Positions 1 through 64,000 of a stretch of DNA of 64,000 nucleotides are shown here, one piece after another. The stretch spans positions 14,146 to 78,145 of the forward strand of contig DATLSZ010000020.1 in assembly GCA_035533875.1 (NCBI GenBank), read 5' to 3'. The notes under the pieces were generated by a model. It saw nothing but the letters and a program-made list of their open reading frames with translations. It made no database searches and was not told the DNA's origin. The translations under genes and the position numbers were made by a program. Within the stretch, counting starts at the first letter, position 1. Each line of letters starts with the position of its first letter. The stretch is from Candidatus Acidiferrales bacterium. Its GTDB lineage: Bacteria; Patescibacteriota; Microgenomatia; Levybacterales; UBA12049.

Positions 1-3000
1 ATTTTTTCACGTCCTCATAATCTTGTTTGGCGACGGTTTGTGCTTGATTAGCATCAGGCAGTGAAGGAAGCTGAGACGTATCGCCAACTGTGCTGGTGGC
101 TGCATTAAGAATTCGCCCTGCTGACGTGTTACCTTTTTGGCTTTCCTCGACAAGTTTTTGCTTGAGTGCTTCTATTTTCCCGTGATCAGGGTCACCGGTG
201 AAACTCGCAGGATTAGCGATTTTCTCAAGTTCTTTATGCAATTCTTGCACTCTTTGTGATTCGACTTTATCTTTTGTTAGATGTCTCGTTTCATACAATG
301 CAATATCCTTCAATTTCGGCAGCGTAAGATTTGCCGCTTGTAACATATCATTTGATGACTGAGTTGTCGAAGTAGATACTGTATGTGTTGCCACTGCTGC
401 CGGAGCTGCCGATGCCAATGCTGATGCACTGAGGCTTGATTCCTCCTCTTCAGGAATACTTGAGCTGCTTGGCTCATCGACTGTCGCTGCCATTGTCTGC
501 TGGGCCACTGCATGCTGTGTCTTGACGCCAATGGAGACTTTCTCTTCTTCTTCTGTTGCAAGCTGCTGGCTGACTTCTTTTGCCGCTGACTGTTTTGCTT
601 TCAGATAATTAACAATTTCAGTCTGTGAGAATCCACCGACCAAAAGGAACGGTAGCAGATTGGAAACCTGATCCATACCTTGCTGTACTTTATTCTGATC
701 AGGTGATGAGAGTAACGCGATTGTCTCATCAATGCCCGTAATATCGTCTTTAATCCAATCCGCACGTGTCCCGGCCATTCCCTGCGGAACTTCCAGGTTC
801 TGATAATTCTGCTTCCACATGTCTTTGACAGCTTGATAGTCTTCCTGCTTTACATTTTGCATACGGTTAACCATCGGCAGGGATGTCTCATTTGTTTCTT
901 TTGCGGCTGAAGTTACCTCGGTAGCGATCGGCTCACCTGTCTCTTTTGCTTGCTGAATACGCTCCTGCAGTGCTTCAATTTCACTTGCAGAAGTCTTCTC
1001 ATTGACTGACAAAATTGAAGCTGCAAGCGAGTTACCCTCTTTGCTTGCTTTTTCAAGGGTTCCACGGAGTTTTGTTATGTGTTCTTGGTCACTGCTCGTG
1101 GTAACAGAATTTACATTCGCGATTTGTTTGATCATTGTTTGGACTTGATCAGATGACTTAGCCGACTGCGAGATAGCAGAGGTCACTGCTTTACTTACCT
1201 GATTATTGGAGGACTGCATCAGTTGACTTTTGATTTTTTCAACCTCTTTATCACTCGTTTTATCATTTACCGAGAGGATTGAAGCGGCAAGTTGATTCTT
1301 ATTTTGCGAACTCTCTTTTTTCAGCATGCTATTCAGCTGACTCATCTTTTCTCTATTTGCTGTCGGTGCAGTCGCCGGATTAGATATTTGCTGTAGGGCA
1401 TTCTTTACTTTCTCACTGGAAAGGTTTGACATACTTCTTGAGGAAGCATGTGCCGCATTCAGAACTGAGCTTGCCGTATGATTCCCACGTTGACTTTGTT
1501 GAACAATTTTCTCACGGATTTCTTTGACCTGACTCCGCTCAATAGTGTTTGATACGACAATCGGATTTGCAATTCTCACCAGCTGCTCTGAAAATTTATT
1601 TACGTCTTTTAACTTTGAAATATCGTTGGATTGAAGCGCAACATCAAACCGTGCTATGTCTCTCATACTGGGGAGCTTGACGTTGGCAGCATTCAATACC
1701 GACGCGTTAACACTGGCATTGTTAATGGCAGCGTTGGGGATAAAGGCCGGTTTGCTGAATGTAGCATTAGATATCGTTGCATGTTCAGCTTTAATCTCTT
1801 TTGCAGCACCCGTAGGGCCAGGTTTGATATCAATAGGAACTGAAAATTTCTTTGCAAACGGTATGTTTACCGCAGCACCACCACTTGAAGGTTTGGGACC
1901 GGTACCGCCGCCGCCTTTATTTGTTGCTATATTGACCAAGGTCTTCATTACCGCTGTGTCACCCGGCGCGAAGTTCTGCGCATAATCAAGAAAAATCTGA
2001 AGCAATATCCATGGCAGCAAAATCACAATCCATAACATAATGAGCGAGACTACATATAATGCGAACGTGCCAACAAGATTGACACTATTTGCCGGTGATA
2101 CAATTTGCTGCGGACCACCTAACAAGATATTTACGGCAGTCGGATACTCAATTGGTGTATTTTTTATTGCAGCCGCATTTGGGAAAACTAATGGTATTTG
2201 ATTTCTCCACAAATACACCAAGCCGTTCAAAAAAATCGCAAAAAGTGGCGCGTAGAGAAGCCATCGGAAAAATTCCCCAATCCAAATCTTCCCTGTGTTG
2301 CGTACTGGATAATACAATAATAATATCGGAAATATCGGCGATACGATAATAAAGAACCATAGAATAATCTTTCGTACCAAGAGCAAAAAGACCATTACAA
2401 AGTAGGTAAGCGCGGTCAACTTTGTAAGCAGCAAGGACGTAAACGCGGATTCTGCATATTTATCACCAAGCAGCCGTAGTCCAACGAAATCTTTGTAGCT
2501 CCATCCTACATATAATAAATCTTTATCCGAGATACAGTTCGGCGGACATACTTTGCCGATATTTGACCTGAGGAAGAATCCCTGGATCAAATCGGTGAAT
2601 TGATAAAAGAATTGTAATAAGGAATATGAAAAAACGATCAATAACACAACCGCAATAAATCGGGGAATAAACCGCATAATCGTCAAACTCTTTCCCCGGG
2701 TTACGATAATGACGATTGAGGTAGCGAGGATAACGATAAATAACATCGGTACGACGATAAAAAGGACTATGGAGGACCAATACTTTGCGATCGGATTACC
2801 GCTGTTGTCGCATTGTTTGGAATTGGGATCTTGCTTTACACAAGCCCAACTATAATTCTGCAACGTCCAGTTAAGAAAGTCACCCGAGCGTCTGGCATTT
2901 TTACCGATAAAGGTTACTTCAGGATCAATAACCCAGCGTGAATCTGTCTGAGCCTGTTGGTTTTGCAGCTGTGCAAAGGTAATTGCTGGGGAAACGAGCG

Positions 3001-3049
3001 TAATAAATAAAAAAGCAAAACTTATAAGAATGGGCAGAAATTTTTTCAT
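1..3049 (-). CDS. Large polytopic membrane protein whose C-terminal part lies beyond the window edge (>1016 aa). It may be a VirB6/TrbL-like component with a repeat-rich C-terminal tail.
   Basis: Absent from the ORF track because it runs off the window. My reverse-complement read from the ATG at 3049..3047 stays open to position 1. The N-terminus MKKFLPILISFAFLFITLVSPAITFA is a signal peptide. It is followed by several hydrophobic helices, a Gly-rich linker (KGGGGTGPKPSSGG), and then roughly 75-aa repeats (IANP..., LAASILSVN[DE]KTS...). It lies directly downstream of the pilin-like gene. The functional family is uncertain. Confidence 0.7.
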   Translation of the reverse strand, partial: MKKFLPILISFAFLFITLVSPAITFAQLQNQQAQTDSRWVIDPEVTFIGKNARRSGDFLNWTLQNYSWACVKQDPNSKQCDNSGNPIAKYWSSIVLFIVVPMLFIVILATSIVIIVTRGKSLTIMRFIPRFIAVVLLIVFSYSLLQFFYQFTDLIQGFFLRSNIGKVCPPNCISDKDLLYVGWSYKDFVGLRLLGDKYAESAFTSLLLTKLTALTYFVMVFLLLVRKIILWFFIIVSPIFPILLLYYPVRNTGKIWIGEFFRWLLYAPLFAIFLNGLVYLWRNQIPLVFPNAAAIKNTPIEYPTAVNILLGGPQQIVSPANSVNLVGTFALYVVSLIMLWIVILLPWILLQIFLDYAQNFAPGDTAVMKTLVNIATNKGGGGTGPKPSSGGAAVNIPFAKKFSVPIDIKPGPTGAAKEIKAEHATISNATFSKPAFIPNAAINNASVNASVLNAANVKLPSMRDIARFDVALQSNDISKLKDVNKFSEQLVRIANPIVVSNTIERSQVKEIREKIVQQSQRGNHTASSVLNAAHASSRSMSNLSSEKVKNALQQISNPATAPTANREKMSQLNSMLKKESSQNKNQLAASILSVNDKTSDKEVEKIKSQLMQSSNNQVSKAVTSAISQSAKSSDQVQTMIKQIANVNSVTTSSDQEHITKLRGTLEKASKEGNSLAASILSVNEKTSASEIEALQERIQQAKETGEPIATEVTSAAKETNETSLPMVNRMQNVKQEDYQAVKDMWKQNYQNLEVPQGMAGTRADWIKDDITGIDETIALLSSPDQNKVQQGMDQVSNLLPFLLVGGFSQTEIVNYLKAKQSAAKEVSQQLATEEEEKVSIGVKTQHAVAQQTMAATVDEPSSSSIPEEEESSLSASALASAAPAAVATHTVSTSTTQSSNDMLQAANLTLPKLKDIALYETRHLTKDKVESQRVQELHKELEKIANPASFTGDPDHGKIEALKQKLVEESQKGNTSAGRILNAATSTVGDTSQLPSLPDANQAQTVAKQDYEDVKK

Positions 3050-3063
3050 ATATTTTTAACTTA

Positions 3064-3360
3064 CTAAGAAAATCCAGGAACATGCAAAATATCAACCAAT
3101 ACGGTCTGGATAAAGACATAACCGAAAATCGCGAGTAATAATCCCGCAATCGCATAATAAATATAACTTTTGCCGATATTTACTCTATGGGGATCGCCTC
3201 GAGAAGTCATAATAGAGTATCCGCCCCAAATAAGTGCCAAAAGCGCAACTCCGGCGACGAATCCCAAACCGATTCCATAAAATTTCTGAACAAATCCAAT
3301 AGGATCGTTGGGAAGACAGCCAAAATCAGTCGCAATCTCATTTGCAGCACAAAATGCCAT
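3064..3360 (-). CDS. Small two-helix membrane protein, T4SS pilin-like (VirB2/TrbC-type)
   Basis: 98 aa. FGCLPNDPIGFVQKFYGIGLGFVAGVALLALIWGGYSIMTSRGDP...AIFGYVFIQTVLVDILHV aligns position by position with the C-terminal ~85 aa of the 8738..9715 and 9846..11171 proteins. It has two hydrophobic helices with a short polar loop. Confidence 0.6.
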   Translation of the reverse strand: MAFCAANEIATDFGCLPNDPIGFVQKFYGIGLGFVAGVALLALIWGGYSIMTSRGDPHRVNIGKSYIYYAIAGLLLAIFGYVFIQTVLVDILHVPGFS

Positions 3361-3435
3361 ATATTAACGGTAACATAAGAGAATAGAGAAAAGCAATTGG
3401 TAATAGATCTTACTATGAAGACGATGAAGAAAAAC

Positions 3436-4356
3436 TTAGAACCAGCTGTGTCCTTTCTTTTCCGAGGAGGAATCGGCAGACTCTTCTTTCTGCAGTGCTT
3501 CAAGAAGTTCTTTCTGCTTATGCGACACGTGCTTGGGAACGGTTACCTTAACCTTCACATAGTGATCGCCTCTGCCGCCGCCGCGAACCCGTTTGACGCC
3601 TCGTCCTGAAAGCCGGATCAACGTATTGGGCTGTGTCCCTGCAGGAACTCGGATCGTCACTGGCCCGTCAATTGTCTCAACAGACAGTTCTTTTCCCAAA
3701 GCAGCATCAGGATACGATACCGACTCTTCGGTGACAATATCATACCCCTCCCTGCCGAATTTGCTGTCCGGCACGACATCAACGACAATATCGTAATTAT
3801 CAAACCTGATTCGGGATCCTCGGTCAACACCAGCAGGAATTTTTATTGTTTGTTTTTTTCCATCGATCGTGACTTCTTTTTCCGCTCCGTGAACCGCGTC
3901 CTTGAAACTTATTGTAATGGAATAAACAGCACGCCTCGACCGTGCGGCTCCGCCACCGAAGAATTGCTCAAAAATTTCAAAAGGATCGGAAAAGCCCCCG
4001 AAGTCAAACCCCTGTCCATTTCCGTTTGATGAATATGAATAAGTAAATGGCCCGTACTGTCCTCCTTGCTGCCCACCGAATCCTCCAAAAGGTCCGTCTG
4101 CGCCTCCGAAAGGCCCCTGACCGGCACCCTGTTCAAACGCCGCGTGACCGAATTGATCATAGCTCTTGCGCTTTTCTTCATTGGAGAGGACTTCATATGC
4201 CTTTGTTACTTCTTTAAACTTTTCTTCTGCCTCTTTCGTCTTATTGCGATCAGGATGATATTGCAAGGCAAGCTTGCGGTATGCTCGCTTTATCTCATCC
4301 GCTGTTGCGGACTTAGTTACTCCCAAAATGTCATAGTAATCGTTGCTATCTGCCAT
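3436..4356 (-). CDS. dnaJ: DnaJ-family co-chaperone with a J domain, a G/F-rich region and C-terminal substrate domains but no CxxCxGxG zinc finger (class II, CbpA-like)
   Basis: DYYDILGV...[14 protein letters not shown] domain with HPD, followed by a GGFGG-rich region. No Cys-rich zinc-finger repeat is present. It is the last gene of the hrcA-grpE-dnaK-dnaJ order. Confidence 0.9.
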
Positions 4357-4398
4357 AATTTATTCCTAAACTCACACTATTATACCCTAATACAAATA

Positions 4399-4423
4399 CT
4401 AAAAAAGCGCTCATCGCGCTTCA
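4399..4423 (-). terminator. Intrinsic terminator-like hairpin between dnaK and dnaJ
   Basis: The minus strand reads GAAGCGC-GATGA-GCGCTTTTTT: a 6-bp GC stem (4405..4410 / 4416..4421), a 5-nt loop and a T run. A TATAAT box (4384..4379, minus) and an AGGA follow it ahead of the dnaJ ATG. Confidence 0.5.
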
Positions 4424-4434
4424 AAAAGATTAAC

Positions 4435-4496
4435 GATTGAAGATTAAAGATTTAAGAATTTCTTAAATCCTAAATCTTACATCTTAAATCTAATTT
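4435..4496. repeat. Two opposed tandem heptamer arrays that form a long AT-rich hairpin
   Basis: GATTGAA GATTAAA GATTTAA GAATTTC, then CTTAAAT CCTAAAT CTTACAT CTTAAAT CTAATTT. The core GATTTAAGAA-T-TTCTTAAATC is a perfect 10-bp inverted repeat, and the arms extend to about 19 nt with 2 mismatches. Confidence 0.8.
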
Positions 4497-6417
4497 ATTC
4501 AACCACTTCACCTTCGACTGGTTTTTCGTCGTCTTTCTTATCCTTCTTTTCCTCATCAGAACCCTCTTCGGTTTTGCCTTCCTTCTCTTCACTTTCAATC
4601 TCCGGTTCTGATTGTGCCTGCTGTCCCTGCTGATAGGCAGCTTCTCCTATCTTTTGCAGTGAATCTGAAAGCTCTCTCGTCTTTGTTTCCAGGTCTTCTT
4701 TTGAACCGCTGTCCAGAATATCTTTCAGTGCCTTCATCTTCTCTTCAACGTCTGTCTTTATCTCGGATGATACTTTATCGCCAGCATCCTTCAATGATTT
4801 TTCTGCGGTAAACAGCAGTGCGTCTGCGTGATTGCGTGCTTCGATCTTTTCTTTCTTTTCCTCATCTTCTTTTGCATGAGCTTCTGCCTCTTTGGTCATC
4901 TTCTCGACTTCCTCTTTGGAGAGACCGGTTGATCCGGTGATCTTGATGCTCTGCTCTTTTCCGGATGCCTTATCTTTTGCCTTTACATTAAGAATTCCAT
5001 TGGCATCGATATCGAAAGTCACCTCAACTTGCGGTACGCCACGTGGCGCTGGGGGAATTCCGTCCAAGATGAAGCGGCCGAGTGATTTATTATCCGTCGC
5101 CATCGGACGCTCTCCCTGCAGGACATTAATTTCAACTTGGGTTTGATTGTCTGCTGCGGTTGAGAAAACTTGTGACTTACTGGTCGGGATCGTTGTGTTG
5201 CGGTTAATGAGTGGTGTTGAGACGCCGCCAAGAGTTTCCAATCCCAACGTTAAGGGTGTGACATCCAACAGCAAGACATCTTTTACTTCCCCGCCGAGAA
5301 CTCCTGCCTGTACGGCAGCACCGATTGCGACGACTTCATCAGGATTGACTGAGCGGTTGGGCTCTTTGCCGAAGAACTTGCTGACGACCTCAACGATCTT
5401 TGGCATGCGTGTCATACCGCCGACCAAGATGACTTCATCGATGTCTGATACTTTTTTCCCTGCATCTTTGAGCGCTTTCTCAACCGGCTTGAGTGAATTC
5501 TGGATCAACTCATCAACAATCTGCTCAAGCTTTGCCCGTGTCAGTGTCATCGTCAGATGGAGCGGCCCATCTTTTCCTTGGGTAATGAAAGGCTGATTGA
5601 TCTGCGCTTCCTGTGATGTGGAGAGTTCTATTTTTGCTTTCTCAGCCGATTCTTTCAGCCGCTGCAGCGCCTGTGGGTCTTTACGAAGATCCACATTATT
5701 TTCCTTTTTGAACTCATCGGCAATATAATCGATGATCTTTTTATCGAAATCATCCCCGCCAAGATGCGTGTCACCGTTGGTTGATTTTACTTCGTAAACT
5801 CCCTCACCGAGTTCGAGAATGGAAATGTCAAACGTCCCGCCGCCGAGATCATATACTGCGATGGTATGGGCGTTTTTCTTATCCAAACCATAAGCAAGTG
5901 CTGCCGCAGTCGGTTCATTAATGATTCGTAAAACTTCCAAACCGGCAATCTCTCCTGCTTGTTTGGTCGCTTGCCGTTCACTGTCGTCAAAATATGCCGG
6001 AACGGTGATAACAGCTTGCGTTACTTTGTCGCCGATGTATGATTCTGCATCTGATTTGATCTTCTGAAGAATCATCGCGCTGACTTCCTGTGGGGTGTAG
6101 GTCTTGCCGTCAACTTCAACAACTGCCATATCGTCACGACCTGCTTTAATAATATACGGCAACCATTTGATATCCTCCTGAACAGTCGGATCGTTGAATT
6201 TCTTCCCCATGAGCCGCTTGATAGAAAAGATTGTTTCTTTTGCTTTGAGTACCAATTGCCGTTTGGCGACATCACCGACGACATGTGTCTTCGGGTCAAC
6301 GACCGAGGGGATGGTGTTGCGTCCTTCGGCAGAATGGATCACTTTTGGTGCTCCACCTTCCATGACTGCAACACATGAATTTGTTGTACCTAGATCAATA
6401 CCAATTATTTTTCCCAT
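4495..6417 (-). CDS. dnaK: Molecular chaperone DnaK (Hsp70)
   Basis: 640 aa. [23 protein letters not shown] and [11 protein letters not shown] are Hsp70 signatures, and the tail is acidic. Confidence 0.97.
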
Positions 6418-6421
6418 AATT

Positions 6422-6937
6422 TTATTTTCCTTTGCCTACTTTCACTTGTGCTGCCCGTAATAATTTATCATATAATAAAAATCCAATACGCAGCTCTTCA
6501 AGAACGCTTCCGTCTTCTCCAACGTCAGTAGCTATTGCTTCCATCAGATTGGGATCAAATTTCTTCCCAACCGTCTCAATTTTTGTCACCCCTTCTGCTT
6601 TCAGTACATCGAGGAATTGCTGAATACTGACTTCTACGTTCTTGTCTTGGGTATGCTGATAGGCCAATATCAGTGTATCCAAAACAGTCAATATTCGCAA
6701 GAGCAATTCTTTATTTGCCGACCTTATCCACTCACTCTTCTCATCCTGCACTCTTTTTTGTAAATTCTGGTAATCTGCCAAAGCTCTCTTGTATTTATTC
6801 TCAGCTTCCTCAATCTGCGCTTTTACTTCCTCAAGTTCATCGATAACTTCTTCACCTTCAGTTTCTTCTAAATATTCCACTTCCATTGCGTCCGTCGCAA
6901 TGTCTTCGTTTTTCTTTTTATCGTTATCATTATTCAT
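6422..6937 (-). CDS. grpE: Nucleotide exchange factor GrpE
   Basis: 171 aa. A coiled-coil N-terminus ([14 protein letters not shown]) and a C-terminal beta domain, positioned between hrcA and dnaK. Confidence 0.9.
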
Positions 6938-6972
6938 CTTTAATCTTCAATCCTAAATCTTAAATCTCGCTT
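6938..6972. repeat. Tandem heptamer array that fills the hrcA-grpE spacer
   Basis: CTTTAAT CTTCAAT CCTAAAT CTTAAAT CTCGCTT. It runs from the base after the grpE start codon to the hrcA stop. Confidence 0.8.
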
Positions 6973-7703
6973 TACCACCCCTTCGCGCTTGTCTTAATCA
7001 GATCCGCGAAGTAGCGGACTGTCGGGATGATTGATGTATAGTGCAGTCTAGCCGGTCCGAGTACACCGATCCTGCCATGAACATTCATCGGCGTTGCATA
7101 TTCGGTATAAATAAACCCATACGGACCCTTCAAGCTACCGCCAAGCTCATCTTCAATCAGCACATGGATATCCTCATCATCATTCGTGTTGGCAAAGATA
7201 CTTTCAAAACTTCCATATTCATCAAGCGCCTCAAGAAGCGTCTTGGTTACATCTATATCAAAGAACTCCGGCATCTCAAGAATATTTGCATATCCTGAGC
7301 AATAAATATCACCTTCACTCGTTACTGCGACAGCAAGTGTGTTGGTTTTCTCTGCGAGCGATCTTGTCGTTTCTTTGAGAAACCGCTGCATCCGTTCACG
7401 GTAATCCCAAACTTTTTCTTTCAACGCGACTTCTTCTACCGTTGAGAGTTCCTTTTCTTTCATCAACTCCCGAACGTAAAATTTCATCCCAGCCGCAGTC
7501 GGGATACGTCCTGCCGATGAATGCGGTTTTTTCAGGTATCCGTATTCCGAAAGCTTGACCATCTCATTGCGGATCGTCGCCGGACTTGCACTGAGATTAT
7601 GCTTTTTTTCAATTGTCTCGGATCCAACCGGTTCGGCTGTATCGATATACTCTTCGATAACGCTTCGAAGAATCTCGACTTGCCGCTGCGTTAAATTATG
7701 CAT
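6972..7703 (-). CDS. hrcA: Heat-inducible transcription repressor HrcA (short form, 243 aa)
   Basis: N-terminal winged-helix region LTQRQVEILRSVIEEYIDTAEPVGSETI...ATIRNEM..L...GYL. It is the first gene of the heat-shock operon, and a CIRCE-like site lies upstream. Confidence 0.85.
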   Translation of the reverse strand: MHNLTQRQVEILRSVIEEYIDTAEPVGSETIEKKHNLSASPATIRNEMVKLSEYGYLKKPHSSAGRIPTAAGMKFYVRELMKEKELSTVEEVALKEKVWDYRERMQRFLKETTRSLAEKTNTLAVAVTSEGDIYCSGYANILEMPEFFDIDVTKTLLEALDEYGSFESIFANTNDDEDIHVLIEDELGGSLKGPYGFIYTEYATPMNVHGRIGVLGPARLHYTSIIPTVRYFADLIKTSAKGW

Positions 7704-7710
7704 AATGAGT

Positions 7711-7759
7711 TAGTGAATAGTGACTAGTAATTAGTGATTAGTAAAATCTAAACCTAAAA
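7711..7759. repeat. Tandem heptamer array (TAGTRAN family) in the hrcA 5' region
   Basis: TAGTGAA TAGTGAC TAGTAAT TAGTGAT TAGTAAA ATCTAAA CCTAAAA. Confidence 0.8.
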
Positions 7760-7804
7760 ACTGCCCCCTAAACGCTAATTTCGTAATCCGCTGAGCAAAT
7801 CGGA

Positions 7805-7841
7805 TTAGCAATAATATAGCACGAGTGCCAACTCTTGTCAA
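7805..7841 (-). promoter_or_regulatory. Putative hrcA promoter overlapped by a degenerate CIRCE operator
   Basis: Minus strand: TTGACA (7841..7836), 17 nt, TATATT (7818..7813). Plus strand: TTAGCAATA-N9-GAGTGCCAA (7805..7831), compared with the CIRCE consensus TTAGCACTC-N9-GAGTGCTAA (7/9 and 8/9 matches). Confidence 0.55.
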
Positions 7842-7930
7842 TAACACAAAGTATCTCATACTATTTTGTCTTATGATCTGTCGGACACATCTTGTGTTTG
7901 TTTTTTGTTTATTAAATAATTGGAAGTAAG

Positions 7931-8659
7931 ATGAGTATTGCAAATATATTGGGTATCGTAGCAGCTGGTGGCGGCGGCATCCTAATCTTTTTCGGTTACC
8001 AAAAAACAAATGAATCCAATACCCTATCCAAGTATGTTCCCACGGATGATATAAATAGTATACCGTTTGGTGTCCCCGTTGTGATAAACGGAACGGTAAC
8101 TGCAGATCAACCATTGACGTCTCCGGTAACACAAAAATCATGTGTTTATTATGAATATATTTTGGAACGGGAAGAAGAAAGTAAAGACAGCAAAGGAAAT
8201 TCTACATGGACATGGAGAAGAATCGGTTCTCCTGAAAAACAATCCATTCCCTTTTATCTGCAAGCTCAGACGAGTAAAATTTTGATAAAACCTGCCGGCT
8301 GCGAAGTAAATGGCATCTACCAGACGCAACAATTTCTGCAACCCGGCACGATACAAAACACTAATTCAACAGGGATGAAGATACTCTCTTCTATTATCAA
8401 AATAGCCAATGCTACAGGGGGTAATAGAGAACGGGTAACCGAATATATGATAGCAACAGGATCCACGCTCAATGCCTTTGGTATCCTTACCATGGAAGGG
8501 GAGCAGAAATTTATTCAAAAAACGAATGAATATCCTTTGGTATTATCTCCTTTATCAAAAGATCAGCTGGTCGGTGCGGAAAAGAAAACAGCATATATAC
8601 TCTACGCTTTAACGCTGGGGCTACTAATCATCGGCCTTTTCCTTTTTCTTCGAGGATAA
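7931..8659 (+). CDS. Membrane protein with N- and C-terminal TM helices, possibly GIDE-domain-like
   Basis: 242 aa. N-terminal TM ILGIVAAGGGGILIFFG and C-terminal TM AYILYALTLGLLIIGLFLFL. The stretch PLTSPVTQKSCVYYEYILEREEE resembles the bacterial GIDE family pattern. The assignment is weak. Confidence 0.45.
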   Translation: MSIANILGIVAAGGGGILIFFGYQKTNESNTLSKYVPTDDINSIPFGVPVVINGTVTADQPLTSPVTQKSCVYYEYILEREEESKDSKGNSTWTWRRIGSPEKQSIPFYLQAQTSKILIKPAGCEVNGIYQTQQFLQPGTIQNTNSTGMKILSSIIKIANATGGNRERVTEYMIATGSTLNAFGILTMEGEQKFIQKTNEYPLVLSPLSKDQLVGAEKKTAYILYALTLGLLIIGLFLFLRG

Positions 8660-8737
8660 CCTCGCTACTTGATCAGATAATTAAGGAAATTTCGTAGACA
8701 TCTTGTATTTGTTATTATTTTTTGCCATGCTGAAGAT

Positions 8738-9715
8738 GTGAAAAAATTTCATTTTCTCTTTGCTTTTTTTCTAATTTTTATAGTAGTCACTTTTTCTACA
8801 TTATCTTTGGTGACAAAAACTGCTTATGCAAAGAGTTGTACGGCAAACGGGCATGAATGTACCGGTCAAACATATTGTAAAGATACAAAGAATGGAGGAG
8901 ATTGTTCTGCTTTTGTTGGTTTCGGAACTCCTCCAACTTGTGCCTGTGCACCAAAACAAACGACTGGCTCCTGCACGTCAGATAACCAATGTTCAACGAA
9001 CTATTGCACTAATAAAAACGGAGGAGGAGAATGCTCTAACAGCGGAGGCGCCTTGAATCCAACGTATAATTGTATCTGTGGACAAAAGCAAACAAAAGGA
9101 TCCTGTTCGACAGATGCGCAATGTTCAAACGGAACATATTGTGAAGACAATAAGGGTGGCGGATCATGTCCGCCATTTACCGGTTTTGGTACGCAACCCA
9201 GTTGCAGCTGTAAAGCAAAACAAACAAAAGGATCCTGTGCTGTAAACTCACAATGTGCTAACGGTTATTACTGTGGTGCGGCAGGTGGTGGAGAATGTCC
9301 ACCATTCACAGGCTTCAACAGTACTCAAACTATATGTGCATGTGTAAAAAACGGTACTAATTATAACTCTGCACCCACTCCGCTCCCTGGTCCCCCTTCT
9401 CCTCCGTGTCAAAATTGGAGTAATGGAGAGTGTTTGACCTTTACTTCTGCTTTTGGACCGATCGCAACCAATCCATCCGGATTTGTTAAAACAATTTTTG
9501 GTATTCTTCTTAGTATCTCCGGTGGCATTGCCCTGCTTCTTATTATTAAGGCAGGATACCAACTGATGACCTCTCAAGGCAAACCCGAGCAAATCCAGCA
9601 GGGTAGAGATCAACTGATTGCCGCTATCGTCGGGCTTATCTTCCTTATCTTCTCTTTTGTGTTCCTGCAATTAATCGGATTCGATATCCTGCATATTTAC
9701 GGATTTGGCGCATGA
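8738..9715 (+). CDS. Secreted cysteine-rich repeat protein fused to a C-terminal T4SS-pilin-like two-helix domain
   Basis: GTG start. Signal peptide ends ...TKTAYA/KSC. Four tandem ~44-aa, 6-Cys repeats (KQT[KT]GSC..[ND].QC....YC.....GG.C..F.GF......C.C). A Pro-rich linker PTPLPGPPSPPC precedes the pilin-like domain FGPIATNPSGFVKTIFGILLSISGGIALLLIIKAGYQLMTSQGKP... Confidence 0.8.
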   Translation: MKKFHFLFAFFLIFIVVTFSTLSLVTKTAYAKSCTANGHECTGQTYCKDTKNGGDCSAFVGFGTPPTCACAPKQTTGSCTSDNQCSTNYCTNKNGGGECSNSGGALNPTYNCICGQKQTKGSCSTDAQCSNGTYCEDNKGGGSCPPFTGFGTQPSCSCKAKQTKGSCAVNSQCANGYYCGAAGGGECPPFTGFNSTQTICACVKNGTNYNSAPTPLPGPPSPPCQNWSNGECLTFTSAFGPIATNPSGFVKTIFGILLSISGGIALLLIIKAGYQLMTSQGKPEQIQQGRDQLIAAIVGLIFLIFSFVFLQLIGFDILHIYGFGA

Positions 9716-9746
9716 GATCACGCAAACGACCACTTACACTGCTTAT
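9371..9746 (+). repeat. Copy 1 of a 376-bp direct duplication (3' end of the Cys-rich gene plus the first 35 nt of the downstream gene)
   Basis: Aligns colinearly with 10827..11202. The last 220 bp (9527..9746 vs 10983..11202) differ at only 2 positions by my count, while the first ~155 bp are clearly more diverged. Confidence 0.9.
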
Positions 9747-9792
9747 CGTTTCATTAAAAATAAAAACAGTTAAGCAGCTTTTATTATTTTAA
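9712..9792 (+). pseudogene. Truncated duplicate of the 5' end of the 11168..11551 gene
   Basis: ATGAGATCACGCAAACGACCACTTACACTGCTTAT is identical to the start of 11168..11551 (MRSRKRPLTLLI). It then diverges and stops after 26 codons. Confidence 0.6.
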
Positions 9793-9845
9793 TAAATAAG
9801 AAGTCATATATTGCATTTGCTCATTTTTTTTGCCATGCTAAATAT

Positions 9846-11171
9846 GTGAAAAAATATATAGTTTTTGCCGGCTCAACACTATTCTTCATTTTCTCATTTT
9901 TATCTCAGAACATACCTGTTTCATATGCCATCCCCGTACCTATCTGTAATCCTCCTCCAGGTACAACAAGAAATACGGCTGGCCTAGGGGAAAAATGTAA
10001 CTATCATAGTATTACTTGCAATTATCAAATAGAGTGTAGTGCAGGACTTACCTGTGATACTCATCTTTATCCAGATTCCCTCTGTGTCTCTACCAAAGCA
10101 AAAGCAGTAAATTGTTCATGCAATCACCCAGGTGCTGATGCGACAAAAACACCTGGTGTAAACAGATTTACCTGTAATGGTCAGCAATTCTATTGCAGTA
10201 CGTCAAACCTCTCTTGTTATGCCAGTAATAACAATATTGTTACCGCAAGCATTGTAGATAGTAAAGAACGTAGTAATTTTAATAATCAGTTTCCTCCACA
10301 ACAATATACCGTTAAAGGTGTTATCTGTAAACCATATCAACACAAAGCAATATGCTCATGTACAACGCCAAATAAAGCCGGAGGCGGGAACAATGAATTT
10401 AAGTGCAATGATACATCCGGAAAATCAATTGGTGTTGGATCTTGCGGAAGTGTTCATGACGCATGTTCGGATACTCCTGGTGTATCTATAGATGGCAACC
10501 TTATAAATCCTAATCCTAATCCTTCAGGCAATATCGGTACAGGATGGAACGTCACGGGTATCGCCTGCCATGGTCTCGTAGCGAAGTGTACCTGTACTCA
10601 TAACAACGGTTCCGGGAGCGGACAAAATGGATTTTCGTGTACAAATCCGGATACTAGTTCAAAATTAAAAACAGGAGGCGGCTATTGTAATGGGACGCAA
10701 TACGCATGTCAAAATGCTCCAGGCTTTTCTGTTGATACATCAACAACATCGAATTATTCAGGATTTTTAGCAGCTAATGGTGGCTATAGCATCGAAGGAA
10801 TTAAATGTACAGCATCGACACCTTCTGCACCCACACCGCTTCCTCCTCCACCGTCACCTCCGTGTCAAAATTGGAGTAACGGAGAGTGCACAACCTTTAC
10901 TTCTGCTTTTGGACCGATCGCAACCAATCCATCCGGATTTGTTAAATCAATTTTTGGTATTTTACTGAGTATTTCAGGAGGAATTGCCCTGCTTCTTATT
11001 ATTAAGGCAGGATACCAACTGATGACGTCTCAAGGCAAACCCGAGCAAATCCAGCAGGGTAGAGATCAACTGATTGCCGCTATCGTCGGGCTTATCTTCC
11101 TTATCTTCTCCTTTGTGTTCCTGCAATTAATCGGATTCGATATCCTGCATATTTACGGATTTGGCGCATGA
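9846..11171 (+). CDS. Secreted cysteine-rich protein fused to a C-terminal T4SS-pilin-like domain (paralog of 8738..9715)
   Basis: 441 aa with a GTG start and the signal peptide ...NIPVSYA/IP. The different Cys-rich ectodomain carries repeated C.C(T/N).P/H.N..G..N.F.C motifs. The same PPPSPPCQNWSNGEC linker is followed by a near-identical pilin-like C-terminus. Confidence 0.8.
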   Translation: MKKYIVFAGSTLFFIFSFLSQNIPVSYAIPVPICNPPPGTTRNTAGLGEKCNYHSITCNYQIECSAGLTCDTHLYPDSLCVSTKAKAVNCSCNHPGADATKTPGVNRFTCNGQQFYCSTSNLSCYASNNNIVTASIVDSKERSNFNNQFPPQQYTVKGVICKPYQHKAICSCTTPNKAGGGNNEFKCNDTSGKSIGVGSCGSVHDACSDTPGVSIDGNLINPNPNPSGNIGTGWNVTGIACHGLVAKCTCTHNNGSGSGQNGFSCTNPDTSSKLKTGGGYCNGTQYACQNAPGFSVDTSTTSNYSGFLAANGGYSIEGIKCTASTPSAPTPLPPPPSPPCQNWSNGECTTFTSAFGPIATNPSGFVKSIFGILLSISGGIALLLIIKAGYQLMTSQGKPEQIQQGRDQLIAAIVGLIFLIFSFVFLQLIGFDILHIYGFGA

Positions 11172-11202
11172 GATCACGCAAACGACCACTTACACTGCTT
11201 AT
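10827..11202 (+). repeat. Copy 2 of the 376-bp direct duplication
   Basis: See 9371..9746. Confidence 0.9.
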
Positions 11203-11551
11203 TGCTGGAATTCTTAGTCTCTGTGCTCTTGCGGGTTTTATTTATTTTTTATCTCCCGAAACACCAATATCCTTCTCCGGAATGATAACCGGTCTGCCTT
11301 TTTCTCTTGATAAATATATCCGGATACCTCCGGTCAGCATCTTTTTTCTCCTGCTTGCTCTTTTTCTGTTTTCAATAGGGTCGTATATTTTCAAAAGTAT
11401 AAAGCACGGTATATTGATTGCTGGATTTGTCATTATCTATCTCACTTTCAGGCTAAATCATCTGACCAACCCGTTCTTTCTTGTCCTCCTCCTTGCGCTG
11501 TTTTTTGTGCTGGAACTGTTGGTTTCCAGCAGAGGTAATTCCAAACAATAA
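11168..11551 (+). CDS. Hypothetical small membrane protein (3-4 TM)
   Basis: 127 aa, hydrophobic throughout. Its start overlaps the upstream stop (GCATGA). Confidence 0.6.
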   Translation: MRSRKRPLTLLIAGILSLCALAGFIYFLSPETPISFSGMITGLPFSLDKYIRIPPVSIFFLLLALFLFSIGSYIFKSIKHGILIAGFVIIYLTFRLNHLTNPFFLVLLLALFFVLELLVSSRGNSKQ

Positions 11552-11589
11552 CTGCATGCTTCCTTCATCTCGCGACATGAGGCCTTTTG

Positions 11590-11598
11590 TGCTACAAT
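11590..11598 (+). promoter_or_regulatory. Extended -10 box TGCTACAAT upstream of metG
   Basis: TGCTACAAT lies 12 nt before the ATG at 11611, with no Shine-Dalgarno sequence between them. It sits inside the TTG-initiated N-terminal extension proposed by the ORF track. Confidence 0.5.
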
Positions 11599-11610
11599 TT
11601 ACGGACACCT

Positions 11611-13101
11611 ATGGCAAAATTTTATATCACAGCGGCAATTCCTTATGTCAATGCCAAACCTCATATCGGTCATGCACTCGAGTTCGTACAAACTGACGTA
11701 ATCGCCAGATACCACAAGCTGAAAGGATTTGAAACCCGTATGCTCTCAGGCGGCGATGAAAATGCGTTGAAAAATGTCCAGGCAGCCGAAAAAGAAAAAA
11801 TGCTCGTTCAAGAATTTGTGGATAAAAATACCAAACTCTTTGAAAATCTCGCTCATCAACTTAATGTACAATTTGATGTCTTTCAAAAAGGCAGCGACCA
11901 ATCACATCATTATCCGGCTTCTCAAAAATTGTGGGAGTTATGTCAAAAAAACGGTGACATTTATAAAAAGAAATACAAAGGACTTTACTGTGTCGGCTGT
12001 GAATTATTTTATACCCGTGATGAACTGGATGAAAACGGTGAATGTTATGAGCACCCTGGCAAGCCCTTGGAAGAAGTAGAGGAAGAAAATTATTTTTTTA
12101 AGCTTTCAGACTATACCGATAAAGTGCTCAAACTTATTGAATCAAATCAACTTGAAATCGTTCCTGATTTCCGACGGAACGAAGTCTTGGCGTTTGTTAA
12201 AAAAGGACTTGAAGATATCAGCATCTCACGATCAAATGAACGGGCAAAAAATTGGGGAGTGCCAGTGCCGGGAGATGACACGCAGCGGATGTATGTCTGG
12301 TTTGACGCACTCAATATTTATCAAAGTGGTATCGGATTTGGTTGGGATGAGGAATCCTACAAAAAGTGGTGGCCGGCAGATGTACACGTCATAGGAAAAG
12401 GTATTATCAGATTCCATGCTGTGTATTGGCCTGCATTTCTTATGTCCGCGGGACTTGAATTACCAAAAAAATTGTTCGTCCATGAGTACTTCACAGTTGA
12501 TGGCAAAAAAATGTCCAAAACGCTTGGCAATGTCATTGACCCAGTTGAGTTAATTAAAAAATACGGAACCGACGCTTTACGATTCTATTTCCTTAAATAT
12601 TTTTCTCCTTTCTCTGATGGTGACTTTTCAGAAGAGAAATTTAAAACTGCATATAATGCAGACCTCGCGAATGGACTGGGGAATCTTGTTGCGAGAGTGG
12701 CTAAACTATGTGAGAAGGAAGATTTTGAATTTACAATTTTTGATTACAAAAATACGAAGCCCCCAAAAGTTGAAAATAGTCTCATCTTACAAGCAATAGA
12801 AAAAGGAGAATTTAATGAAGCATTACAGATAATATGGCAATCAGATATTAAATGGGGTCATTTGTGGCTTAATGAAGACCAATCAAGAAGTATTAGAACT
12901 ACAGATCAAACAATTAATGAACAACAGCCATGGACTCTTGATAAGATCGACTTGCAAAACAAACTACACTTATATGTAGATAATATACGTGCCATCGCAT
13001 ATTTTTTGCAACCGTTTATGCCCGAGACTGCTGAAAAAATTCTTGAACAATTCAAAGGGCCGAAAATTAAGAGCTCAGCACCACTATTCCCGAGATTATG
13101 A
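11611..13101 (+). CDS. metG: Methionyl-tRNA synthetase
   Basis: FYITAAIPYVNAKPHIGHALE (HIGH-type), the KMSKTLGN (KMSKS) motif and a CxxC knuckle (YCVGCELFY). I prefer the ATG at 11611 over the TTG at 11587. Confidence 0.92.
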   Translation: MAKFYITAAIPYVNAKPHIGHALEFVQTDVIARYHKLKGFETRMLSGGDENALKNVQAAEKEKMLVQEFVDKNTKLFENLAHQLNVQFDVFQKGSDQSHHYPASQKLWELCQKNGDIYKKKYKGLYCVGCELFYTRDELDENGECYEHPGKPLEEVEEENYFFKLSDYTDKVLKLIESNQLEIVPDFRRNEVLAFVKKGLEDISISRSNERAKNWGVPVPGDDTQRMYVWFDALNIYQSGIGFGWDEESYKKWWPADVHVIGKGIIRFHAVYWPAFLMSAGLELPKKLFVHEYFTVDGKKMSKTLGNVIDPVELIKKYGTDALRFYFLKYFSPFSDGDFSEEKFKTAYNADLANGLGNLVARVAKLCEKEDFEFTIFDYKNTKPPKVENSLILQAIEKGEFNEALQIIWQSDIKWGHLWLNEDQSRSIRTTDQTINEQQPWTLDKIDLQNKLHLYVDNIRAIAYFLQPFMPETAEKILEQFKGPKIKSSAPLFPRL

Positions 13102-14027
13102 TCGATGTCCATTGCCATCTCCAGTTCAAAGCGTTTGAAGACGACTACGACGCAGTTATCAATGATGCCTTCAAAGAAGGGCTCACAATGATCATCAATA
13201 CCGGTACACAGCTTTCATCCAGTCGCAAAGCAGTAGAGTTCGCTGAGAAATATGACAAATTGTATGCAATCGTCGGTGTCCACCCCCACCATGCTGATAA
13301 AATCGAAAGCGATCCCGAGGTAGTCGAAGCTATTGAAGGGAGCTCTCCCGTCATTGCGAGCGAACGAAGAGAGCGCGGCAATCTCAAAAAGCAGGGGATT
13401 GCTTCGTCGCAAACTCCTCGCAATGACGAAAAAAATTATTGGCTATGGGAACTCGAAAAACTAACCCATCACCCCAAAGTACTTGCAATCGGTGAAATCG
13501 GCATGGATTATTATTCCTACAGATCAAACGGGATTGTCGATCCCAAGCAGCAGGAGAAAATATTCATACAGCAAATCGAACTTGCTCATGAAGTTAAACT
13601 TCCGCTGCAGATCCACAACCGGCACGCGGGAGAAGATGTTATAAAAATTCTCAAACTACACAAAAATCTCTTATTAAATAACCCCGGTATGTTTCATTGC
13701 TTTGCAGGCTCCAAACAAGTATTAAAAGACGCACTCAGCTTGGGTTTCTCCATCGGATTTGATGGCAACAGCACATATAAAGGATTGGCGCCGGGTGAAA
13801 CCGTAACACTTCCGGAACTTGCCAGTCTCACCCCGCTTGATCGGATTGTCATTGAGACTGACGCACCGTTCCTCACTCCGGTACCGCACCGAGGCAAACG
13901 TAATGAACCCAAATATGCTATACTCACTGCACGCTTCATAGCACACCTCAAGCAAATCTCATATGAAAAACTTGTGGAACACACAGACAAAAACGTCTAT
14001 ACTATGTTTGGAAGAATAAATAGTTAA
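13098..14027 (+). CDS. tatD: TatD-family metal-dependent hydrolase carrying an internal palindromic-element insertion
   Basis: MIDVHCHLQF..., GEIGMDY and ETDAPFLTP motifs. Its 309 aa is longer than I recall for the family, and the extra segment is EGSSPVIASERRERGNLKKQGIASSQTPRNDE. Confidence 0.88.
   Translation: MIDVHCHLQFKAFEDDYDAVINDAFKEGLTMIINTGTQLSSSRKAVEFAEKYDKLYAIVGVHPHHADKIESDPEVVEAIEGSSPVIASERRERGNLKKQGIASSQTPRNDEKNYWLWELEKLTHHPKVLAIGEIGMDYYSYRSNGIVDPKQQEKIFIQQIELAHEVKLPLQIHNRHAGEDVIKILKLHKNLLLNNPGMFHCFAGSKQVLKDALSLGFSIGFDGNSTYKGLAPGETVTLPELASLTPLDRIVIETDAPFLTPVPHRGKRNEPKYAILTARFIAHLKQISYEKLVEHTDKNVYTMFGRINS
13350..13427. mobile_element. 78-bp palindromic repeat element inserted in-frame in tatD
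   Basis: Terminal inverted repeats GTCATTGCGAG (13350..13360) and CTCGCAATGAC (13417..13427). Inner inverted repeats are CGAACGAAG/CTTCGTCG and GCAATC/GATTGC. The 78 bp equals 26 codons. A second copy lies at 45388..45451. Confidence 0.75.
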
Positions 14028-14046
14028 CACGCAAACAATATTTGGC

Positions 14047-15540
14047 ATGACATCATTTTTCGATACCATTTTTACCCGTTATCCGATTAAGACGAGGAGA
14101 TTGTTGGAGTTTTTTCCCGGCTTTGTCGCTTGGATGTTAATTCTTTCTCCGTTATGGGGATCACTGTTAATTCCGACACAGCTTGCATACTTCATTCTCT
14201 TTTTTGATGTCTACTGGCTGTTTAAATCATTCTCTTTGGTGATTACGGCAACGATCGCTTCCAGGAAAATCCAACTCGCGGAACGAGACAATTGGTATGC
14301 AAAAGCCAAACGGCTTGAGCATGTCAGCGATATGAATCACGTCTTAATCATACTCAATTATAAAGAATCTGTTGAGAAGCTCAGAAAAACACTCGATGCG
14401 CTTTCCCGACAAACGTTCCCTGCCAAACAACTCCATATTGTGCTCGCCATGGAAGAACGTGAAACAGAAGCAAAACATCGCGGAGATACATTGATAAAAG
14501 AATATAAACATATATTTGGAAATATCTTTGCGACATATCATCCTGATGTTCTTGGAGAAGTCAAAGGAAAATCGTCAAATGAAGCATATGCTGGACGTGT
14601 GGCTTACCAAAAATTATTTGAGGAAGGCAAACTTAACATTGATTATGCGACCGTCTCGTCTGTCGATGCTGATTCTATTTTTGACATACAGTACTTCGCA
14701 TACCTCACCGTTAAATTCTTAACAGACTCCAAACCCTACAACAAATTCTGGCAATCCGCAATCGTCTTTCATAACAATATCTGGGAAGTACCAGCACCGA
14801 CACGTATCACATCATTCTTTGGCAATCTCTACAGAATGGCACTGCTCACGCAAGGTGACAGGCTTCTTACTCATGCGACGTATTCGTTATCGATGAGACT
14901 TATTAAAGAAGTTGATTTCTGGGATGTTGATGTTATTCCTGAAGATTACCGGATATTCTTCAAAGCGTTTTATAAAAAGAAAGGCAATATCTGGGTTGAG
15001 CCCATTTATCTCAAGACATCAATGGATGCTGCTCTTTCAAACGACTACATTAGCAGTCTCAAAAATAAATATCATCAGGAACGCAGATGGTCTTGGGGAG
15101 TCTCCGATAATCCTCTCTTTATTAAATGGTGGCTGACTGTCCCCGATGTACCATTCTACAGAAAAACAGTTCTGATGTTCAATGTGCTTCTTGATCATAT
15201 TCTCTGGCCGTCGTACTGGTTTATCGTTACCATTGCCGCCAACGTTATGGCAATTATCAATCCCGTCTATTCTCGAACAGCCCTTGGATTCAGTCTGCCG
15301 CAGCTTGCTGGATCTATCTTGAGTATTGCACTGGTTGCTCTTTTAGCAATGTTATTTATTGATTATAAAAACCGTCCCTCAAACAAACACCTGCCATTCT
15401 ACCGAAAAATTCTCTTCCCTTTTGAGTTCCTGCTCATGCCATTTGTTGGATTCTTTCTTTCTGCGCTTCCTGCGCTTATCTCACATACACAACTCATGTT
15501 CGGCAAACGGTTGGAATATAAAGTAACAGACAAAGCATAA
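14047..15540 (+). CDS. Membrane-embedded family 2 glycosyltransferase with a processive synthase-like architecture
   Basis: 497 aa. N-terminal TMs are followed by a GT-A domain (VLIILNYKES..., SVDADS as the DxD motif, and QERRWSWG resembling QxxRW) and then several C-terminal TMs. Confidence 0.75.
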   Translation: MTSFFDTIFTRYPIKTRRLLEFFPGFVAWMLILSPLWGSLLIPTQLAYFILFFDVYWLFKSFSLVITATIASRKIQLAERDNWYAKAKRLEHVSDMNHVLIILNYKESVEKLRKTLDALSRQTFPAKQLHIVLAMEERETEAKHRGDTLIKEYKHIFGNIFATYHPDVLGEVKGKSSNEAYAGRVAYQKLFEEGKLNIDYATVSSVDADSIFDIQYFAYLTVKFLTDSKPYNKFWQSAIVFHNNIWEVPAPTRITSFFGNLYRMALLTQGDRLLTHATYSLSMRLIKEVDFWDVDVIPEDYRIFFKAFYKKKGNIWVEPIYLKTSMDAALSNDYISSLKNKYHQERRWSWGVSDNPLFIKWWLTVPDVPFYRKTVLMFNVLLDHILWPSYWFIVTIAANVMAIINPVYSRTALGFSLPQLAGSILSIALVALLAMLFIDYKNRPSNKHLPFYRKILFPFEFLLMPFVGFFLSALPALISHTQLMFGKRLEYKVTDKA

Positions 15541-15551
15541 ATTCGGAACAC

Positions 15552-15622
15552 TCAGAAAACTCGGAGAATCAGAATATCTGACAGTCCGATTTTCAAAAAA
15601 TCTGATAATCCGAGTTTTCTGA
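15552..15622 (+). promoter_or_regulatory. Long composite hairpin in the GT2 / GT-C spacer that ends 5 nt before the next start codon
   Basis: A perfect 13-bp inverted repeat, CAGAAAACTCGGA (15553..15565) and TCCGAGTTTTCTG (15609..15621), is extended by ATCAGA (15568..15573) / TCTGAT (15601..15606). Small inner hairpins are TCAGA-ATA-TCTGA and GATTTT-CAA-AAAATC. Confidence 0.6.
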
Positions 15623-15626
15623 AAAT

Positions 15627-17180
15627 ATGAGATTTCTGGCCTGTATAGAAAAAAAGAAATTTACTTGGGTACTTATTGTGCTCTGTGTAGCATTTTTCTT
15701 TTTACGTCTTCCATCACTCATTGAACCTTACTGGTATGGTGATGAAGGGGTGTATGAAGTTATCGGTCAAGCAATGGATCAAGGTCGGCTGCTTTATCAG
15801 GATATTTGGGATAACAAACCACCACTACTGTATACTATTTATGCCATAGCGCAAGGTGACCAGCAGGTCGTCGAAACAATATCTGCTTTCTTTGGAATTC
15901 TTGCTATCATCGGTATCTTCATACTCACACAAAACCTTTTTAATAAAACACGAATCAGTATACTATCATCTCTGGTCTTTGTCCTGCTCTTGGGTACTCC
16001 GCTTCTGGAAGGAAATATTGCCAATGCCGAAGTATTCATGCTTCCCTTCACTATCTTCGCCGGCTTACTCATCTATCAACACACAACTCAAACACAAAAT
16101 AATTCAAAACAATCTTCAATCTTTAATCTTCAATCTTTAATCTTTATTGCCGGCCTTCTCCTAGGCATCGCGTTCCTTTTTAAAATTGTTGCAATTTTTG
16201 ATTTCGCTGCGTTCTTCCTGTTTCTTCTCATTAACAGACTACCTGAAAAACTGTCTTGGAAATCATTTAAAAAGGCATTTGCCAAAAAACATTTGCCTAA
16301 TGCCCTATCTGTATGGAAGCAACCGCAAACACGGATATATCAATATATCATTGTCGGTTTTTTTCTTCCATTCATTTTGACAGTCATTTATTTCTTCTTA
16401 AATCATTCTTTAGTAGATTTTCTCCAGGCTGTATTCTTGGGAAACGTCGATTATGTTGCATGGGGTAATAGCCTCTTTGGACTTTCAAATGGATTGCTGT
16501 TACTCAAAATTGTAATCCTTGTCATTGGTCTCTCTGTAATTATTTGGAAAAGAAAACAGTTTTCCAAACCCGCACTCTTTATCTGGTTATGGATTCTCTT
16601 TTCAATATTTAGCGCGTTCTTTTCGGAACGTCCCTATACCCATTATGTTATTGTTCTCTTGCCGAGCTTTTGTTTATTGTTCGGTTTGATATTTACCGAA
16701 AAAAATATAAGAAGCCGTCTCATTGCGGCCGTAGGCATAATTGCTATTTTAGTGATTACTTCATTTCAATTTCAGTTCAATGTTCCCAAATCAATAGCGT
16801 ATTATCATAATGCGATTCAATTTGTGAAAGGATCTGAAAGCGTAGAAACATATCAATCCTTTTTTGACACCAAAACTCCTCGCGACTATATGGTCGCTAC
16901 ATTTATCAATGACCACACCTCACCTTCCGAAAATGTCTTTATTTGGGGAGACAGCCCCCAGATCTACGCACTTTCACATAAATTACCTCCAGGAAAATAT
17001 ACGGTTGCCTACCACATATCGCAAAATAATGCTGTTAACCAAACACAAATAGCTATCAATCGAGCAAAACCAAAATATATAATTGCATTGTCGGAAGCTC
17101 AACCCTTGCCGTTTGATCTTCCGCTCTATATAATGCGATACAATATATCCGGAGCGACAATTTATGAAAGGAGTTTCTGA
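15627..17180 (+). CDS. GT-C fold glycosyltransferase (ArnT/PMT, family 39/83-like)
   Basis: 517 aa, polytopic. The first-loop motif is PYWYGDEGVYEVIGQAM..GRLLYQDIWDNKPPLLY. Confidence 0.7.
   Translation: MRFLACIEKKKFTWVLIVLCVAFFFLRLPSLIEPYWYGDEGVYEVIGQAMDQGRLLYQDIWDNKPPLLYTIYAIAQGDQQVVETISAFFGILAIIGIFILTQNLFNKTRISILSSLVFVLLLGTPLLEGNIANAEVFMLPFTIFAGLLIYQHTTQTQNNSKQSSIFNLQSLIFIAGLLLGIAFLFKIVAIFDFAAFFLFLLINRLPEKLSWKSFKKAFAKKHLPNALSVWKQPQTRIYQYIIVGFFLPFILTVIYFFLNHSLVDFLQAVFLGNVDYVAWGNSLFGLSNGLLLLKIVILVIGLSVIIWKRKQFSKPALFIWLWILFSIFSAFFSERPYTHYVIVLLPSFCLLFGLIFTEKNIRSRLIAAVGIIAILVITSFQFQFNVPKSIAYYHNAIQFVKGSESVETYQSFFDTKTPRDYMVATFINDHTSPSENVFIWGDSPQIYALSHKLPPGKYTVAYHISQNNAVNQTQIAINRAKPKYIIALSEAQPLPFDLPLYIMRYNISGATIYERSF
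16114..16148. repeat. Tandem heptamer array inside the GT-C coding sequence
   Basis: CTTCAAT CTTTAAT CTTCAAT CTTTAAT CTTTATT belongs to the same family as the intergenic arrays at 6938 and 55373. It is translated as SSIFNLQSLIFI. Confidence 0.8.
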
Positions 17181-17300
17181 CCCAACTCATAGCGTGGTTC
17201 CGCATATCGTTTTGCGTACTTCTGCGAAGATTACCCTACACAAATCAAAAAGTGAAAGGGACCTGTATCCGAAGTATCGCTGAAAAGTAAAAGATTTTAC

Positions 17301-17648
17301 ATGAACACAACTCTTGTTAAAGCAGACAAAATTATCAAATGGGGGATGGCGTTCTCTCTTATCCTTCTCTTCCTTCAGGCAATTTTTATTGCCATTTTTT
17401 ACCTAAAACTACCCCCAGTATTGCCGCTATTTAATCAATTGCCGTGGGGAGAAGCAAGACTCGGAGTAAAATATGAGATTTTGTTACCGCTTATAATAAC
17501 GGGAGTATACTTTCTTTTCAACTATTTTCTATTGATAAAATTATATTCCAACATGCCGTTAGTTTCACGAATTATCGGCGTGACGACCCTTCTTGCTTCG
17601 GTTTTATCATTTATTTTTATTGCCAGGACATTACAACTCATTTTATAA
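17301..17648 (+). CDS. Hypothetical small membrane protein
   Basis: 115 aa with 3-4 hydrophobic helices and no recognisable motif. Confidence 0.55.
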   Translation: MNTTLVKADKIIKWGMAFSLILLFLQAIFIAIFYLKLPPVLPLFNQLPWGEARLGVKYEILLPLIITGVYFLFNYFLLIKLYSNMPLVSRIIGVTTLLASVLSFIFIARTLQLIL

Positions 17649-17654
17649 TTAATC

Positions 17655-18752
17655 ATGCCGAACTTTCCAACTGTTGCTGTTTTCCCGTTCTTAACCGCGT
17701 TGGTCATAACGACCATTTTGACTTTTCTAGCAATTCCATTTGTAAAAAAATTAGGGCTTATTGATGATCCAAAATTACACAAACATCCGGGTATTATTCA
17801 CACCAAACCGATCCCCCGGGGAGGTGGCATTCCACTTTTTTTCGGAGCACTCATAACCGGTCTGCTATTTCTTCCTTTTAATCCAACAACAATCGCAATT
17901 TATCTTGCAGCGTTTTTGGTCCTTGGCATCGGTATTGTTGACGACAAATTGAATGCCCAGTCAAAAGACGTCTCTCCATATATTCGTACATTAGTACAAA
18001 TACTTGCAGCGGTAATAGTTGTCGCAAGCGGGGTCAGTATCCATTTTATTACCAACCCATTCGGCTCCGGTGTGTTACAACTAACTATGCCGATCGTAAA
18101 TATCCCATCTATCCATTTTTCACTATTACTGTCGGATATAATTTCAGTTCTCTGGCTTGTTTGGATCATGAATATGCTGAATTGGAGCAAAGGTGTTGAC
18201 GGACAAATGCCGGGCATTGTCGCAATATCTGCACTGGTAATCGGGATACTCAGCCTCAAACTTACCCCATCAGGACATGGCAATTTTATTGATGCCCAAT
18301 TATCATTTATCATTGCAGGCGGAGCTATCGGTTTTCTCTTTTTTAATTTTTATCCTGCAAAAATATTTCCTGGATTTGGAGCGACAGCTCTTTATCTATT
18401 ACTTGGTGTCGCATCAATTTTAACCAGCGCCAAATTAGCTACAGCAATACTCGTCATGGGTGTGCCGCTTGTTGATTTTATGTTTACCATCGTAAGAAGA
18501 ATTTTATCAAAAAAGTCACCATTCCGTGGTGATAAAAAACACCTGCATCATATTCTTCTCAAACTGGGGTATAATCAAAGACAGATCGCATTGTTTTATT
18601 GGTGTATCTCTGGTATATTAGGTATGCTTTCTTTCCTGTTGGAGAGTCGCAGTAAAGTATTTGCTATTCTTATGGTTGTAGCAGTTACCGGAGGGGCGTT
18701 ACTCTTTTTACATTCTATTACTAATAAAAAAAATGAAAAACTCACTACGTGA
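17655..18752 (+). CDS. Polyprenyl-phosphate sugar-1-phosphate transferase (MraY/WecA family, GT4)
   Basis: 365 aa, polytopic. Motifs are IVDDKLN and NMLNWSKGVDGQMPG (the NxxNxxDGxDG type). Confidence 0.8.
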   Translation: MPNFPTVAVFPFLTALVITTILTFLAIPFVKKLGLIDDPKLHKHPGIIHTKPIPRGGGIPLFFGALITGLLFLPFNPTTIAIYLAAFLVLGIGIVDDKLNAQSKDVSPYIRTLVQILAAVIVVASGVSIHFITNPFGSGVLQLTMPIVNIPSIHFSLLLSDIISVLWLVWIMNMLNWSKGVDGQMPGIVAISALVIGILSLKLTPSGHGNFIDAQLSFIIAGGAIGFLFFNFYPAKIFPGFGATALYLLLGVASILTSAKLATAILVMGVPLVDFMFTIVRRILSKKSPFRGDKKHLHHILLKLGYNQRQIALFYWCISGILGMLSFLLESRSKVFAILMVVAVTGGALLFLHSITNKKNEKLTT

Positions 18753-19671
18753 TATTTTTCGGCTGCTTCGTCCACGGCAGTGGATCAAAAACTTCGCAAT
18801 TTACGGGGCACTCCTCTTCAGTGGTTTTCTCTTCGATCTCAATATCTTTACAACAGTAACCTACGGTTTTATTATATTTTGTGCGCTTTCCAGTTCAATT
18901 TATATTATCAATGATATTTTTGACATTGAAAAGGACAGAATACATCCATTCAAACGATTTCGGCCGCTTGCGCACAATGACGTTTCAATAAAACTTGCTA
19001 TCGGTATCGCTGTGGCACTTGCGATCGGATCTCTCTTCTTTAGTTATATTCTTAACTCGGGATTCTTTATTATTGCCCTTACTTTTTTTGTCCTTCATCT
19101 TTCTTACTCCGTATTTTTAAAACATATCGAAATTATCGATATTCTGACCCTTGCTGCCGGTTATATGCTGCGTGTTTTTGCTGGAGAAGTTGTCAGCAAT
19201 ACCCATATCTCAGCATGGCTGCTTCTGACGGTTATTTCTTTATCAATCTTTTTAGCGATCGGGAAAAGGAGATCAGAAATCGCTCTACTGTCACATCAAG
19301 ATGGTGCGTTATTGAATACACGCAAAACATTGACGCATTATACGGATAAACTACTTGATATTTATCTTTCAATTTTTGCGACATCCACCTTCATATCTTA
19401 TTCATTATTTACGTTTTTGGAAAATCCGAGAGGGTTGCAATTCACCTTAACATTCTTTCCCGCAGATGCATTAGGTACTTATTTACAGCGGAAATGGCTC
19501 ATGGTAACAATCCTTCCTGTAACGTATGGCCTCATGCGGTATCTGCAGCGGATTTATGAAAAGCAAGAAGGAGAAAGTCCCGAACGTGTCCTCTTTTCCG
19601 ATAGACCGCTTCTTATTTCGGTTGTTGTCTGGACGGTTATCGTAGTAATTTTAACCTACTTCATTACTTAA
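18733..19671 (+). CDS. UbiA-superfamily prenyltransferase, decaprenyl-phosphate phosphoribosyltransferase-like
   Basis: The N-terminus is LRPRQWIKNF. NDIFDIEKDRIHPFKRFRPLA supplies the NDxxDxxxD motif. The protein is polytopic. Confidence 0.7.
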   Translation: MKNSLRDIFRLLRPRQWIKNFAIYGALLFSGFLFDLNIFTTVTYGFIIFCALSSSIYIINDIFDIEKDRIHPFKRFRPLAHNDVSIKLAIGIAVALAIGSLFFSYILNSGFFIIALTFFVLHLSYSVFLKHIEIIDILTLAAGYMLRVFAGEVVSNTHISAWLLLTVISLSIFLAIGKRRSEIALLSHQDGALLNTRKTLTHYTDKLLDIYLSIFATSTFISYSLFTFLENPRGLQFTLTFFPADALGTYLQRKWLMVTILPVTYGLMRYLQRIYEKQEGESPERVLFSDRPLLISVVVWTVIVVILTYFIT

Positions 19672-19737
19672 AAACCTAACACCTATTCATTATATTTTCT
19701 GCGAATTTCCGCGTATTGTTCCGCGTCTTTCAGCGAC

Positions 19738-20607
19738 TTATTGTTTCTTCGCGTACTGCCCGCTGACCCATCCGGTCGTGCCGTCACTGAGGGTAATCTC
19801 GTACCAATTGTTTTCCTCACTGATTAATGGATACTTGGCGCCTGGCTTTACTTGCGTTATTTGGCCTGCGGATACGGATGGCCCTTCTCTGACCCAAAGA
19901 TAACCAGTCGGTGTATTCAGTATTACGACGCTATTGGTAACCGTAGGAGTAGGTATAGGTGATGTGGAAGCCTCAGTAGATGGCGTAGGTGTTGCAGCTG
20001 TTGTCGGAGCAGCATCAAGACTTGTCGTGCTTGTACTTAAATATGCTGCGACGGTTAATTTGTATCCAAGCGGCGTCCGGATCCGAATTTCTTTTTCATT
20101 GTATCCTTCTTTACTAATTTTCAAATCATGATCTGATTCGGTCGGATTATGATAAAATACCGGTGTCGTACCTATATTCTGATCATCAAGCAAGACATTT
20201 GCTCCCTGCGGGAAAGAAACAACTTCTAGTTGAGCTGCTGAGTTATCTGCCAACGGAGATAATGAAATGATACTCCCTTCCGACTGTCCATTCAGGCCAA
20301 ATTTCCGGTCTACGACTGTTAATACTCCTTCAGAAATAGTAACTTTTTCTTGAAACTCCTGCAAAGAACTGTCCAGTGGCACCAGACTAATCGTATAGTC
20401 ACCCGGCGTCACCATATCTGTTGCCTGGCATTTACAGAGTGGCGTCTGCCCGAGATATGAACCATTGAGATATACTTTACTCTGCGGACTTGAAGTGACT
20501 TGCAATGCTCCTTTTTGTGCGCGGATGTTGAGATAATACTGTACGCCCAGAAAAAGTCCCAATGCCAGAATAAAAGATATGATAAAAACGACAGCAATCT
20601 TCTTCAT
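19738..20607 (-). CDS. Membrane-anchored protein with two PEGA-like domains and a C-terminal SH3b-like domain
   Basis: An N-terminal TM is followed by SKVYLNGSYLGQTPL and GANVLLDDQNIGTTPV (PEGA-like) and a Thr/Pro linker. The C-terminus WVREGPSVSAGQITQVKPGAKYPLISEENNWYEITLSDGTTGWVSGQY is SH3b-like. Confidence 0.65.
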   Translation of the reverse strand: MKKIAVVFIISFILALGLFLGVQYYLNIRAQKGALQVTSSPQSKVYLNGSYLGQTPLCKCQATDMVTPGDYTISLVPLDSSLQEFQEKVTISEGVLTVVDRKFGLNGQSEGSIISLSPLADNSAAQLEVVSFPQGANVLLDDQNIGTTPVFYHNPTESDHDLKISKEGYNEKEIRIRTPLGYKLTVAAYLSTSTTSLDAAPTTAATPTPSTEASTSPIPTPTVTNSVVILNTPTGYLWVREGPSVSAGQITQVKPGAKYPLISEENNWYEITLSDGTTGWVSGQYAKKQ

Positions 20608-20662
20608 GTATACGCTAACTGGGTATATATTATCTTACCATAGAGGGATTACCAATAACAAA

Positions 20663-21271
20663 TTATTTCAAATCAAGACGTAGCAGCTTTTTCAATTCCT
20701 GTACCGCTTTATACCTATGATGATATTTTTTCACTTCCTTTGGAGTAAGTGTTTCTTCAAAGTAATATTTTTTTAGCTGCGGCAGATAGAAAAAAGAACG
20801 GTACGGATAACCGTGTTCATACATATCGGATGGCTCTTTTGTGATGATACCTTCAATTTCACCGGGGAAACTCATAACGCTGCCGTCAGGGTGGGCAAGT
20901 GATAGTACGACCTTAAAAAAAGCTTGACGATTATCATCAGGAAGCTTCTTTGCGATTCTCCCCATGTGAGCAAAGATATCTTTCTCCGTTGTATCCGGGC
21001 CAAGCCACCGGTGAGATTTGAGTCCTGGAGCACCATCAAGTGCCGTTATTTCCAACCCTCCGTCATCGGCAATCGCGGGCAATCCGCTTTCTTTACTATA
21101 AAACGATGCCTTTATCTGCGAATTTTCTGTATAGTCTTTACCGTTCTCTTCTGGCTCGTCGGTAATGCCGACATCAGATAACGAAACCAGTTGTACCGGC
21201 ACATCAGACAATAACTGTGACAATTCACGAAATTTTCCTTTATTTGTAGTAGCAATTAAAACTTTTTTCAT
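20663..21271 (-). CDS. rdgB: Non-canonical purine NTP pyrophosphatase (RdgB/HAM1 family)
   Basis: 202 aa. N-terminus VLIATTNKGKFRE. Its start overlaps the upstream stop by 4 nt. Confidence 0.8.
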   Translation of the reverse strand: MKKVLIATTNKGKFRELSQLLSDVPVQLVSLSDVGITDEPEENGKDYTENSQIKASFYSKESGLPAIADDGGLEITALDGAPGLKSHRWLGPDTTEKDIFAHMGRIAKKLPDDNRQAFFKVVLSLAHPDGSVMSFPGEIEGIITKEPSDMYEHGYPYRSFFYLPQLKKYYFEETLTPKEVKKYHHRYKAVQELKKLLRLDLK

Positions 21272-22068
21272 GCCCCGTGAATAATATCCTGTAGCTGTTT
21301 ATGCAGCTCAGGCGATGCGGTACAATAGGTAAAATATTCCTGTGTTCTTTTCAACGGGTTAGAATAGTCCAATAATTTACCATAATAATCAGTATACAAC
21401 CCGCCTGCTTCTTCAACAATTATCTGCGGTGCTATATTATCCCAAATTTTACTATTCTTATTGAGTGCGCCTCCATAACCACCCTTTGCAACCATAATGA
21501 TATCAAAAGCGCTATTACTTGAACGAAGATTTCTGATCGCCAGTACGAGATTTCCTACTATCTCAACTTCCTTTTTGGTCCCTATTGGATCTTCATGATG
21601 CCCATCTATGCCATATGCGATCAAAGAATCCCGCAAATTTATTTCCCTTGAAACAGAGATTTTTTTACCGTTGCAAAAGGCACCTTGTCCTTTTTCCGCA
21701 ATCGTTATTTCTTTAAAATAAGGTAGTGCAATCCCACCCGCAATTGGTGTATTTCCATCCAATAAACCTAGCATAATGCCATAGGTCGGGACACCACTTG
21801 CGAAATTACTTGTCCCATCGATTGGATCAACGACCCAAGTAAATTGTGAACCATTATCAATTACCCCCGCTTCCTCATCGATAACATTATATTCAGGATA
21901 GTCTCGTTTTATTTTTTCTACAATGAGTTTGCCAATTGCCAAATCCGCCTCTGTCAGAACTTGATTGGGGTCATGTTCTTTGATAAAACCCGATACGTTA
22001 CCAAACTTCGCATCAGCAATTATTGATGCATCTTCCAGAACAGATTGTATGAAGGACTGATAGTTCAT
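21268..22068 (-). CDS. suhB: Inositol monophosphatase family protein
   Basis: WVVDPIDGTSNF motif. 266 aa. Confidence 0.8.
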   Translation of the reverse strand: MNYQSFIQSVLEDASIIADAKFGNVSGFIKEHDPNQVLTEADLAIGKLIVEKIKRDYPEYNVIDEEAGVIDNGSQFTWVVDPIDGTSNFASGVPTYGIMLGLLDGNTPIAGGIALPYFKEITIAEKGQGAFCNGKKISVSREINLRDSLIAYGIDGHHEDPIGTKKEVEIVGNLVLAIRNLRSSNSAFDIIMVAKGGYGGALNKNSKIWDNIAPQIIVEEAGGLYTDYYGKLLDYSNPLKRTQEYFTYCTASPELHKQLQDIIHGA

Positions 22069-24329
22069 GCAGTTGCTATGCCAAACGACTCGAGTGTGCC
22101 GCCGCAGTATTTCATTATCATATCACAAGATTCCTGCAGAGATTTTTCCACCTGTTCCGGGGTAATATCATAAACGCCGTCGACATTGATATAGAGATTT
22201 TTTGTCGATTCCTTCACTGCTGTTCGCTGCGCGTCGCGGAAATTGAAATCGATATTGAATCCTCCCTTTTGATCAAAATATGCGATCTCAGACTCTTTAT
22301 ATTTCGTTGGTTCCGTATCTCCCAGTAGAAGTATCTCTTCATCATTTTTTGCCAAACGAAGCTCCGTTGGGAACTCAATCGTATCCAAATCAAACGCTCC
22401 GACTGAAACGCGATGCTGCATCACAACAAGATTGTATGCATCAACACAAGTGTTAATTGCATACAAACCCTTATTAAGAGCAACTCTCCTAAGAAGCGCT
22501 TCCGGACTAGGCCTTCGGGAATGCCAGTCAATCCCCATTGCTTTATATAATTTTCTATAATCCAAAACCTCAGGGAATTGTCCCAGTTGTTCGGTAGTCA
22601 GGTCCTTTAATGAATCTAGTAATTGTTGTTTTTCTTTTTCCAATTCAGGATTTGATTTGGTAATCGAAACTCCCTTTATAATAGCTACTCCAATAGAGAT
22701 CGAAGGATATTTTTCTTTCAATTCATTAGACAAAAAGAATATTTCCGGTTTATGAAAAACCTGTACTTTTTGTAATTCCTGATTCCTAATTCCTGGTTTC
22801 TGATTCATTTTTGCAACTTCCTCAAAGCGCTTCTTCACAAACTCCTTATCCAGCGAGAGGATCAACCATGCCGCTTTCGGTCCATGATCTTTACCAATCA
22901 ATGCTTTATAGATAGCGGCAAATGTTTCCTTGCCGTTTAAACCTATTTCTTTCCCCATCTCATAAATGCGTGTTTGGAAAGACTCAGCATCATTTACCGA
23001 ATCCAATTCAGCAGCAATTTTTTGTAAAAGTTCTTTCTGTTTGTCCGTCAAATCACGTGCCTTCTCTGGCAATGTTTCCTGTACCAAAAACTTTTCCGAT
23101 TCCGGAGCATACCGTTCAATCCAAACCCGCGCATATTTCGCCCATTCCGAAAGATCCGCTTTTTCAATTTGCTCCTGCATGTTGGGCATCTGCACCCACT
23201 GCGCAAGAACTGAAAAACGTACAGTTGGCGGTTTCTTTACGTCACCTATTTGAGAGAGCTCATATATCCGTGCCAATTCTTTATCCGATTTTGTGTCATA
23301 TGCAACAGCTGCCTGTTGATATTCATCAAATAACGTAGGAATTGTATTTTTTTCTGCCGGATCAAAATTAATTGCATGATTTAATTTTGTCCGTGCAATT
23401 AAAAATCTAACTAACTGCGGTGGAAGCACTTCAAGTAAATCAACAACAGATGTACCCATTCCTTTGGATGAAGACATCTTCTTCCCACCGACAAGAAAAA
23501 ATTCATGTGCAAAGCCATAGGGAACCGGATAATCCAAAACTTGTTTGCAAACTTTCTCAGCCAAATCATGTGAACCGCCTTTTGTCATATGATCCTTCCC
23601 TGCTCCTTCAACAGTTACACCGATGGCCTGCCATTTGACCGGCCATTCAATTTTCCAGGGTAGTTTGCCATTAATGGTATCTTTTGTCGCAAAGGGTGAT
23701 ATTTTTCCTTTATATCCACACCCTTTTGTCCATTTCACCGCATCAATATGACATTCAAAAGTAACATGTTCACCATCCCAATCAGTAACACGAGTCGTTG
23801 GTATTTTATGACATTGAGGACAGTAAACATTAAATGGATACCAATCATCAGCCATTTTCTTTTTATAAAGCTCTTCATAAAATGTTCTAATAAGTGCTGC
23901 TTTATCCAAACATTTTTTAATTCCTTCATTCATTTTCCCTGAAAAATATAAGTCTGTACCCCAAATAATTTTCGGATGACAGCCGATTGCATTAAAACCT
24001 TTTTCAAATTCCTTTGCATAGAACTGCGCAAATGTTCCATCACCAACGGGCGCGGGGATCATAAATAAAGGATAACCGAGATATTTTTCATAAATAGATT
24101 TATCGAGATAATGAGGCAACTTATCCAACGGATCCTGACTTTCAAAAACATAACTAAATGTCGCATTTTCTCCGGCATCAACAAGAGCTTTATAGACAAG
24201 ATCATGTGTCGTAACCGCACGCAAAGAACCGACATGGATTCTCCCTGAAGGAGTTTTCATATCATCAACCCACGCAAGTGGTAGGTTTTTCTTTTTAATA
24301 TCTTGTGCAATTTTATCAGCCCAAAACAT
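22065..24329 (-). CDS. lysK: Class I lysyl-tRNA synthetase fused to a C-terminal B3/B4 (PheT-type tRNA-binding/editing-like) domain
   Basis: The N-terminal ~520 aa carry TPSGRIHVGSLR and the KMSSSKG (KMSKS) motif in a class I LysRS layout. The extra ~230 aa include RPSPEALLRRVALNKGLYAINTCVDAYNLVVMQHRVSVGAFDLD, which is typical of B3_4 domains. Confidence 0.85.
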   Translation of the reverse strand: MFWADKIAQDIKKKNLPLAWVDDMKTPSGRIHVGSLRAVTTHDLVYKALVDAGENATFSYVFESQDPLDKLPHYLDKSIYEKYLGYPLFMIPAPVGDGTFAQFYAKEFEKGFNAIGCHPKIIWGTDLYFSGKMNEGIKKCLDKAALIRTFYEELYKKKMADDWYPFNVYCPQCHKIPTTRVTDWDGEHVTFECHIDAVKWTKGCGYKGKISPFATKDTINGKLPWKIEWPVKWQAIGVTVEGAGKDHMTKGGSHDLAEKVCKQVLDYPVPYGFAHEFFLVGGKKMSSSKGMGTSVVDLLEVLPPQLVRFLIARTKLNHAINFDPAEKNTIPTLFDEYQQAAVAYDTKSDKELARIYELSQIGDVKKPPTVRFSVLAQWVQMPNMQEQIEKADLSEWAKYARVWIERYAPESEKFLVQETLPEKARDLTDKQKELLQKIAAELDSVNDAESFQTRIYEMGKEIGLNGKETFAAIYKALIGKDHGPKAAWLILSLDKEFVKKRFEEVAKMNQKPGIRNQELQKVQVFHKPEIFFLSNELKEKYPSISIGVAIIKGVSITKSNPELEKEKQQLLDSLKDLTTEQLGQFPEVLDYRKLYKAMGIDWHSRRPSPEALLRRVALNKGLYAINTCVDAYNLVVMQHRVSVGAFDLDTIEFPTELRLAKNDEEILLLGDTEPTKYKESEIAYFDQKGGFNIDFNFRDAQRTAVKESTKNLYINVDGVYDITPEQVEKSLQESCDMIMKYCGGTLESFGIATA

Positions 24330-24344
24330 ACACTCTATTGTAGC

Positions 24345-25268
24345 CTATTTATAGCTTTGAAACAATTGCTGTGAAGTGCTATTTGGCATCAATCCATATT
24401 GCTCCAATACTTCTTTCAGCAACTGTTTATTACTATCACTCATCGGAACCAACGGCAAACGGAATACTTCCTGCATTTTTCCCATCATCGCAAGCGCTGT
24501 TTTGACTGGCTGCGGATTTGTCTCAATGAAATTAATATTCATCAAATCCAGTAGCTGATAATGCATTTTTCTTGCTTTCGCAAAATCTCCACTAAGAGCA
24601 GTTGATACAAATTTTGAAAATTCTTCCGGCACTTCATTGGACACAACAGAAATGATCCCGTCTCCACCGAGTGATAACAATGGAAAAGTCAATGCATCAT
24701 CGCCGCTCAATACAGAAAAATATGACGGTGCGTTTTTGATAATATTCATCATCTGGATAATATCGCCGGATGCTTCTTTTACCCCGATAACCTGCGGCAC
24801 TTTTTTTGCAATTGTCAAAGTCATCTCATCTGTTACATTTAACCCCGTTCTTCCCGGGACATTGTACAGAAGAATTGGCATGTTGACCGCTTCTGCAATC
24901 GCTTTATAATGAGCGATCAAACCATTCAGTGTCGGTTTGTTATAAAAAGGAGTAACATGCAGCAGCACATCTGCTCCGGCTTTTTTTGCAAGGTGAGAAA
25001 ACTCGATAGCTTTTTGTGTATTATTACTGCCTGCTCCGGCAATAACCGGAACTTCTCCTGCGACTTCCTGTGCAACAGTTTTTACGACCAATGCATATTC
25101 ATCATTTGTCATTGTCGCCGCTTCTCCAGTTGATCCACAAGGAACTATACCATTAATCCCATTTTCAATTTGGAACTGAACAAAATTTTTTAAAGCAGAC
25201 ACATCAATATCACCATTTTTTTGAAACGGCGTCACGATAGCTGTTATTGCACCTGTTATTTTTTTCAT
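24345..25268 (-). CDS. dapA: 4-hydroxy-tetrahydrodipicolinate synthase
   Basis: 307 aa. TAIVTPF..., GSTGE and the surrounding DAP gene context. Confidence 0.88.
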   Translation of the reverse strand: MKKITGAITAIVTPFQKNGDIDVSALKNFVQFQIENGINGIVPCGSTGEAATMTNDEYALVVKTVAQEVAGEVPVIAGAGSNNTQKAIEFSHLAKKAGADVLLHVTPFYNKPTLNGLIAHYKAIAEAVNMPILLYNVPGRTGLNVTDEMTLTIAKKVPQVIGVKEASGDIIQMMNIIKNAPSYFSVLSGDDALTFPLLSLGGDGIISVVSNEVPEEFSKFVSTALSGDFAKARKMHYQLLDLMNINFIETNPQPVKTALAMMGKMQEVFRLPLVPMSDSNKQLLKEVLEQYGLMPNSTSQQLFQSYK

Positions 25269-25270
25269 AA

Positions 25271-26005
25271 TTATTTTACCTCCTCAGCAAATAATTCATC
25301 AAATCGGAATAGTCCCTTTTTATTTTTGATAAACTCAGCAGCAAGCAATGCTCCCTCTGCAAAGCCGCGTCTTCCATGCGCCTGATGTGTCAGCGTTATC
25401 TCATCTGCCAAACTGTCAAAGCTTATTGTATGCATTCCGGGATTTCGTCCCGCCCTTACCGACGTAAAATGCAATTCGTCAGATTTAATTTGTCTGTCCA
25501 GTCTGCCAGTTTGCAAACTTTTTTTCCTTGCTATGTTTTTCAAAATAATTTCGGCTAGTTTTTTTGCTGTTCCGCTTGGACTGTCTTTTTTTCCACTATG
25601 GTGAACTTCAAATCCATACGTATCATATTGTTCATATCGTTCAAAAAGTTGACTCGAATATTCAATAATTTTAAAGAATATATTTGCACCAACCGAAAAA
25701 TTTTGTCCGTATATCAGGCCAATTTTATGTTTTCGAACAATTTTTTTCACCTTATCCATTTGATCATACCAACCTGTCGTACCGACAACCATATCGACTC
25801 CCAAACTAGCAACTACTGCAATATTCTCTATAACAATATCGGGAGCTGTGAAATCAATTGCCACATCAGCGCTAAGAATTCCCTCTTTATCTAACATTTT
25901 TTTTCCATCATAGCTTACCGAAACGATTGTATGTTCCGTATTTTCATGGACAAGCTGTTCAATTTCTTGTCCCATATTGCCGTAACCAATAAGTGCAATT
26001 TTCAT
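25271..26005 (-). CDS. dapB: 4-hydroxy-tetrahydrodipicolinate reductase
   Basis: MKIALIGYGNMG Rossmann start, the EVHHSGKKDSPSGTA motif region, and 244 aa. Confidence 0.85.
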   Translation of the reverse strand: MKIALIGYGNMGQEIEQLVHENTEHTIVSVSYDGKKMLDKEGILSADVAIDFTAPDIVIENIAVVASLGVDMVVGTTGWYDQMDKVKKIVRKHKIGLIYGQNFSVGANIFFKIIEYSSQLFERYEQYDTYGFEVHHSGKKDSPSGTAKKLAEIILKNIARKKSLQTGRLDRQIKSDELHFTSVRAGRNPGMHTISFDSLADEITLTHQAHGRRGFAEGALLAAEFIKNKKGLFRFDELFAEEVK

Positions 26006-26009
26006 AATA

Positions 26010-27338
26010 TTAATTAGTAAAAAGTAAACTTTTGTGCAAACATCTTACTGCTTTCCCAACTTGCGAAGACGCAACAACAAGGCTGATATTGATATCCGTT
26101 ACCCCGAATGAAATCATCTTTGGCTCAATCTTATTTAAATCTAAAACGGTAAAAATTTGTTTCATGATTTTTGGTACCCCGACTATCCGTTCACCAATAA
26201 TTGAGACAATGCCGCACGTATCCACATCAGTAACAGTAGCAAACTTTGTTAATTCTTTTAGGGCTTGTGCCAACTTCTCATCATTATCAAGCGTTATGGA
26301 AACACTCACTTCAGAAACACTGACAAGATCAACTGAGATATTATGATGAGCGAATATAGAAAAAACCTTAGATAAGAAACCTCTCTGCAGCAGCATGTCG
26401 GTTGAGTAAATATTGACAAGGGTTATATTATTTTTTGCAGTGATTGCTGCAATACGAGGAGTAATAACCGAAGGAACTTCAATCAAAGTTCCTTTATTAT
26501 TCGGATGCGTTGTATTCAATACTCGTACCGGTATATCTGCTTGCTGGGCAGGACGTATTGTGCGGGGATGAAGCACTTTTGCACCGAAAGTTGCAAGCTC
26601 TGCTGCTTCTCTATATGAAACTTTTTCTATAAGATAAGAATCGTTAATGACACGTGGATCAGTTGTCAAAATTCCGTCTACATCAGTCCAGATTTGCACT
26701 TCTTCAACATTGAGAGAATACCCAATAATTGTTGCGCTATAATCCGATCCTCCTCGGCCGAGTGTCGTAATTTTTTTATCAACCGTTGAGCCGATATACC
26801 CGGTGACAACTGGTACAATACCATTCTGCAATAACGGCAATAAATTTTTTTGAATATTTTTTTTGGTTGGTTTTGGCAAAAATTCTGCTAACCCGAAATT
26901 ATCATTGGTGACAATAAGATCTGTTGCTATTACTTGTTGAGAAGTAATACCAAAAGATGTAAGTGCTTGCGTGATAAGAAATGACGACATCCGTTCGCCA
27001 TATGAAACGATTGCATCGCTTTTTTCTTTTACATTTTGTTTTGTTTGTAATAACTGATTTATTTCACGCAAACACTGATCACTATACATATCAATTTCTT
27101 TCGGATATTCTCCCCCCCAAACATCTTTTGCCAAACGGGAATGTTTCTCTTTGATTTGTTCAAAAACTTGTACTCTATCTCTCTCTTTTAATACCGTCAA
27201 CAACAAATCAGTCATACCGCTCAAAGCGGACACGACAATCACTGGTGTACTTTCTTTTTCGCGTCGAGTTATTTCACCAATTGTTCTGATATTTTTTCCT
27301 GTACTGACGGATGTCCCGCCAAATTTCATAACAACCAT
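26010..27338 (-). CDS. lysC: Aspartate kinase
   Basis: VMKFGGTSV, a central GRGGSDYSA motif, and C-terminal ACT-like repeats. Confidence 0.9.
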   Translation of the reverse strand: MVVMKFGGTSVSTGKNIRTIGEITRREKESTPVIVVSALSGMTDLLLTVLKERDRVQVFEQIKEKHSRLAKDVWGGEYPKEIDMYSDQCLREINQLLQTKQNVKEKSDAIVSYGERMSSFLITQALTSFGITSQQVIATDLIVTNDNFGLAEFLPKPTKKNIQKNLLPLLQNGIVPVVTGYIGSTVDKKITTLGRGGSDYSATIIGYSLNVEEVQIWTDVDGILTTDPRVINDSYLIEKVSYREAAELATFGAKVLHPRTIRPAQQADIPVRVLNTTHPNNKGTLIEVPSVITPRIAAITAKNNITLVNIYSTDMLLQRGFLSKVFSIFAHHNISVDLVSVSEVSVSITLDNDEKLAQALKELTKFATVTDVDTCGIVSIIGERIVGVPKIMKQIFTVLDLNKIEPKMISFGVTDINISLVVASSQVGKAVRCLHKSLLFTN

Positions 27339-27349
27339 AATTCCTCCTT

Positions 27350-28678
27350 TTAAAACATATTCCCTTTGGGTATTATTTGTTTTTTTAAAAACTCTTTCGG
27401 ATGATCAGAGGGTCGAAGTAAAAAATATTTTCCATCATTAACCAATACTTCAGATGCCGTCTGCATACTTAAGAAATATGGCATCGCTTCACTCCAACCG
27501 TATGCGCCTGCGACAAAGATACCCATCAGATCTCCCCTCTGTGTTGATTTGGGTAATAAAACATCTTTACCCAAGATATCTATCGGCGTACACAAAGCAC
27601 CGCCGACAGTCATCTTCACGTCGTGTGCAGCATTTATTTTCGATATGTTATAAACAGGATGCGATCCATTCACAATACTCGGTCGCAAGAAATGATGAAT
27701 ACCTCCGTCAACAAGCACCATTTTTTCTCCATGAGAAACTTTTACATTGTCAACTTGTGAGATATAAATACCACTCTGCGCGACAAAATATCTCCCCGGC
27801 TCGACAGATAATGCAACGTTGTTATTTTTGATAAAGGGAAATTGTGCCAGTATCTCACCAAGATATTTTGCAATCTTATCAAGCTGCAGCGGTTCATCAT
27901 TTTCCGTATATGGGACAGCCAACCCGCCGCCAAAATCTATCGAGCGGATAGGAAAATAAGTATTGAGCTTTTGTGCAACTCGGCAGATATTTTTTATGTT
28001 CTCTAAAAAACCTTTTGTATTCAGCATATTTGCAGAATAGACATGTATTCCAAACAATTCCAGATGCGGAAGTTTCTGAATCTTTGTAATAAACGACCTG
28101 GTAATCTGTTCTTCATCGATTCCAAATTTTGATGCATCCCCTGCCATTACTTGATGCGCTGCATTTTCCACTGACCTGTTAATATTGACCCTGAGAGCAA
28201 CACGCTGTTTCATATTTTTTCTTTTGGCGATAGTATTAATTCTTTGTAATTCGTCTTCACTCTCTGCGTTGATGATATGAACTCCATAATCCAATGCATA
28301 CTCCAATGCTTCATCATTTTTTACCGGACCGGCAAATGAAATTCTTTTTGGATCTGCTCCAATTTTTTTAGCAATAACTAATTCTCCCAACGAAGCAACA
28401 TCCAAATCCGCACCGAGTTTGTATAATCCATCGACTAAAGCAAGTGCCGGATTTGGTTTGATCGCGTAATAAATCGAAATGCCAAGAGGTTTGAAAACTT
28501 GTTGTAAACTTATAAACTGTGCTCTAATTGTCGCTGCATCATAAACATAAAACGGCGGAGGAATATGCGCGGCGATTTTTTCGATTGAAACACCGCTCAT
28601 AGCGAATGTACTTTTTTCACCTTTTTTAATGACAGAAAAACTCGGACTGATCCAGCTTGCGTTATTTTTTAGCGCCAT
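27350..28678 (-). CDS. lysA: Diaminopimelate decarboxylase
   Basis: PFYVYD, YAIKPN (PLP lysine region) and GGGL are motifs of fold-type III decarboxylases. Confidence 0.88.
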   Translation of the reverse strand: MALKNNASWISPSFSVIKKGEKSTFAMSGVSIEKIAAHIPPPFYVYDAATIRAQFISLQQVFKPLGISIYYAIKPNPALALVDGLYKLGADLDVASLGELVIAKKIGADPKRISFAGPVKNDEALEYALDYGVHIINAESEDELQRINTIAKRKNMKQRVALRVNINRSVENAAHQVMAGDASKFGIDEEQITRSFITKIQKLPHLELFGIHVYSANMLNTKGFLENIKNICRVAQKLNTYFPIRSIDFGGGLAVPYTENDEPLQLDKIAKYLGEILAQFPFIKNNNVALSVEPGRYFVAQSGIYISQVDNVKVSHGEKMVLVDGGIHHFLRPSIVNGSHPVYNISKINAAHDVKMTVGGALCTPIDILGKDVLLPKSTQRGDLMGIFVAGAYGWSEAMPYFLSMQTASEVLVNDGKYFLLRPSDHPKEFLKKQIIPKGNMF

Positions 28679-29850
28679 GATGCAAATACTCCTTTCATTC
28701 GTTGTAATCCTTCTCTGATTTCTTCTTCCGATGCAGCATATGATAGACGGATGAAATTTTTTCCAGCTCTGCCAAAAGCGATTCCCGGAATAGTCACAAC
28801 GTTGACTGTTTCAATCAATTTTTTGGCAACAGTCATCCCGTCACCAAAGGCAGACACATCGACAAAATAATAAAATGCGCCGTGTGATACATGAAAATGC
28901 AGTCCGGAAATCTCCTGCAATAGTGAACCCATTAATTTTCTCCGTTTATCAAGGTGTTTATGATACAAGGCAAGTTCCTTGTCACATTCCCGTTTTAATA
29001 CAGGTAGTGCTGCATATTGCGAATCTATTGGCGCGCAGACATACGTTGCCTGCTGAGATTTCAAAGCGTCTGTGATAAAGAAATCAGGCCCGATAATCCA
29101 TCCAATCCGTTTGCCTGCCTGGCTCGCTTGTTTGGACAACCCATTCACCACAATCGTCCGTTCACTGAGTGATGAGATAGAATGATGCGTTGCTCCTTCA
29201 AAAAGACATGTTGCGTAAATTTCATCTGACAGGAAAAAGAGTGATAGATGATCAATTGTTCTTTTTACAATCTTCATCAATGCAGAAAGCGATACTACCT
29301 GTCCAGTTGGATTGGAAGGAGAATTGATCACAATGAGTTTGGTCCGGGCTGTTATTTTACTGAGAAGATCATCAACATCGATATCAAAATCTTCCATTAA
29401 TGCGTATTCTATGACATGCGCGCCCCATTTTTCCGGTAGTGTTTTATACAAGGGATACTGCAAAGCAGGAATGAGTACCTCATCACCTGGATTAAGCATC
29501 GTCTCAAAAGCGATATACAAACCGCCGGTCGAACCGGAAGTAATAATCACATTGTCCCGTGTTGTCTGGATATCAAACTGCTGTGAAAAACGATCGGCTA
29601 TTGCATCTCGAAGTTCCACAAGACCTGCATTTGGCGTATAATTTGTTTTCCCTTCATTGATGGCTTTTTGATTGGCAGCTCTGGCTTTTTTAGGCATTGG
29701 GAATTGTAACTCACCCAAACCCAAACTAACACGTGAGTATTCTCCTGTATGCTGGGTTTCTATAATTGACCGGATCAGAGACAATTCTGTTTGCGCGATA
29801 CGTTTGTTTGGGACATAATAATTTGTCAAATTTATAAGCTGTGTATTCAT
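28669..29850 (-). CDS. Class I/II PLP aminotransferase, probably the acyl-DAP aminotransferase step
   Basis: NYTPNAGL, LSDEIY and GLSKQASQAGKRIGW motifs. It lies between dapD and lysA. The substrate assignment is inferred from context only. Confidence 0.75.
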   Translation of the reverse strand: MNTQLINLTNYYVPNKRIAQTELSLIRSIIETQHTGEYSRVSLGLGELQFPMPKKARAANQKAINEGKTNYTPNAGLVELRDAIADRFSQQFDIQTTRDNVIITSGSTGGLYIAFETMLNPGDEVLIPALQYPLYKTLPEKWGAHVIEYALMEDFDIDVDDLLSKITARTKLIVINSPSNPTGQVVSLSALMKIVKRTIDHLSLFFLSDEIYATCLFEGATHHSISSLSERTIVVNGLSKQASQAGKRIGWIIGPDFFITDALKSQQATYVCAPIDSQYAALPVLKRECDKELALYHKHLDKRRKLMGSLLQEISGLHFHVSHGAFYYFVDVSAFGDGMTVAKKLIETVNVVTIPGIAFGRAGKNFIRLSYAASEEEIREGLQRMKGVFASWR

Positions 29851-30734
29851 CGTAATGCCTCCTCAAGAAGTGTTTTGAGATCAGTTCTTTTATCACGATA
29901 TTTAATGATAACCGGAACTTGTATCTGAATCCATTGTTCTAGTGCAAATTTATTATCATCTTTTGGACGTGTTCCGTTCACTACAATAGCTCCTTCCGGT
30001 ATTTCAAGTGGAGTAGCATCAGTCGCTTTATAGACTTTCTGTTTTATCAGATCATACACCGGCGTTGCCGATGTGATATTGACACCGGGGACAAGCAAAA
30101 CCCGTTTGCGAAGGATAACCCCTTCTGCGATGGAAGAATTAATACCCATGAGAACATCATCTTCAACAATACACGGACTCGCATTGACCGGCTCAAGGAC
30201 GCCGCCGATTTGCGCGCCGGCTGAGATATGACACCTATTACCAACCTGTGCACAGCTCCCAACTAATGAATGCGAGTCAAGCATTGTTCCTTCTCCGACA
30301 TATGCGCCGGTATTGATATATGCAGGAGGCATCATGATGACTCCTTTTCCGATAAAAGACCCATCCCTGATACTTGATCCACCAGGGACTATCCGAATAT
30401 TTTCAATTGTAAAATCAGTTGACCGTAATGGAAAAGTATCTTTATCGGCAAACTGAAGTGTCTCGGTTTTACCGGACATTCCGGTAATGACACCAAACCG
30501 CATACAGACCAAAATCCCTTCTTTCACCCAGGTATTCGTTATCCAAACACCCTTTGTATCTTTTTCGGCAGAGCGGATCGCACCGCTATTCAATGCGGAA
30601 ATAAACTGTTGTATGATGTCTCTTGCATTCACTGTTTTCCGTAATTTCGTAACGGATGAAATTTGGGCAAGCGTTATGATTTCTTTTTGTAATTGATTTT
30701 TAGACAAACTTTTTTTCATATTTATTGCTGGCAC
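29847..30734 (-). CDS. dapD: Tetrahydrodipicolinate N-acyl(succinyl)transferase
   Basis: Left-handed beta-helix hexapeptide region ...GAQIGGVLEPVNASPCIVEDDVLMGINSSIAEGV..., within the DAP gene context. Confidence 0.8.
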   Translation of the reverse strand: MPAINMKKSLSKNQLQKEIITLAQISSVTKLRKTVNARDIIQQFISALNSGAIRSAEKDTKGVWITNTWVKEGILVCMRFGVITGMSGKTETLQFADKDTFPLRSTDFTIENIRIVPGGSSIRDGSFIGKGVIMMPPAYINTGAYVGEGTMLDSHSLVGSCAQVGNRCHISAGAQIGGVLEPVNASPCIVEDDVLMGINSSIAEGVILRKRVLLVPGVNITSATPVYDLIKQKVYKATDATPLEIPEGAIVVNGTRPKDDNKFALEQWIQIQVPVIIKYRDKRTDLKTLLEEALR

Positions 30735-31780
30735 ACTAATTGAAATAGTGTTACTAATTTTTCCATATCAGCAAGTGCGATTGATTCATCACGTGTATGA
30801 GTATTTCGTGCACCGTCTCCGATATTAATTACTTGCAGTCCTTTTGTGTTAAAAATATTTGCATCCGATACGCTCCAGCTTTTTACCAACGTTGGTTGTA
30901 TATCCTGCTGCTGAAATACGTAAGAGATCTGTTGCACATATTGATCTTGTTTCTCAAAAAGATATGTCGGATTATCAACAGAATAATCAATATCCAACTG
31001 AACTGCGAATTTTCTTGCAGCAGTTTTAACTTTTTCAAAAAATAATTCCAGCTGTTTCTGCAGAACATTTTCATCAAAACTTCGTATCTCACCTCGGAGT
31101 GTTGCCGTTCCGGGGACTGCATTACGGACACTCCCGGCAGTAACGGTCCCGATATTTAAGATTGTTTGCTCATCAAGTTTGCCTGTGGTAACTTCCGAAA
31201 ATATGCTGCCAAGAACCGGGATGACGTTTGTCGCTTTTTCAGGAAATGCAGCATGTCCGCTTTTTCCGGTTATTACAATATCAAAACGCGCATATGCGGG
31301 AGAACCAATAACGATAGTGCCAACTGGAAGCGCGATATCAGCAACTAACCCTCTTTTTGCTGTTACTTTTGTGTAATCAAATGTTGCTGCACCCGGATCG
31401 GTTGACTCTTCACCGACAGTAAAGAGAATTTCAAGCGGTCTGTGTTTTTTTTCTTTCAATCGTTCAATAACTTCAAGAAGAACAGCAAGCGTAGATTTAT
31501 TATCAGCACCTAAAACTGTATCTCCATAAGCGGTAATGATGTCGTCTTTTACGACTGGAATAATATTTCGTCCCGGCTCAACCGTATCCATATGCGATGC
31601 AAGAAAAACCGGTTCACCAAAGCCATAAATTTTTGCAAAAACATTTCCGGTGTGATCTCTCTCAACAATGATATTTCGCTGCGTAAAATGATCAATAAGA
31701 AAATCCGCCACTGCCTGCTCATGTCCTGTCGGACTATCAATCGATACCAATTTTTTAAATGTAGTAAGTAATCTACTCAT
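30722..31780 (-). CDS. M20-family metallopeptidase, probably N-acyl-diaminopimelate deacylase (DapE-like)
   Basis: HMDTVEPG motif and the M20 layout. It is the first gene of the operon. I chose the ATG at 31780 (MSRLLTTFKKL) because the TTG-initiated extension to 31831 in the ORF track runs through the terminator hairpin. Confidence 0.75.
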   Translation of the reverse strand: MSRLLTTFKKLVSIDSPTGHEQAVADFLIDHFTQRNIIVERDHTGNVFAKIYGFGEPVFLASHMDTVEPGRNIIPVVKDDIITAYGDTVLGADNKSTLAVLLEVIERLKEKKHRPLEILFTVGEESTDPGAATFDYTKVTAKRGLVADIALPVGTIVIGSPAYARFDIVITGKSGHAAFPEKATNVIPVLGSIFSEVTTGKLDEQTILNIGTVTAGSVRNAVPGTATLRGEIRSFDENVLQKQLELFFEKVKTAARKFAVQLDIDYSVDNPTYLFEKQDQYVQQISYVFQQQDIQPTLVKSWSVSDANIFNTKGLQVINIGDGARNTHTRDESIALADMEKLVTLFQLVCQQ

Positions 31781-31793
31781 ATTTTTTCCCAAT

Positions 31794-31815
31794 AAAAAAC
31801 CCCTCGGGTGAGGGG
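31794..31815 (-). terminator. Intrinsic terminator / attenuator hairpin 14 nt upstream of the first DAP operon gene
   Basis: The minus strand reads CCCCTC-ACCC-GAGGGG-TTTTTT. It can also serve as the murB terminator. Confidence 0.7.
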
Positions 31816-31845
31816 TACTCTTTTTTAACAACGCAAAGAGATCCC

Positions 31846-31896
31846 TCAGAAGAGAGGCTTCTTTGCCTTCATTGTGTTAACAAAAATAAATTTCAT
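31846..31896 (-). CDS. Candidate 16-codon Lys-rich leader peptide (MKFIFVNTMKAKKPLF)
   Basis: ATG AAA TTT ATT TTT GTT AAC ACA ATG AAG GCA AAG AAG CCT CTC TTC TGA. There are 4 Lys codons, 3 of them within 4 consecutive codons. The Lys codons and the stop codon are embedded in the alternative pairing segments. Confidence 0.45.
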   Translation of the reverse strand: MKFIFVNTMKAKKPLF

Positions 31897-31908
31897 AATG
31901 ATTTGTTC

Positions 31909-31937
31909 ATTATAACTGAACTATGTGACGATTTCAA
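31909..31937 (-). promoter_or_regulatory. Sigma70-type promoter for the leader and DAP/lysine operon
   Basis: Minus strand: TTGAAA (31937..31932), 17 nt, TATAAT (31914..31909). It straddles the murB stop codon. Confidence 0.65.
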
Positions 31938-32883
31938 CCTCCACTTCAGGCGTGAAAGTGAAGGTCTCCTCGACCATTTCCTGGATGCGTTTGATAATTG
32001 TTAATACATCCTGCGATGTCGCGCCGCCTAAATTGTTAATGAAGTTGGTATGTTTTTCGGAAACACGTGCTTTTCCGATCGTATACCCGCTGAAACCAAG
32101 CCTGTTGATGATATATCCCATTGACACTTTGCCATGCCATTTTTCTTTTACCAAACTCCTAATATCCGGCCAGATGTCTACAACTTTTGCAACATCGTCA
32201 GATTTTTTAATGTTTTTGAATACCGACCCGCAGTTGGGATACTCCAGTGGATGATGTGTTTTGCGATAGTCGATATTGCCGGCATAGACACTCCTCGCTT
32301 TGACAAGCTCCTGCGTATCAGCAGGAGCTAGTTGAAATTGTGCTGCTGTGACTATCATATTCTTGTGTTCTTTCACGACACTGTGCCGGTAGGAAAAATG
32401 AAAATCTTCATTTTTCATCTCAAGGACATCAATATTTTTATCGTCAAACTCCAGCACTTCCGCTTGTACCAAACTGTCTTTTATCTCACCGCCGAATGCA
32501 CCGACATTCCCCCTTATCCCCGCGCCGACCGTCCCGGGCAATCCGCCGGCCCATTCAAGACCATGGAGTTTATGATTGAGTGATAATTGGATAAGCGTAT
32601 CAAGGGGCTCACCGGCAAAGGCCGTTGCTAACGTATCGGAAAAGCTGATCTGTGGCTTGGTACCGGAGCCAATTTGTATGACAACGCCGTCAAAAAAGTC
32701 ATCGGTGAAAATAAGATTAGATCCCTGACCGCAGACAAAAATCCGCTTGGGATGATGCTCTTCAACAAAATCAAGCGCTTTGAAAATATCTTTCCTGCCG
32801 GTGCAATGCAAAAAATATTGTGCCTTCCCTCCAATCCGGAACCATAATACCTGGGATAAATCAAAATCCTTATGAATTTGCAT
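31921..32883 (-). CDS. murB: UDP-N-acetylenolpyruvoylglucosamine reductase
   Basis: 320 aa. FRIGGKAQYF and an FAD-binding PCMH-type N-terminal domain with the MurB C-terminal domain. Confidence 0.88.
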   Translation of the reverse strand: MQIHKDFDLSQVLWFRIGGKAQYFLHCTGRKDIFKALDFVEEHHPKRIFVCGQGSNLIFTDDFFDGVVIQIGSGTKPQISFSDTLATAFAGEPLDTLIQLSLNHKLHGLEWAGGLPGTVGAGIRGNVGAFGGEIKDSLVQAEVLEFDDKNIDVLEMKNEDFHFSYRHSVVKEHKNMIVTAAQFQLAPADTQELVKARSVYAGNIDYRKTHHPLEYPNCGSVFKNIKKSDDVAKVVDIWPDIRSLVKEKWHGKVSMGYIINRLGFSGYTIGKARVSEKHTNFINNLGGATSQDVLTIIKRIQEMVEETFTFTPEVEVEIVT

Positions 32884-32998
32884 GGATGAAGTTTATTGTA
32901 AAGAATTTTGCAAAAAGAAGCAAACACGTAATAAATAACTGAAGACTTCTTTTCTCCATTGTTATCGTACTATGTTAAAGTTATAATTACACTGTATT

Positions 32999-33520
32999 AT
33001 GACCAAACAAGAAATTAGTGAGTTGGGGGAACAAATAGCTCAAAAATATAACCCACAGGGACTTTCTCCTTTTCCTTTTGAAAAAATTCAAGAAGCAAAT
33101 AACGATTTAAAAATTTATATAGCTACACTGGATGACCAAATTTCAGGAGCAATTGGTTTTAATGAAAATGTGTTTAATATATTTATCAATAACAACAAAC
33201 CCAAAACAAGGCAACATTTTACAACAGCTCATGAAGTAGGTCATTATTTTTTACATAAGGATATTATAAAAAAACAACAGGTACTTGTTGATAGTGACCA
33301 ATATCTTGATGGTAACAGCTTTTTATATAGACTTGATTCAGCAGAACCAACACAAATAGAAACAGAGGCAAATAATTTTGCTGCATCACTGATAATGCCT
33401 GAAGGTTTAGTAAGAAAAGCATGGGAATCAATAAAAAATATTGAAGAATGCGCCAAAATATTCAATGTATCCACGAGTGCTATGAGTGTACGATTAGAAA
33501 GATTAACATTAATCACGTAG
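32999..33520 (+). CDS. ImmA/IrrE-family (COG2856-like) zinc metallopeptidase domain protein
   Basis: 173 aa. TTAHEVGHYFLH supplies HExxH, and a downstream EANNFAASLIMPEG is typical of the family. There is no fused or adjacent HTH protein. Confidence 0.7.
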   Translation: MTKQEISELGEQIAQKYNPQGLSPFPFEKIQEANNDLKIYIATLDDQISGAIGFNENVFNIFINNNKPKTRQHFTTAHEVGHYFLHKDIIKKQQVLVDSDQYLDGNSFLYRLDSAEPTQIETEANNFAASLIMPEGLVRKAWESIKNIEECAKIFNVSTSAMSVRLERLTLIT

Positions 33521-33529
33521 CGGATTTAT

Positions 33530-33952
33530 ATGACAACTCGAGGCAGGAAAAAACGCAGCAAACTAAATAAAAAAGCTGCTACTTATGAAGAGCTTAAAGG
33601 AGAAATCCAAAAGCTTCTTACTTCTCAAGATCTTGGTGCACTCCCTAGCTATTCAACTTTTCAAACCAAACAGCTTGATATAAATGATGAGATTGCTAGA
33701 AGAGAGAATATTAAAAACAAAGATCTCGAACAAGATATCAGGCTTAAAAAAATGACACTGATTATTTTGTTTATTTTTCTTGGAGTTGAAACTACGATTA
33801 TTTTCGCTTTTTCTTTATTACAAGCAACTTCTCTTTTCGGATTTAAATTAGAAGAATGGAGTTTCAAACTATTAGTTACTGCAACATTGATACAAATTGC
33901 GTTTATGCTTCAAGTTGCAGTAAAATACCTTTTTCGAGACAAAAAAACATAG
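33530..33952 (+). CDS. Hypothetical protein with a basic N-terminus, a coiled-coil-like middle and two C-terminal TM helices
   Basis: 140 aa. MTTRGRKKRSKLNKK..., then LIILFIFLGVETTIIFAFSLL and LLVTATLIQIAFMLQVAV. It starts 9 nt downstream of the ImmA-like gene. Confidence 0.55.
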   Translation: MTTRGRKKRSKLNKKAATYEELKGEIQKLLTSQDLGALPSYSTFQTKQLDINDEIARRENIKNKDLEQDIRLKKMTLIILFIFLGVETTIIFAFSLLQATSLFGFKLEEWSFKLLVTATLIQIAFMLQVAVKYLFRDKKT

Positions 33953-33966
33953 AGGTTATGCAGCAG

Positions 33967-35721
33967 TTAATAATCCTCAAGTGTTGAGGTATCACCAATG
34001 GGGAGACCAAGTTCTTTTGCTTTCAGAATTCTCCGCATAATTTTGCCCGAGCGGGTCTTGGGTAATTTGTCGATAAACTCGATTTCTCGCGGATACGCGT
34101 GACCTGCCAGATGCTTTTTAACATGCTGCTGGAGTTTTTCTTTCAGCTCATCTGTCTGTTTGACTCCTGGTTTCACCACAACAAATGCTTTTATGATTTC
34201 TCCTCTGACCATATCCGGCTTACCGATAACACCGGCTTCAATAACATCCGGATATTCCACAAGCGCGCTTTCAACTTCGAAAGGTCCGACACGTTCACCG
34301 GAGGTATTGATAACATCATCAGCCCGACCGATGAACCAATAATACCCGTCTTTATCCCGCATTGCCCGGTCACCCGAGATGTACCATTTGCCGATAAAGT
34401 AGGAAGTAAACTTCTCTTCATTCTTCCAAATTGTCTTCATCAGTGATGAAACCGATGATGCAAGCAGTGCCAAATTCCCCTCGTGCTCATCTCCCAATTC
34501 GCGTCCTTTATCATCGACAATCGCCGCGACAATACCAGGCAACGGCTTGCCCATAGAACCTGGTTTGATATCCATCACGGCATAATTGGGAATGGTGATA
34601 GCACCTTGTTCTGTCTGCCACCATGTATCATGGAAGGGTAACCCAAACTTCTCAAGTGCCCACCAAATTGCTTCAGGATTCAGCGGTTCACCGACACTTG
34701 CTAGGAACCGCAGATGAGACAGATCATATTCTTTTGGTGCAATAGGTGACCCCATGAGAAGACGAATCGCAGTCGGCGCGGAATACCAGACCGTTACTTT
34801 GTAATCCTGAAGAATTGTATACCAGTTCTCCGGACTGAATCGTCCTTCAAACAAGACTTGTGTTATCCCGAGCCCCCATGGTCCAAGTGCAGCGTAAACA
34901 ACTCCGGTAACCCAGCCAAGATCCGCAGTACACCAATAGATATCATCATCATGCAAGTCCAATACATATTTTGTTGTCACCATGGCCTGCAGGATATCAC
35001 CATGCATATGCATAACACCCTTTGGCTTGCCGGTCGTTCCTGATGTATATAGCATATAGGAATAATCATCCTTCTTCATGTGAGCAATCTTGAACGTGTC
35101 GGATGCTTGCTTCATTTCTTTTTCGTAATAGACAATTCCTTTGCCTTTGGGCTGTTCAATTGATCCGCGTTCGACAATAATTACCTTTTCTAACTTGGGA
35201 AGATCTTTACGGATTGTCTTGATACGGGGATAGAGAACAGCATTGGTAATAACCATATTTGCCTCGCTGTCTGCCAGCCGATCGCGAAGTGCTATCTCCT
35301 GAAAAGCGGCAAACAGGGTCCCGGCAACTGCTCCGACTTTGAGAATCCCCAAAAAAGCAATATATCGCTCGGGAACTCCCGGAAGAAAAATGAACACACG
35401 GTCGCCTTTTTTTACACCTTGAGATGAGAGAACATTGGCAAATTTATCACTCAGAGTTTTTAGCTCACTGAACGTATAGGATTCTTTTTCTCCCCGTACT
35501 CCTTCAAAGAGCAAAGCGGTTTTATTCTTATTTTTTCCGGTAGCATGGCGGTCGATCATGTTGTGGGCGACATTGAGTTTGCCGTCAGAAAAGAATTCAA
35601 CCATTTCTTTTTCGGCTTTTTCCCACGAGAATTCTTTGTAGATTTTATCGTAATCCAAGAGGTTGGGAGGAGGCGTTAATTTCTTTACATTTTTTCTTAT
35701 TAATTTGACCTGATCACTCAT
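33967..35721 (-). CDS. acs: AMP-forming acetyl/acyl-CoA synthetase
   Basis: YTSGTTGKPKGV (AMP-binding motif) and a C-terminal ...LPKTRSGKIMRR. I prefer the ATG at 35721 (MSDQVKL) to the start at 35745. Confidence 0.85.
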   Translation of the reverse strand: MSDQVKLIRKNVKKLTPPPNLLDYDKIYKEFSWEKAEKEMVEFFSDGKLNVAHNMIDRHATGKNKNKTALLFEGVRGEKESYTFSELKTLSDKFANVLSSQGVKKGDRVFIFLPGVPERYIAFLGILKVGAVAGTLFAAFQEIALRDRLADSEANMVITNAVLYPRIKTIRKDLPKLEKVIIVERGSIEQPKGKGIVYYEKEMKQASDTFKIAHMKKDDYSYMLYTSGTTGKPKGVMHMHGDILQAMVTTKYVLDLHDDDIYWCTADLGWVTGVVYAALGPWGLGITQVLFEGRFSPENWYTILQDYKVTVWYSAPTAIRLLMGSPIAPKEYDLSHLRFLASVGEPLNPEAIWWALEKFGLPFHDTWWQTEQGAITIPNYAVMDIKPGSMGKPLPGIVAAIVDDKGRELGDEHEGNLALLASSVSSLMKTIWKNEEKFTSYFIGKWYISGDRAMRDKDGYYWFIGRADDVINTSGERVGPFEVESALVEYPDVIEAGVIGKPDMVRGEIIKAFVVVKPGVKQTDELKEKLQQHVKKHLAGHAYPREIEFIDKLPKTRSGKIMRRILKAKELGLPIGDTSTLEDY

Positions 35722-35773
35722 AACTGAACAAGTAGATCTTACCATTAGAACGCCCAGTTTGCAAGAGAATAGA

Positions 35774-35782
35774 TGCTATAAT
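35774..35782 (+). promoter_or_regulatory. Extended -10 box TGCTATAAT upstream of the HAD hydrolase gene
   Basis: It lies 15 nt before the ATG at 35798, with no Shine-Dalgarno sequence. It sits inside the N-terminal extension proposed by the ORF track. Confidence 0.5.
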
Positions 35783-35797
35783 TGTAAGCATAAACCT

Positions 35798-36469
35798 ATG
35801 ATCAAGCTCATTATTTTTGATTGGGACGATGTTTTCTCGATTGGGTCCAAAGAAGGATATTATAAATGTTTTCAGATAATGCTGGATGAATTGGGTATAA
35901 AAATAGACCATGAAGAAATGAAAAAGCGTCTGATGCCATTGTGGGGGATGCCATATCCCAAATTGGTAGAAGAACTGCTTCGTGGCAGACCTGAACTTGT
36001 TGAGAAAGGATGCAAAATTTATTACAAACATCGCACAGGAGAAACATTTCTCAATAGTCCGCATCTGATACCAAGCGGTAATGAGTTGCTTGAAAGACTA
36101 AATAAAAAATACACATTAGCTGTTGCAACGGGAGCGCTCGCACACGTCCTTAAAAAAAATTTCTTCCCGCGTTTTAACATCCCGGATGTTTTCAGTGAAA
36201 TTATTTCAGTCCATGATTTGGTAGACAAATCACTTGCCAAACCACATCCACATATCGTGCAGGAAATAATGAGACGGACAGGGTTTAAGCCGGGAGAGAC
36301 AGTTATGGTTGGTGATGCAAAAAATGATGTAGTCATGGCACAAAATGCACATGTTATACCAATTGTTGTCCTAACCGGACATTTGAATAAAAAAGAAGCG
36401 GAGGAACTAGGCGTCAACTACATCATCCCGGATGTAACCCATTTGGAATCAGTATTGAAGAAACTCTAA
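35798..36469 (+). CDS. HAD-superfamily hydrolase (phosphatase-like)
   Basis: LIIFDWDDV supplies the DxD nucleophile motif and VMVGDAKNDV is motif IV. Confidence 0.75.
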   Translation: MIKLIIFDWDDVFSIGSKEGYYKCFQIMLDELGIKIDHEEMKKRLMPLWGMPYPKLVEELLRGRPELVEKGCKIYYKHRTGETFLNSPHLIPSGNELLERLNKKYTLAVATGALAHVLKKNFFPRFNIPDVFSEIISVHDLVDKSLAKPHPHIVQEIMRRTGFKPGETVMVGDAKNDVVMAQNAHVIPIVVLTGHLNKKEAEELGVNYIIPDVTHLESVLKKL

Positions 36470-36501
36470 ACGGAACAGGTGTATCCCAAACAAGCAGAAA
36501 A

Positions 36502-39285
36502 TTAGTTCTCAATCTTCTTATATGCTTCGAGTATACAGAAATTGGCAACGAGGGTGAGGCCATAGTCTTCGGCGAAATCCTCTGCTTCTCTGCTTTGAAC
36601 TCCTTCTGCTAGCCAGACGGTATTGATCCCGCCTCTCTCAACAACTTCTGCCATGTGTCCAACCACTTGTGATTTCTCGCGAAAAATATCAACAATATCA
36701 ATCCTGATGTCTTTGGGAATATCCGAAAGACTGGCATAGGATTTCTCACCTAGTACTTCTTTCACATTGGGATTAACAGGAATGATCCGGTAGCCTTTTT
36801 CCTGGAATGTTTTTGCAACACGGTGACTGTGACGCTCCGGATTGTCCGAAAGGCCTATGAAAGCAATCGTCCGGGCATTTTTAAGAAGATCCATGTGCTT
36901 GATCTCAAACGCAGTTGTTGCTTTGGGTAATTTGCCTGCCCATTGCCAATTTTCAATTTCAGCCGGTTCAGCACCAACCGTGGTAATATAGTCATAATGC
37001 TCTTTCAACGCTTTTTTATAGATGTCTATCAATGCTTCTTTCTTCTCCTGCGTAATTACTCCCTCTTTGCTCACCCTTTCTGCGACTTCGATTGCCAGAT
37101 GATAGCGATCTGTTTTGTTTCTTACTAACAAATCAAAGGCCGTGGTTGTTCCTCCCCATTCGTTATAACCATGGACAGAAAATCGATCCGGATTTTTAAC
37201 CTTGAATAAAATACTTTGCATTGCCTCAGGATACCCATGAAAATTGACAATTACCGGCTTATCTATAGTAAAGTATTTCTCCGCATCCTGAATTTGCGGA
37301 TGGAATGCTTCTTCACAGGAGCAAGCAGCCTGCAACCGCAAAATATTAACAAAACGAATACGAATCTCAGGAGCATCCTGTTTGATAAGCTCAATAGCAG
37401 CAAGTGCCTCTCTCGTCATGTAATCTCCGACACCAACAAGCACAATATGTGGATTCTCATCACTCGCAAAATCCCACGTGGACAACCCTGTCTTGAGTGC
37501 CTCTTTTACGTACTCATATGTCAGCCAGCGGGGTTCAGGAGTCTTATTTGCAGTAATGAGATTCATTTGATTTTTGGAAGCAAACGACTCTTGCAGAACC
37601 GCGAGCATACTATTATCATCCACCGGGAAATAGGTCTTGATAAAATCATTGTGTTTCTCAAGCATTCCTGAGATGAATCCTGGATTTTGATGAGAGTACC
37701 CATCACGTTCCTGTCTCCAGACAGTGGAAGTCAACAAATAATTTACTGAAGGAATATCTTTCCGCCATGGCATACGTAGCCAATACTTCAGAAACTTCTG
37801 GTGCATATGTGCCATACTTGCGATAATCTGTGCAAATGCCTCATAGGTAGTGAATGCAACATGTCTTCCGGTCAATACATATCCGGAAGTTAGCCCTTGC
37901 ATATTGTGTTCAGAAAGCATTTCCATAACTTTTCCATCGCGGGTAATATCGCGGTCCCCCGGATCATGAGGCCACACCCAGCCACGACCTGTCACTTCAA
38001 AAACAGCATCAAGTCTGTTGGAATACGTTTCATCCGGTGACATCAAACGGATGTTATTTGTTTTCTTATTTAACGCAAAAACTTCTTTCAAAAAGGTTCC
38101 GGCCATACGCATCGCATTCGATTGTATTTCACCCGGCTTGCGGACCTCTTTTGCCAATTTTTTACTATCCGGCAATACCAATGGCTTGTATGTCTTACCA
38201 AAAACATGCGGATTATTACTGATAAGAAACTCTTCGTCTGGGATAAGATCCAAAATGTCTTTTGAAAATCCTTTTTTCTTATCGAAAAGTTCTTCAAAAT
38301 GATATGACTTCATCCAGTCTTCAAGGGCTTTCAGTTCCATGTCGTCATTGCGCACTGTTGGCATAACCACTTGATGGGAAAGAATGGTGCCTTCAATTTT
38401 TTGCCCGCGTAATTCCTTGATTGTTGTCATTCCTTTTGGTGTTCGCATGACTATCATCGGAAAACGAGGCCGAAAAGGAGGACTATCTCCTCGTGCTTCT
38501 TCTTGGATTTTTTTAATCCGCTGATAGCAGGTTTCAAGAGTTGTGAACATTTGCTCGTCAAGATCCTCATCCGCGCCTTCGACAAAAAAGGGCTCATATC
38601 CATACCCGCTGAATAATTCTTCCATTTCGCGATTACTCATGCGACCAAAAATTGTAGGCCCTGAAATTTTGTATCCATTCACGTGAAGAATCGGAAGCAC
38701 TGCACCATTGGTTGCGGGATCAACAAGTTTGTTAATATGCCATGCAGCTGCAATAGCTCCTGTTTCTGCTTCTCCGTCACCAATCAGACAGGCAGCGAGC
38801 AAATCCGGATTGTCCAGAATTGCTCCATAGGCAAGTCCCAATGAATAGCCTAGTTCTCCACCTTCCAAGATCGCACCCGGTATTTCAGGGCTGACATGAC
38901 TGGAAAAACCATGAGGCCAGGTATAATTTTTTGCAATATAGGCAATTCCTTTTTCGTCTCTAGTTGCTTTCTTATAATATTTTTCAAGCGTTCCTTCCAA
39001 AAAAACATTTGCTTGCAGAGCTGACATACCGTGCCCTGGCCCGAGAACAAAAATAGCAGATTGCTTATGCTTTTTAACAAGATAATTAAGGTGCGCATAA
39101 ACAAAATTGATCCCCGGACATGTTCCCCAGTGCCCCACAAGTTTGGGCTTAATATCATCTGATTTGAGTGGTCTTTGCAGAAGATAATTATCCTGAAGAT
39201 AAATTTGTGCGACAGAAAGATAATTGGCCGCCCGCACATACTTTCTTATTTTTTCAATAGCAGCATCCATTGCAGTACTTTGCAT
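36502..39285 (-). CDS. xfp: Phosphoketolase (Xfp) fused to a C-terminal CoA-binding domain
   Basis: IYLQDNYLLQRPL..DIKPKLVGHWGTCPGINF and GPGHG are XFP N-terminal signatures. The extra ~130 aa, ARTIAFIGLSDNPERHSHRVAKTFQEKGYRIIPVNPNVKEVLGEKSYASLSDIP..IDIVDIFR, are typical of the CoA_binding_2 (YccU-like) family. Confidence 0.85.
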   Translation of the reverse strand: MQSTAMDAAIEKIRKYVRAANYLSVAQIYLQDNYLLQRPLKSDDIKPKLVGHWGTCPGINFVYAHLNYLVKKHKQSAIFVLGPGHGMSALQANVFLEGTLEKYYKKATRDEKGIAYIAKNYTWPHGFSSHVSPEIPGAILEGGELGYSLGLAYGAILDNPDLLAACLIGDGEAETGAIAAAWHINKLVDPATNGAVLPILHVNGYKISGPTIFGRMSNREMEELFSGYGYEPFFVEGADEDLDEQMFTTLETCYQRIKKIQEEARGDSPPFRPRFPMIVMRTPKGMTTIKELRGQKIEGTILSHQVVMPTVRNDDMELKALEDWMKSYHFEELFDKKKGFSKDILDLIPDEEFLISNNPHVFGKTYKPLVLPDSKKLAKEVRKPGEIQSNAMRMAGTFLKEVFALNKKTNNIRLMSPDETYSNRLDAVFEVTGRGWVWPHDPGDRDITRDGKVMEMLSEHNMQGLTSGYVLTGRHVAFTTYEAFAQIIASMAHMHQKFLKYWLRMPWRKDIPSVNYLLTSTVWRQERDGYSHQNPGFISGMLEKHNDFIKTYFPVDDNSMLAVLQESFASKNQMNLITANKTPEPRWLTYEYVKEALKTGLSTWDFASDENPHIVLVGVGDYMTREALAAIELIKQDAPEIRIRFVNILRLQAACSCEEAFHPQIQDAEKYFTIDKPVIVNFHGYPEAMQSILFKVKNPDRFSVHGYNEWGGTTTAFDLLVRNKTDRYHLAIEVAERVSKEGVITQEKKEALIDIYKKALKEHYDYITTVGAEPAEIENWQWAGKLPKATTAFEIKHMDLLKNARTIAFIGLSDNPERHSHRVAKTFQEKGYRIIPVNPNVKEVLGEKSYASLSDIPKDIRIDIVDIFREKSQVVGHMAEVVERGGINTVWLAEGVQSREAEDFAEDYGLTLVANFCILEAYKKIEN

Positions 39286-39344
39286 TATATAATTTCAAGC
39301 TGAGTGGGTCAATATTAGAAAGGCTTATTTTCGCAAAACTTATT

Positions 39345-39812
39345 TTAGCTAATGGAGACGATTTTGTAGAGCATTTTGCCTGCGGGGGCTTCGAATTCTA
39401 TCTCATCCCCGACTGCTTTGCCGATGAGCGCTTTGCCCAGAGGTGATTCATGTGAGATTTTCTTTTCCGTAGGATCTGCTTCCCATTCACCGACAACAGT
39501 GAACGTCTCCTGTTTGCCGCCGATTTTGACAACGACCGATGATCCGAGATCAACAGATGCGGTCTTGTGATTGCCGTCCACGATCAATTCCGCTTGCTTC
39601 AATAATTCTTCAAGCTCCTCGATCCGTCCGTCAATAAAAGCCAATTCTTCTCGAGCAGCAGTGTATTCTGCATTCTCGGAGAGATCTCCCATTTCGCGTG
39701 CTGCAGAAAGACGCTCGACTACCTCCGGCCTTCGCTTCTTCACCATTTCGTCGTATTCTTTTTGGAGATCTTCAAACCCTTTTTTGGTCAAATATATTTT
39801 TTTTGCGTCCAT
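39345..39812 (-). CDS. greA: Transcription elongation factor GreA
   Basis: 155 aa. An N-terminal coiled coil (LSAAREMGDLSENAEYTAAREE) and a C-terminal FKBP-like domain. Confidence 0.9.
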   Translation of the reverse strand: MDAKKIYLTKKGFEDLQKEYDEMVKKRRPEVVERLSAAREMGDLSENAEYTAAREELAFIDGRIEELEELLKQAELIVDGNHKTASVDLGSSVVVKIGGKQETFTVVGEWEADPTEKKISHESPLGKALIGKAVGDEIEFEAPAGKMLYKIVSIS

Positions 39813-39912
39813 AATACAGGTCAGGCTTTTTACAAAAAAGACTCGTCGGGATTCAAAAGTGATACAGGACGAGGTCTTATATTGTTCAAACCTGAGCCAG
39901 TATAAAGAATAA

Positions 39913-40908
39913 TCAAAACTTTGTCAATAAACCGAATTGTCGCATTTTTAGCCTTAATTGTGTAAGTGTCTGAGTCCTATAATCATTTGGGTGGAACGCT
40001 AAAATGTGCTCAGTGATGACTTCCTTCGTCTGATGCCGTTTCATCCAACTGATCTGTAACTTACGAAAAAAGCTTTCAGATATTGGATTAACCATAATCC
40101 AACCGATCAGTTTTATTACATTACTGTCATTCCCATGCAAAAGGTAATCGCTGTTATTCTTTTTTTTAGTTCTCCACATCTTCAAGAATGTTAATTTATT
40201 GCTGGAAGAAACAAAATTCGGTAAGAATTCTTTTATCCATATATTAGCGAGTAAAAACTTTTGATATATCTCGTCCTTCTTAAAAAGTGGTACTATTTGT
40301 GAAATCTCGCGTGCCGTATAAACATCCGGTGTCCTGCCAAACCACGAAAGTACCGTCTCATCAAACAATAAATTCACACAGATTGTATTGGCGGTGTTTT
40401 TTTGATTCCTGAAACGCCGTACTCCCAATAGTTCTAACAAGCCAAGAATAAGCAGCCTGCTTACAAAAAGCGTATCCTTTTTTACTATAATGACAAGATC
40501 AATATCATCTTTCTCAGACACGTTCCCTGCTGCCAATCCCCCGCTTATACCGATGAAAAGGATAGAAGGAATTTGCGCAAGTTTTTCAGCGACAAAAAGA
40601 GCCCGTTCACGTTTTTTTGCAACTTCGGAAAGATTCTTAATACGAAAATCAATAATCTTTTCCCGTTTTTTCAAACAATAATACCCCTCTTTGTATAAAA
40701 CATATGCTTGCACTTTTTTCAAACCGACCTCAAACTCACTCCGCGAGATCTTTTTTCTTGAGATCAAAAAGCGCCGCAATTCATCCTCGGTAAGCGGAAA
40801 AGAAAAAATATCGCTATAAAGAATTGTCGTCAGTATCGCTTCTTCGGCAGGAGTAAGCTTCAAACCGCTATTGTTGCCCATAGTTTTGCAGCACCTGTTC
40901 CACACCAT
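39913..40908 (-). CDS. Hypothetical protein with a minimal nucleotidyltransferase-like motif
   Basis: GISGGLAAGNVSEKDDIDLVIIV resembles the G[SG]...DxD pattern of Pol-beta-type NTases. An alternative start lies at 40881. The assignment is weak. Confidence 0.45.
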   Translation of the reverse strand: MVWNRCCKTMGNNSGLKLTPAEEAILTTILYSDIFSFPLTEDELRRFLISRKKISRSEFEVGLKKVQAYVLYKEGYYCLKKREKIIDFRIKNLSEVAKKRERALFVAEKLAQIPSILFIGISGGLAAGNVSEKDDIDLVIIVKKDTLFVSRLLILGLLELLGVRRFRNQKNTANTICVNLLFDETVLSWFGRTPDVYTAREISQIVPLFKKDEIYQKFLLANIWIKEFLPNFVSSSNKLTFLKMWRTKKKNNSDYLLHGNDSNVIKLIGWIMVNPISESFFRKLQISWMKRHQTKEVITEHILAFHPNDYRTQTLTQLRLKMRQFGLLTKF

Positions 40909-42355
40909 TATTCAAATCCTGCACAGCAGAATCGACAGACGTACCGTCATTGAGTACCGCACCAACGGCTTTTTGAAGATACGTATTCATTTCCGAATTG
41001 ATCCCCGTATCACCATCATGGGTACCACTTGCAAAGTATGACGATGCCGAATCATCCAGCTGGCTCACGAACGGATATACCAATTGGTTTTCCTTCAGAC
41101 TTTGCTGCAAATCCTTCCTGGCATACGGTTCACCAAATGCCCTCACTTTTGCTGTGTCGGTATAGAACTGCTGCGCTGTAGATTTCTGCGCCAAATACTG
41201 CATGAATTCCATTGCTTCTTTTTGATGTGTACTTTTTGCCGAAACCCCGTCTACCCAATAACTCGCAACCGTTGTCTTCTTCCCATAGAGATTTGGCACG
41301 GGATAAATTTTGAACTGCAGGCTGGAATTTAACTTTTGAATTTCAAAAACATCCCATGAATAACCGAAGTACATTGCAAGCTCGCCTTTACTGAATGCCA
41401 GCAGAGAATTATCAAGCGTTGAATCCCAGACATTATCTTGTCCGGTAGAAAAGGACGTATAGAACTGCAGCGCGTCGGATTCATTCTTTGCTGAATTGGT
41501 AATGTTATTCATCTGAACTCCCTGCTGCAAGAATAACAAAGAAATGATATCTGGCGCATGATCAACATTGTCAAATGTCCCAAGAGCAGCACCCGCTGTC
41601 TTGATCTTCCCGCTCTGATCCTTGACGGTCAACTGCTTGGCCACTTTTACGAAATCATCCCAGTTGGACGGTACCTGTACTCCTGCAGCTTCAAAAAGAG
41701 TCGGATTCACAAAAAGCGCCAGGGAATCCGCTTCCATAGGAATACCATAGAGTGCGCCATTTTGCGTCAAATCCTGCTGCATCACTGGATAAAACACCTG
41801 CTTGAACTGATCTGGTGTAATTACGTCGGATGATAACGGTGAGATATCACTTGAGAGCATCGGCAACCAGGTATTATGGTAAAGAAAAACATCAGGCCCT
41901 GATCCAGCCTGAATCCTTGTCTGCAGCCTGTCTAGATACTGACTTGGGTCGTTCTTGACGTACTCAACAATAATATTCGGATGGTCCTTATGAAAATTAA
42001 GAATTGTGGTCTGCATGGTATTCGCATCCTCCCATAATCCCCACCACTGCAAGGTAACTGCTTGATCCGGCTGGCCTTTTGGAATAAGCATGACAATAAT
42101 AATAGTAACCAAAATAACAACGCCGATACCAATAAGCAGTTTTTTTAAGAGTCCTCCGCCAAGCAACCCGCCGAGAAAACCTCTCAATGGCGAAGATTCA
42201 TCACCCGAATAGGTATCTGTTCCCTGCGCAGCATCAATTGTTTGATCAGCTGTATCCGCTGGAGCGTCAACAGAGACCTGAGCATCAGGTGCTGCAGGTG
42301 TAGAAGGTTGTGCTATATTTTCTTCTGGAGGATTAAAGACTACATTTTCACTCAT
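40868..42355 (-). CDS. Extracellular solute-binding protein (ABC sugar-type, family 1), TM-anchored
   Basis: A disordered N-terminus and a TM helix are followed by LQWWGLWED...DHPNIIVEYVKNDPSQYLDRLQTRIQAGSGPDVF, typical of SBP_bac_1. No permease or ATPase gene is adjacent. Confidence 0.7.
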   Translation of the reverse strand: MSENVVFNPPEENIAQPSTPAAPDAQVSVDAPADTADQTIDAAQGTDTYSGDESSPLRGFLGGLLGGGLLKKLLIGIGVVILVTIIIVMLIPKGQPDQAVTLQWWGLWEDANTMQTTILNFHKDHPNIIVEYVKNDPSQYLDRLQTRIQAGSGPDVFLYHNTWLPMLSSDISPLSSDVITPDQFKQVFYPVMQQDLTQNGALYGIPMEADSLALFVNPTLFEAAGVQVPSNWDDFVKVAKQLTVKDQSGKIKTAGAALGTFDNVDHAPDIISLLFLQQGVQMNNITNSAKNESDALQFYTSFSTGQDNVWDSTLDNSLLAFSKGELAMYFGYSWDVFEIQKLNSSLQFKIYPVPNLYGKKTTVASYWVDGVSAKSTHQKEAMEFMQYLAQKSTAQQFYTDTAKVRAFGEPYARKDLQQSLKENQLVYPFVSQLDDSASSYFASGTHDGDTGINSEMNTYLQKAVGAVLNDGTSVDSAVQDLNNGVEQVLQNYGQQ

Positions 42356-42391
42356 AATATGCTATTATTCTTATAGTATAACAAGGAGTTC

Positions 42392-43876
42392 ATGGCAATC
42401 CTACCCCATTATAACCTTATCGCTAAAAAACTCAAAAAGGTACTAAAATCCAAAAAATTCAGCTTTGGCAAAAAACACTTCAAAGTTTTTGGGAAAAACA
42501 TCTTTTGGTTCAGTTTGGGAGGTGCACTCGGATTATTCTTCTTCGTCAGTTTTCTCTATATTGCATACGAAAAAATTCACGTCAACAGTGTCTATAACGG
42601 TGTTTTTGTGGACGGGGTAAATTTCGGTGGAAAAGATCCGGAACAAATACAAGACTACTTCCTCACAAAAAACAGAATCATACAAAAAACAACAATCACC
42701 CTAAGGTCCAACGACCAAACGATTGCAACAATCTCCGCAAGACAAATAGATTTTGGCTATGATGAAAATCTCCTCGCGGACCAGGCAATGACCGTCGGTC
42801 GATCAGGAAATAACGCTATTACCAATATAAGCCTTATTGTGCAGGCGTATTTCAATACAATTGATCTGCCACCCGCATACCATTACTCTGAGCAAAAACT
42901 CAATGACTACCTTGATCAAGTCAAGAAAAAAACAGACGTGCCACCGGTTAATCCACTCTTTAATTTCCAAGGTGGCAAAGTCGTCACCTTCCGTACCGGC
43001 ACTGACGGAAAAATGCTTGATGAGGAAACACTCAAAAATGAAATTCTTGATAAATTGAAAGAATCCGTATTGACGAATAGTACACAACAGCTTGTGCTGG
43101 CAATGCCCGTCCAAACAATCCACGCAAAAAGTGCAACGGATGAGGCAAACCGTCTAGGAATCAAAGAAGAAGTCTCTGAAGGAACCTCTCTATTCCATCA
43201 TTCGGCAACTGAACGTATTTTTAATGTCGCGCTTGCTGCAAGCCGATTAAATGGCGTCATTATCAAACCCGGCGAAATTTTTTCATTTGATAAAACGGTC
43301 GGTGATATTTCTTCTCTCTCGGGGTACAAACAAGCGTATGTCATTGAAAACGGCAAGACTGTCCTTGGCGACGGTGGAGGCGTCTGCCAAGTATCAACAA
43401 CCCTCTTCAGAGCGGCGCTCAATGCAGGCCTCCCCATCGTTGAACGACACCAGCACGCATATCGTGTCGGGTATTATGAAGAAGATTCAGGTCCTGGCAT
43501 TGATGCAGCAATTTACTCACCAACCGTTGACTTGAAATTCAAAAATGATACCGGACACGCTTTGTTAATACAAACCATCGTTGATTTTTCAGCGCAGCGG
43601 CTTACGTTTGCGCTGTATGGAACAAAAGATACCAACCGACAAATAAGTATCTCAACACCTGTTGTACTGTCGGAAACTCCTGCACCGCCGCCATTGTATC
43701 AGGATGATCCAACGCTTGCTGCAGGACAAATAAAACAAGTCGATTTTGCCGCTGCAGGCGCGGATGTCTACTTCACCCGTACTGTAACAGAGAATGACAA
43801 AGTAACTATCTATGATAAATTTACTTCGGATTACAAACCATGGCAGGCAATATACATGCGGGGAACGAAGAGTTAA
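42392..43876 (+). CDS. VanW-family protein with a G5-like C-terminal domain
   Basis: An N-terminal TM precedes the VanW core PGEIFSFDKTVGDIS...GGGVCQVSTTLFRAALNAGLPIVERHQH. An AAGGAG Shine-Dalgarno sequence lies upstream. Confidence 0.8.
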   Translation: MAILPHYNLIAKKLKKVLKSKKFSFGKKHFKVFGKNIFWFSLGGALGLFFFVSFLYIAYEKIHVNSVYNGVFVDGVNFGGKDPEQIQDYFLTKNRIIQKTTITLRSNDQTIATISARQIDFGYDENLLADQAMTVGRSGNNAITNISLIVQAYFNTIDLPPAYHYSEQKLNDYLDQVKKKTDVPPVNPLFNFQGGKVVTFRTGTDGKMLDEETLKNEILDKLKESVLTNSTQQLVLAMPVQTIHAKSATDEANRLGIKEEVSEGTSLFHHSATERIFNVALAASRLNGVIIKPGEIFSFDKTVGDISSLSGYKQAYVIENGKTVLGDGGGVCQVSTTLFRAALNAGLPIVERHQHAYRVGYYEEDSGPGIDAAIYSPTVDLKFKNDTGHALLIQTIVDFSAQRLTFALYGTKDTNRQISISTPVVLSETPAPPPLYQDDPTLAAGQIKQVDFAAAGADVYFTRTVTENDKVTIYDKFTSDYKPWQAIYMRGTKS

Positions 43877-43902
43877 TTTTCAATTTACAATTTGCAATTT
43901 TC
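43875..43902. repeat. Tandem heptamer array (AATTTNC family)
   Basis: AATTTTC AATTTAC AATTTGC AATTTTC. It is followed by the palindrome AAGGGATCCCTT and a looser 7-nt-periodic ATTGAAA tract (43956..44004). Confidence 0.75.
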
Positions 43903-44006
43903 CCAAAGGGATCCCTTCGGGACAATCAATAATCAATTTCTTAATGTTTTAAACTTTGAAAATTGAATCATTGAAAATTCAATAAAAATTAAAAATTGAA
44001 AAATTT

Positions 44007-44489
44007 ATGGGACAAATTATAAATATTGAAAAAGTTGATCTAATAACCTCAAAACTACAAGCACAAAATAAACAGATAGTTTTGGCCGGGGGCTGCTTCG
44101 ATCTTCTTCATATCGGTCACATTACGTTTCTTGAAAAGGCGAAAAAACTTGGTGACTTACTGGTGATATTACTTGAATCTGATGAAACAATCACTGCGAG
44201 CAAAGGCGCGAACCGGCCGATCAATTCACAAGCAGATCGGGCAAAAATTCTTTCCGCATTACTGTCGGTTGATATTGTTATATTACTCAGTCCGAAGATG
44301 ACAGATAAGGAGTATGATGCGCTGGTATTTGCCATAAAACCTGCTATAATCGCAACAACAAGCGGTGATATGCAGAGACATCATAAAGAGCGGCAAGCCA
44401 AACAAATAGGTGCTCACGTAGTAGATGTCACCATGCCCATATCAGACAAGTCGACAACAAAATTAGTAAACTTGTTAAATGAATTATAA
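44007..44489 (+). CDS. Cytidylyl/adenylyltransferase-like protein (CTP_transf_like family)
   Basis: 160 aa. AGGCFDLLHIGHITFLEKAK supplies the (T/H)xGH motif. The substrate is unknown. Confidence 0.7.
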   Translation: MGQIINIEKVDLITSKLQAQNKQIVLAGGCFDLLHIGHITFLEKAKKLGDLLVILLESDETITASKGANRPINSQADRAKILSALLSVDIVILLSPKMTDKEYDALVFAIKPAIIATTSGDMQRHHKERQAKQIGAHVVDVTMPISDKSTTKLVNLLNEL

Positions 44490-44507
44490 AACTAGACGCT
44501 AATTTTT

Positions 44508-44972
44508 ATGAGTCTTAACAAAATCATCATAGGTTTTATCATTATCCTTTTATTATTCAGCGGGTACATTTTGTATCAGATCAATCAGACACCGCTCCCC
44601 AAATCAAAAGTAACAATCGACAATCATACTTTTATGGTTGAAGTAGCGACAACATCTGCGCAACAGCAACAAGGATTATCTGGAAGAGCATCACTTCCCC
44701 AAAATCAAGGCATGCTTTTTATATTTAAAACGCCAGACCGGTATCCGTTCTGGATGAAAGACATGAGGTTCCCTCTCGATATGATTTTTATCAATGACAA
44801 TAAAATCGTAACTATTTTCCAAAATGTCCCAACTCCTGTTCAGGGCAAAACCAATCTGCCTGTTTATGCTCCAAGTTCACCCGCCAATCAAGTACTGGAA
44901 ATCAACGCCGGTACCGCCAAGCAATTTGACTTTAAGAAGGGTGACACTGTCAAAGTAGACCTCAAACAATAA
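44508..44972 (+). CDS. DUF192-family protein, membrane-anchored
   Basis: 154 aa. An N-terminal TM is followed by GLSGR...GMLFIF...FWMKDMRFPLDMIFI, the DUF192 pattern. Confidence 0.6.
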   Translation: MSLNKIIIGFIIILLLFSGYILYQINQTPLPKSKVTIDNHTFMVEVATTSAQQQQGLSGRASLPQNQGMLFIFKTPDRYPFWMKDMRFPLDMIFINDNKIVTIFQNVPTPVQGKTNLPVYAPSSPANQVLEINAGTAKQFDFKKGDTVKVDLKQ

Positions 44973-44990
44973 ATCTTCTTGCATCACGAA

Positions 44991-44999
44991 TGGTATAAT
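44991..44999 (+). promoter_or_regulatory. Extended -10 box TGGTATAAT, 5 nt upstream of the tsaD ATG
   Basis: The sequence TGGTATAAT-agcgt-ATG implies a leaderless or near-leaderless transcript. Confidence 0.5.
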
Positions 45000-45004
45000 A
45001 GCGT

Positions 45005-46093
45005 ATGACAATCCTGGGAATCGAAACAAGCTGTGATGAAACGGCAGTCGCTATCGTACAAGGTCATGAGGATCATGTTGAGTTAAAAACAAACGTACTA
45101 GCAACATCACTAGCCCTTCATGCCAAAACTGGTGGCATAATTCCAGAGCAGGCGGCACGGGAACAAATAAAATATATCCTCCCCACGCTAAAAAAAGCAC
45201 TTGATACCTCTGATACTTTTAATGCCTTAGAACAAATAGATGCCATCGCAGTCACGTACGGCCCAGGGCTGATAGGATCACTTCTCGTCGGTGTTGAAAC
45301 AGCAAAGACCCTGGCGTTTGTCTTGAACAAGCCTATCATCCCCGTCAATCACATGGTCGGCCACATCTATGCCAACTTTATTGCCACGTCATTGCGAGGA
45401 GGAACGACGAAGCAATCCCAAACGAGATTGCCGCACTTCGCCCGCAATGACGATATCAAATTTCCCGCACTCGCTCTCGTTGTTTCAGGCGGACATACCG
45501 ATCTTTTGTTAATAAAAAAACACGGTAACTTCGAGCTAATCGGCGGCACTCGTGATGACGCCGCAGGAGAAGCATTTGATAAAATCGGCAGAATGCTTGG
45601 ACTAGCGTATCCGGCCGGACCGGAAATTGAACGCCTTGCAAAACTCGGAGACCCCAAACGCTTCCGTTTCCCTCGCCCGCTTCTTCATGAAGATACCTAT
45701 GAATTCTCCTTTTCCGGCCTTAAAACAGCCGTTCTCAGAGAAGTTACAAATCTTAATACTCAAAACTCAGAACTAAACGCTCACACAATCAAGGATCTCG
45801 CCCGTGCCACCCAAGACGCTATCATTGAAGTACTTGTTAAAAAAACACTGAGAGCAGCCAAAGAACACAACGTCAAATCAATCCTCCTCTCAGGCGGTGT
45901 CGCAGCAAATCAAACATTGAGAGAACAATTTAAACGAGACGCTAGACGCTCTATGCTAGACGCTGAGATTTTTGCACCGCAAAAATCTCTCTGTACCGAT
46001 AACGCGGCAATGATCGCATCGGCAGCATATTTTAATTTCAACCCTGTTCCGTGGAATGAGGTAACCGCCGACCCTGAATTATATTTTGAATAA
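45005..46093 (+). CDS. tsaD: tRNA N6-adenosine threonylcarbamoyltransferase TsaD, carrying a palindromic-element insertion
   Basis: ILGIETSCDETAVAIV, VSGGHT and a C-terminal CTDNAAMIA. The extra segment ATSLRGGTTKQSQTRLPHFARNDD is encoded by the element at 45388..45451. Confidence 0.92.
   Translation: MTILGIETSCDETAVAIVQGHEDHVELKTNVLATSLALHAKTGGIIPEQAAREQIKYILPTLKKALDTSDTFNALEQIDAIAVTYGPGLIGSLLVGVETAKTLAFVLNKPIIPVNHMVGHIYANFIATSLRGGTTKQSQTRLPHFARNDDIKFPALALVVSGGHTDLLLIKKHGNFELIGGTRDDAAGEAFDKIGRMLGLAYPAGPEIERLAKLGDPKRFRFPRPLLHEDTYEFSFSGLKTAVLREVTNLNTQNSELNAHTIKDLARATQDAIIEVLVKKTLRAAKEHNVKSILLSGGVAANQTLREQFKRDARRSMLDAEIFAPQKSLCTDNAAMIASAAYFNFNPVPWNEVTADPELYFE
45388..45451. mobile_element. Second copy of the palindromic repeat element, inside tsaD
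   Basis: GTCATTGCGAGG ... CCCGCAATGAC termini with the inner GCAATC/GATTGC pair. It belongs to the same family as 13350..13427 and is read in a different frame at its 5' side. Confidence 0.75.
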
Positions 46094-46127
46094 ACATTTC
46101 CAGTTTTTCTAAAAGTATTTCGTGAAC

Positions 46128-46252
46128 GAGGAATAAATTTTTTCGCAAGGACGAATGCCACCTCGCCATTATTATAAAATCAAGAGAAACTAATGCAATA
46201 CCCCGAATACTAAAAACAATGAATGATGGGTCCAAGAAAAAATTTTGTTCCG
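46128..46252. repeat. AU-rich inverted-repeat element (copy X) upstream of the CAP-domain gene
   Basis: GAGGAATAAATTTTTT (46128..46143) pairs with AAAAAATTTTGTTCCG (46237..46252). It is related to 51792..51851. Confidence 0.55.
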
Positions 46253-46317
46253 AGTGAGAAATAACACTGATTTGCCCCGTGCAATCGATAAAAATTCGTG
46301 TTATATTGGTATAAATT

Positions 46318-46935
46318 ATGGGAAGACGATTGTCCTATATCTTACTCAGCTTTTTGATACTTACCGTCTTCTCAACCCACACCGTCTCCGCAGCCCAACA
46401 GCAAAATATACCAACCTTTTTCTCTTTTCTTGAAAATTATCTCCTCGCCTTTACTTCCATTACATCATATAACAACAAAGTTCTTGCTGCCCATACAGCG
46501 TCCCCAACAAACCAGCCTCCTACGCACCATTCACAACCATCTCCTCAGCTAACGCCACCACCAATCCAACAAAATGTATCTCTCTCAGATGTCTCATCGT
46601 ATATTTTGAATGGCGTCAATACGTATCGGTCATCACTCGGATTATCTCAGGTCCACGCAAGCAGCCAAACGTGTAACTTCGCCGCAACCCGCGCACTGGA
46701 AATAACAACCAGCTTCAGTCATGACGCATTTTATAGCCGGGTCAACAATCATACGATACCGTATTCATCCTGGTCACGTGCGGTTGAGAATATCGCGGAA
46801 GCACCCGATTATAAAGAGGTCGTCACGCTTTGGAAGAATTCACCCGGCCACGCCGCCAACATGCGGGACAATACACCATATGTCTGTATCATCCGAAACG
46901 GATCTTACTACGCCTATGAAGGCATGCGCCCCTAA
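46318..46935 (+). CDS. Secreted CAP/SCP (PR-1-like) domain protein
   Basis: A signal peptide and a Pro/Gln linker are followed by YRSSLGL..., AVENIAE and WKNSPGHAANM motifs. Confidence 0.7.
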   Translation: MGRRLSYILLSFLILTVFSTHTVSAAQQQNIPTFFSFLENYLLAFTSITSYNNKVLAAHTASPTNQPPTHHSQPSPQLTPPPIQQNVSLSDVSSYILNGVNTYRSSLGLSQVHASSQTCNFAATRALEITTSFSHDAFYSRVNNHTIPYSSWSRAVENIAEAPDYKEVVTLWKNSPGHAANMRDNTPYVCIIRNGSYYAYEGMRP

Positions 46936-46952
46936 ACGCTAAACGCTAAACG
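46932..46952. repeat. CTAAACG x3 tandem heptamer array
   Basis: Three perfect copies. The stop codon of the CAP gene (TAA, 46933..46935) lies inside the first unit. Confidence 0.9.
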
Positions 46953-46960
46953 CTCTCATA

Positions 46961-46969
46961 TGCTACAAT
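46961..46969 (+). promoter_or_regulatory. Extended -10 box TGCTACAAT, 6 nt upstream of the rmuC ATG (leaderless)
   Basis: The cassette AAACGCTCTCATATGCTACAATACCCCTATG is nearly identical to the one at 48799..48830. Confidence 0.6.
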
Positions 46970-46975
46970 ACCCCT

Positions 46976-48004
46976 ATGAATAACCTGCTCATCATTATTC
47001 TCATCATCGCCGGATTCGGGCTCCTCTATTATTTTCTTAATAAAAAGCTTTCCTCTCTCACCAAACAAGATACAGACCAAACTCTCCTCGAATGGCTGAA
47101 GACAATGCAGCAATCACTCGAAACAACAAACAAAACACTCAACGAATCCATGCAGGCAAATTCAACAACAATGGTCAGGACGCTTCAGGAAAATTCCAGG
47201 CAGCTCAATGACCGGCTTGATAAAGCTGCCGCAGTGATCAGAGACGTTGGACATGAAGTCGGACAGATGAGTGAAATCGGCCGCAGTATGAAAGAATTGC
47301 AGGACTTTCTCAAAAGCCCCAAGCTCCGAGGCAATATCGGTGAACAAGTGCTCAAAGACTTGATCACACAAATTTTCCCCAAGAATAGTTTTCATCTGCA
47401 GTACGAATTTGCGTCCGGTGAAAAAGTTGATGCCGCAATCCAAACCGATGCAGGCATTCTGCCGATTGATGCCAAATTCCCCATGGAAAATTTTCAAAGG
47501 TTATCCAAAGCCAAAACAGAAGATGAAACGAAAATACTGAGAAAAGATTTCTCACGGGATATTAAAAAGCATATCGACGCGATAGCCAAAAAATACATTT
47601 TGCCTACCGAAGGGACGATGGATTTTGCACTGATGTATGTTCCCTCCGAATCGGTCTTTTATGAAATTGTGAACATGGACGATCTCGTCGAATATGCAAG
47701 ACAACAGCGGGTATATATCGTTTCCCCGACCACGCTTTATGCGCACTTGCAGACAATCCTTCTATCTTATGAAGGACGGAAGATCGAAGAACAATCCAAA
47801 GAAATAGTAAAGCTTCTCCGCGGACTGCAGATTGATTATGAGAAAGTCAATGACTCCCTTGATGTCTTAGGCAAACACATCGGTAACGCATCCAACCAAT
47901 ACGTCAATGTCAATAAAAGTTTCCTTGGACTCGGACAAAAACTCTCAACGATCAAGCATCTTGGCAGTACAATAGAAAAGGGCGAACAAAAAAAGCTGGA
48001 GTAG
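46976..48004 (+). CDS. rmuC: DNA recombination protein RmuC
   Basis: 342 aa. An N-terminal TM and coiled coil are followed by a C-terminal nuclease-like domain (GE.VDAAI...PIDAKFP...MYVPSE). Confidence 0.8.
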   Translation: MNNLLIIILIIAGFGLLYYFLNKKLSSLTKQDTDQTLLEWLKTMQQSLETTNKTLNESMQANSTTMVRTLQENSRQLNDRLDKAAAVIRDVGHEVGQMSEIGRSMKELQDFLKSPKLRGNIGEQVLKDLITQIFPKNSFHLQYEFASGEKVDAAIQTDAGILPIDAKFPMENFQRLSKAKTEDETKILRKDFSRDIKKHIDAIAKKYILPTEGTMDFALMYVPSESVFYEIVNMDDLVEYARQQRVYIVSPTTLYAHLQTILLSYEGRKIEEQSKEIVKLLRGLQIDYEKVNDSLDVLGKHIGNASNQYVNVNKSFLGLGQKLSTIKHLGSTIEKGEQKKLE

Positions 48005-48050
48005 CAGAGCTTGATTACCATTACATAAAACGGTTAAAATAGAATCAACT

Positions 48051-48410
48051 ATGAACTTCGGAGGAATTATCCCAAAACCCAATATCATGATAAACCGTCC
48101 AAAAAAAATCAGTAATACCAGCAATCTGTACAAAATTCCTATCAGCCACACCAGTTTGGATGGAAAAACAACGAACCAATATGAAATTTGGACAACGAGA
48201 GAAGCCGTCCAACAGCATTTTCAAGGATTGACTGAAGAGCCAAAGGAATATGAACTCAAAAAATTTGCGCGGCAATTATACGAAAAACAATTACGCAGTA
48301 GCAAAGGTCCTCTTCAACATAAAGGCATTTTGGTAACTTCAGATAGTGTGACTCATGGCAATCCGCTTCTCTGGCCGAATAATATTTCACACCCGGAAGT
48401 GAAACTTTAA
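48051..48410 (+). CDS. Hypothetical protein
   Basis: A 119-aa ORF with no recognisable motif. Coding status is uncertain. Confidence 0.35.
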   Translation: MNFGGIIPKPNIMINRPKKISNTSNLYKIPISHTSLDGKTTNQYEIWTTREAVQQHFQGLTEEPKEYELKKFARQLYEKQLRSSKGPLQHKGILVTSDSVTHGNPLLWPNNISHPEVKL

Positions 48411-48731
48411 TTACTTCTGCAATATAAATGTCCCCATTGGACCAAAGCATTGTAATTCAGATCCTCGTTTTAACGAAAACAATGCTTTTTTAAAGCTGCT
48501 TTTCGTACGTCTTGTTGTAATCATCACACGCATTTCTCTTGGTGATGATGAAATGGTAAAAAAGCGAGTCGATCCTTCACTATCCGCATGCTCATGCGGC
48601 AGAGTTATCTGTACATATTGTCCCGCATGAAACTTGAATTCTTTCGGCGCACGGAAATAAAACGATGAGATATCGTTCATCAGCTTTTCTTTTTTAATAA
48701 ATGAGAGAAAAAATGGCTTTACCTTAACCAT
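48411..48731 (-). CDS. Isolated FAD-binding (FNR-like, FAD_binding_6-type) domain fragment, possibly a gene remnant
   Basis: 106 aa. FKFHAGQYVQITLP...RFFTISSSP...GPMGTF matches the N-terminal half of ferredoxin-reductase-type proteins. No NAD-binding half is present in any frame downstream. Confidence 0.5.
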   Translation of the reverse strand: MVKVKPFFLSFIKKEKLMNDISSFYFRAPKEFKFHAGQYVQITLPHEHADSEGSTRFFTISSSPREMRVMITTRRTKSSFKKALFSLKRGSELQCFGPMGTFILQK

Positions 48732-48755
48732 ACTGTTATTATACCAATCAACAAA

Positions 48756-48804
48756 CTAAACGCTAAACGCTAAACGCTAAACGCTAAACGCTAAACGCTA
48801 AACG
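48756..48804. repeat. CTAAACG x7 tandem heptamer array
   Basis: Seven perfect tandem copies (49 bp) immediately upstream of the promoter cassette. Confidence 0.95.
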
Positions 48805-48812
48805 CTCTCATA

Positions 48813-48821
48813 TGCTACAAT
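48813..48821 (+). promoter_or_regulatory. Extended -10 box TGCTACAAT, 6 nt upstream of the helicase ATG (leaderless)
   Basis: AAACGCTCTCATATGCTACAATACCTCCATG is a duplicate of the rmuC cassette. Confidence 0.6.
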
Positions 48822-48827
48822 ACCTCC

Positions 48828-51755
48828 ATGCCCGACTTGAGCTCACTCAACGAAGAACAAAAGCAAGCTGTCACCCACGGTACCGGCCCGTTGTTGATCA
48901 TCGCCGGTGCGGGAACAGGGAAGACAACGGTTATTACCAAACGCATAGAACATCTCATCCTTGATAAAAAAATACCCGCTTCCAATATCCTTGCACTCAC
49001 CTTCACCGAAAAGGCGGCCCAGGAGATGGAAACACGTATCGATGAAGTCCTCCCGTATGGATACACAACACTATGGATCGAGACGTTTCATGCATTCTGT
49101 GATAGGATTCTCAAACAAGAAGCAATTAATATTGGGTTAAACCCCCGGTTTGATCTGCTTAGTGAAGCAGAGTCGCTGTTGTTCCTGAGAAAACATTTAT
49201 TCGATTTCAAGCTTGATTATTACCGTCCGCTCGGAAACCCCATGAAATTTCTGCAGGGAATGCTCACCCATTTCTCACGTCTCAAAGACGACGACATCAC
49301 CCCTGAGCAATATCTAAACTATGCAAAAAAACGAGACGCTCAACATGCTCCGCTCGACGCTGATGAGGTAAAAAAAACTATTGAGCTTGCTCATGCATTT
49401 AAAATCTACGAAGATCTCAAGGCAAAAGAAGGCGTCATGGATTATTCAGATCTTATCAGTAATACCTTAAAACTGTTCCGTGATCGCCCATCGGTACTAC
49501 GACAATATCAAAAACAATTCCAGTATGTCTTTGTTGATGAATTCCAGGATACTAATTATGCCCAGAACGAAATGGCAATTCTCCTAGCTGGAGAGAGGCA
49601 AAATATTACGGTAGTCGGCGATGACGATCAAAGCATCTACCGCTGGCGTGGTGCTGCCATTGCCAATATGATGCAGTTCCGGACACACTTTCCAAAGGCC
49701 GAAATTGTGACTCTCACAAAAAATTACCGCTCAACACAGAGCGTTCTGGATGGTGCATATCAATTAATACAAAATAACAACCCCGACAGACTAGAGGTAA
49801 AAGAAAAAATAGACAAGAAACTTACTGCGATGCGGGAGATAAAAGGAGAACAGATCGAATTTATTTATGCCAACCGCGGGGAAGAAGAAGCAGAAACTGT
49901 CGCCAAAGCAATTCTTGCGGACATAAAAAAATCGAACCGGTCGTATAACGACTACGCAATTTTGGTCCGGGCAAATGACCATTCAACGCCATTCCAGCGA
50001 GCATTGGAACGAGCACGTATCCCCTACCAATTTCTCGGACCAGGCCATCTTTTCCAGCAGTCGGAAATCAAAGACTTGGTCGCCTATCTGCATGTATTGT
50101 CAAATTTTGATGATATGTCTTCACTGTACCGCATCATCACCATGCCGGTATTTGACCTGCAGGCACGCGACGTTGCATCGATTCTCAACTTTGCCAAACG
50201 TAGCAATTTTTCTCTCTTTGAGGCAATGGAACATGCTGATGAGTCTTCACTGACCGCAGACGGAAAAGAAAAAATACAGCGGATCACTGAGATGATCAAG
50301 AAGCATCTGGAAAAAGTTCCCAAAGAGGAAGCAGGACAGATCCTCTATCACTTTTTTGAAGACTCAGGACTTCTTGGACACTATCTCGACCCGGGATCGG
50401 CACGGACAGAAAAAGAAGCGCAGAACATCGCCAAATTTTTTGAAAAGCTGCAGAGCTTTGCCGCCAATCATACCGACGCATCGGTTTTTGCTGTCGTTGA
50501 CTGGCTTGACCTTTCAATGGAACTCGGGGAAAGCCCGCAGGCAGCCGAGATAGACTGGACGAGAAACAACGCAGTCAACATCCTCACCGTTCATGCGAGT
50601 AAAGGTCTTGAATTCCCCGTTGTGTTTGTCATCAATCTCGTATCCCAACGTTTTCCGAGTCGTGACCGTAAAGAACAAATACCTGTACCAACAGATATCA
50701 TTCGAGAATCATTACCCGAAGGAGAAGAAGGTCTCCAGGAGGAACGGAGACTTTTTTATGTCGCGATTACCCGAGCCAAAGACAAACTCTTTTTGACAGC
50801 ATCACGCTTCTATAATGAAGGCAAAAGAGAACGTAAGATCTCTCCATTCGTTATCGAAACTCTTGGTGAACAAACGGTGCAAGCAATTGTCAAAAAACAA
50901 ACAGCCGTCCCGCCTGGTCAACAACTCTCACTTTTGGAAGTACTCAACAGCAACATCCAAAACCAAAATGAAAATAAAAAACCTGAAACACCTAGCCCCT
51001 CGTCCCTCGTCCCTATCACTTACATCTCTTATTCCCAGCTCCAAACCTTTGAGACATGCCCACTGCATTACAAACTCCGATATATCCTCAACCTTCCGTC
51101 TCCTCCTTCACCTGCTTTGAGCTATGGAATTAGCGTACACAGTACGCTTCGTGATTATTTTCAACTGCTTTTACATAATCAAAAGCCAAAACCAGAAACC
51201 ATACAGGAACTGCTCAAAAAAAATTGGGTCAATCAAGGATTCACGAGTAAAACCCATGAGACTCAGACATTTGAGCAAGCACAAACAATGCTTGAAAAAT
51301 TTGCTAAACAAACAATCCAACATATGCCACTTACCCTGTCTGTAGAACTGCCGTTTAATTTTTGGCTGGACAAACTAAAAGTTGGAGGAAGAATTGACAG
51401 GATTGATAAGCTGGATGACGGACGGATTGAGATCATTGATTATAAAACAGGAAGAAACGTCCCGACAGAAAAAAAAGTCCGGGAAGACCTCCAGCTTTCG
51501 TTCTATGCGCTTGCAGCTGCGGAAGTACAAGACGGCATCCTTGGGAAAGATCCAGCAGATGTCCTTCTGACACTATATTATCTGGAAGAAGATAAAAAAA
51601 TCTCAACGACAAGAACTCGTGAAGATCTCGAAAAAGCAAAGACAGATATCCTTGCAAAAGTCGCAGAGATCCAGACAAGCGACTTCACATGCAGCCATAG
51701 TATCCTCTGCAAACACTGCGAGTACCAGATGCTCTGCCAGGCAGACCGGGCATAA
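48828..51755 (+). CDS. UvrD/PcrA-type superfamily 1 helicase fused to a C-terminal PD-(D/E)xK (Cas4/AddB-like, 4-Cys) nuclease domain
   Basis: Helicase motifs are AGAGTGKTT (Walker A), VDEFQDTN and TVHASKGLEFPVV. The C-terminal part has YSQLQTFETCPLHYKLRY, IIDYKTG and CKHCEYQMLC (C-x2-C-x5-C). Confidence 0.88.
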   Translation: MPDLSSLNEEQKQAVTHGTGPLLIIAGAGTGKTTVITKRIEHLILDKKIPASNILALTFTEKAAQEMETRIDEVLPYGYTTLWIETFHAFCDRILKQEAINIGLNPRFDLLSEAESLLFLRKHLFDFKLDYYRPLGNPMKFLQGMLTHFSRLKDDDITPEQYLNYAKKRDAQHAPLDADEVKKTIELAHAFKIYEDLKAKEGVMDYSDLISNTLKLFRDRPSVLRQYQKQFQYVFVDEFQDTNYAQNEMAILLAGERQNITVVGDDDQSIYRWRGAAIANMMQFRTHFPKAEIVTLTKNYRSTQSVLDGAYQLIQNNNPDRLEVKEKIDKKLTAMREIKGEQIEFIYANRGEEEAETVAKAILADIKKSNRSYNDYAILVRANDHSTPFQRALERARIPYQFLGPGHLFQQSEIKDLVAYLHVLSNFDDMSSLYRIITMPVFDLQARDVASILNFAKRSNFSLFEAMEHADESSLTADGKEKIQRITEMIKKHLEKVPKEEAGQILYHFFEDSGLLGHYLDPGSARTEKEAQNIAKFFEKLQSFAANHTDASVFAVVDWLDLSMELGESPQAAEIDWTRNNAVNILTVHASKGLEFPVVFVINLVSQRFPSRDRKEQIPVPTDIIRESLPEGEEGLQEERRLFYVAITRAKDKLFLTASRFYNEGKRERKISPFVIETLGEQTVQAIVKKQTAVPPGQQLSLLEVLNSNIQNQNENKKPETPSPSSLVPITYISYSQLQTFETCPLHYKLRYILNLPSPPSPALSYGISVHSTLRDYFQLLLHNQKPKPETIQELLKKNWVNQGFTSKTHETQTFEQAQTMLEKFAKQTIQHMPLTLSVELPFNFWLDKLKVGGRIDRIDKLDDGRIEIIDYKTGRNVPTEKKVREDLQLSFYALAAAEVQDGILGKDPADVLLTLYYLEEDKKISTTRTREDLEKAKTDILAKVAEIQTSDFTCSHSILCKHCEYQMLCQADRA

Positions 51756-51791
51756 AAGATGATTAGCATGCTAGTAAGATAAGCAAAGCGA

Positions 51792-51851
51792 GGAACAAAT
51801 TTTTTTCGCAGAATGGATGACGAAGTCTGTATTCAAAAAAAAATTCGTTCC
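51792..51851. repeat. AU-rich inverted-repeat element (copy Y) upstream of the 51922 gene
   Basis: GGAACAAATTTTTTT (51792..51806) pairs with AAAAAAAAATTCGTTCC (51835..51851), about 15 bp with 1 mismatch. Differences from copy X keep the arms paired (C-G becomes U.G, A.C becomes A-U). Confidence 0.55.
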
Positions 51852-51921
51852 GAACGAAATAATAATACTTTGACAAACCGTCCCCTTGAAAAAAAAGCCC
51901 AAGTAAGCCACTATTATATAT

Positions 51922-52668
51922 GTGGGAATAAATACCGGCGCTCTCTATATCATCTTTATCATGCTCGCAATACTCGGAGTTTCGTATATATTGTCTGGTC
52001 CGACGCCAAGCCAAACACCAATCCTTACCGGCCCGGAAGTAGTAATTAATAAAAAACCGGCAAATAAAGCCCAGGCAGTACTGCAGCTTTATAACTTCAA
52101 CGGAGCAACGATCACCCCGCCGGTCACCTCACTATGCAAAAAAGGTGGAGCCAATGTCCATCCTGAAGCAATTGTTGCCTATTCACCTGCTCAGTCAAAT
52201 GCCGTCAGTGCATACGGTCAAATTAAGATCTGGGTCAGTGATACCAAACAGCCGTATATCGCACCCAATGAACAAATAATAAAAAGCTCCGGAGCGATCA
52301 AAACACCGGGGAATAGAGCAGCAACCGCACCTGACGGTTATCGATGGGAACCGCAGCTGTATGTCTTTCCGGCAACAGTAGAAAATAATGGCAAAGCCTA
52401 TTTTCCTGATCTTATTCAAGGAGACTATTTTAATGGGGCACCCAATGTCTCATACGGCAGTGATATTCTTCCACCCTATGCTCTTCCTCTCAGCTCATAT
52501 ACCGTTGAATTTGTATGGAATGTCAGTGACATTGGTTTGACGGACGGAGATTACGAAATCGAATTTGTAGTACATGACGGAAATCAAAAACTAGGCGTCA
52601 AATGTATGAATCTTCGTGTTTATACCCCGCCAGCAAGTCAGAACCAACAAAACAAACTCCCACTGTAG
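51922..52668 (+). CDS. Membrane-anchored uncharacterised surface protein (paralog A)
   Basis: 248 aa with a GTG start and an N-terminal TM. The ~190-aa domain is shared with 53748..54569 (AYSPA..GQIK[IV]WV[ST]D...IAP...ATAPDGY..EP.LY...YT.E[FY][IV]W[ND]VS..GL..G.Y..EF..HDG). Confidence 0.65.
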   Translation: MGINTGALYIIFIMLAILGVSYILSGPTPSQTPILTGPEVVINKKPANKAQAVLQLYNFNGATITPPVTSLCKKGGANVHPEAIVAYSPAQSNAVSAYGQIKIWVSDTKQPYIAPNEQIIKSSGAIKTPGNRAATAPDGYRWEPQLYVFPATVENNGKAYFPDLIQGDYFNGAPNVSYGSDILPPYALPLSSYTVEFVWNVSDIGLTDGDYEIEFVVHDGNQKLGVKCMNLRVYTPPASQNQQNKLPL

Positions 52669-52794
52669 ATTAAAGCGTAAAATAAAATTCTAGGAAGAGA
52701 GTAAGCCAGATTTTGTTCATGATCACAATTTATCTCAACGATGATATGATGTCATCCTTGCCCCGTTTTTAGCGGGGTGCCTTCGCTTCGATGC

Positions 52795-53082
52795 TCCAAC
52801 GTGATAGTCTTTTCCGATAAGCCGGAGATTTCGCATCATTCGGAAGTTGCAGGGGGTAGGATTACCCGTTTCATTTTCACTCGTCACTGCTGCTCTCACA
52901 TACTGTCAATTCAGCATGTGTTCCAAACTCCGTTTAGTGAAATCAAAAGTTTGGACACCAGCGCTTACGCGTCGGAACTTGCGTTCCGTCCCCTCACGTT
53001 TCCTGTCTGGACTTTCCTCTCCGCTTCGCAGAAGCTCTGCGGAGTAGTGATCCTTCTTCCTAGAACAAAATAAGTATATCCT
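52795..53082 (-). ncRNA. rnpB: RNase P RNA (bacterial type, compact)
   Basis: The minus strand contains GGAGAGGAAAGTCCAGAC (P4 5' strand, 53019..53009 core) and GAAATCTCCGGCTTATCGG (P4 3' strand, 52825..52814). The promoter at 53118..53090 places the 5' end near 53082. The 3' end is uncertain by about 30 nt. Confidence 0.8.
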
Positions 53083-53089
53083 ATAGCAG

Positions 53090-53118
53090 AATATAATGCA
53101 ACTATGCAGTTCTTTCAA
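53090..53118 (-). promoter_or_regulatory. Promoter of rnpB
   Basis: Minus strand: TTGAAA (53118..53113), 17 nt, TATATT (53095..53090). A G/A lies 7-9 nt downstream. Confidence 0.6.
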
Positions 53119-53657
53119 TAGATACAATTGATATCATAAATCAGCCAGGTATTGTTAACTTCCTGTACCTGCACTCTATAGAGGTCTTTATTCCCGGGAG
53201 GCGCTTCACTGATGAATTCCTGCATCAGAATTGCATTCGTGTAATTAACAGGTGTTTCTTGTCCGACGATAATATTTTTTCTTTTATTTTGCGGACAGAA
53301 AACCGGAACATTGCCGTTATTATAGAGTGAACCGATAACTTGCTTAAAATCCGAAGATAAATACGGATTCTTTTTATATGCGCCATTCGCTAACGGATTT
53401 GTCGGTGACGCAAAATAATAATCATAGAACTGTTTTACCGCAGCTTGCGGCGTGTCAGACGGAGGCGCAAACGTGATATAAGGAACGGTGCTCGTTTGAT
53501 TGGAATGACGGATACCAGCAGGATTTTGCCGATTAAGCGTTGTAGGCTTGGGCAATGCCTGCTTCTGAACAGTACTTTGCTGCATGAAAATGACAATCAC
53601 AAAAATAAGTATCAGAACAAGAGCAGCACTTCCTATGATAAGAAACTTTTTATTCAT
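53115..53657 (-). CDS. Hypothetical membrane-anchored/secreted protein
   Basis: 180 aa. An N-terminal TM (LIIGSAALVLILIFVIVIF) is followed by a soluble domain with no motif I recognise. Confidence 0.6.
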   Translation of the reverse strand: MNKKFLIIGSAALVLILIFVIVIFMQQSTVQKQALPKPTTLNRQNPAGIRHSNQTSTVPYITFAPPSDTPQAAVKQFYDYYFASPTNPLANGAYKKNPYLSSDFKQVIGSLYNNGNVPVFCPQNKRKNIIVGQETPVNYTNAILMQEFISEAPPGNKDLYRVQVQEVNNTWLIYDINCIY

Positions 53658-53747
53658 ACGCTCATCTTAGCCTAGTTATTTTTCAGAAGCTTGTCAATAT
53701 GACTTTCACTATTTGACAATAGTAAAAAAATAATCTTAGATTAAGAT

Positions 53748-54569
53748 ATGCCTATAAAACGGAAAAAGAAAACAACATCTAAAAAAAAGTTTCAAAGAGG
53801 CTCTGTCGGAAGCTTTTTTGTCTTTGGTGTCCTTGCTCTCCTTATTGTGTTGGGGTTAATTGCAGTTGGAGGCACTCCGCCGCAGACATTTCCCCAAAGT
53901 GGACAGCAGGTAATCGTAGTTACGCCTACGCCGGATGCTAACCACAATACACTGCAATTAAAGACGTTCGGTTACATTACTATTGCTCCGACACCAATAC
54001 CTTCAAAGAACAGTCTCTGTGTTGATAAAGGAGTCAATAACGAACCGGAGATTCTCACTGCGTACTCCCCGGCTCCGGGACAGCCGGTAAGTAATAACGG
54101 TCAAATCAAAGTATGGGTTACCGATGAAGGAGCACCATTTATCGCACCCGGTGAAACAACCAATGCTGACGGATCGATAAATAATCCCGGACAGCAACAA
54201 GCGACGGCACCCGATGGTTATCTTTTTGAACCTGCTTTATATATAGCACCGCAAACTGCGGAATCAGGTGGACATCCTAATTTCCCGAATTTCATAAAAG
54301 GACAATATGACAACGCCGGACAAGCTGTAGGCAATAACTTTACCAATCTGCAGGGGCATGTTACCACTGGAGCAAAAATAGATCCGTTACCTGCAGGAAC
54401 CAAACAAGGAGGTTGTTTGGGGAATTTTCAAGTGTATTGTTATACAGCTGAGTATATCTGGGATGTTTCAAAACTTGGTCTGTCAACGGGTACCTACCAA
54501 GCAGAATTTCTCATCCATGATGGTGACCGAGACAGAGGGGTCGGCTGTGTAACTATTAAGATCCAATAA
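53748..54569 (+). CDS. Membrane-anchored uncharacterised surface protein (paralog B)
   Basis: 273 aa. A basic N-terminus and a TM precede the same conserved domain as 51922..52668. Confidence 0.65.
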   Translation: MPIKRKKKTTSKKKFQRGSVGSFFVFGVLALLIVLGLIAVGGTPPQTFPQSGQQVIVVTPTPDANHNTLQLKTFGYITIAPTPIPSKNSLCVDKGVNNEPEILTAYSPAPGQPVSNNGQIKVWVTDEGAPFIAPGETTNADGSINNPGQQQATAPDGYLFEPALYIAPQTAESGGHPNFPNFIKGQYDNAGQAVGNNFTNLQGHVTTGAKIDPLPAGTKQGGCLGNFQVYCYTAEYIWDVSKLGLSTGTYQAEFLIHDGDRDRGVGCVTIKIQ

Positions 54570-54579
54570 GATACAATAG

Positions 54580-55371
54580 TCAGTTACTTGCGCTTGTATA
54601 ATGACGAAGCGCATATGACCAAAACCGCAGACTGATAAAAAGCAACCCAACGCCGAAAACAAGTGCGATAACAACTCCCTGCCAAGAGAGCAATCCAAGA
54701 AGCGCCCTCCCCGGATATGTCATCATAATGCCTACCGGAATCACAAAGGTAATCAGCCCACGCAATGGTTCTTGATAAACTTCAATCGGCAATCTACCCA
54801 TCTGAGTAAGATCACGGTAAAGCATAACGGTATTATCAACTGCAGTTGATAATATACCGGTTCCAAGGACAAAAATATGAAACCCAAGAGAAATAATAAA
54901 TCCGTTCATGAGTAACAAAATGTATAAAAGAACACGCAAAACTGTCACATGATCGCTGTGCCATCCCGCAAAAATGATAAAACCGGCCGAAAGAATAAGA
55001 ACAAAAAGATCCAGCATATCGCTTCCGCCAAATAGTGGGTGAAAAAGCGACGGGAGCGGTTTGAGAAGCAGGTTATCAAAATAGCCATTCAAAATCTGCT
55101 GACGGAAACGGTAGACATTGCGGAAAAAGAATTGCGGCAGTGTATCAAGAAAATTAAATGTCGCGTAAAAGAGCACGATTTCCCAGAAGGTATATCCCGC
55201 TATTACTTTGGCTCTGTTCACCAAAAGCACAAGAAACAGCAGAAAAAATACATACCGGAGTAATTTCCCCAATAAAAATAACACCGCGCCAAAACGCGAC
55301 TGAAACGCTATCTGTGTTGTCCCGAGAGTCAACTTCCACCAAATAATTAAATATCTATTTAATCTCTTCAT
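54580..55371 (-). CDS. ABC-2-type transporter permease (uncharacterised ABC system, ABC2_membrane_6-like)
   Basis: 263 aa with 6 predicted TM helices. It is the last gene of the ATPase-permease-permease triad. Confidence 0.7.
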   Translation of the reverse strand: MKRLNRYLIIWWKLTLGTTQIAFQSRFGAVLFLLGKLLRYVFFLLFLVLLVNRAKVIAGYTFWEIVLFYATFNFLDTLPQFFFRNVYRFRQQILNGYFDNLLLKPLPSLFHPLFGGSDMLDLFVLILSAGFIIFAGWHSDHVTVLRVLLYILLLMNGFIISLGFHIFVLGTGILSTAVDNTVMLYRDLTQMGRLPIEVYQEPLRGLITFVIPVGIMMTYPGRALLGLLSWQGVVIALVFGVGLLFISLRFWSYALRHYTSASN

Positions 55372-55372
55372 T

Positions 55373-55414
55373 TTTTAATCTTTAATCTTCAATCCTTAAT
55401 CTTCAATCTAATGT
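55373..55414. repeat. Tandem heptamer array that fills the spacer between the two permease genes
   Basis: TTTTAAT CTTTAAT CTTCAAT CCTTAAT CTTCAAT CTAATGT. The spacer is 42 nt, which is 6 x 7. Confidence 0.85.
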
Positions 55415-56208
55415 TAATTCCCTTCGCTGCTATAAACCCGTAATCCTTTTCGCCAAACCCACGTTACCAAAAAATAGAGCAGCAAACACCAGACAAGAGC
55501 AATACAAAATCCTTGGATCAAACCATTTGAAGACAATTTCCCTAAATAAATCTGGAGGGGAAAATATTGCAAATACCCAAATGGAAGAAAAGCAAAGACT
55601 CGCTGCATAGGTACGGGAAGAATATCAAGTGGGAAAAGTCCTCCCGCAAAAAAACTGACGAGAGTGAAAAAGATAAACCGAGGCGCCCATACCTCAGGAC
55701 TCCAAAAAGCAATCATCCCAAGAAGTGACCCGAGAAAAAAATTCATAACAACAGCAATACATATAGCACCTATCGTCAGCAAAACGGCAAAGATATTTGG
55801 CTGCAAGAATATCGACGGACGGAGAATAAAATAAATAATCGTTAATTCCGCCAGTGCAAAACTGACATTGAATAACTTATCCCCGATATCCCTCGCAAAC
55901 CAATACCCAAGATACCCAAAAGGCCTGATGAGAAACTGTGACAATTCACCATTATTGATATTGTCCCCCATCTCTTGTGTCCGTGTTGAAAAAACAATAC
56001 TGCCGATCAGCGACGCGCCCAAGACATACGTCAATATCAATGACCGTGAGTAACCGAAGATATGGCCATTTTGCGGAGTAACGGCAAGCCAAAGATAATA
56101 GACCGTTAATAGTTGCAACACATTCCGAAGCCGCCACATAGCGAAGTTAAAGCGGTATGACATCATCTCATCCCAGGTATTCTTTGCGACTTGCAAGTAG
56201 AGTTTCAT
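55414..56208 (-). CDS. ABC-2-type transporter permease (paralog)
   Basis: 264 aa, polytopic. It has the same architecture as 54580..55371. Confidence 0.7.
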   Translation of the reverse strand: MKLYLQVAKNTWDEMMSYRFNFAMWRLRNVLQLLTVYYLWLAVTPQNGHIFGYSRSLILTYVLGASLIGSIVFSTRTQEMGDNINNGELSQFLIRPFGYLGYWFARDIGDKLFNVSFALAELTIIYFILRPSIFLQPNIFAVLLTIGAICIAVVMNFFLGSLLGMIAFWSPEVWAPRFIFFTLVSFFAGGLFPLDILPVPMQRVFAFLPFGYLQYFPLQIYLGKLSSNGLIQGFCIALVWCLLLYFLVTWVWRKGLRVYSSEGN

Positions 56209-56213
56209 AAAAT

Positions 56214-56241
56214 TAGCGGCTAGCTACTAGCTGCTAGCGTT
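56214..56241. repeat. Tandem heptamer array (TAGCNNC family)
   Basis: TAGCGGC TAGCTAC TAGCTGC TAGCGTT. Confidence 0.75.
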
Positions 56242-56265
56242 TGGTTAAATTTGTAAAAGTAAAAA

Positions 56266-56300
56266 CTAGACGCTCGACGCTAAACGCTAGATGCTTGATT
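56266..56300. repeat. Degenerate CTNNACG heptamer array that overlaps the 3' end of the ABC ATPase gene
   Basis: CTAGACG CTCGACG CTAAACG CTAGATG CTTGATT. The last units encode the C-terminal ...NQASSV and the stop codon. Confidence 0.8.
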
Positions 56301-57263
56301 TGCGAACACATCCCTAATAATCTCCTCAATATTCGGTTCTTCAATATTGAGATCTTCAACGGGGAATTGCTCAAGCAATTTGGACGCGACATAATTTGAT
56401 TTATCGCGCGGTACAATAACAACAGCTTTTAATGGGTCAAAAGATGCCACCTCACCAAGCTGTTTTAATTTCTCACGCGTCACCGGTTTCTCAAAAATAA
56501 CGGTGATAGATTTATTCTTTGCATATTTCTTCACAATATTTGCGAGCTTTCCGTCATATAAAATTTTTCCGTGATCAATGATGATGACCCGCCTGCACAA
56601 CTCCTCGACATCTTTCATATAATGACTGGTGAGAATAACTGTTGCATTAAAATTCTCGTTGTATGCTTTGACAAAATCTCGCAGTTTCTGCTGCATTACG
56701 ACATCAAGCCCGATCGTCGGTTCATCCAAAAAAAGAATTTTTGGCGTATGGATCAACGCAGCAATCAGTTCACATTTCATCCGCTGACCGAGTGACAACT
56801 TGCGCACCTGCACCTGCAGAATATCTTCAACATCCAAGAGCTCTGATAATTCCGCTACTGTTTTATTATATTGATCCGCTGGGATCTCATAAATTTCTTT
56901 ATTAAGAAGAAACGAATCAATGGCCGGCAAATCCCACCACAGCTGATTTTTTTGTCCCATGACAAGGGAAATTTGCTTGAGATATTCATGTTTCCGTTGA
57001 AACGGCGTATATCCCAACACACTGACTTGCCCACTGGTCGGATAGAGCAAACCGGTGAGACATTTGAGCGTAGTTGTCTTTCCTGCGCCGTTTGGTCCAA
57101 TAAAACCAACCAGTTCCCCTTCGTCAATTTCAAACGAGATATCATTGACCGCCTTGGCATCATAATACGTGCGGTGGAACAATGATTTCATTGAACCGGC
57201 AAACCCCGGCTCCTTCTGATGGACTTGGTAAAATTTGGTTAAATGGTTTATTTGAATTACCAT
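56280..57263 (-). CDS. ABC transporter ATP-binding protein
   Basis: GPNGAGKTTTL (Walker A), LSLGQRMKCELIAAL (signature) and LFLDEPTIGLD (Walker B). I prefer the ATG at 57263 (MVIQINHL) to the TTG at 57269. Confidence 0.9.
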   Translation of the reverse strand: MVIQINHLTKFYQVHQKEPGFAGSMKSLFHRTYYDAKAVNDISFEIDEGELVGFIGPNGAGKTTTLKCLTGLLYPTSGQVSVLGYTPFQRKHEYLKQISLVMGQKNQLWWDLPAIDSFLLNKEIYEIPADQYNKTVAELSELLDVEDILQVQVRKLSLGQRMKCELIAALIHTPKILFLDEPTIGLDVVMQQKLRDFVKAYNENFNATVILTSHYMKDVEELCRRVIIIDHGKILYDGKLANIVKKYAKNKSITVIFEKPVTREKLKQLGEVASFDPLKAVVIVPRDKSNYVASKLLEQFPVEDLNIEEPNIEEIIRDVFANQASSV

Positions 57264-57267
57264 AGGC

Positions 57268-57302
57268 AAGTGACAAGTGAATAGTAACTAGTGATTAGGA
57301 CT
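57268..57302. repeat. Tandem heptamer array (AAGTGAN/TAGTRAN family)
   Basis: AAGTGAC AAGTGAA TAGTAAC TAGTGAT TAGGACT. It overlaps the stop and last codons of the 57288..57659 gene. Confidence 0.8.
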
Positions 57303-57659
57303 TTTATCTAATTTTGACGTTAACGTATTTAGCATACGAATGACTTCGTTAAGTAGTCCGCCAACTGTCTGATAGTCTTCAGCACTTGCGAAATCCAATT
57401 CTTGGGCAATAACAATCTGTGTTTCAAGTTCGAGAGCTGAAGCATATGCGATTAATAAACCACGTCTATATTCCTTACGCAATTTTCTCCCAAACCCTTC
57501 AGCAATATTTGACGGAATGGAAATTGCCGCTCGTCTCATTTGTGCAACTAAACCATATAACTCAGCTCTCGGAAATTTGTACGTTAAAAGGAAAATATCC
57601 TTTACAAGAAGAATAGACTTTTGCCAAACAATAAGATCTTTATATGAATGAATCTGCAT
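57288..57659 (-). CDS. Four-helix-bundle protein (23S rRNA intervening-sequence protein family)
   Basis: 123 aa. YKDLIVWQKS...LVAQMRRAAISIPSNIAEGFGR is the family hallmark. Confidence 0.8.
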   Translation of the reverse strand: MQIHSYKDLIVWQKSILLVKDIFLLTYKFPRAELYGLVAQMRRAAISIPSNIAEGFGRKLRKEYRRGLLIAYASALELETQIVIAQELDFASAEDYQTVGGLLNEVIRMLNTLTSKLDKSPNH

Positions 57660-57740
57660 ATAAGACTAGAAACTACAAAATAGTCACTAATCATTATCTC
57701 ACTTTTTTAAAGCTCGCAAACAGACCAAAATTCTTTTCCT

Positions 57741-57768
57741 ATTCACTAATTCCTAATCACTCGTCACT
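57741..57768. repeat. Heptamer-periodic tract (NNTCACT family)
   Basis: ATTCACT AATTCCT AATCACT CGTCACT. These units are the reverse complement of the AGTGANN units at 57268 and 7711. Confidence 0.65.
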
Positions 57769-57773
57769 AAACG

Positions 57774-58046
57774 TTATCTAATCGCCTTCTTCAGTGTTTT
57801 CCCTGCGGTAAAACCAGGAGCTTTGCGGGCTTGCAAGGTAATAGCTGCTCCGGTCTTGGGATTGCGTCCGACACGCTGCTGGCGACTGCGTACACTAAAG
57901 GTACCAAATCCGGTCAAGACTACCTTTTCTCCGCGTTTGAGCGAGTCACGGATAGTATTTAACATTGTTTGGACTGCGTCTCGGGATGCTTTGTTGGTGA
58001 GATTGGCTTTTTTTGCTACGATTTCAATGAGATCTTTTTTAGTCAA
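57774..58046 (-). CDS. hup: DNA-binding protein HU
   Basis: 90 aa. FGTFSVRSRQQRVGRNPKTG supplies the arm motif. It has a TTG start preceded by a strong GGAGGTGA Shine-Dalgarno sequence. Confidence 0.92.
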   Translation of the reverse strand: MTKKDLIEIVAKKANLTNKASRDAVQTMLNTIRDSLKRGEKVVLTGFGTFSVRSRQQRVGRNPKTGAAITLQARKAPGFTAGKTLKKAIR

Positions 58047-58101
58047 AAAAACTCACCTCCTCCCGGAAAAAATGCGAAAGACAAATCATGAGATTAGATT
58101 A

Positions 58102-58130
58102 ACAATACAAGGAAAATGAAGTGTTGTCAA
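58102..58130 (-). promoter_or_regulatory. Promoter of the HU gene
   Basis: Minus strand: TTGACA (58130..58125), 17 nt, TATTGT (58107..58102). It gives a leader of about 50 nt with a canonical Shine-Dalgarno sequence. Confidence 0.55.
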
Positions 58131-58148
58131 GAGGCGCTAATGAAAAAT

Positions 58149-59423
58149 TTAGACAAACGTCGTCTCAGGATAAACGGCGCGGAATTCGCGGATTGCTGTC
58201 ACTTTCACTTCACCCGGAACGGCAAGTGATTTACTGACTTCCTCTTGAATTTTTCTCGACAATATGACGGTCTGCGCATCATCCAATTTCCCTGGGTTGA
58301 TAATAACCCGCAGTTCCCGGCCAGCTTCAAATGCGTACGCATCTTCAACGCCTTCATAATTCTTGGCGATTTTTTCCATTTCAGTCAATCGCTGTCCATA
58401 CTTCTCCAGATCCTCATACCGTGCACCGGGACGTGCTGCTGAGATAGCATCGGCAATATGGACGATGACCGACTCGACACTTGAGAATGGTTTATCTTCA
58501 TGATGTTCCCAGACGGCATTGACAATCGGCTCGGGGAAGTTATATCGTTTCAGCAGTTCCACACCTAACTTCACGTGGCTTCCATCACCTTCCATTATTT
58601 TTCCGATGTCATGAAAAAGACAACCGAGTCTGACGATATCGACATTGGCACCGATCTCCTGCGCGATATGCACACCGATTTTTGTCTCCTCAAGAGTATG
58701 CACCAGTAAATTCTGCCCGTATGACGTACGGAATTTCATTCTCCCAAGAAGCGGGTAGAGATCGGCAGGCAAACTATAAATGTTTACTTCGTTTGCAAGT
58801 TTTTCTCCTTCCTGGAACATTATCTTTTCCAGCTCCTCACGGGTTTGCTTTACAACTTCCTCTATGCGGAATGGCTGTACACGGGAATCTTTGAGTAATT
58901 TCTCAAGTGACCTACGAGCAACTTCACGACGGATCTGGTCAAACGATGACAAACGGATAATCCCTTCTTCATCAAGATCCACATCAACACCGGTCGCTTG
59001 TTCAAACGCACGGATGTTTCGTCCTTCTTTTCCGATGATCCGACCCTTCACATCTTCATCCTGTACTTTGACAATGGAGACTGTGTATTCCGGGACAAAT
59101 TGCAATGCACCGTGTTTGAGACTATCCAAGACGATTTCCTGCGCTTTGTTGTCAGCTGTCGCTTTTGCCTCATCTTCCCGCTCACGGATGATCTTTGCCA
59201 TCATCGCTGCGGCATCTTTTTCGGTTTCTTTGAGTAACTGATCTTTTGCCTCGTCAGTAGTGAGGTGGGAAACGCTTTCGAGTTTCTTGATGTACTCCTG
59301 ACGCTTCTTTTCAATCTCGACCTTTTCATTTTCAAGGCTTTCCTGTTTGGCTTCGATTTTTTCCTGCCGTTCAAGAAGCTTTTTTTCAAGTTCTAATAAA
59401 TCCTGTTGTGTTGCTGTTGCCAT
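58149..59423 (-). CDS. rny: Ribonuclease Y (KH and HD domains) lacking the usual N-terminal membrane anchor
   Basis: GRIIGKEGRNIRAFE (KH) and LFHDIGK (HD). An in-frame TAG 17 codons upstream, with no alternative start in between, rules out a longer N-terminus. Confidence 0.9.
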   Translation of the reverse strand: MATATQQDLLELEKKLLERQEKIEAKQESLENEKVEIEKKRQEYIKKLESVSHLTTDEAKDQLLKETEKDAAAMMAKIIREREDEAKATADNKAQEIVLDSLKHGALQFVPEYTVSIVKVQDEDVKGRIIGKEGRNIRAFEQATGVDVDLDEEGIIRLSSFDQIRREVARRSLEKLLKDSRVQPFRIEEVVKQTREELEKIMFQEGEKLANEVNIYSLPADLYPLLGRMKFRTSYGQNLLVHTLEETKIGVHIAQEIGANVDIVRLGCLFHDIGKIMEGDGSHVKLGVELLKRYNFPEPIVNAVWEHHEDKPFSSVESVIVHIADAISAARPGARYEDLEKYGQRLTEMEKIAKNYEGVEDAYAFEAGRELRVIINPGKLDDAQTVILSRKIQEEVSKSLAVPGEVKVTAIREFRAVYPETTFV

Positions 59424-59434
59424 ATTTTTGGAGC

Positions 59435-59462
59435 AAAAGAAGAACGCACTGTCGTGCTTCTT
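59435..59462 (-). promoter_or_regulatory. Terminator-like hairpin in the rny 5' leader
   Basis: The minus strand reads AAGAAGCAC-GACA-GTGCGTTCTT-CTTTTG and ends 12 nt before the rny ATG. A 12-codon uORF (59499..59461, MKNRQFTFIVTR) ends at its base. Confidence 0.4.
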
Positions 59463-59524
59463 ATCGTGTGACTATGAAGGTGAATTGTCTGTTCTTCATA
59501 AACAATCTCTCTTGCTGTACTCCT

Positions 59525-59553
59525 ATTATACGTTGTTCCTCACATTTATGCAA
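59525..59553 (-). promoter_or_regulatory. Promoter of rny
   Basis: Minus strand: TTGCAT (59553..59548), 17 nt, TATAAT (59530..59525). Confidence 0.6.
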
Positions 59554-59559
59554 CAATTA

Positions 59560-60993
59560 TCACTGTTTTCTCGCTGATCGTTTAATGCCCGAAGTAAATG
59601 GTTTGACCATTTTTTTCGGGTCAACTGTTGTATCATAAACTCTCGCTGACACGCCCAATGCCATTGCAGCTTCCCGCAGCGTTATATTCTCATTCAGTGC
59701 ATGGACGGCAATTTGTGCTGCTTTGGCATACCCGATCTCCGGTGTCAACGAGGTAACCGTCATAAGGGTATTGTCCAGATGATTTTGTATGACATCTTTG
59801 TCTGCAGTTATTCCAACAATACATTTTTTATGAAGAAGTGTACATGCAGTTGTGAGCAACTCTGCTGATTCCAAAAATGTTGCAGCCATAACCGGCTTAC
59901 CGGTATTCATATCCTGCTCACTGCTCCTGTTGGCAAGTCGTATTGTTTCATGTTTTCCTTCAACTGCATTGCATGCCATCCGGACCGCTTCCAGAACAGA
60001 AGGATTTACTTTCCCCGGCATGATAGATGATCCGGGCTCGGATGTAGGCATCTTCAATTCTCCCAAACCAGTTCTCGGCCCGGAGGCCAGCCAGCGGATT
60101 GACGTTGTTACCGTATCCAGAACGAGCGCTAAATTGCTTATCGCACTCGATGCTTCCATCACCGGATCATGCGATGAAATATCGACAAATTTATTCGGAG
60201 CAGGTGTGAACGCGTGTCCGGTGAATTCGGAGATATACGCAGCTGCTTTTTCGGCAAACCCGTCCGGCGCATTGATCCCCGATCCAAGCGCCGTCCCACC
60301 GACCGGCAGTACGGAAAGATTTTCCAGACTTCTTGCAATTGTTTTCTCAGCCCGCTGAATTCGTGTTCCCCATCCGTCAAATTCCATGCCGAGTCTGATA
60401 GGCACCGCGTCCATCAGATGCGTTCTTCCCGCTTTGATAACATCCTTAAATGCTTCCCCTTTTTCACGGAAAACAGCAACCAGCGCGCTTGCTGCCGGTA
60501 TCACCTGACTTTTCAGTACAAGAACCGATGAGACATACATTGCTGTCGGGAAAATATCATTGGTGGACTGAGACCTGTTAACAATATCATTCGGATGGAG
60601 TACTGTTACTTCATCATCGATAAGACCACCGCTGCGAACATGTGCAATACGGGCGATTACTTCATTCATGTTCATATTGGTATACGTCCCCGATCCGGAC
60701 TGAAAAATACTTACGGGAAATTGCTCGGTGTGTTTTCCGGCAATGATCTCATCACAAGCACTTCCTATCATTTTTGCTTGTGTACGGGGTATCACGCCGC
60801 AGTCCCTGTTGGCGTAGGCACACGCTTTTTTCACCAGGGCAAGAGCGGAAATAAAAGCAAACGGCAGTGGTTCACCGACGCCGAATTTCAGACCCCATCG
60901 CGCCGTCTCTTTGTCATAAAAAACACCTTTGGGAACACTCACAACGCCGAACGCATCCTTTCTGATCCGTATTTCTTTTTGTGTCCTTGCCAT
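59560..60993 (-). CDS. Class II fumarate hydratase / aspartate ammonia-lyase family enzyme
   Basis: GSSIMPGKVNP signature and SGSGTYTNMNMNEV. Fumarase and aspartase cannot be told apart from sequence reading alone. Confidence 0.85.
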   Translation of the reverse strand: MARTQKEIRIRKDAFGVVSVPKGVFYDKETARWGLKFGVGEPLPFAFISALALVKKACAYANRDCGVIPRTQAKMIGSACDEIIAGKHTEQFPVSIFQSGSGTYTNMNMNEVIARIAHVRSGGLIDDEVTVLHPNDIVNRSQSTNDIFPTAMYVSSVLVLKSQVIPAASALVAVFREKGEAFKDVIKAGRTHLMDAVPIRLGMEFDGWGTRIQRAEKTIARSLENLSVLPVGGTALGSGINAPDGFAEKAAAYISEFTGHAFTPAPNKFVDISSHDPVMEASSAISNLALVLDTVTTSIRWLASGPRTGLGELKMPTSEPGSSIMPGKVNPSVLEAVRMACNAVEGKHETIRLANRSSEQDMNTGKPVMAATFLESAELLTTACTLLHKKCIVGITADKDVIQNHLDNTLMTVTSLTPEIGYAKAAQIAVHALNENITLREAAMALGVSARVYDTTVDPKKMVKPFTSGIKRSARKQ

Positions 60994-61013
60994 ATAATAA
61001 TACAGTGGTTGAA

Positions 61014-61042
61014 ATTATATGCCTTCACTACAGAAGAGTCAA
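61014..61042 (-). promoter_or_regulatory. Promoter of the fumarase/aspartase-family gene
   Basis: Minus strand: TTGACT (61042..61037), 17 nt, TATAAT (61019..61014). The leader is about 14 nt and has no Shine-Dalgarno sequence. Confidence 0.6.
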
Positions 61043-61098
61043 ATAAACAAAAACTAAACTTCAAAACATACTATAGCGTACTGCAAGTAACTATGAAG

Positions 61099-61189
61099 CG
61101 TGGGTGGCGAGCGAGGGGGTCCCCCGGCGAGTGCTCGCAACAAAGTGAGGACATCTGACGGGGGTAAAGCGAGATAGGACCCACGTCAG
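61099..61189. other. GC-rich, helix-dense island in an AT-rich spacer (candidate structured RNA of unknown class)
   Basis: CGTGGGT (61099..61105) pairs with ACCCACG (61179..61185), and GCGAGC (61107..61112) with GCTCGC (61133..61138). G5 (61115..61119), C5 (61121..61125) and G5 (61160..61164) offer alternative pairings. CTGACG (61155..61160) / CGTCAG (61184..61189) competes with the outer helix. Confidence 0.4.
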
Positions 61190-61238
61190 GAAAAAACCGA
61201 ACGCAAAAAAAATAAAGAACTAATTCATGAGAATTGAA

Positions 61239-61727
61239 TCAAGCCTCACCCTTCAAACTTTCATCGATCGCTTTCTTGACAATGTCCCAGTTGTATCCCC
61301 GTCGTGAGAGAAAACCGCCAACTTTTTGATATATCTCCTGCCGAGGGCTACCGGACAATCGCTCCAGCTTTTTGATAATCAAGCTTTTTGCCTGCTCCAA
61401 CTCATCAGGAATTTCATCTTCCGTCGATTGCAAAACACTACTGATAATCTCATCCGTTATCCCTTTTTGCCGCAGTTCAATCTTGAGAAGTGCCTTGCCT
61501 TTGGGTTTGAGCCTTACCCGATTCAAAACCCATGCCCGGGCGAACTCCTCATCATTAAGAAATTTTTTGTCTTTCAAACTTGTGATGATTTTCTCAATGA
61601 TCTGGGGTGCTGCTTTTTTCTTTGTGAGATAGTCTCTGATTTCCTTCTCAGACCGATTGCGGATACTGAGATAAAAATATGCAAGGTTGAGGTACCGTTC
61701 AAAATGTTCCTGAAAATCCATTACCAA
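61239..61727 (-). CDS. recX: Regulatory protein RecX
   Basis: 162 aa of three-helix repeats (SEKEIRDYLTKK...FLNDEEFARAW), immediately downstream of recA. Confidence 0.8.
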   Translation of the reverse strand: MVMDFQEHFERYLNLAYFYLSIRNRSEKEIRDYLTKKKAAPQIIEKIITSLKDKKFLNDEEFARAWVLNRVRLKPKGKALLKIELRQKGITDEIISSVLQSTEDEIPDELEQAKSLIIKKLERLSGSPRQEIYQKVGGFLSRRGYNWDIVKKAIDESLKGEA

Positions 61728-61819
61728 ACTAGTATACCACTGAATCCATAGGAGTAAAAAATTCTATCAGAATTATGAGTATGTTCGGATGAAGATAATA
61801 AAAAATCAATGATAAGATT

Positions 61820-62914
61820 TTACTCTTCTTCTTCGTCTTCCTGTTCTTCGCCGCCGACGACAAGAGGTGCGCGGCCGTCTTTATTTTGTGCCATAATTTT
61901 TGCAACTATTTCTTTTTCCATTGCTGGATTTTCTTTCAGTGCTGCCATTGCGGCAACTTTCCCTTGTCCAAGCATTTCCTCATTATAACGATAGAAAGCC
62001 CCTGACTTATTAATCACATTCATTTCAACGGCGACATCAAGGATTCCCCCTTCGCGAGAGATACCGGTTCCCGTGACGTCAAATTCAGCGATGCGGAAGG
62101 GTGCTGAAATTTTATTCTTCACGATCTTCACTCGGTGGCGTGAACCGACTACTTTGTCTCCGTCTTTGAGCGTCTCAATCTTTCTGATATCCATACGGAC
62201 TGAGGCATAGAATTTCAATGCCATACCACCGGTAGTCGTCTCAGGATTGCCAAACATCACACCGATTTTCTGTCTGAGCTGATTGGTAAAGATCACGACG
62301 GTTTTGGATTTGGAGATAACAGCAGTCAATTTCCGCAGAGCTTGAGACATCAATCGTGCTTGCAATCCCATAACCGAATCTCCCATTTCACCTTCAATTT
62401 CCGCACGTGGCACAAGCGCTGCCACTGAATCAATGACCAAGACATCAATTCCACCTGAGCGGACCAGACTTTCAGTGATCTCAAGCGCCTGCTCCCCGGT
62501 ATCGGGTTGAGAAATAAGCAACTCATCCAGCTTCACGCCAAGTTTTTCCGCCCACAGCGGATCAAGCGCATGCTCCGCGTCAATAAATGCAGCGATACCG
62601 CCGTGTTTTTGTGCCTGTGCAATTGTTGAAAGACAAACAGTTGTTTTACCCGATGCTTCCGGTCCGTAGATCTCAATAATTCTTCCCCGCGGAAGTCCTC
62701 CTGCACCAAGTGCCAAATCCAGAGGCAGACAACCGGTTGAGATGACAGAGATATCAAATTTTTGTGCCACATCGCCAAATCGCATGATGGAGCCGCGGCC
62801 GTATTGTTTCTCGATCTGATCCATTGCCATTTTGATGGATTCGAGTTTTTTGGAGGCGTCGTTTTGCTGTTCTACTGCTACCGATTTTTGAGAATTCGCG
62901 GGAGTCCTTGCCAT
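61820..62914 (-). CDS. recA: Recombinase RecA
   Basis: GPEASGKTT (Walker A), the VIDSVAAL motif and an acidic tail. I prefer the ATG at 62914 (MARTPANSQ) over the start at 62974. Confidence 0.95.
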
Positions 62915-63056
62915 AAAATTATACGATAATAATATCAGGTCTGTGATAAAATACAAGATATCAAAAGAGGTCATAGCTCATCAATAACAATTCATTTCAT
63001 TATTGATTTGTTTATCGAATTATTGGTAGTATTGGAGTATTCTTTACAAAGCAAAG

Positions 63057-63127
63057 CGGGGTGTAGTTTAACGGTAGAATGCGCGGCTGGGGGCCGTGTG
63101 GCTGGAGTTCGACTCTCCGCACCCCGA
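63057..63127 (+). tRNA. tRNA-Pro (anticodon GGG), CCA not encoded
   Basis: Manual cloverleaf. The acceptor stem is CGGGGTG/CACCCCG and the D arm is GTTT-AACGGTA-GAAT. The anticodon arm is CGCGG-CTGGGGG-CCGTG with G37. The T arm is TGGAG-TTCGACT-CTCCG and the discriminator is A. Total length is 71 nt. Confidence 0.85.
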
Positions 63128-63145
63128 CACAAAAAGATATATTTG

Positions 63146-63154
63146 TGCTATAAT
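63146..63154 (+). promoter_or_regulatory. Extended -10 box TGCTATAAT, 7 nt upstream of the ATG at 63162 (leaderless)
   Basis: The sequence reads TGCTATAAT-ttcccac-ATG. Confidence 0.55.
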
Positions 63155-63161
63155 TTCCCAC

Positions 63162-63743
63162 ATGTCAGTAATTGATAGTGGCATACAACGACTTTCAGCC
63201 GCGGATCTTGTTAATTTAGGGCTCACACCGGAAGTACTCATGGCACCGGTTGAATGGGGACGCGACCGCGCTCCCGACCCAACAAATGATGGCTGGACTA
63301 TTACCCCGATAGTTCTACAAAAACCTGATAGTGCACAAGCTCCAAGAATTGTTCACGCAGAACGAATAGAAGTAGGAGCTGGTACTCAAACAGGAGTAGA
63401 AGTAGTGCTACACCAGCAGAGTACAATACGCAGAACACAGATTGTAGAAGTACCGGTAAGTGGAACAGGAGAAGTAATAGTGAATCCACCCCAGGGAAGG
63501 CTCGTTTCAAAAGAACTTTCTGCCAATTCAGGAGGTGCGGTTGTCTATAGCCCGGGGACATTAGTTGCGCATGCAACTTCTGCCGAAGATCTTATTGTGG
63601 TAAGATTTAGCGTACCTCACTCGGCAATTATGCCTGTTGAACGACTTATCGGTCAGCCTGAATCAAGAAGAGCAAGAGCAGTACATGAAAGACTGCAATC
63701 GAGAAGACGAGCCTCAAGACAACCTGCTACAAGAAGAGGATAA
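63162..63743 (+). CDS. Hypothetical protein with an Arg-rich C-terminal tail
   Basis: 193 aa from the ATG at 63162. The longer track ORF (from 63096) would overlap the tRNA. There is no recognisable motif. The C-terminus is RRARAVHERLQSRRRASRQPATRRG. Confidence 0.55.
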   Translation: MSVIDSGIQRLSAADLVNLGLTPEVLMAPVEWGRDRAPDPTNDGWTITPIVLQKPDSAQAPRIVHAERIEVGAGTQTGVEVVLHQQSTIRRTQIVEVPVSGTGEVIVNPPQGRLVSKELSANSGGAVVYSPGTLVAHATSAEDLIVVRFSVPHSAIMPVERLIGQPESRRARAVHERLQSRRRASRQPATRRG

Positions 63744-63750
63744 ATCCGTT

Positions 63751-64000
63751 TTACTTTTTCCAATACTTCTTCCACATAGCATATTCACTGAAACTCTCTT
63801 TTTTCTCCACTTTATCAAGGAACATGATGCCGTCCAGGTGATCTATCTCATGCTGGAAGACTCGCGCGTGAAAGTCATCCTGCAAATCATACGTTACATC
63901 CTTTCCATCACGATTTAACCCTGAAACCACACATGAAATAGGTCGTGGTACCAATCCTCTCAGATTTACGGACAAATCACCTTCCCAATCATCCTTCACT
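63751..64000 (-). CDS. def: Peptide deformylase, N-terminal part beyond the window edge
   Basis: QHEIDHLDG (HExxH motif 3) and WEGDLS at the position of motif 2 (EGCLS). It aligns colinearly with E. coli Def as I recall it. Confidence 0.85.
   Translation of the reverse strand, partial: VKDDWEGDLSVNLRGLVPRPISCVVSGLNRDGKDVTYDLQDDFHARVFQHEIDHLDGIMFLDKVEKKESFSEYAMWKKYWKK

Follow-up and report, generated by a model that had tools for sequence, protein, structure and literature searches.

The window, the 64-kb stretch of DNA that we analysed, lies on a Patescibacteria-type contig and carries on its minus strand a run of genes in which murB (ending at 31921) is followed by a compact leader region and an eight-gene lysine operon. 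The operon opens with a gene for an M20 metallohydrolase, continues with a block of DAP and lysine biosynthesis genes and closes with lysK; an inositol-monophosphatase-family gene and then a Ham1-family gene come after it. The features of the locus, in window coordinates, are the following:

22065..24329, minus strand: lysK, a class I lysyl-tRNA synthetase (LysRS) of 754 residues with a C-terminal B3_4 domain
24345..30734, minus strand: dapD, an aminotransferase (class I/II), lysA, lysC, dapB and dapA, densely packed
30722..31780, minus strand: first structural gene, encoding a PepT-like M20 metallohydrolase
31794..31816, minus strand: intrinsic terminator 3:4, ACCCCUC-ACCC-GAGGGGU plus U-tract
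31810..31847, minus strand: predicted antiterminator 2:3, GAGGG-AU-CUCUUU (31847..31835) with AAAGAG-UA-CCCCUC (31823..31810)
31833..31866, minus strand: helix 1:2 (anti-antiterminator), present in the MFE and centroid folds
31846..31896, minus strand: leader ORF of 16 codons plus TGA, peptide MKFIFVNTMKAKKPLF, with its ATG at 31896 and its TGA at 31848..31846
31858..31863, minus strand: putative regulatory Lys codons AAG AAG (codons 12-13, that is -5 and -4 from the stop)
31867..31869, minus strand: additional Lys codon, K10
31909..31914, minus strand: -10 hexamer TATAAT, 12 nt 5' of the leader ATG
31932..31937, minus strand: -35 hexamer TTGAAA, within the 3' end of murB

The promoter match TTGAAA-17-TATAAT (31937..31909) agrees with the consensus at 11 of 12 positions, is the top promoter-like site in 5 kb and overlaps the end of murB. 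A first-pass annotation, made from the letters alone, had proposed this promoter together with the 16-codon ORF, in which three of the four Lys codons fall inside four consecutive codons, and both are present as it described them. Judging from the spacing between the -10 box and the ATG, the 5' UTR of the leader is very short, and no Shine-Dalgarno sequence is present in front of the leader ORF, so that its translation would have to use short-leader initiation. Genes of this kind are common in the window, where -10 boxes lie 6-13 nt 5' of many ATGs and an SD-like motif precedes just 9 of 48 genes; this commonness and the conservation of the reading frame described below both suggest that the leader ORF is translated.

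The 125-nt leader has an MFE of -32.5 kcal/mol (z = -2.57), and folds as good as this were obtained in 2 of 200 shuffles. Helix 1:2 is built from P1, GCAAAGA (31866..31860) paired with UCUUUGC (31839..31833), around an inner helix P1a, CUCUC/GAGGG (31856..31843), and the stop codon of the leader occupies the P1a loop and the beginning of the P1a 3' arm. The helix, which had been read from the sequence in the same form, holds segment 2 in a paired state and extends into the regulatory codons; the AAG codons double as P1 pairing bases. The antiterminator 2:3 and the terminator 3:4 exclude each other, and the terminator separates the leader ORF from the first gene and is followed by no promoter. 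The distance from the end of the U-tract (31794) to the M20 ATG (31780) is 13 nt; the terminator had been placed correctly at 31815..31794 and this distance had been given as 14 nt. Because 13 nt are too few to hold a promoter, the operon relies on read-through of the terminator.

We then considered the operon itself. The operon scan found no convincing internal terminator in the block from dapD to dapA, and matches to promoters and terminators within the operon were not commoner than in shuffled sequence. The gap between dapA and lysK is 15 nt, and a candidate lysK promoter, TTGTTT-17-TACAAT, which scored under the threshold of the scan, ends 7 nt 5' of the lysK ATG. This possible weak promoter could be a source of basal LysRS, and the control of the class I LysRS by the leader, as originally proposed, is therefore probably partial. 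The first gene had been taken for a dapE-type enzyme; it encodes an M20 hydrolase. The closest matches of the protein are "peptidase T-like" models and structures (TIGR01883 at 219 bits, which is under the cut-off, and PDB entries 3gb0 and 3rza), so that a role as N-acyl-DAP deacylase, equivalent to that of DapE, is presumed from the gene context.

To compare the leader with those of related genomes, we examined the loci of M20 homologues, the nearest of which all come from Patescibacteria-type metagenome-assembled genomes. Six contigs encoding an identical M20 protein had leaders that were 100% identical, and such same-strain contigs give no information. Six species-level relatives (L087, L170, L007, L008, L174 and L094; M20 identity 47-65%) have a recognisable leader and the same gene order, and their leader peptides are MTVISFIIKKAKKTLL, MNSHIVTVKKSKKPLA, MTIASVKLIGKKRFS, MKIKCIFNSKTKKRLY, MKFLLNYSKKNKKPLI and MELFLINSKKNKKPLT. 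In each of the seven close leaders, that of the window included, the -35/-10 pair is found at the same place, with 9-12 nt between the -10 box and the ATG. The gene found 5' of the leader in L007 is a divergent one and not murB, and the element has retained its own promoter there, from which it follows that the element belongs to the downstream operon.

A first covariance model built from these seven leaders detected members in more distant loci, and the same members came back with a second model, for which 16 sequences were used. The resulting set comprises 17 leaders from distinct Patescibacteria-type contigs (the window, the 6 close relatives and 10 distant ones), the ten further leader peptides being MQTRFIATSTKKSHS, MEIYLADSKKKTSSL, MNTNIKVVVELKKKTYS, MSILDSKKKIAS, MNLNYFNNKAKKLSI, MNILTNNKKHTTS, MKLVVSAKKHNTP, MHNSVNSKKHITL, MNLIFRLLENSKKHTTS and MNSYVSETKKKKRHD. 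These 17 leaders share a common layout and, together with three or four variants, bring the number of related uncultured bacteria that carry the device to about 20. In two of the variants (L011 and L102) the Lys cluster is retained and the stop comes seven codons later; in two others (L096 and L113) the segment running from the Lys codons to the stop is joined in frame to the end of greA, a fusion that makes sense only if ribosomes read this segment. The model of 16 members matches this site alone in the 64-kb window, with no second copy of the element, and among the small ORFs of the window that have a terminator behind them, a scan returned no other Lys-rich case and no further attenuators.

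The leader is missing from six relatives that have the same DAP operon (L009, L092, L171, L172, L176 and L180) and from 19 M20-LysRS loci. In several leader-less relatives the M20 ATG directly follows the -10 box, and in place of the small ORF and its Lys codons these relatives showed no alternative conserved structure and no known riboswitch.

As the first-pass annotation had suggested doing, we used the relatives to assess the small ORF, its Lys codons and the three helices, all of which turned out to be conserved. An ORF starting with ATG and spanning 12-17 codons is present in the frame of the Lys codons in 17/17 leaders and in either other frame in 0/17. Lys occupies position -5 from the stop in 17/17 leaders, position -4 in 12/17, position -6 in 8/17 and position -7 in 9/17, and is never found at positions -3 to -1; AAA and AAG alternate at these positions across the 17 leaders while the identity of the residue holds. 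Lys accounts for 22% of leader residues as compared to 7.4% of residues in the proteins of the window, and the N-terminal halves of the 17 peptides have no sequence relationship to each other. Each leader thus begins with a short ORF in which codons cluster for the amino acid to which the downstream genes are linked. The geometry downstream is also constant, with the stop codon lying in or adjoining the hairpin loop and the 5' arm of the terminator beginning 27-35 nt past the stop in the 17 leaders. As the AAGAAG motif is also the 5' arm of P1, its conservation may be partly structural.

The AAGAA/UUCUU helices slide between species, and plain MAFFT alignments of the leaders put paired columns out of register; co-variation was therefore assessed by covariance-model alignment and by an alignment-free chimera permutation. 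The G-rich segment that follows the stop differs by species (GAGGG, GGGAGG, GGAGGU, GGGGGC, CGGGAG or CGGGGU), and matching changes occur in the 5' arm of the terminator and in the pyrimidine arm that precedes the stop. Native 1:2, 2:3 and 3:4 duplexes are 3-4 kcal/mol better than cross-species chimeras, and the native mean was reached by 0-1 of 20,000 permutations (0 of 20,000 for both helix 1:2 and antiterminator 2:3), counts that are to be read as support and not as true probabilities since the sequences are related and were sampled via M20 homology. The outcome was the same in a reduced set of 14 sequences. In the covariance-model alignments, which lean towards the modelled structure, 85% of the cells of the terminator-state structure are paired and 15 of its 18 pairs are compensatory (10/12 in helix 1:2 and 5/6 in the terminator), a level that 0/500 shuffles matched and that compares with 45-64% in slid controls. 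The core helix of the antiterminator is 86% paired across 16 sequences, against 53-73% when slid.

The unconstrained equilibrium MFE of the full leader was rejected as a test, as it does not separate the states: in 7/17 full-length leaders the MFE structure is a 1:4 plus 2:3 fold and not the terminator. We therefore folded nascent transcripts cut before the 3' arm of the terminator, under a ribosome mask that reached 12 nt beyond the opening base of the codon in the A site, a footprint size assumed from E. coli. When a Lys codon occupies the A site, 17/17 leaders form an antiterminator with an energy of -10.9 to -17.9 kcal/mol, which takes up 57-100% of the 5' arm of the terminator; in the window leader its energy is -13.6 to -14.4 kcal/mol with the A site on K12 or K13. 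With the A site on the stop codon, what remains is a structure of 0 to -3.8 kcal/mol in which 0-43% of the bases of the terminator 5' arm are paired. Constrained refolding, which had been put forward with the initial proposal, hence yields an antiterminator in the window for a ribosome stalled on Lys and none for a ribosome at the stop codon, and the alternative pairing GAGGG..CUCUUU / AAAGAG..CCCUC forms under the mask as drawn there. On the assumed E. coli footprint, the spacing is such that segment 2 is free when the ribosome stalls on Lys and covered when it has reached the stop codon. The E. coli trpL leader, folded as a control under the same mask, gave -15.6 kcal/mol for the regulatory codon and -4.4 kcal/mol for the stop. 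In several species, with the ribosome on Lys, a structure made of the terminator plus a distal helix is equal to the antiterminator or 1-4 kcal/mol more stable; since the terminator is not clearly disfavoured at equilibrium, the switch would have to be kinetic, as in trp.

On the basis of these conserved, co-varying features and of their geometry, which bear out the 1:2 / 2:3 / 3:4 layout first proposed, we consider it quite likely that the element is a ribosome-mediated transcription attenuator sensing charged tRNA-Lys. Transcription would begin a few nucleotides 5' of the 16-codon leader ORF. Under a shortage of Lys-tRNA, the ribosome would stall with AAG12 or AAG13 in its A site and cover the 5' arms of helix 1:2, the freed GAGGG..CUCUUU segment would pair with AAAGAG..CCCUC to form the antiterminator 2:3, the terminator would be blocked, and RNA polymerase would enter the genes for M20, dapD, the aminotransferase, lysA, lysC, dapB, dapA and lysK. 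When Lys-tRNA is ample, the ribosome would proceed to the UGA in the hairpin loop and mask segment 2, so that the terminator 3:4 would form; if the leader is not translated, helix 1:2 would form and lead to the same terminator. Once the terminator is formed, transcription would end 13 nt short of the operon. Translation of the leader, pausing of RNA polymerase and the response to lysine are the steps of this scheme that we infer. Such an attenuator would account for the expression of an eight-gene lysine operon despite a terminator 13 nt upstream of it.

The alternative that survives best, which we nevertheless regard as improbable, is an RNA switch that works independently of translation, in which a small ligand, a protein or uncharged tRNA would recognise the purine-rich AAGAAG hairpin and the mini-ORF would be incidental. 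Any RNA switch would also need the three co-varying alternative helices, the Lys codons share the 5' arm of P1 so that their conservation could be structural, and the leader ORF lacks a Shine-Dalgarno sequence. An incidental ORF is, however, difficult to reconcile with an ATG, a frame and a stop position that are kept in 17/17 leaders while the first 6-11 codons vary and the other frames are open in 0/17, with the exchange of AAA and AAG at a constant Lys, and with the in-frame joining of the Lys-to-stop segment to the end of greA in two loci. The element is also small, spanning just 67-78 nt when the Lys cluster and the U-tract are taken as its ends, and has no conserved unpaired pocket. Neither the window nor 12 relatives gave an Rfam match to a riboswitch, a T-box or a leader family at the gathering score. 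More specifically, neither the L-box (RF00168) nor the T-box (RF00230) matched at E<=10 in 31600..32100, and neither was found in the relatives, in agreement with the absence of L-box and T-box motifs noted at the outset. Among the curated Rfam leaders at E<=10, the best matches were Phe_leader (21.6 bits for a gathering score of 55, E=0.33) and His_leader (14.5 bits for a gathering score of 49); the Phe_leader match, being under the gathering score, was discarded as a similarity of architecture only.

Which genes the leader precedes bears on what an attenuator of this kind would sense. The gene located 5' of the leader varies (murB, greA or a divergent or other gene), whereas the 3' side is always occupied by the M20 operon, at times with an unannotated Cys-rich gene, "geneX", in first position; the terminator is thus not simply the end of murB. 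After M20 we found a class I LysRS (the window, L011, L017 and L103), a class II LysRS (L016, L019, L024 and L035, over the curated cut-offs of NF001756 and TIGR00499) or, as a third option, the DAP block, closed by lysK in the case of the window. Where a locus had enough sequence on its downstream side, LysRS or DAP genes follow M20 in 15/16 leader loci as compared to 25/120 leader-less loci (Fisher p = 1.5e-8). In one locus (L120), a tRNA-Lys(UUU) gene starts 5 nt after the leader and its terminator; another (L102) has the leader and no recognisable lysine gene.

As the leader occurs with a LysRS of either class after M20, the conserved unit consists of the leader, M20 and LysRS. DAP genes are found between M20 and LysRS in the clade of the window only, where they look like an insertion into this unit. 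Judged from this comparison of loci, the leader is older and more widespread than the DAP operon and its conserved partner is M20 with a LysRS of either class. The DAP/lysine and LysRS operon initially named as the target is hence present in the window, and M20 with LysRS takes its place across the family.

These associations also bear on a second alternative, to which we give marginally less credence than to the RNA switch, namely that the element depends on translation without being specific to lysine and reports ribosome-RNA polymerase coupling or overall translation capacity, Lys codons serving as slow or common codons in an AT-rich genome. Lys is indeed common in AT-rich genomes, the Lys codons of a leader number just 2-4, the inositol monophosphatase and Ham1 genes that follow lysK are unrelated to lysine, and some loci such as L102 have no recognisable lysine gene. 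Against this, Lys is invariant at -5, the sole position where a stall frees segment 2, while the flanking residues vary. When all loci were scanned for a small ORF followed by a terminator, KK doublets at -5/-4 were found 11 times and the doublets of all other residues together 3 times. The genes with which the leader is strongly associated, a LysRS (class I or II), the DAP genes and a tRNA-Lys gene, point in the same direction. A third possibility, an ordinary constitutive terminator of the upstream gene (here murB) with the operon expressed by leaky read-through or internal promoters and with the mini-ORF and pairings due to chance, is very unlikely: murB has no other terminator, the hairpin and U-tract after an A-tract resemble a strong bidirectional terminator, and promoter-like matches in the region are not commoner than in shuffled sequence, yet the M20 operon always comes next in three different upstream contexts, L007 keeps the promoter of the element with a divergent gene between it and murB, the conserved and co-varying 1:2 and 2:3 helices and the ORF go beyond what a plain terminator explains, and the terminator would stand a mere 13 nt ahead of an operon of eight genes that serves an essential pathway.

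We compared the proposed lysine attenuator with known systems. Classical leader-peptide attenuators control the trp, his, leu, thr, phe and pheST operons. The resemblance to E. coli trpL lies in two adjacent regulatory codons at -5/-4 (WW-x-x-x-stop in trpL, KK-x-x-x-stop here), in the 1:2, 2:3 and 3:4 segments with a terminator just before the first gene, and in the same behaviour when folded under the mask. Trp is sensed there and Lys would be sensed here, and the two are unrelated in sequence and in Rfam terms, the Trp_leader model not being matched. Compared to trpL, the element is more compact, with a 1:2 helix that is a nested hairpin and a stop directly after the loop; its ORF lacks a Shine-Dalgarno sequence and starts 9-12 nt past the -10 box; and it is found in a Patescibacteria-type host, in front of an operon that includes an aminoacyl-tRNA synthetase. 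In E. coli, the pheST attenuator uses the pheM leader peptide, rich in cognate codons, to control transcription of the cognate aminoacyl-tRNA synthetase. The combination of a cognate-codon leader with a cognate synthetase matches the leader-LysRS link described here; the pheST system senses Phe, is known from enterobacteria only and has no biosynthetic genes in its operon, and there is no above-threshold similarity between the two.

Attenuation that responds specifically to lysine has a precedent, since the lysine (alpha-aminoadipate) cluster of Thermus thermophilus is reportedly under leader-peptide attenuation. The first-pass annotation had the type of mechanism right and overlooked this case, having listed the known attenuators without one for lysine. 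The Thermus leader reportedly likewise encodes a short peptide with tandem Lys codons and acts by terminator read-through before lysine-biosynthesis genes, and differs in belonging to another phylum, in serving the alpha-aminoadipate pathway, where the loci described here have DAP genes or none, and in having no LysRS known in the regulated unit.

The genes lysC, dapA and lysA and those for lysine transporters are usually regulated in cis by the L-box riboswitch (RF00168), which often acts via transcription termination; the leader described here is too short for the five-helix L-box. T-box RNAs are roughly 200-300 nt long, and the leader here has a length of ~110 nt. The gene for the class I LysRS of Bacillus cereus, lysK, has a T-box leader and thus shares with the present locus a class I LysRS, a terminator/antiterminator switch and a response to tRNA charging (PMC2916919). 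In that system uncharged tRNA binds the RNA directly, whereas the sensor proposed here is the translating ribosome.

Patescibacteria (CPR) are uncultured bacteria with reduced genomes, mostly unable to make amino acids, and to our knowledge almost nothing is known of gene regulation in this group. Full-text searches of the literature found no report on leader peptides or attenuation in Patescibacteria/CPR, and the element may be the first of its type described there. New features are the group in which the element occurs, the near-leaderless start of the leader, its coupling to a class I or class II LysRS and, possibly, its coupling to tRNA-Lys. Taken together, the observations lead us to favour, with somewhat better than even confidence, an undescribed and clade-wide family of Lys-tRNA attenuators in Patescibacteria (CPR) with near-leaderless initiation, whose ancestral target would be a "lysine supply and charging" module composed of the Cys-rich protein, the PepT-like M20 hydrolase and a class I or class II LysRS, with a tRNA-Lys gene as the target in at least one case. 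If this is true, CPR would gain their first defined cis-regulatory attenuation system, and the functions of the M20 hydrolase and the Cys-rich protein would be suggested to relate to lysine, in organisms presumed unable to synthesise amino acids. A Lys-codon attenuator would mean that Patescibacteria track tRNA charging by the classical ribosome-based device, and the element would connect lysine supply with two proteins, the PepT-like M20 hydrolase and the Cys-rich product of the unannotated geneX. It also offers a case of displacement, in which the same regulatory leader is followed by a class I or a class II LysRS depending on the genome, and the covariance model provides a computable marker for the regulon in other genomes. 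Finally, Lys is encoded in the window by 960 AAA and 302 AAG codons, so that the tandem codons of the window leader are of the minor type, and the use of AAG at these positions would make the sensing sharper.

Among the loci on other contigs compared with the window, the Lys-codon leader (the candidate leader-peptide attenuator) precedes a tRNA gene in one and is joined to greA in two:

L120 976-1150: leader MNSYVSETKKKKRHD with its terminator; a tRNA-Lys(UUU) gene starts 5 nt downstream
L096 about 480-606 and L113 about 1700-1822: leader segment from the Lys codons to the stop, joined in frame to the greA C-terminus

The L120 leader may be an attenuator controlling a tRNA gene, an arrangement seen once, on a contig of 1.6 kb. 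The greA-fused products of L096 and L113 end in ...IDSKKTTS and ...VSIKHNTP, respectively, each followed by the stop; because the segment is in frame with greA, sensing would fall to the ribosomes that complete greA.

In some loci a further gene, here called geneX, separates the leader from the PepT-like M20 metallohydrolase gene:

L100 2271-2996: geneX, unannotated, about 240 residues, between leader and M20

Its product has a Cys-rich C-terminal region and gave no match to Pfam or NCBIfam. Homologues were found at L016, L024, L096, L101 and L113, and C-terminal Cys-rich tails resembling that of geneX are visible at L125, L179 and L180.

In many Patescibacteria without DAP genes, a PepT-like M20 gene lies directly 5' of a LysRS gene of class I or class II (L011, L016, L017, L019, L024, L035, L093, L099, L103-L109 and others). 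That it adjoins LysRS in such genomes suggests a role for the hydrolase in lysine supply or salvage.

Both LysRS classes carry an extra domain in this group, B3_4 on class I, similar to one in PheT, and DUF2000 on class II; a possible promoter of lysK is listed with them:

window 22065-24329 (-): class I LysRS (lysK), C-terminal B3_4 domain at residues 591-743
L016 5001-6899 and L024 5069-6946: class II LysRS of two relatives, C-terminal DUF2000 domain
window 24330-24365 (-): possible internal lysK promoter TTGTTT-17-TACAAT, within the dapA end, 7 nt from promoter end to the lysK ATG

This candidate promoter scores under the threshold of the consensus scan. Both asd and dapF are absent from the lysine operon (window 22065-31780, minus strand), and an intact pathway would thus need each of them at another place in the genome.

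A complete DAP pathway is unusual in Patescibacteria-type genomes. NCBI assigns the exact M20 protein of the window (P0001, 30722-31780) to 'Candidatus Acidoferrales bacterium', and its relatives and the syntenic loci all come from Patescibacteria-type MAGs, several related MAGs being labelled 'uncultured Gammaproteobacteria'. It may be that the source MAG was wrongly binned or carries the wrong label.

Leaderless mRNAs, or mRNAs with very short leaders, seem to be the norm in the window. Hexamers resembling a -10 element lie 5-8 nt 5' of the ATG at starts 17655, 24329 (-), 45005, 46976, 48828 and 63162, among others, and 6-13 nt ahead of it in many other genes; SD-like motifs precede just 9 of the 48 window genes, mostly operon-internal ones.

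Three pairs of unlinked window genes have upstream sequences in common:

upstream of 46976 and 48828 (+): identical 33-nt stretch taaacgctaaacgctctcatatgctacaatacc
upstream of 6422-6937 and 54580-55371 (-): shared 'gattaaag/gattgaag' repeats
upstream of 6972-7703 and 56280-57263 (-): shared cactagttactattcact-like motif

Follow-up and report, generated by a model that had tools for sequence, protein, structure and literature searches.

Two adjacent genes, A and B, were found to form an accessory cassette in the stretch of DNA analysed here (the window, 64,000 nucleotides), and together they probably make up a toxin-antitoxin or abortive-infection cassette that belongs to the RosmerTA type and has the short layout known from Gordonia phage Kita. 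By analogy with that system, B would most likely be a pore-forming or depolarising toxin that is restrained by the protease A. Judged by sequence comparison, the cassette is not a new kind of system; it closely resembles a toxin-antitoxin and anti-phage system that has already been tested, and is mostly borne by Patescibacteria. The proposal of an earlier note on this DNA, that the two genes are a self-contained toxin-like or abortive-infection-like module, is supported, the pair being conserved and B not being a housekeeping protein.

The positions and lengths of both open reading frames and the 9-nt gap between them were reproduced as first described. Both genes lie on the plus strand, and the flanking minus-strand genes were identified by domain scan as those for MurB (FAD_binding_4 and MurB_C) and an AMP-forming acyl/acetyl-CoA synthetase (acs). 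The main features of the locus are as follows.

32926..33966, no strand: inserted accessory segment of about 1.04 kb, between the murB start and the acs stop, with the whole cassette inside
32959..32987, plus strand: sigma-70-like promoter, TTGTTA -35 box, 17-nt spacer and TATAAT -10 box, 10/12 matches
32999-33520, plus strand: gene A, 173 aa, standalone M78 (ImmA/IrrE-type) zinc metallopeptidase, putative antitoxin (RmrA-like, short form)
33530-33952, plus strand: gene B, 140 aa, small membrane protein, putative depolarising or pore-forming toxin (remotely RmrT-D5-like)

The cassette is accessory. Alignment of the locus with five relatives having an acs-murB junction of 42-45 nt showed that homology ends after ...AAGAAGCAAA (about 32924/5) and restarts at the acs stop codon (33967). 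The closest relatives, whose acs is 84-91% identical, lack the cassette and have at this place either the 42-45 nt junction or other cargo. The 1.04-kb insert holds two genes only, with no integrase and no repeats at its ends, and the GC content of the cassette is 31-33% versus 38-48% in the flanking genes. In another locus, L004, the insertion point is the same as in the window, and the proteins of the two loci are 78% (A), 68% (B), 78% (acs) and 72% (murB) identical.

A TATAAT box belonging to the pair had been pointed out 11 nt before the ATG of gene A; it is present, ending at 32987, and is accompanied by the TTGTTA -35 box 17 nt upstream. The promoter scan alone was not above chance, with 5 sites found versus 6.0 expected in this AT-rich stretch. 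Like the window, 10/17 related loci examined have a TAnAAT box before gene A, at a distance of 6-12 nt from its start. With 11 nt between the end of the -10 box and the ATG, the A-B mRNA is probably leaderless or near-leaderless and without a Shine-Dalgarno sequence, the transcription start being a predicted one.

Protein A matched Pfam Peptidase_M78 (PF06114) with an E value of 6e-19, and the two hallmarks of an ImmA-type protease ascribed to it, the HEVGHYFLH zinc site and a second motif, were both located.

33230..33244, plus strand: HEVGH zinc-binding/catalytic motif (H78, E79, H82), invariant in 27/27 aligned family members
33359..33400, plus strand: ETEANNFAASLIMP motif, E121 to P134, from the alignment of 27 family members

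HEVGHYFLH corresponds to residues 78-86 (from nt 33230) and EANNFAASLIMP to residues 123-134, and E121, A124, N125, F127, A129, L131, M133 and P134 were invariant among the 27 family members. E121 was aligned with the IE of IrrE and CapP, and from general knowledge of IrrE we take it to be the third zinc ligand. The AlphaFold2 model of protein A (pLDDT 88.8) was matched by Foldseek to IrrE (E 5e-6) and CapP (E 1e-5); its predicted fold is thus IrrE/CapP-like. The chain is short, with 173 aa versus 240-291 aa in IrrE/CapP chains, and is without their C-terminal sensor (GAF-like) part. No HTH was matched in it by Pfam, NCBIfam or PADLOC models. The top PADLOC match was capP (3e-30), for which positions 3-152 of 242 were covered, followed by RmrA (up to 4e-13), to whose profiles protein A aligns only in the peptidase part (positions about 176-294). 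In the database 295 homologues were found, the best 120 of which share 53-100% identity, which marks A as a real gene, and the mean column identity of the family is 55%.

Protein B had been described as a 140-aa protein with a basic N-terminus and two C-terminal transmembrane helices. This description agrees with the basic start of the chain (MTTRGRKKRSKLNKK) and with the AlphaFold2 model (pLDDT 72), in which a disordered N-terminus is followed by a two-helix hairpin made of helix 51-100 and helix 109-134. Three parts of it were delimited.

33680..33751, plus strand: conserved cytoplasmic juxtamembrane helix of B, residues 51-74, within AlphaFold2 helix 51-100, from the family alignment
33752..33820, plus strand: transmembrane helix 1 of B, about residues 75-97, with invariant E87 and T88 in mid-helix, from a hydrophobicity scan of homologues
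33857..33928, plus strand: transmembrane helix 2 of B, about residues 110-133, with invariant W110, S111, T119 and Q122

From the basic termini we infer an N-in/C-in topology. The membrane domain is nearly invariant and transmembrane helix 2 is followed by a conserved LF(P/R) C-terminal motif; the N-terminal 50-60 residues are disordered and highly variable. In the juxtamembrane helix, N63, Q68, D69, L72 and K73 were invariant or nearly so in the family alignment, and residues 51-74 are a candidate region for contact with, or cleavage by, the protease. A word-indexed search found 38 homologues of B, and an exhaustive one found 395 clusters at 50% identity; among 150 listed of the 395 clusters, sizes ranged from 72 to 219 aa and no fusions were seen. 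Conservation of this kind indicates that gene B, too, is a real gene.

No curated family in Pfam, NCBIfam or PADLOC was matched above threshold by B or 29 relatives, and B gave weak matches to phrog_5346 and phrog_35754, both listed as function-unknown. The B model had no Foldseek match in PDB or BFVD at E <= 0.001, a hairpin of two helices being too simple a shape for such comparison. A tblastn search with B found nothing among GenBank phages or PLSDB plasmids, and a motif-pattern scan of IMG/VR viral contigs with the B alignment confirmed no relative.

The pair is kept as neighbours elsewhere, a point on which the first interpretation depended. In 33 fetched loci an A-like gene is directly followed by a B-like one, the two being separated by -8 to +11 nt in almost every case; these loci are mostly from Patescibacteria, together with Clostridia, Bacillus, some Proteobacteria and Clostridium phage c-st. 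The divergences of A and B were correlated (r = 0.91 over 30 modules), and more distant A homologues adjoin partners unrelated to B. The B profile shows that the cassette is common in the genome-reduced Patescibacteria, whose small genomes are generally considered to have few defence systems. The position of the pair differs among lineages; in Saccharimonadales-type loci it is stably located after an ABC-2 transporter, which fits long vertical retention. As for enrichment of the pair in defence islands, a check proposed in the earlier note, a bona fide defence system lay within about 5 kb in 3/17 Patescibacteria-type loci (a raw count, with no control set), these being PD-Lambda-2 in L012, a type I R-M system in L087 and a type II R-M system in one further locus, but most neighbourhoods consist of housekeeping genes.

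The closest characterised counterpart is the RosmerTA system of Gordonia phage Kita, a validated toxin-antitoxin and anti-phage system in which a 178-aa protease antitoxin without an HTH is followed by a 119-aa membrane-depolarising toxin (RmrA-D25, YP_009301393, and RmrT-D5, YP_009301394; Ernits et al. 2023, PMC10440598). RmrT-D5 depolarises E. coli membranes, RmrA neutralises it in part, and together the two confer protection from phages Bas54 and Bas59; the antitoxin-first arrangement is the commoner gene order (PMC10440598). Pairing of a protease with a small membrane protein is not unprecedented, as the Kita system has the same architecture (PMC10440598). The likeness extends to the protease-first order, the sizes (178 + 119 aa in Kita and 173 + 140 aa here), the near-zero intergenic distance (the Kita genes overlap by 4 nt), the protease without an HTH, and a toxin or B protein whose N-terminus is disordered and whose membrane domain is C-terminal.

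Homology of A to the validated Kita system is strong at the sequence level. The A family aligned with Kita RmrA at an hhalign probability of 99.1% (E 7e-19, 36% identity), A matched it by tblastn at E 4e-7, and at one database size the A profile scored 67.7 bits for Kita RmrA versus 34.9 for CapP and 29 for IrrE. Homology of B to the Kita toxin appears remote, any kinship with RmrT-D5 being very distant at best. The B alignment was not significant against the single Kita RmrT sequence (E 0.38). An extended B profile, iteratively widened on a small, context-selected set, aligned with the Kita RmrT family, represented by a 3-sequence alignment, at an hhalign probability of 76% (E 2.2e-5) over 78 collinear columns, that is, the whole domain of two transmembrane helices. 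The score of 35.0 was reached by 0/100 within-domain shuffles (mean 10.8, maximum 19), and the reversed alignment scored 10.3. The RmrT profile is thin because only three Kita RmrT homologues were found; in an hmmsearch the scores were 21.7, 18.7 and 8.3 bits. No PHROG links the two, as Kita RmrT matches phrog_13343 and phrog_26171 and B matches the two given above. The present cassette also differs from that of Kita in being found in Patescibacteria and other bacteria, in lying on chromosomes outside prophages, and in being known from sequence alone.

Like the canonical RosmerTA (Millman et al. 2022, 10.1101/2022.05.11.491447), the cassette has a Zn-peptidase antitoxin candidate adjoining a candidate toxin of unknown fold, and as in that system, where one antitoxin family goes with many unrelated toxins, distant A homologues vary their partners. 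Canonical RmrA differs in having 357-400 aa, with an N-terminal region before the peptidase that is often an HTH, whereas A has 173 aa and no such region. This region appears to be unneeded in the short form, since the validated Kita RmrA (178 aa) is also without it.

A homologous pair in the same order is found in Clostridium phage c-st (CST124/CST123), and others in Clostridium saudiense, C. paraputrificum and Bacillus paralicheniformis. The A profile scored 81 bits against CST124, and the B alignment matched CST123 at an hhalign probability of 93.7% (E 2e-7); CST123 defines phrog_35754, which was matched by 12/29 B-family members. Identity of these pairs to the window proteins is only 32-38% for A and 12-19% for B. 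The partners of the Che9c and Helicobacter-prophage proteases were not detectably B-like, and the partner of the phiC2 protease is a 528-aa protein.

With ImmA/ImmR of ICEBs1, IrrE/DdrO of Deinococcus and CapP/CapH of CBASS, A shares the M78 fold and catalytic motif, and in those systems, as proposed here, the protease acts on the product of a neighbouring gene. They differ in that the partner there is an Xre-type repressor and here a membrane protein with two transmembrane helices, and in that no integrase, regulated element or CBASS operon lies near A. No HTH protein was present among the ten flanking genes scanned, so the reported absence of an HTH/Xre/ImmR-type partner stands; nor was an Xre-type HTH repressor found beside A or within B, or any HTH gene in the neighbourhoods of homologous pairs. 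The scanned flanks held no adjacent CapH HTH gene or CBASS operon, and no integrase, repressor or other phage gene was found near the pair in the window or in Patescibacteria-type loci.

The label capP for A was rejected. PADLOC gives capP first and then RmrA for the validated Kita RmrA as it does for A, which makes the capP match a generic one, and there is no CapH or CBASS nearby. In addition, the profile score of A to CapP or IrrE is half that to Kita RmrA, and CapP chains have 278-291 aa with a C-terminal domain, whereas the alignment of A with PDB 7t5t is confined to the peptidase part. This points to an annotation gap: the short, HTH-less Rosmer-type form is without a model in PADLOC 2.0, Pfam and NCBIfam, so that the proteases are labelled capP first and both Kita RmrT and B go unmatched by PADLOC. 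The B family, with about 400 clusters at 50% identity, offers a profile for annotating such cassettes, and many natural variants for studying how an M78 protease neutralises a membrane toxin.

In the mechanism that we propose, B would lodge in the cytoplasmic membrane as a hairpin of two helices in N-in/C-in orientation, probably oligomerise through the conserved polar intramembrane residues E87, T88, Q98, T119 and Q122, and depolarise or permeabilise the membrane. A, a predicted cytoplasmic zinc metallopeptidase, would be made first from the same, probably leaderless, transcript and would keep B harmless, most likely through action on the N-terminal or juxtamembrane portion of B in the cytoplasm. 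That the catalytic residues of A are invariant suggests a need for proteolysis beyond simple binding. Should A be inhibited or titrated, or its supply cease, for example during phage infection, B would act, and growth would stop or the cell would die, which would limit phage spread or stabilise the locus. The toxicity, the neutralisation and its mode, the trigger and the defence role of A-B are all points that we infer by analogy. The complex of Kita RmrA with RmrT was not modellable (pDockQ 0.05; PMC10440598), and our literature search found nothing specific on M78/ImmA proteins in Patescibacteria or on a proteolytic antitoxin mechanism. A functional analogue of B is PanT-D11 of Bartonella choladocola, a membrane-depolarising toxin whose antitoxin PanA contacts its cytoplasmic part (PMC10440598); it is likewise small, with an unstructured N-terminus and a short helix before the transmembrane region. 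The likeness is drawn at the level of function, and PanA is a Panacea (DUF4065) antitoxin, not a protease.

A bolder version, which seems rather unlikely, would make A an enzymatic antitoxin that continuously cleaves the cytoplasmic juxtamembrane segment of B, neutralising it by site-specific proteolysis instead of binding, with blocking of A by a phage as the trigger. If true, this short Rosmer-like cassette, for whose toxin family Pfam, NCBIfam and PADLOC have no model, would rank among the main abortive-infection devices of the genome-reduced Patescibacteria.

The polarity may also be the reverse, as in the earlier note, with A a site-specific protease that is activated by a signal and cuts off the variable N-terminus of B, thereby unleashing a pore of two transmembrane helices. 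Such a role would suit the invariant catalytic residues of A and the layout of B, where 50-60 disordered, variable residues before a conserved juxtamembrane helix could be a removable inhibitory segment, and characterised M78 relatives do cleave a neighbour's product on a stress signal such as DNA damage (ImmA/ImmR, IrrE/DdrO and CapP/CapH). We judge it unlikely, as the Kita protease (partially) neutralises its toxin, which at full length is toxic alone (PMC10440598), attempts to delete rmrA from canonical RosmerTA failed (10.1101/2022.05.11.491447), and A is without the C-terminal sensor part of IrrE/CapP.

Quite unlikely is a selfish use of the same module, in addiction or stress-induced growth arrest, where the cassette would be kept because its loss kills and not for phage defence. 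The Rosmer systems tested so far protect against phages (PMC10440598; 10.1101/2022.05.11.491447), homologous pairs occupy moron-like positions on temperate phages (Kita, c-st), and 3/17 loci adjoin known defence systems. Pulling the other way are the tight linkage and co-divergence of the pair, its stable place in Saccharimonadales-type loci, its mostly housekeeping surroundings, and the single position kept in the window and L004 with protein divergence similar to that of the flanks. The clean loss in close relatives implies that any addiction is not absolute.

A remnant of a prophage lysogeny module, with A an orphan anti-repressor and B a non-killing superinfection-exclusion protein that blocks phage DNA entry, is very improbable. 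Phages often have M78 proteases (phrog_87) in their lysogeny modules, and in Firmicutes phages small membrane exclusion proteins often adjoin these proteases. The pair in the window and in Patescibacteria-type loci, however, has no phage gene near it, A and B co-diverge as a unit over 30 modules, and an orphan anti-repressor would not retain invariant catalytic residues over hundreds of lineages.

The chance that B is a membrane protein of core physiology and A its processing protease is next to negligible: high conservation (55% mean column identity in A, a nearly invariant membrane domain in B) and frequency in genome-reduced Patescibacteria would fit such a housekeeping pair, but this reading was rejected because it is contradicted by the sites that lack the pair in the closest relatives, where a clean junction or different cargo is found instead, and also by the lineage-dependent genomic position, the GC content below that of the flanks and the homologous pairs on phages.

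The locus holds an accessory, co-inherited pair of genes, predicted to be co-transcribed, which encode an M78 protease with an intact active site (A) and a small protein with two transmembrane helices (B). The pair and its flanks are arranged as follows:

31921..32883, minus strand, murB, flank on the A side
32982-32987, plus strand, -10 box of a promoter-like site (TTGTTA-17 nt-TATAAT), 11 nt upstream of the A start codon (ATG)
32999..33520, plus strand, A, ORF of 173 aa
33530..33952, plus strand, B, ORF of 140 aa
33967..35745, minus strand, acs, AMP-forming acyl/acetyl-CoA synthetase, flank on the B side

The ORF coordinates, the 9 nt spacing of A and B, the flanks and the promoter-like box were re-examined, and the descriptive statements of an earlier note on the pair were all confirmed. 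No Shine-Dalgarno sequence precedes the start of A in the window, and a promoter scan of the AT-rich stretch gave sites not above chance by the scan alone. Of 17 related loci compared, 10 have, like the window, a TAnAAT box 6-12 nt before the start of A; a -10-like box without Shine-Dalgarno sequence precedes A in L001, L004, L009, L010, L012-L016 and L088 (comparison loci from other genomes), the TATAAT of L004 lying 9 nt upstream. Because this box recurs, the operon mRNA is probably leaderless and conserved across the family. The GC content of the cassette segment was 31-33%, against 38-48% in the flanking genes.

Protein A was assigned to the Peptidase_M78 (ImmA/IrrE) domain (Pfam, E 6e-19), and H78, E79 and H82, together with E121 of the ETEANNFAASLIMP motif, were invariant among 27 aligned relatives. 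Its AlphaFold2 model (pLDDT 88.8) matched IrrE/PprI and CapP in Foldseek (E 5e-6 to 5e-5, TM 0.58-0.66), with A spanning only the peptidase part of these 240-291-aa proteins. PADLOC gave capP as the best match (3e-30) and RmrA as the second (4e-13). Identity with capP was rejected and the match regarded as generic, since neither CapH nor CBASS is present at the locus and A aligns with just the first 152 of the 242 profile positions; the RmrA of Gordonia phage Kita shows the same PADLOC pattern. A and its relatives also matched the PADLOC profile of PD-Lambda-2_B weakly through their M78 domains.

Database matches of A and of B share contigs. In species-representative genomes, the close homologues of A (L007-L018, 42-60% identity) all have a B gene directly downstream (E 1e-20 to 1e-48; throughout, E-values of local searches are for small databases), the genomes being labelled Saccharimonadales, Paceibacterota, Liptonbacteria, Vogelbacteria, Gribaldobacteria and others. 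With iteration, the B profile also recognised the gene that immediately follows the A homologue in more divergent pairs, those of Clostridia, Clostridium saudiense, C. paraputrificum, Bacillus paralicheniformis and Clostridium phage c-st, and of Rickettsiales, Arenicella and Solibacteraceae MAGs. This brought the pair to 33 loci, in nearly all of which the spacing is -8 to +11 nt, and the pairwise identities of A and B were correlated (r = 0.91, 30 modules). According to the organism labels, which were taken from MAG records, proteins identical to A and B of the window belong to 'Candidatus Acidoferrales' and two relatives to Gammaproteobacteria and Nevskiaceae, while the labelled near homologues are mostly from Patescibacteria. 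Still more distant A homologues have unrelated downstream partners, many of them soluble and of 270-400 aa. Short M78 proteases are also borne by Mycobacterium phage Che9c (L092, 1506-3171; followed by a 129-aa protein that has a single hydrophobic helix at its C-terminus, and adjoined by a HicAB pair), Clostridioides phage phiC2 (L093, 2297-4380; a 528-aa protein) and a Helicobacter prophage (L094, 2417-3374; a 147-aa membrane protein). As these three partners are unrelated, the arrangement fits partner swapping around one M78 protease family.

Protein B matched no family in Pfam, NCBIfam or PADLOC. Its aligned relatives have a variable, mostly disordered N-terminus of 50-60 residues, followed by a strongly conserved 80-residue module with the consensus IKNxxLEQDIxLKKxTLxxLFIFLGxETxxIFxFAxLQATxxxGFxLEEWSFKLLVxATIxQITxMLQVAVKHLFPxK. 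The AlphaFold2 model (pLDDT 72 overall, about 90 over the hairpin) placed helices at 51-100 and 109-134, a predicted layout in which a juxtamembrane helix continues as TM1 and a short loop leads on to TM2; transmembrane helices in the homologues were called with a simple hydrophobicity window. Five polar residues located inside the helices, E87, T88, Q98, T119 and Q122, are invariant. Both termini are basic, and we infer from this that both are cytoplasmic. An exhaustive profile search (E <= 0.001) returned 395 clusters at 50% identity; the best 150 of them are 72-219 aa long, and no domain fusion occurs among these 150 members listed.

The kind of system to which the pair probably belongs, the Rosmer type, is already known and has been tested experimentally. 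Ernits et al. (2023) described the ImmA protease as a hub antitoxin domain of 'Rosmer' systems with many different toxins (PMC10440598). In phage Kita, the antitoxin RmrA-D25 has a Peptidase_M78 domain as its sole domain, and the toxin RmrT-D5, of unknown family, has a membrane-located C-terminal part; in E. coli, RmrT-D5 caused rapid membrane depolarisation and permeabilisation, which RmrA neutralised partly, and the operon protected against phages Bas54 and Bas59 (PMC10440598). Millman et al. described RosmerTA as a Zn-peptidase antitoxin with a toxin of unknown function and could not obtain an rmrA deletion (10.1101/2022.05.11.491447). The Kita record shows the layout of the window pair, with gp32 (178 aa, without HTH) followed by gp33 (119 aa, 4-nt overlap). 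The lack of a repressor, which the earlier note had found unusual, is indeed so among pairs of the ImmA/ImmR type; among those of the Rosmer type it is not.

By sequence comparison, the pair is related to the validated toxin-antitoxin and defence pair of phage Kita. The A family aligned with Kita RmrA in hhalign at 99.1% (E 7e-19, 36% identity), and with a single profile at one database size RmrA reached 67.7 bits, CapP 34.9 and IrrE 29. Like B, Kita RmrT has no PADLOC model. On its hhalign match (93.7%, E 2e-7), B is clearly homologous to CST123, encoded downstream of the M78 protease CST124 in phage c-st. Against the single Kita RmrT sequence the match of B was not significant; a widened B profile matched a three-sequence alignment of RmrT and two database relatives at 76% (E 2.2e-5), the match covering 78 collinear columns that start at the juxtamembrane helix and end with the C-terminal LF motif. 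The score of 35.0 compares with a mean of 10.8 (sd 2.1, maximum 19.0) for 100 within-domain column shuffles and 10.3 for the reversed alignment, which makes remote homology probable without amounting to proof. What is new is B as a putative toxin family, sizeable and unannotated, its apparent remote tie to RmrT-D5, and the predominance of Patescibacteria labels among its homologues.

By analogy with Kita, we consider it rather probable that B is a membrane-depolarising or permeabilising toxin, neutralised by A and released when A is lost or inhibited. A would be made first and would act on the cytoplasmic part of B; should A be lost or inhibited, as might happen during phage infection, B would be freed and, probably as an oligomer, would use its conserved polar intramembrane residues. 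The invariance of the catalytic residues of A suggests that proteolysis is involved, and the conserved segment at residues 51-74 of B would be the obvious candidate for a cleavage site. The reverse polarity, with a signal-activated A removing an inhibitory N-terminus of B, is in line with the habit of ImmA, IrrE and CapP but conflicts with the Kita data, and appears unlikely. Lesser alternatives are a pure addiction module and a prophage remnant that includes an exclusion protein.

A housekeeping pair, another lesser alternative, is contradicted by empty acs-murB sites. These came from a sample of 80 metagenomic loci with close acs homologues (pattern-based retrieval, total at least 80). The related genome L004 carries the same cassette at the identical insertion point (protein identities 78% for A, 68% for B, 78% for acs and 72% for murB), whereas the closest relatives in the sample lack it. 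In L095, L096 and L098 (acs 84-91%, murB 82-85%) and in L101 and L105, the acs stop codon and the murB start are 42-45 nt apart. Alignment with the empty-site relatives placed the insert at about 32926-33966; it shows neither target duplications nor terminal repeats, and a recombinase is absent. Comparison of window 32884-33966 with L095-L106 and L139 shows that the content of the junction varies within the lineage. Its other cargo is a 123-aa ORF in L102/L103, a pair of ORFs (263 and 264 aa) in L100, a hydrophobic ORF of 62 aa with a 140-aa ORF in L104, and a 705-aa polytopic membrane protein in L139.

In other genomes the pair lies in unrelated, mostly housekeeping settings (after dnaJ, after an ABC-2 transporter, beside Band_7 or a PALP enzyme), and neither HTH nor integrase genes were found around it. 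A recognised defence system lies within about 5 kb in 3 of 17 Patescibacteria-type loci, a raw count that may or may not mean enrichment: a complete PD-Lambda-2 (L012), a type I R-M (L087) and one type II R-M. The first, in a Paceibacterota MAG, lies about 0.7 kb downstream of the pair:

L012 5708-8350, minus strand, PD-Lambda-2 (PADLOC B 5e-138, C 5e-40; A-model match of 4e-38 in the summary scan, without assigned locus)

In the Saccharimonadales-type loci L009, L010, L011, L014 and L088, the pair directly follows a same-strand ABC_tran and ABC2_membrane transporter pair, as seen gene by gene in L088 and inferred for the others from gene sizes, positions and Pfam counts (7 and 6 members among 139 neighbours). 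This probably reflects synteny by descent, and a functional link may exist.

Elsewhere in the window, the following were observed:

27350-31831, minus strand, cluster of lysine-biosynthesis type by appearance (Orn/DAP decarboxylase, aminotransferase, DapD-like tetrahydrodipicolinate N-succinyltransferase, M20 DapE-like peptidase)
63057-63128, plus strand, tRNA-Pro (GGG), the sole Rfam/ARAGORN RNA gene in the 64 kb
36502-39285, minus strand, phosphoketolase (XFP_N/XFP/XFP_C) fused to a C-terminal CoA_binding_2 domain, 927 aa

The phosphoketolase fusion has a counterpart in L004 (8240-10993), where it is the immediate neighbour of the acyl-CoA synthetase; in the window it is two genes away from the synthetase, separated from it by a HAD hydrolase. 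This unusual fusion might link the formation of acetyl phosphate with CoA chemistry.

Follow-up and report, generated by a model that had tools for sequence, protein, structure and literature searches.

Heptanucleotide repeat arrays adjoining putative leaderless promoters of rmuC and a helicase–nuclease gene in a probable member of the Patescibacteria

In Haemophilus influenzae, the genes hmw1A and hmw2A carry (ATCTTTC)n repeats at their promoters. The tract lies between two promoters, within the 5′ untranslated region of the main transcript, and usually comprises more than 10 units; expression has been shown to fall with rising n (PMC8262952). The locus described here, which forms part of a 64,000-nucleotide stretch of DNA analysed as a whole (the window), resembles hmw in that a perfect 7-bp tandem repeat abuts the promoter, two genes per genome are concerned and the repeat is polymorphic between strains. 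In contrast to hmw, the tract is situated upstream of a single promoter which has no match to a -35 element and probably gives a leaderless transcript, and it is made up of 3–7 units (possibly at least 9). Furthermore, the hmw genes encode surface adhesins, whereas the genes considered here are housekeeping repair genes and arrays of the same class are scattered throughout the genome.

Heptamers distributed genome-wide and intergenically have been described as the STRR sequences of cyanobacteria (Calothrix, Nostoc) and the GGGAATC repeats of Xanthomonas, with polymerase slippage proposed as their origin (PMC4692102). The present arrays share with these an over-representation of period 7, a mostly intergenic location near gene starts and ends, and the dispersal of one unit over many loci. 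In both cases arrays lie between the same genes in relatives whilst varying in length and sequence, and some form inverted pairs. The differences are that the arrays here belong to the Patescibacteria (CPR), that their units are not G-rich and are incapable of forming G-quadruplexes, that they abut putative leaderless promoters, and that their hypermutability relative to substitutions is directly evident when contigs are compared.

In Actinobacteria and Deinococcus-Thermus, leaderless genes occur in which the -10 box immediately precedes the start codon. GeneMarkS-2, attributed to Lomsadze in 2018, is said to model genes of this kind. The promoters of the present locus are similar in having a TAnnnT hexamer at a fixed 5–7 nt from the ATG, in doing so without a Shine–Dalgarno sequence, and in the conservation of this geometry in orthologues; they differ in belonging to another phylum, in possessing a TG extension, in lacking a match to the -35 element and in having start sites predicted from sequence. 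A further comparison is with the omega repressor of plasmid pSM19035, which has heptad operators. These too are contiguous 7-bp direct (elsewhere inverted) repeats immediately upstream of promoters, but here the unit varies between species and between co-located genes, and arrays also occur within ORFs. Searches of the literature for Saccharibacteria or Patescibacteria in combination with heptanucleotide repeats or leaderless genes yielded no specific report.

The features of the locus are collected in Table 1. The helicase ORF has matches to UvrD-helicase, UvrD_C and PDDEXK_1 in Pfam; its best NCBIfam match is pcrA, with a score of 492 bits which is below the pcrA cut-off. Both rmuC and the helicase gene are preceded by a CTAAACG array, of three and seven units respectively, with 100% unit identity according to TRF. 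Each array is followed by the identical 20-nt sequence CTCTCATATGCTACAATACC, the block ending at the ATG. The sequence-only reading had described this arrangement, including the TACAAT hexamer ending 6 nt before the ATG in both copies, and sequence, TRF and motif counts agree with it; a TG dinucleotide is present at -15/-14. The double CTAAACG heptamer is restricted to the two arrays (8 overlapping matches in the window against 0.02 expected), and the 20-nt core occurs exactly twice in the window even when up to three mismatches are allowed, with none in shuffled sequences. The first heptamer of the rmuC array contains the TAA stop codon (46933–46935) of the CAP-domain gene. The divergent -10 is located 6 nt 5′ of the ATG of the 106-aa ORF, and the helicase array starts 9 nt from it. 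The rmuC copy is common to the five same-species contigs around rmuC (L001–L005), and the helicase copy is present in all four that reach the helicase gene (L001–L004); the block is therefore not an artefact of one assembly.

Table 1. Coordinates of features around the rmuC and helicase arrays (window numbering; offsets are relative to the respective ATG)
Feature	Position	Strand	Basis or remark
Upstream CAP-domain gene	46318..46935	+	ORF list; Pfam CAP, E 2.5e-07; sequence
(CTAAACG)3, perfect heptanucleotide microsatellite, -44 to -24 relative to rmuC ATG	46932..46952	+	
rmuC junction CTCTCA followed by extended -10 promoter	46953..46975	+	CTCTCATATGCTACAATACCCCT
rmuC promoter elements	TG 46961-46962; TACAAT 46964-46969; ATG 46976	+	6 nt ACCCCT between TACAAT and ATG
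rmuC, 342 aa	46976..48004	+	Pfam RmuC, E 1.5e-53; leaderless mRNA predicted
FAD_binding_6-fragment ORF, 106 aa	48411-48731	-	Pfam, NCBIfam
Divergent extended -10	48738..48746	-	TGGTATAAT on minus strand
(CTAAACG)7, perfect heptanucleotide microsatellite, -72 to -24 relative to helicase ATG	48756..48804	+	
Helicase junction CTCTCA followed by extended -10 promoter	48805..48827	+	CTCTCATATGCTACAATACCTCC
Helicase promoter elements	TG 48813-48814; TACAAT 48816-48821; ATG 48828	+	6 nt ACCTCC between TACAAT and ATG
UvrD/PcrA-type SF1 helicase with C-terminal PD-(D/E)XK (Cas4/AddB-like) nuclease domain, 975 aa	48828..51755	+	

In seven related species, with 84–89% RmuC identity, TATGCTACAATA followed by 5–6 nt and an ATG is kept at both genes, whilst the sequence 5′ of TATGCTACAATA is unrelated between species at both. 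Of 16 gene copies (two genes in eight species), 15 have 6 nt between the -10 and the ATG, the exception being the helicase gene of L011 with 7 nt, and the rmuC orthologues begin at the equivalent ATG. The architecture recurs at other genes in the window: TAnAAT is found 4–7 nt before the start codon of 8 of 57 genes, against 0.34 expected from internal ATGs, and tsaD has its own TGnTATAATA-N4-5-ATG which is kept in five species. This type of promoter, with a putative leaderless transcript, is common in the source organism, which to judge from protein names is an uncultured soil bacterium of the Patescibacteria (CPR), probably of the Saccharimonadales. That assignment follows the majority of the labels attached to identical or near-identical proteins, which conflict with one another (Acidoferrales, Sulfotelmatobacter, Saccharimonadales, Levybacteria). 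No Shine–Dalgarno sequence precedes rmuC or the helicase gene, a -35/-10 scan found neither a canonical promoter pair nor a -35 match at either site, and a scan of 46100–49000 found no intrinsic terminator on the + strand. The sequence ATGCTACAATA, with up to one mismatch, also precedes the gene for a class I lysyl-tRNA synthetase (3 matches, within chance); a shared repair-regulon motif or SOS-type box was rejected on account of this match, and the sequence is read as a strong promoter consensus.

Since the TGCTACAAT-to-ATG geometry is conserved, and since a -10 near the start codon is common in the window, the earlier proposal that the rmuC and helicase promoters are leaderless appears well supported. 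Each gene possesses an ancestral promoter of the extended -10 type (TG-n-TACAAT) without a -35 match. With a -10 ending 6 nt before the ATG, the first transcribed base would be the A of the start codon or an adjacent one, so that the mRNA of the helicase–nuclease, like that of rmuC, is predicted to be leaderless. If so, soil CPR bacteria resembling Saccharimonadales use conserved extended -10 leaderless promoters, which would matter for the calling of gene starts and for expression tools in a group that is just beginning to be genetically tractable.

The arrays behave differently from the promoters when relatives are compared. At equivalent promoters the unit differs by species, being CTAAACG, CTAGTCC, CCTAGCA or absent, and in L012 it differs between the two genes, with CCTAGCA at rmuC and CCTAGTC at the helicase gene. 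The array is absent from both genes in L011 and L016, from rmuC in L008, and from the helicase gene in L018, where there are at most two short units at rmuC; the promoters are kept in all four. The three unit types at the rmuC and helicase promoters contain CTA(A/G), with stop codons in all six frames at n≥3. Recurrence at the same two promoters with different units could mean that a repeat is favoured, or selected for, at this position. In the window's species, the sharing of one unit and junction by the two genes is most likely the outcome of one array having been copied beside the other promoter, 1.85 kb away, a step which may have been anchored on the pre-existing 14-nt promoter identity of rmuC and helicase.

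It had been anticipated that the arrays vary in length, and this is borne out for the equivalent arrays of sister species. In one sister species, the only difference between L008 and L009 in 8,429 aligned columns is a 28-nt (4-unit) indel in the helicase array, which has three units in L008 and seven in L009; L010 agrees with L009. In another, 1 substitution and a 14-nt array indel are all that separates L012 from L013 across 11,031 columns, and the rmuC array has six, four and five units in L012, L013 and L014 respectively, the last being a third allele. Within the window's own species, the rmuC array has three units in L001–L005 and L029–L032, and the helicase array seven in L001–L004, L026 and L155. 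In one assembly of this species the contigs L006 and L033 end inside the arrays, and L006 has at least four units plus a partial unit at rmuC and at least nine plus a partial unit at the helicase gene; coming from two contig ends of one k=127 assembly, these values may be an assembly artefact and are suggestive of copy-number polymorphism in the species. Among six and among two conspecific contigs, the imperfect arrays of the dnaK operon are constant in length. Such dependence on repeat purity is a prediction of slippage. Judged from these contigs, the (CTAAACG)n tracts would be hypermutable, with length changes outpacing point substitution, and heptamer arrays probably originate, and grow or shrink in steps of 7 bp, through replication slippage. 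If this is correct they could serve as strain markers, and would be a cause of contig breaks and assembly gaps.

The rmuC and helicase arrays are members of a genome-wide class of heptamer microsatellites in this genome and its relatives. The window contains 16 period-7 arrays compared with 1.1 in dinucleotide shuffles, the next commonest period being 9 (8 arrays compared with 2.3), and 17 period-7 arrays were found in 75 kb from six related species. Ten of the 16 fall in the intergenic 6.8% of the window sequence (P = 1.2e-8), and arrays account for about 7.5% of its intergenic bases. CTAAACG or CTAGACG units are located at 46932, 48756, 45937 and 56266, AATCTTN units at five sites in the window, and in L008 and L012 CTAGTCC is shared by tsaD and the helicase promoter. 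Heptamer arrays are also present in the hrcA-grpE-dnaK-dnaJ spacers, in ABC-transporter spacers and inside ORFs, with CTAAACG-like units inside tsaD and at the end of an ABC-transporter gene. In relatives they lie between the same genes with variable length and sequence, as in the upstream regions of rmuC and the helicase gene and in the dnaK-dnaJ spacer. (CTAAACG) arrays of at least three units were found in 119 or more species, spread over many phyla. The suggested connection of the repeat with DNA repair is not supported by the distribution of heptamer arrays, which extends to the dnaK operon, to transporter spacers and to coding sequence. If the main reading is true, heptamer microsatellites constitute a measurable share of scarce intergenic DNA and mutate faster by length than by point substitution.

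We consider it probable that each gene carries two separate things which happen to adjoin: an ancestral leaderless promoter, and a hypermutable, mostly neutral array acting as spacer. The arrays would fill the unconstrained interval between the end of the upstream gene (or a divergent promoter) and the -10. Both end at -24, upstream of the extended -10, and the -35 position reads AAACGC for any n≥2. A change in their length alters neither the -10/-35 spacer nor a reading frame, and they lie outside ORFs except for supplying the stop codon of the upstream gene at rmuC. As the array ends at -24 and the bases at -35 are constant, copy number leaves the core promoter unchanged. Tuning of expression by copy number is possible, whilst on/off switching by the array is unlikely, given its position outside the spacer, the constant -35 bases and the existence of array-free relatives. 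Any effect on expression would be modest, and might be mediated by upstream contacts of RNA polymerase, by a changed spacing from the divergent promoter, or by transcription reading through from the gene upstream. Between the alleles there are differences of 1, 2 and 4 units, and each unit rotates the upstream DNA by approximately 240 degrees, a rotation that would be of consequence if RNA polymerase makes contact with anything 5′ of the array.

An alternative which we judge unlikely, albeit the best placed of those considered, is that of a contingency locus or rheostat, in which repeat number tunes transcription of rmuC and the helicase–nuclease gene and so makes populations heterogeneous in their capacity for recombination and repair. 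The tracts are perfect and lie immediately 5′ of the promoters, but they are outside both the -10/-35 spacer and the ORF; the -35 sequence is constant for n≥2, and an extended -10 normally renders the -35 dispensable. Copy number is polymorphic between near-identical genomes, and several species carry arrays at these two promoters, yet relatives without them (L011, L016, and L018 with its at most two short rmuC units) retain the promoters. The presence of same-class arrays in housekeeping operon spacers and ORFs is better fitted by a general mutational process than by selected switches. A precedent exists in the hmw paralogues, each with a promoter-abutting heptanucleotide repeat and a transcript that falls as n rises (PMC8262952). 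Were the CAP-domain gene to be read through, the rmuC array would lie in intercistronic RNA, like the hmw repeat in the P2 transcript. The sense-strand RNA of the arrays is unstructured (z = -0.3 and +0.5). Should repeat length tune these genes after all, uncultured episymbionts would provide a rare example of genome maintenance under the control of repeats. More doubtful again is the conjecture that heptamer tracts set against -35-less leaderless promoters act as heritable, reversible expression rheostats in a transcription-factor-poor CPR lineage, creating, at rmuC and the helicase–nuclease gene, subpopulations that differ in their capacity for recombination and repair. This would amount to a repeat-driven switch on genome maintenance in a lineage whose cultivated members have been reported as naturally competent episymbionts.

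The ribbon-helix-helix omega protein binds WATCACW heptads cooperatively, and the arrays might by analogy be cooperative repressor sites, their shared unit marking a DNA-damage regulon. Two repair genes are indeed preceded by the same unit, but the heptad at a given promoter changes from one close species to another and, within the genome of L012, from one gene to the other, and arrays are missing at these genes in relatives (L011 and L016, and the helicase gene of L018). Several distinct heptad families are present in the window, and one of them (AATCACT, AATTACT, AGTCACT and ATTCACT on the minus strand, 7710–7742) resembles the omega heptad; however, the CTAAACG-like units inside tsaD and at the ABC-transporter gene end, along with the occurrence of the repeat in so many species and phyla, make an operator array highly improbable.

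Equally hard to credit is a mobile or recently duplicated cassette, that is, insertion of the whole 47–75-nt block of array and promoter before both genes: the two loci share exactly the same array unit and the 20 nt after it, but ATGCTACAATACC[C/T]C[T/C]ATG is already found at both genes in relatives with different arrays or none, there are just two copies in the window, and the block is without flanking terminal repeats or target-site duplications. Nor did the further copies that the sequence-only reading proposed to look for materialise, since the core CGCTCTCATATGCTACAATAC has no matches in 185,579 species-representative genomes and precedes only rmuC and the helicase gene; in the metagenome collection it was found only in the same-species contig L007. 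Of the duplicated cassette, therefore, the promoter part proves to be ancestral at each gene, and it is the array with the junction CTCTCA that is shared specifically in the window's species. If the reading of two adjoining but separate elements is true, it cautions against inferring a regulatory cassette from two tracts which share one unit.

A DNA-uptake sequence was set aside on account of the unit differences between close species and the tandem arrangement, and a Rho-utilisation site on account of the lack of YC dinucleotides in CTAAACG. An RNA-based explanation was likewise rejected: Rfam contains no family reaching threshold in 44000–52000, and for neither array does the sense-strand RNA exceed shuffled sequences in structure (z = -0.31, +0.50). 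Some folding, through G–U pairs, is confined to the antisense strand of the long array (z = -2.6), an observation to which no weight was given.

The sequence-only reading placed a repeat block, (CTAAACG)n followed by a promoter and an ATG, in front of rmuC and of a helicase-nuclease gene, and both copies are confirmed exactly, with n = 3 and n = 7 respectively. Both arrays are 100% pure, and a double CTAAACG occurs only at these two sites in the window (8 overlapping matches against 0.02 expected). The search for further copies of the cassette returned none beyond these two; the 20-nt core is present exactly twice in the window, even allowing 3 mismatches. The first ATG opens a 342-aa ORF assigned to the RmuC family by domain search. 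The second opens a 975-aa ORF with UvrD-helicase, UvrD_C and PD-(D/E)XK nuclease domains, whose top NCBIfam match is PcrA, albeit below the cut-off. The CAP-domain gene upstream of rmuC has its TAA stop within heptamer 1 of the rmuC array. On the other side of the helicase array lies a 106-aa ORF, apparently a fragment, since its match is confined to the FAD-binding domain of flavin reductases; it is preceded by a predicted leaderless promoter of its own, TGGTATAAT. The segment carrying it is missing in seven related species, where the helicase gene is directly preceded by a hypothetical gene, rmuC or an EamA gene.

Judged by sequence comparison, the promoter half of the block is ancestral at both genes. 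The syntenic CAP-rmuC-(hypothetical)-helicase region was compared in seven related species with RmuC identities of 84-89%. In all seven, rmuC and the helicase gene alike have TATG(C/T)TACAATA and then 5 nt before the ATG (6 nt at the helicase gene of one, contig L011), whilst the sequence directly 5' of this motif is unrelated from species to species. A leaderless promoter is predicted to leave just this footprint: a -10 element whose distance to the start codon is constant, and no conservation 5' of it. No Shine-Dalgarno sequence was found in the 6 nt preceding either ATG, and a standard -35/-10 scan identified no promoter at either site, since the place of the -35 is taken by array sequence, AAACGC. 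Of the 57 start codons in the window, 8 have TAnAAT 4-7 nt ahead of them, against 0.34 expected from internal ATGs, and tsaD has its own TGnTATAATA-N4-5-ATG, kept in five species. The leaderless promoter proposed earlier thus gains support from a fixed -10-to-ATG geometry in seven related species and from its recurrence at other genes of the window, and leaderless initiation at rmuC and the helicase gene can be regarded as a well-supported inference. Canonical promoters are present too: that of hrcA comprises TTGACA, a 17-nt spacer and TATATT, overlapping a CIRCE-like element, TTGGCACTC. The hrcA leader is ~110 nt longer in the window's species than in a sister species, the extra part holding heptamer arrays. 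A leaderless-type promoter, GGCTACAATA-N6-ATG, also precedes the gene for a 754-aa class I lysyl-tRNA synthetase that has a B3/4 domain fused at its C-terminus.

Heptamer arrays, promoters and associated features (window numbering unless a contig is named; L156 and L164 are contigs compared at the hrcA-grpE-dnaK-dnaJ region, L008, L011 and L012 contigs of related species)
Feature	Position	Strand	Details
rmuC block	array 46932-46952; ATG 46976	+	(CTAAACG)3, then CTCTCATATGCTACAATACCCCT, then ATG; from sequence
Helicase block	array 48756-48804; ATG 48828	+	(CTAAACG)7, then CTCTCATATGCTACAATACCTCC, then ATG; from sequence
Promoter elements (+1 = A of ATG)	-10 hexamer -12 to -7; TG -15 and -14; array end -24
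rmuC pre-ATG variants across species			...ACCCCT, ...AGCGCT, ...AGGCTC, ...AGCACT
Helicase pre-ATG variants across species			...ACCTCC, ...ACCTGC, ...ACCTCTT
Segment with 106-aa ORF	48411-48755	-
Lysyl-tRNA synthetase gene	22065-24329	-
hrcA upstream region	7744-7930; L164 2488-2717; L156 2684-2727
dnaK-dnaJ spacer	4425-4491; L156 5903-6045
Arrays within ORFs	16111-16146, 22775-22806, 45937-45964, 50997-51014; L008 3641-3671; L011 1895-1924; L012 3552-3582
Arrays reaching start or stop codons	6936-6967, 7710-7742, 43875-44005, 55374-55409, 56220-56295		grpE, hrcA, cytidylyltransferase, ABC-transporter genes

The two blocks had been described as a duplicated cassette, a view that is not supported, the promoter part being ancestral: ATGCTACAATACC[C/T]C[T/C]ATG is already common to both promoters in relatives, for example in L008, and only the array and CTCTCA are newly shared in the window's species. 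Most simply, gene conversion or template switching, anchored on the pre-existing promoter identity, would have placed a copy of one array beside the second promoter, at a distance of 1.85 kb. A mobile cassette is unlikely: the block exists in just two copies, is absent elsewhere and lacks terminal features.

Among the related species, array content differs. The helicase promoter carries (CTAGTCC)n in L008, L009 and L010, contigs of one species, and in L012-L014, contigs of another, (CCTAGCA)n is found at rmuC and CCTAGCG/CCTAGTC at the helicase gene. L019 retains an array only as a degenerate remnant, L011 and L016 have none at either gene, L018 lacks one at the helicase gene and has no more than two short units at rmuC, and in L008 the rmuC array is missing. 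Within species, samples differ in copy number. Over 8,429 aligned columns, the sole difference between L008 and L009 is a 28-nt indel (3 versus 7 units), L010 agreeing with L009; between L012 and L013, 11,031 columns show one substitution and a 14-nt indel (6 versus 4 units), and L014 has 5 units and one CCTTGA fewer. Changes in array length therefore outpace all point substitutions of 8-11 kb taken together. The variable length anticipated from the sequence is thus observed in sister-species contigs, and the arrays are a hypermutable microsatellite. Slippage is expected to depend on repeat purity; the imperfect arrays in the hrcA-grpE-dnaK-dnaJ spacers were constant in length among six and among two conspecific contigs, 5-106 substitutions apart.

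All contigs of the window's species that span an array have n = 3 at rmuC (L001-L005) and n = 7 at the helicase gene (including L026 and L155), except in assembly ERZ924426 (k=127). There, contig L033 ends after gcgccc(CTAAACG)3CT, and L006, its interior 100% identical to the window, starts with CG(CTAAACG)4CTCTCAT... and ends with ...caacaaa(CTAAACG)9CT. Longer or mixed alleles are thus indicated for that sample, although contig ends of this kind may also be an assembly artefact. The de Bruijn contigs L006, L033, L027, L028 and L034 end within arrays or where the two cassettes diverge. Array-associated breaks are also found in short-k Logan contigs, and one NCBI assembly (L015) is interrupted by a run of Ns at the rmuC array; heptamer repeats fragment assemblies of this lineage.

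Copy number is expected to leave the core promoter intact, since sigma-70 promoters with an extended -10 can normally do without a -35, the sequence at -35 is identical for any n of at least 2, and three relatives keep both genes' promoters without an array. Copy number might still have a residual effect through contacts between the alpha subunit and A-tracts in the array, through a read-through transcript from the CAP-domain gene, or through spacing to a divergent leaderless-type promoter at 48738-48746; with n = 7 the centres of the two -10 boxes are separated by 78 bp, a distance that would shrink to 50 bp with n = 3. The differences between alleles are 1, 2 and 4 units, none a multiple of three, so that helical phase to the upstream DNA is not preserved: either this DNA is irrelevant, or output shifts with each unit step. 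The units CTAAACG, CTAGTCC and CCTAGCA all contain CTA(A/G), and at n of at least 3 they give stop codons in all six frames, to which no function is attached.

A specific link to repair genes, with tuning of their expression, finds no support, as arrays occur genome-wide, mainly between genes and also in ORFs. Period 7 dominates the tandem repeats of the window (16 arrays against 1.1 in dinucleotide shuffles), and six related species have 17 period-7 arrays in 75 kb. The genome is compact (G+C ~42%), with 6.8% intergenic sequence, in which 10 of the 16 arrays lie (P ~1e-8); ~7.5% of intergenic bases are array. Sites include the hrcA 5' region, hrcA-grpE, dnaK-dnaJ (an inverted pair), the surroundings of ABC-transporter genes and a position beside a cytidylyltransferase gene. 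Within ORFs, arrays are found in tsaD, the lysyl-tRNA synthetase gene and a PMT_2 glycosyltransferase gene. In relatives' tsaD a CTAGTCC array is translated as an LVPSPQSLIP-like insert in a variable-length loop; in the window's tsaD an AGACGCT array replaces a variable segment, its length unchanged. Each genome reuses a few unit families at several loci. At least 119 species-representative genomes, spread over many phyla, contain arrays of 3 or more CTAAACG units, n reaching 18, so that both the unit and the phenomenon extend beyond this lineage.

Arrays abutting start or stop codons have the units AGATTNA, TCACTAN, AATTTNC, CTAGCTN and CTAGACG, and several leave no space for a recognisable -10 or Shine-Dalgarno sequence. 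The dnaK-dnaJ spacer holds inverted AAGATTN/AATCTTN arrays, a possible stem-loop of ~30 bp; beyond them come a GC hairpin plus T-run and the dnaJ promoter, with TATAAT. This arrangement is kept in a sister species with some sequence changes. At loci in other genomes (L038, L087, L093, L099, L104, L135, L144 and L147; Omnitrophota, several CPR groups and one gammaproteobacterium), an array of TAGCGNN units in inverted orientation lies only a few bases 5' of (CTAAACG)3-6; the pair would form a long heptamer-built hairpin, mostly ending within ~15 nt of an ATG (L093 has no ATG near).

Functionally, the closest analogue of the rmuC and helicase arrays is found in H. influenzae, whose two hmw adhesin promoters carry an (ATCTTTC)n tract and give less transcript at higher n (PMC8262952). 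Structurally and evolutionarily, the closest are the intergenic heptameric repeats of Nostoc, Calothrix and Xanthomonas, which are over-represented, sometimes inverted, without known function and attributed to polymerase slippage, and which occupy the same intergenic sites in related genomes whilst varying in length and sequence (PMC4692102). The tested features of such repeats, and of leaderless promoters, are found in the window; those of contingency loci are found only in part, repeat length not altering promoter geometry at its position. Neither heptamer arrays nor leaderless promoters were found described in the literature on Saccharibacteria or Patescibacteria. The observation is real and reproducible; it provides a further example, from a new lineage, of each of two known phenomena that happen to be adjacent here.

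Proteins identical to those of the window are found on soil-metagenome contigs. Close relatives are named inconsistently across sources, Saccharimonadales, Levybacteria and Patescibacteria recurring for relatives of RmuC and DnaK, and the organism is probably an uncultured Patescibacteria/CPR bacterium of the Saccharimonadales. The MAG carrying P0001 and P0121, which are identical to window proteins, is labelled 'Candidatus Acidoferrales bacterium' at NCBI. The bin or the taxon label is probably wrong, most named relatives being Saccharimonadales, Levybacteria or Patescibacteria.
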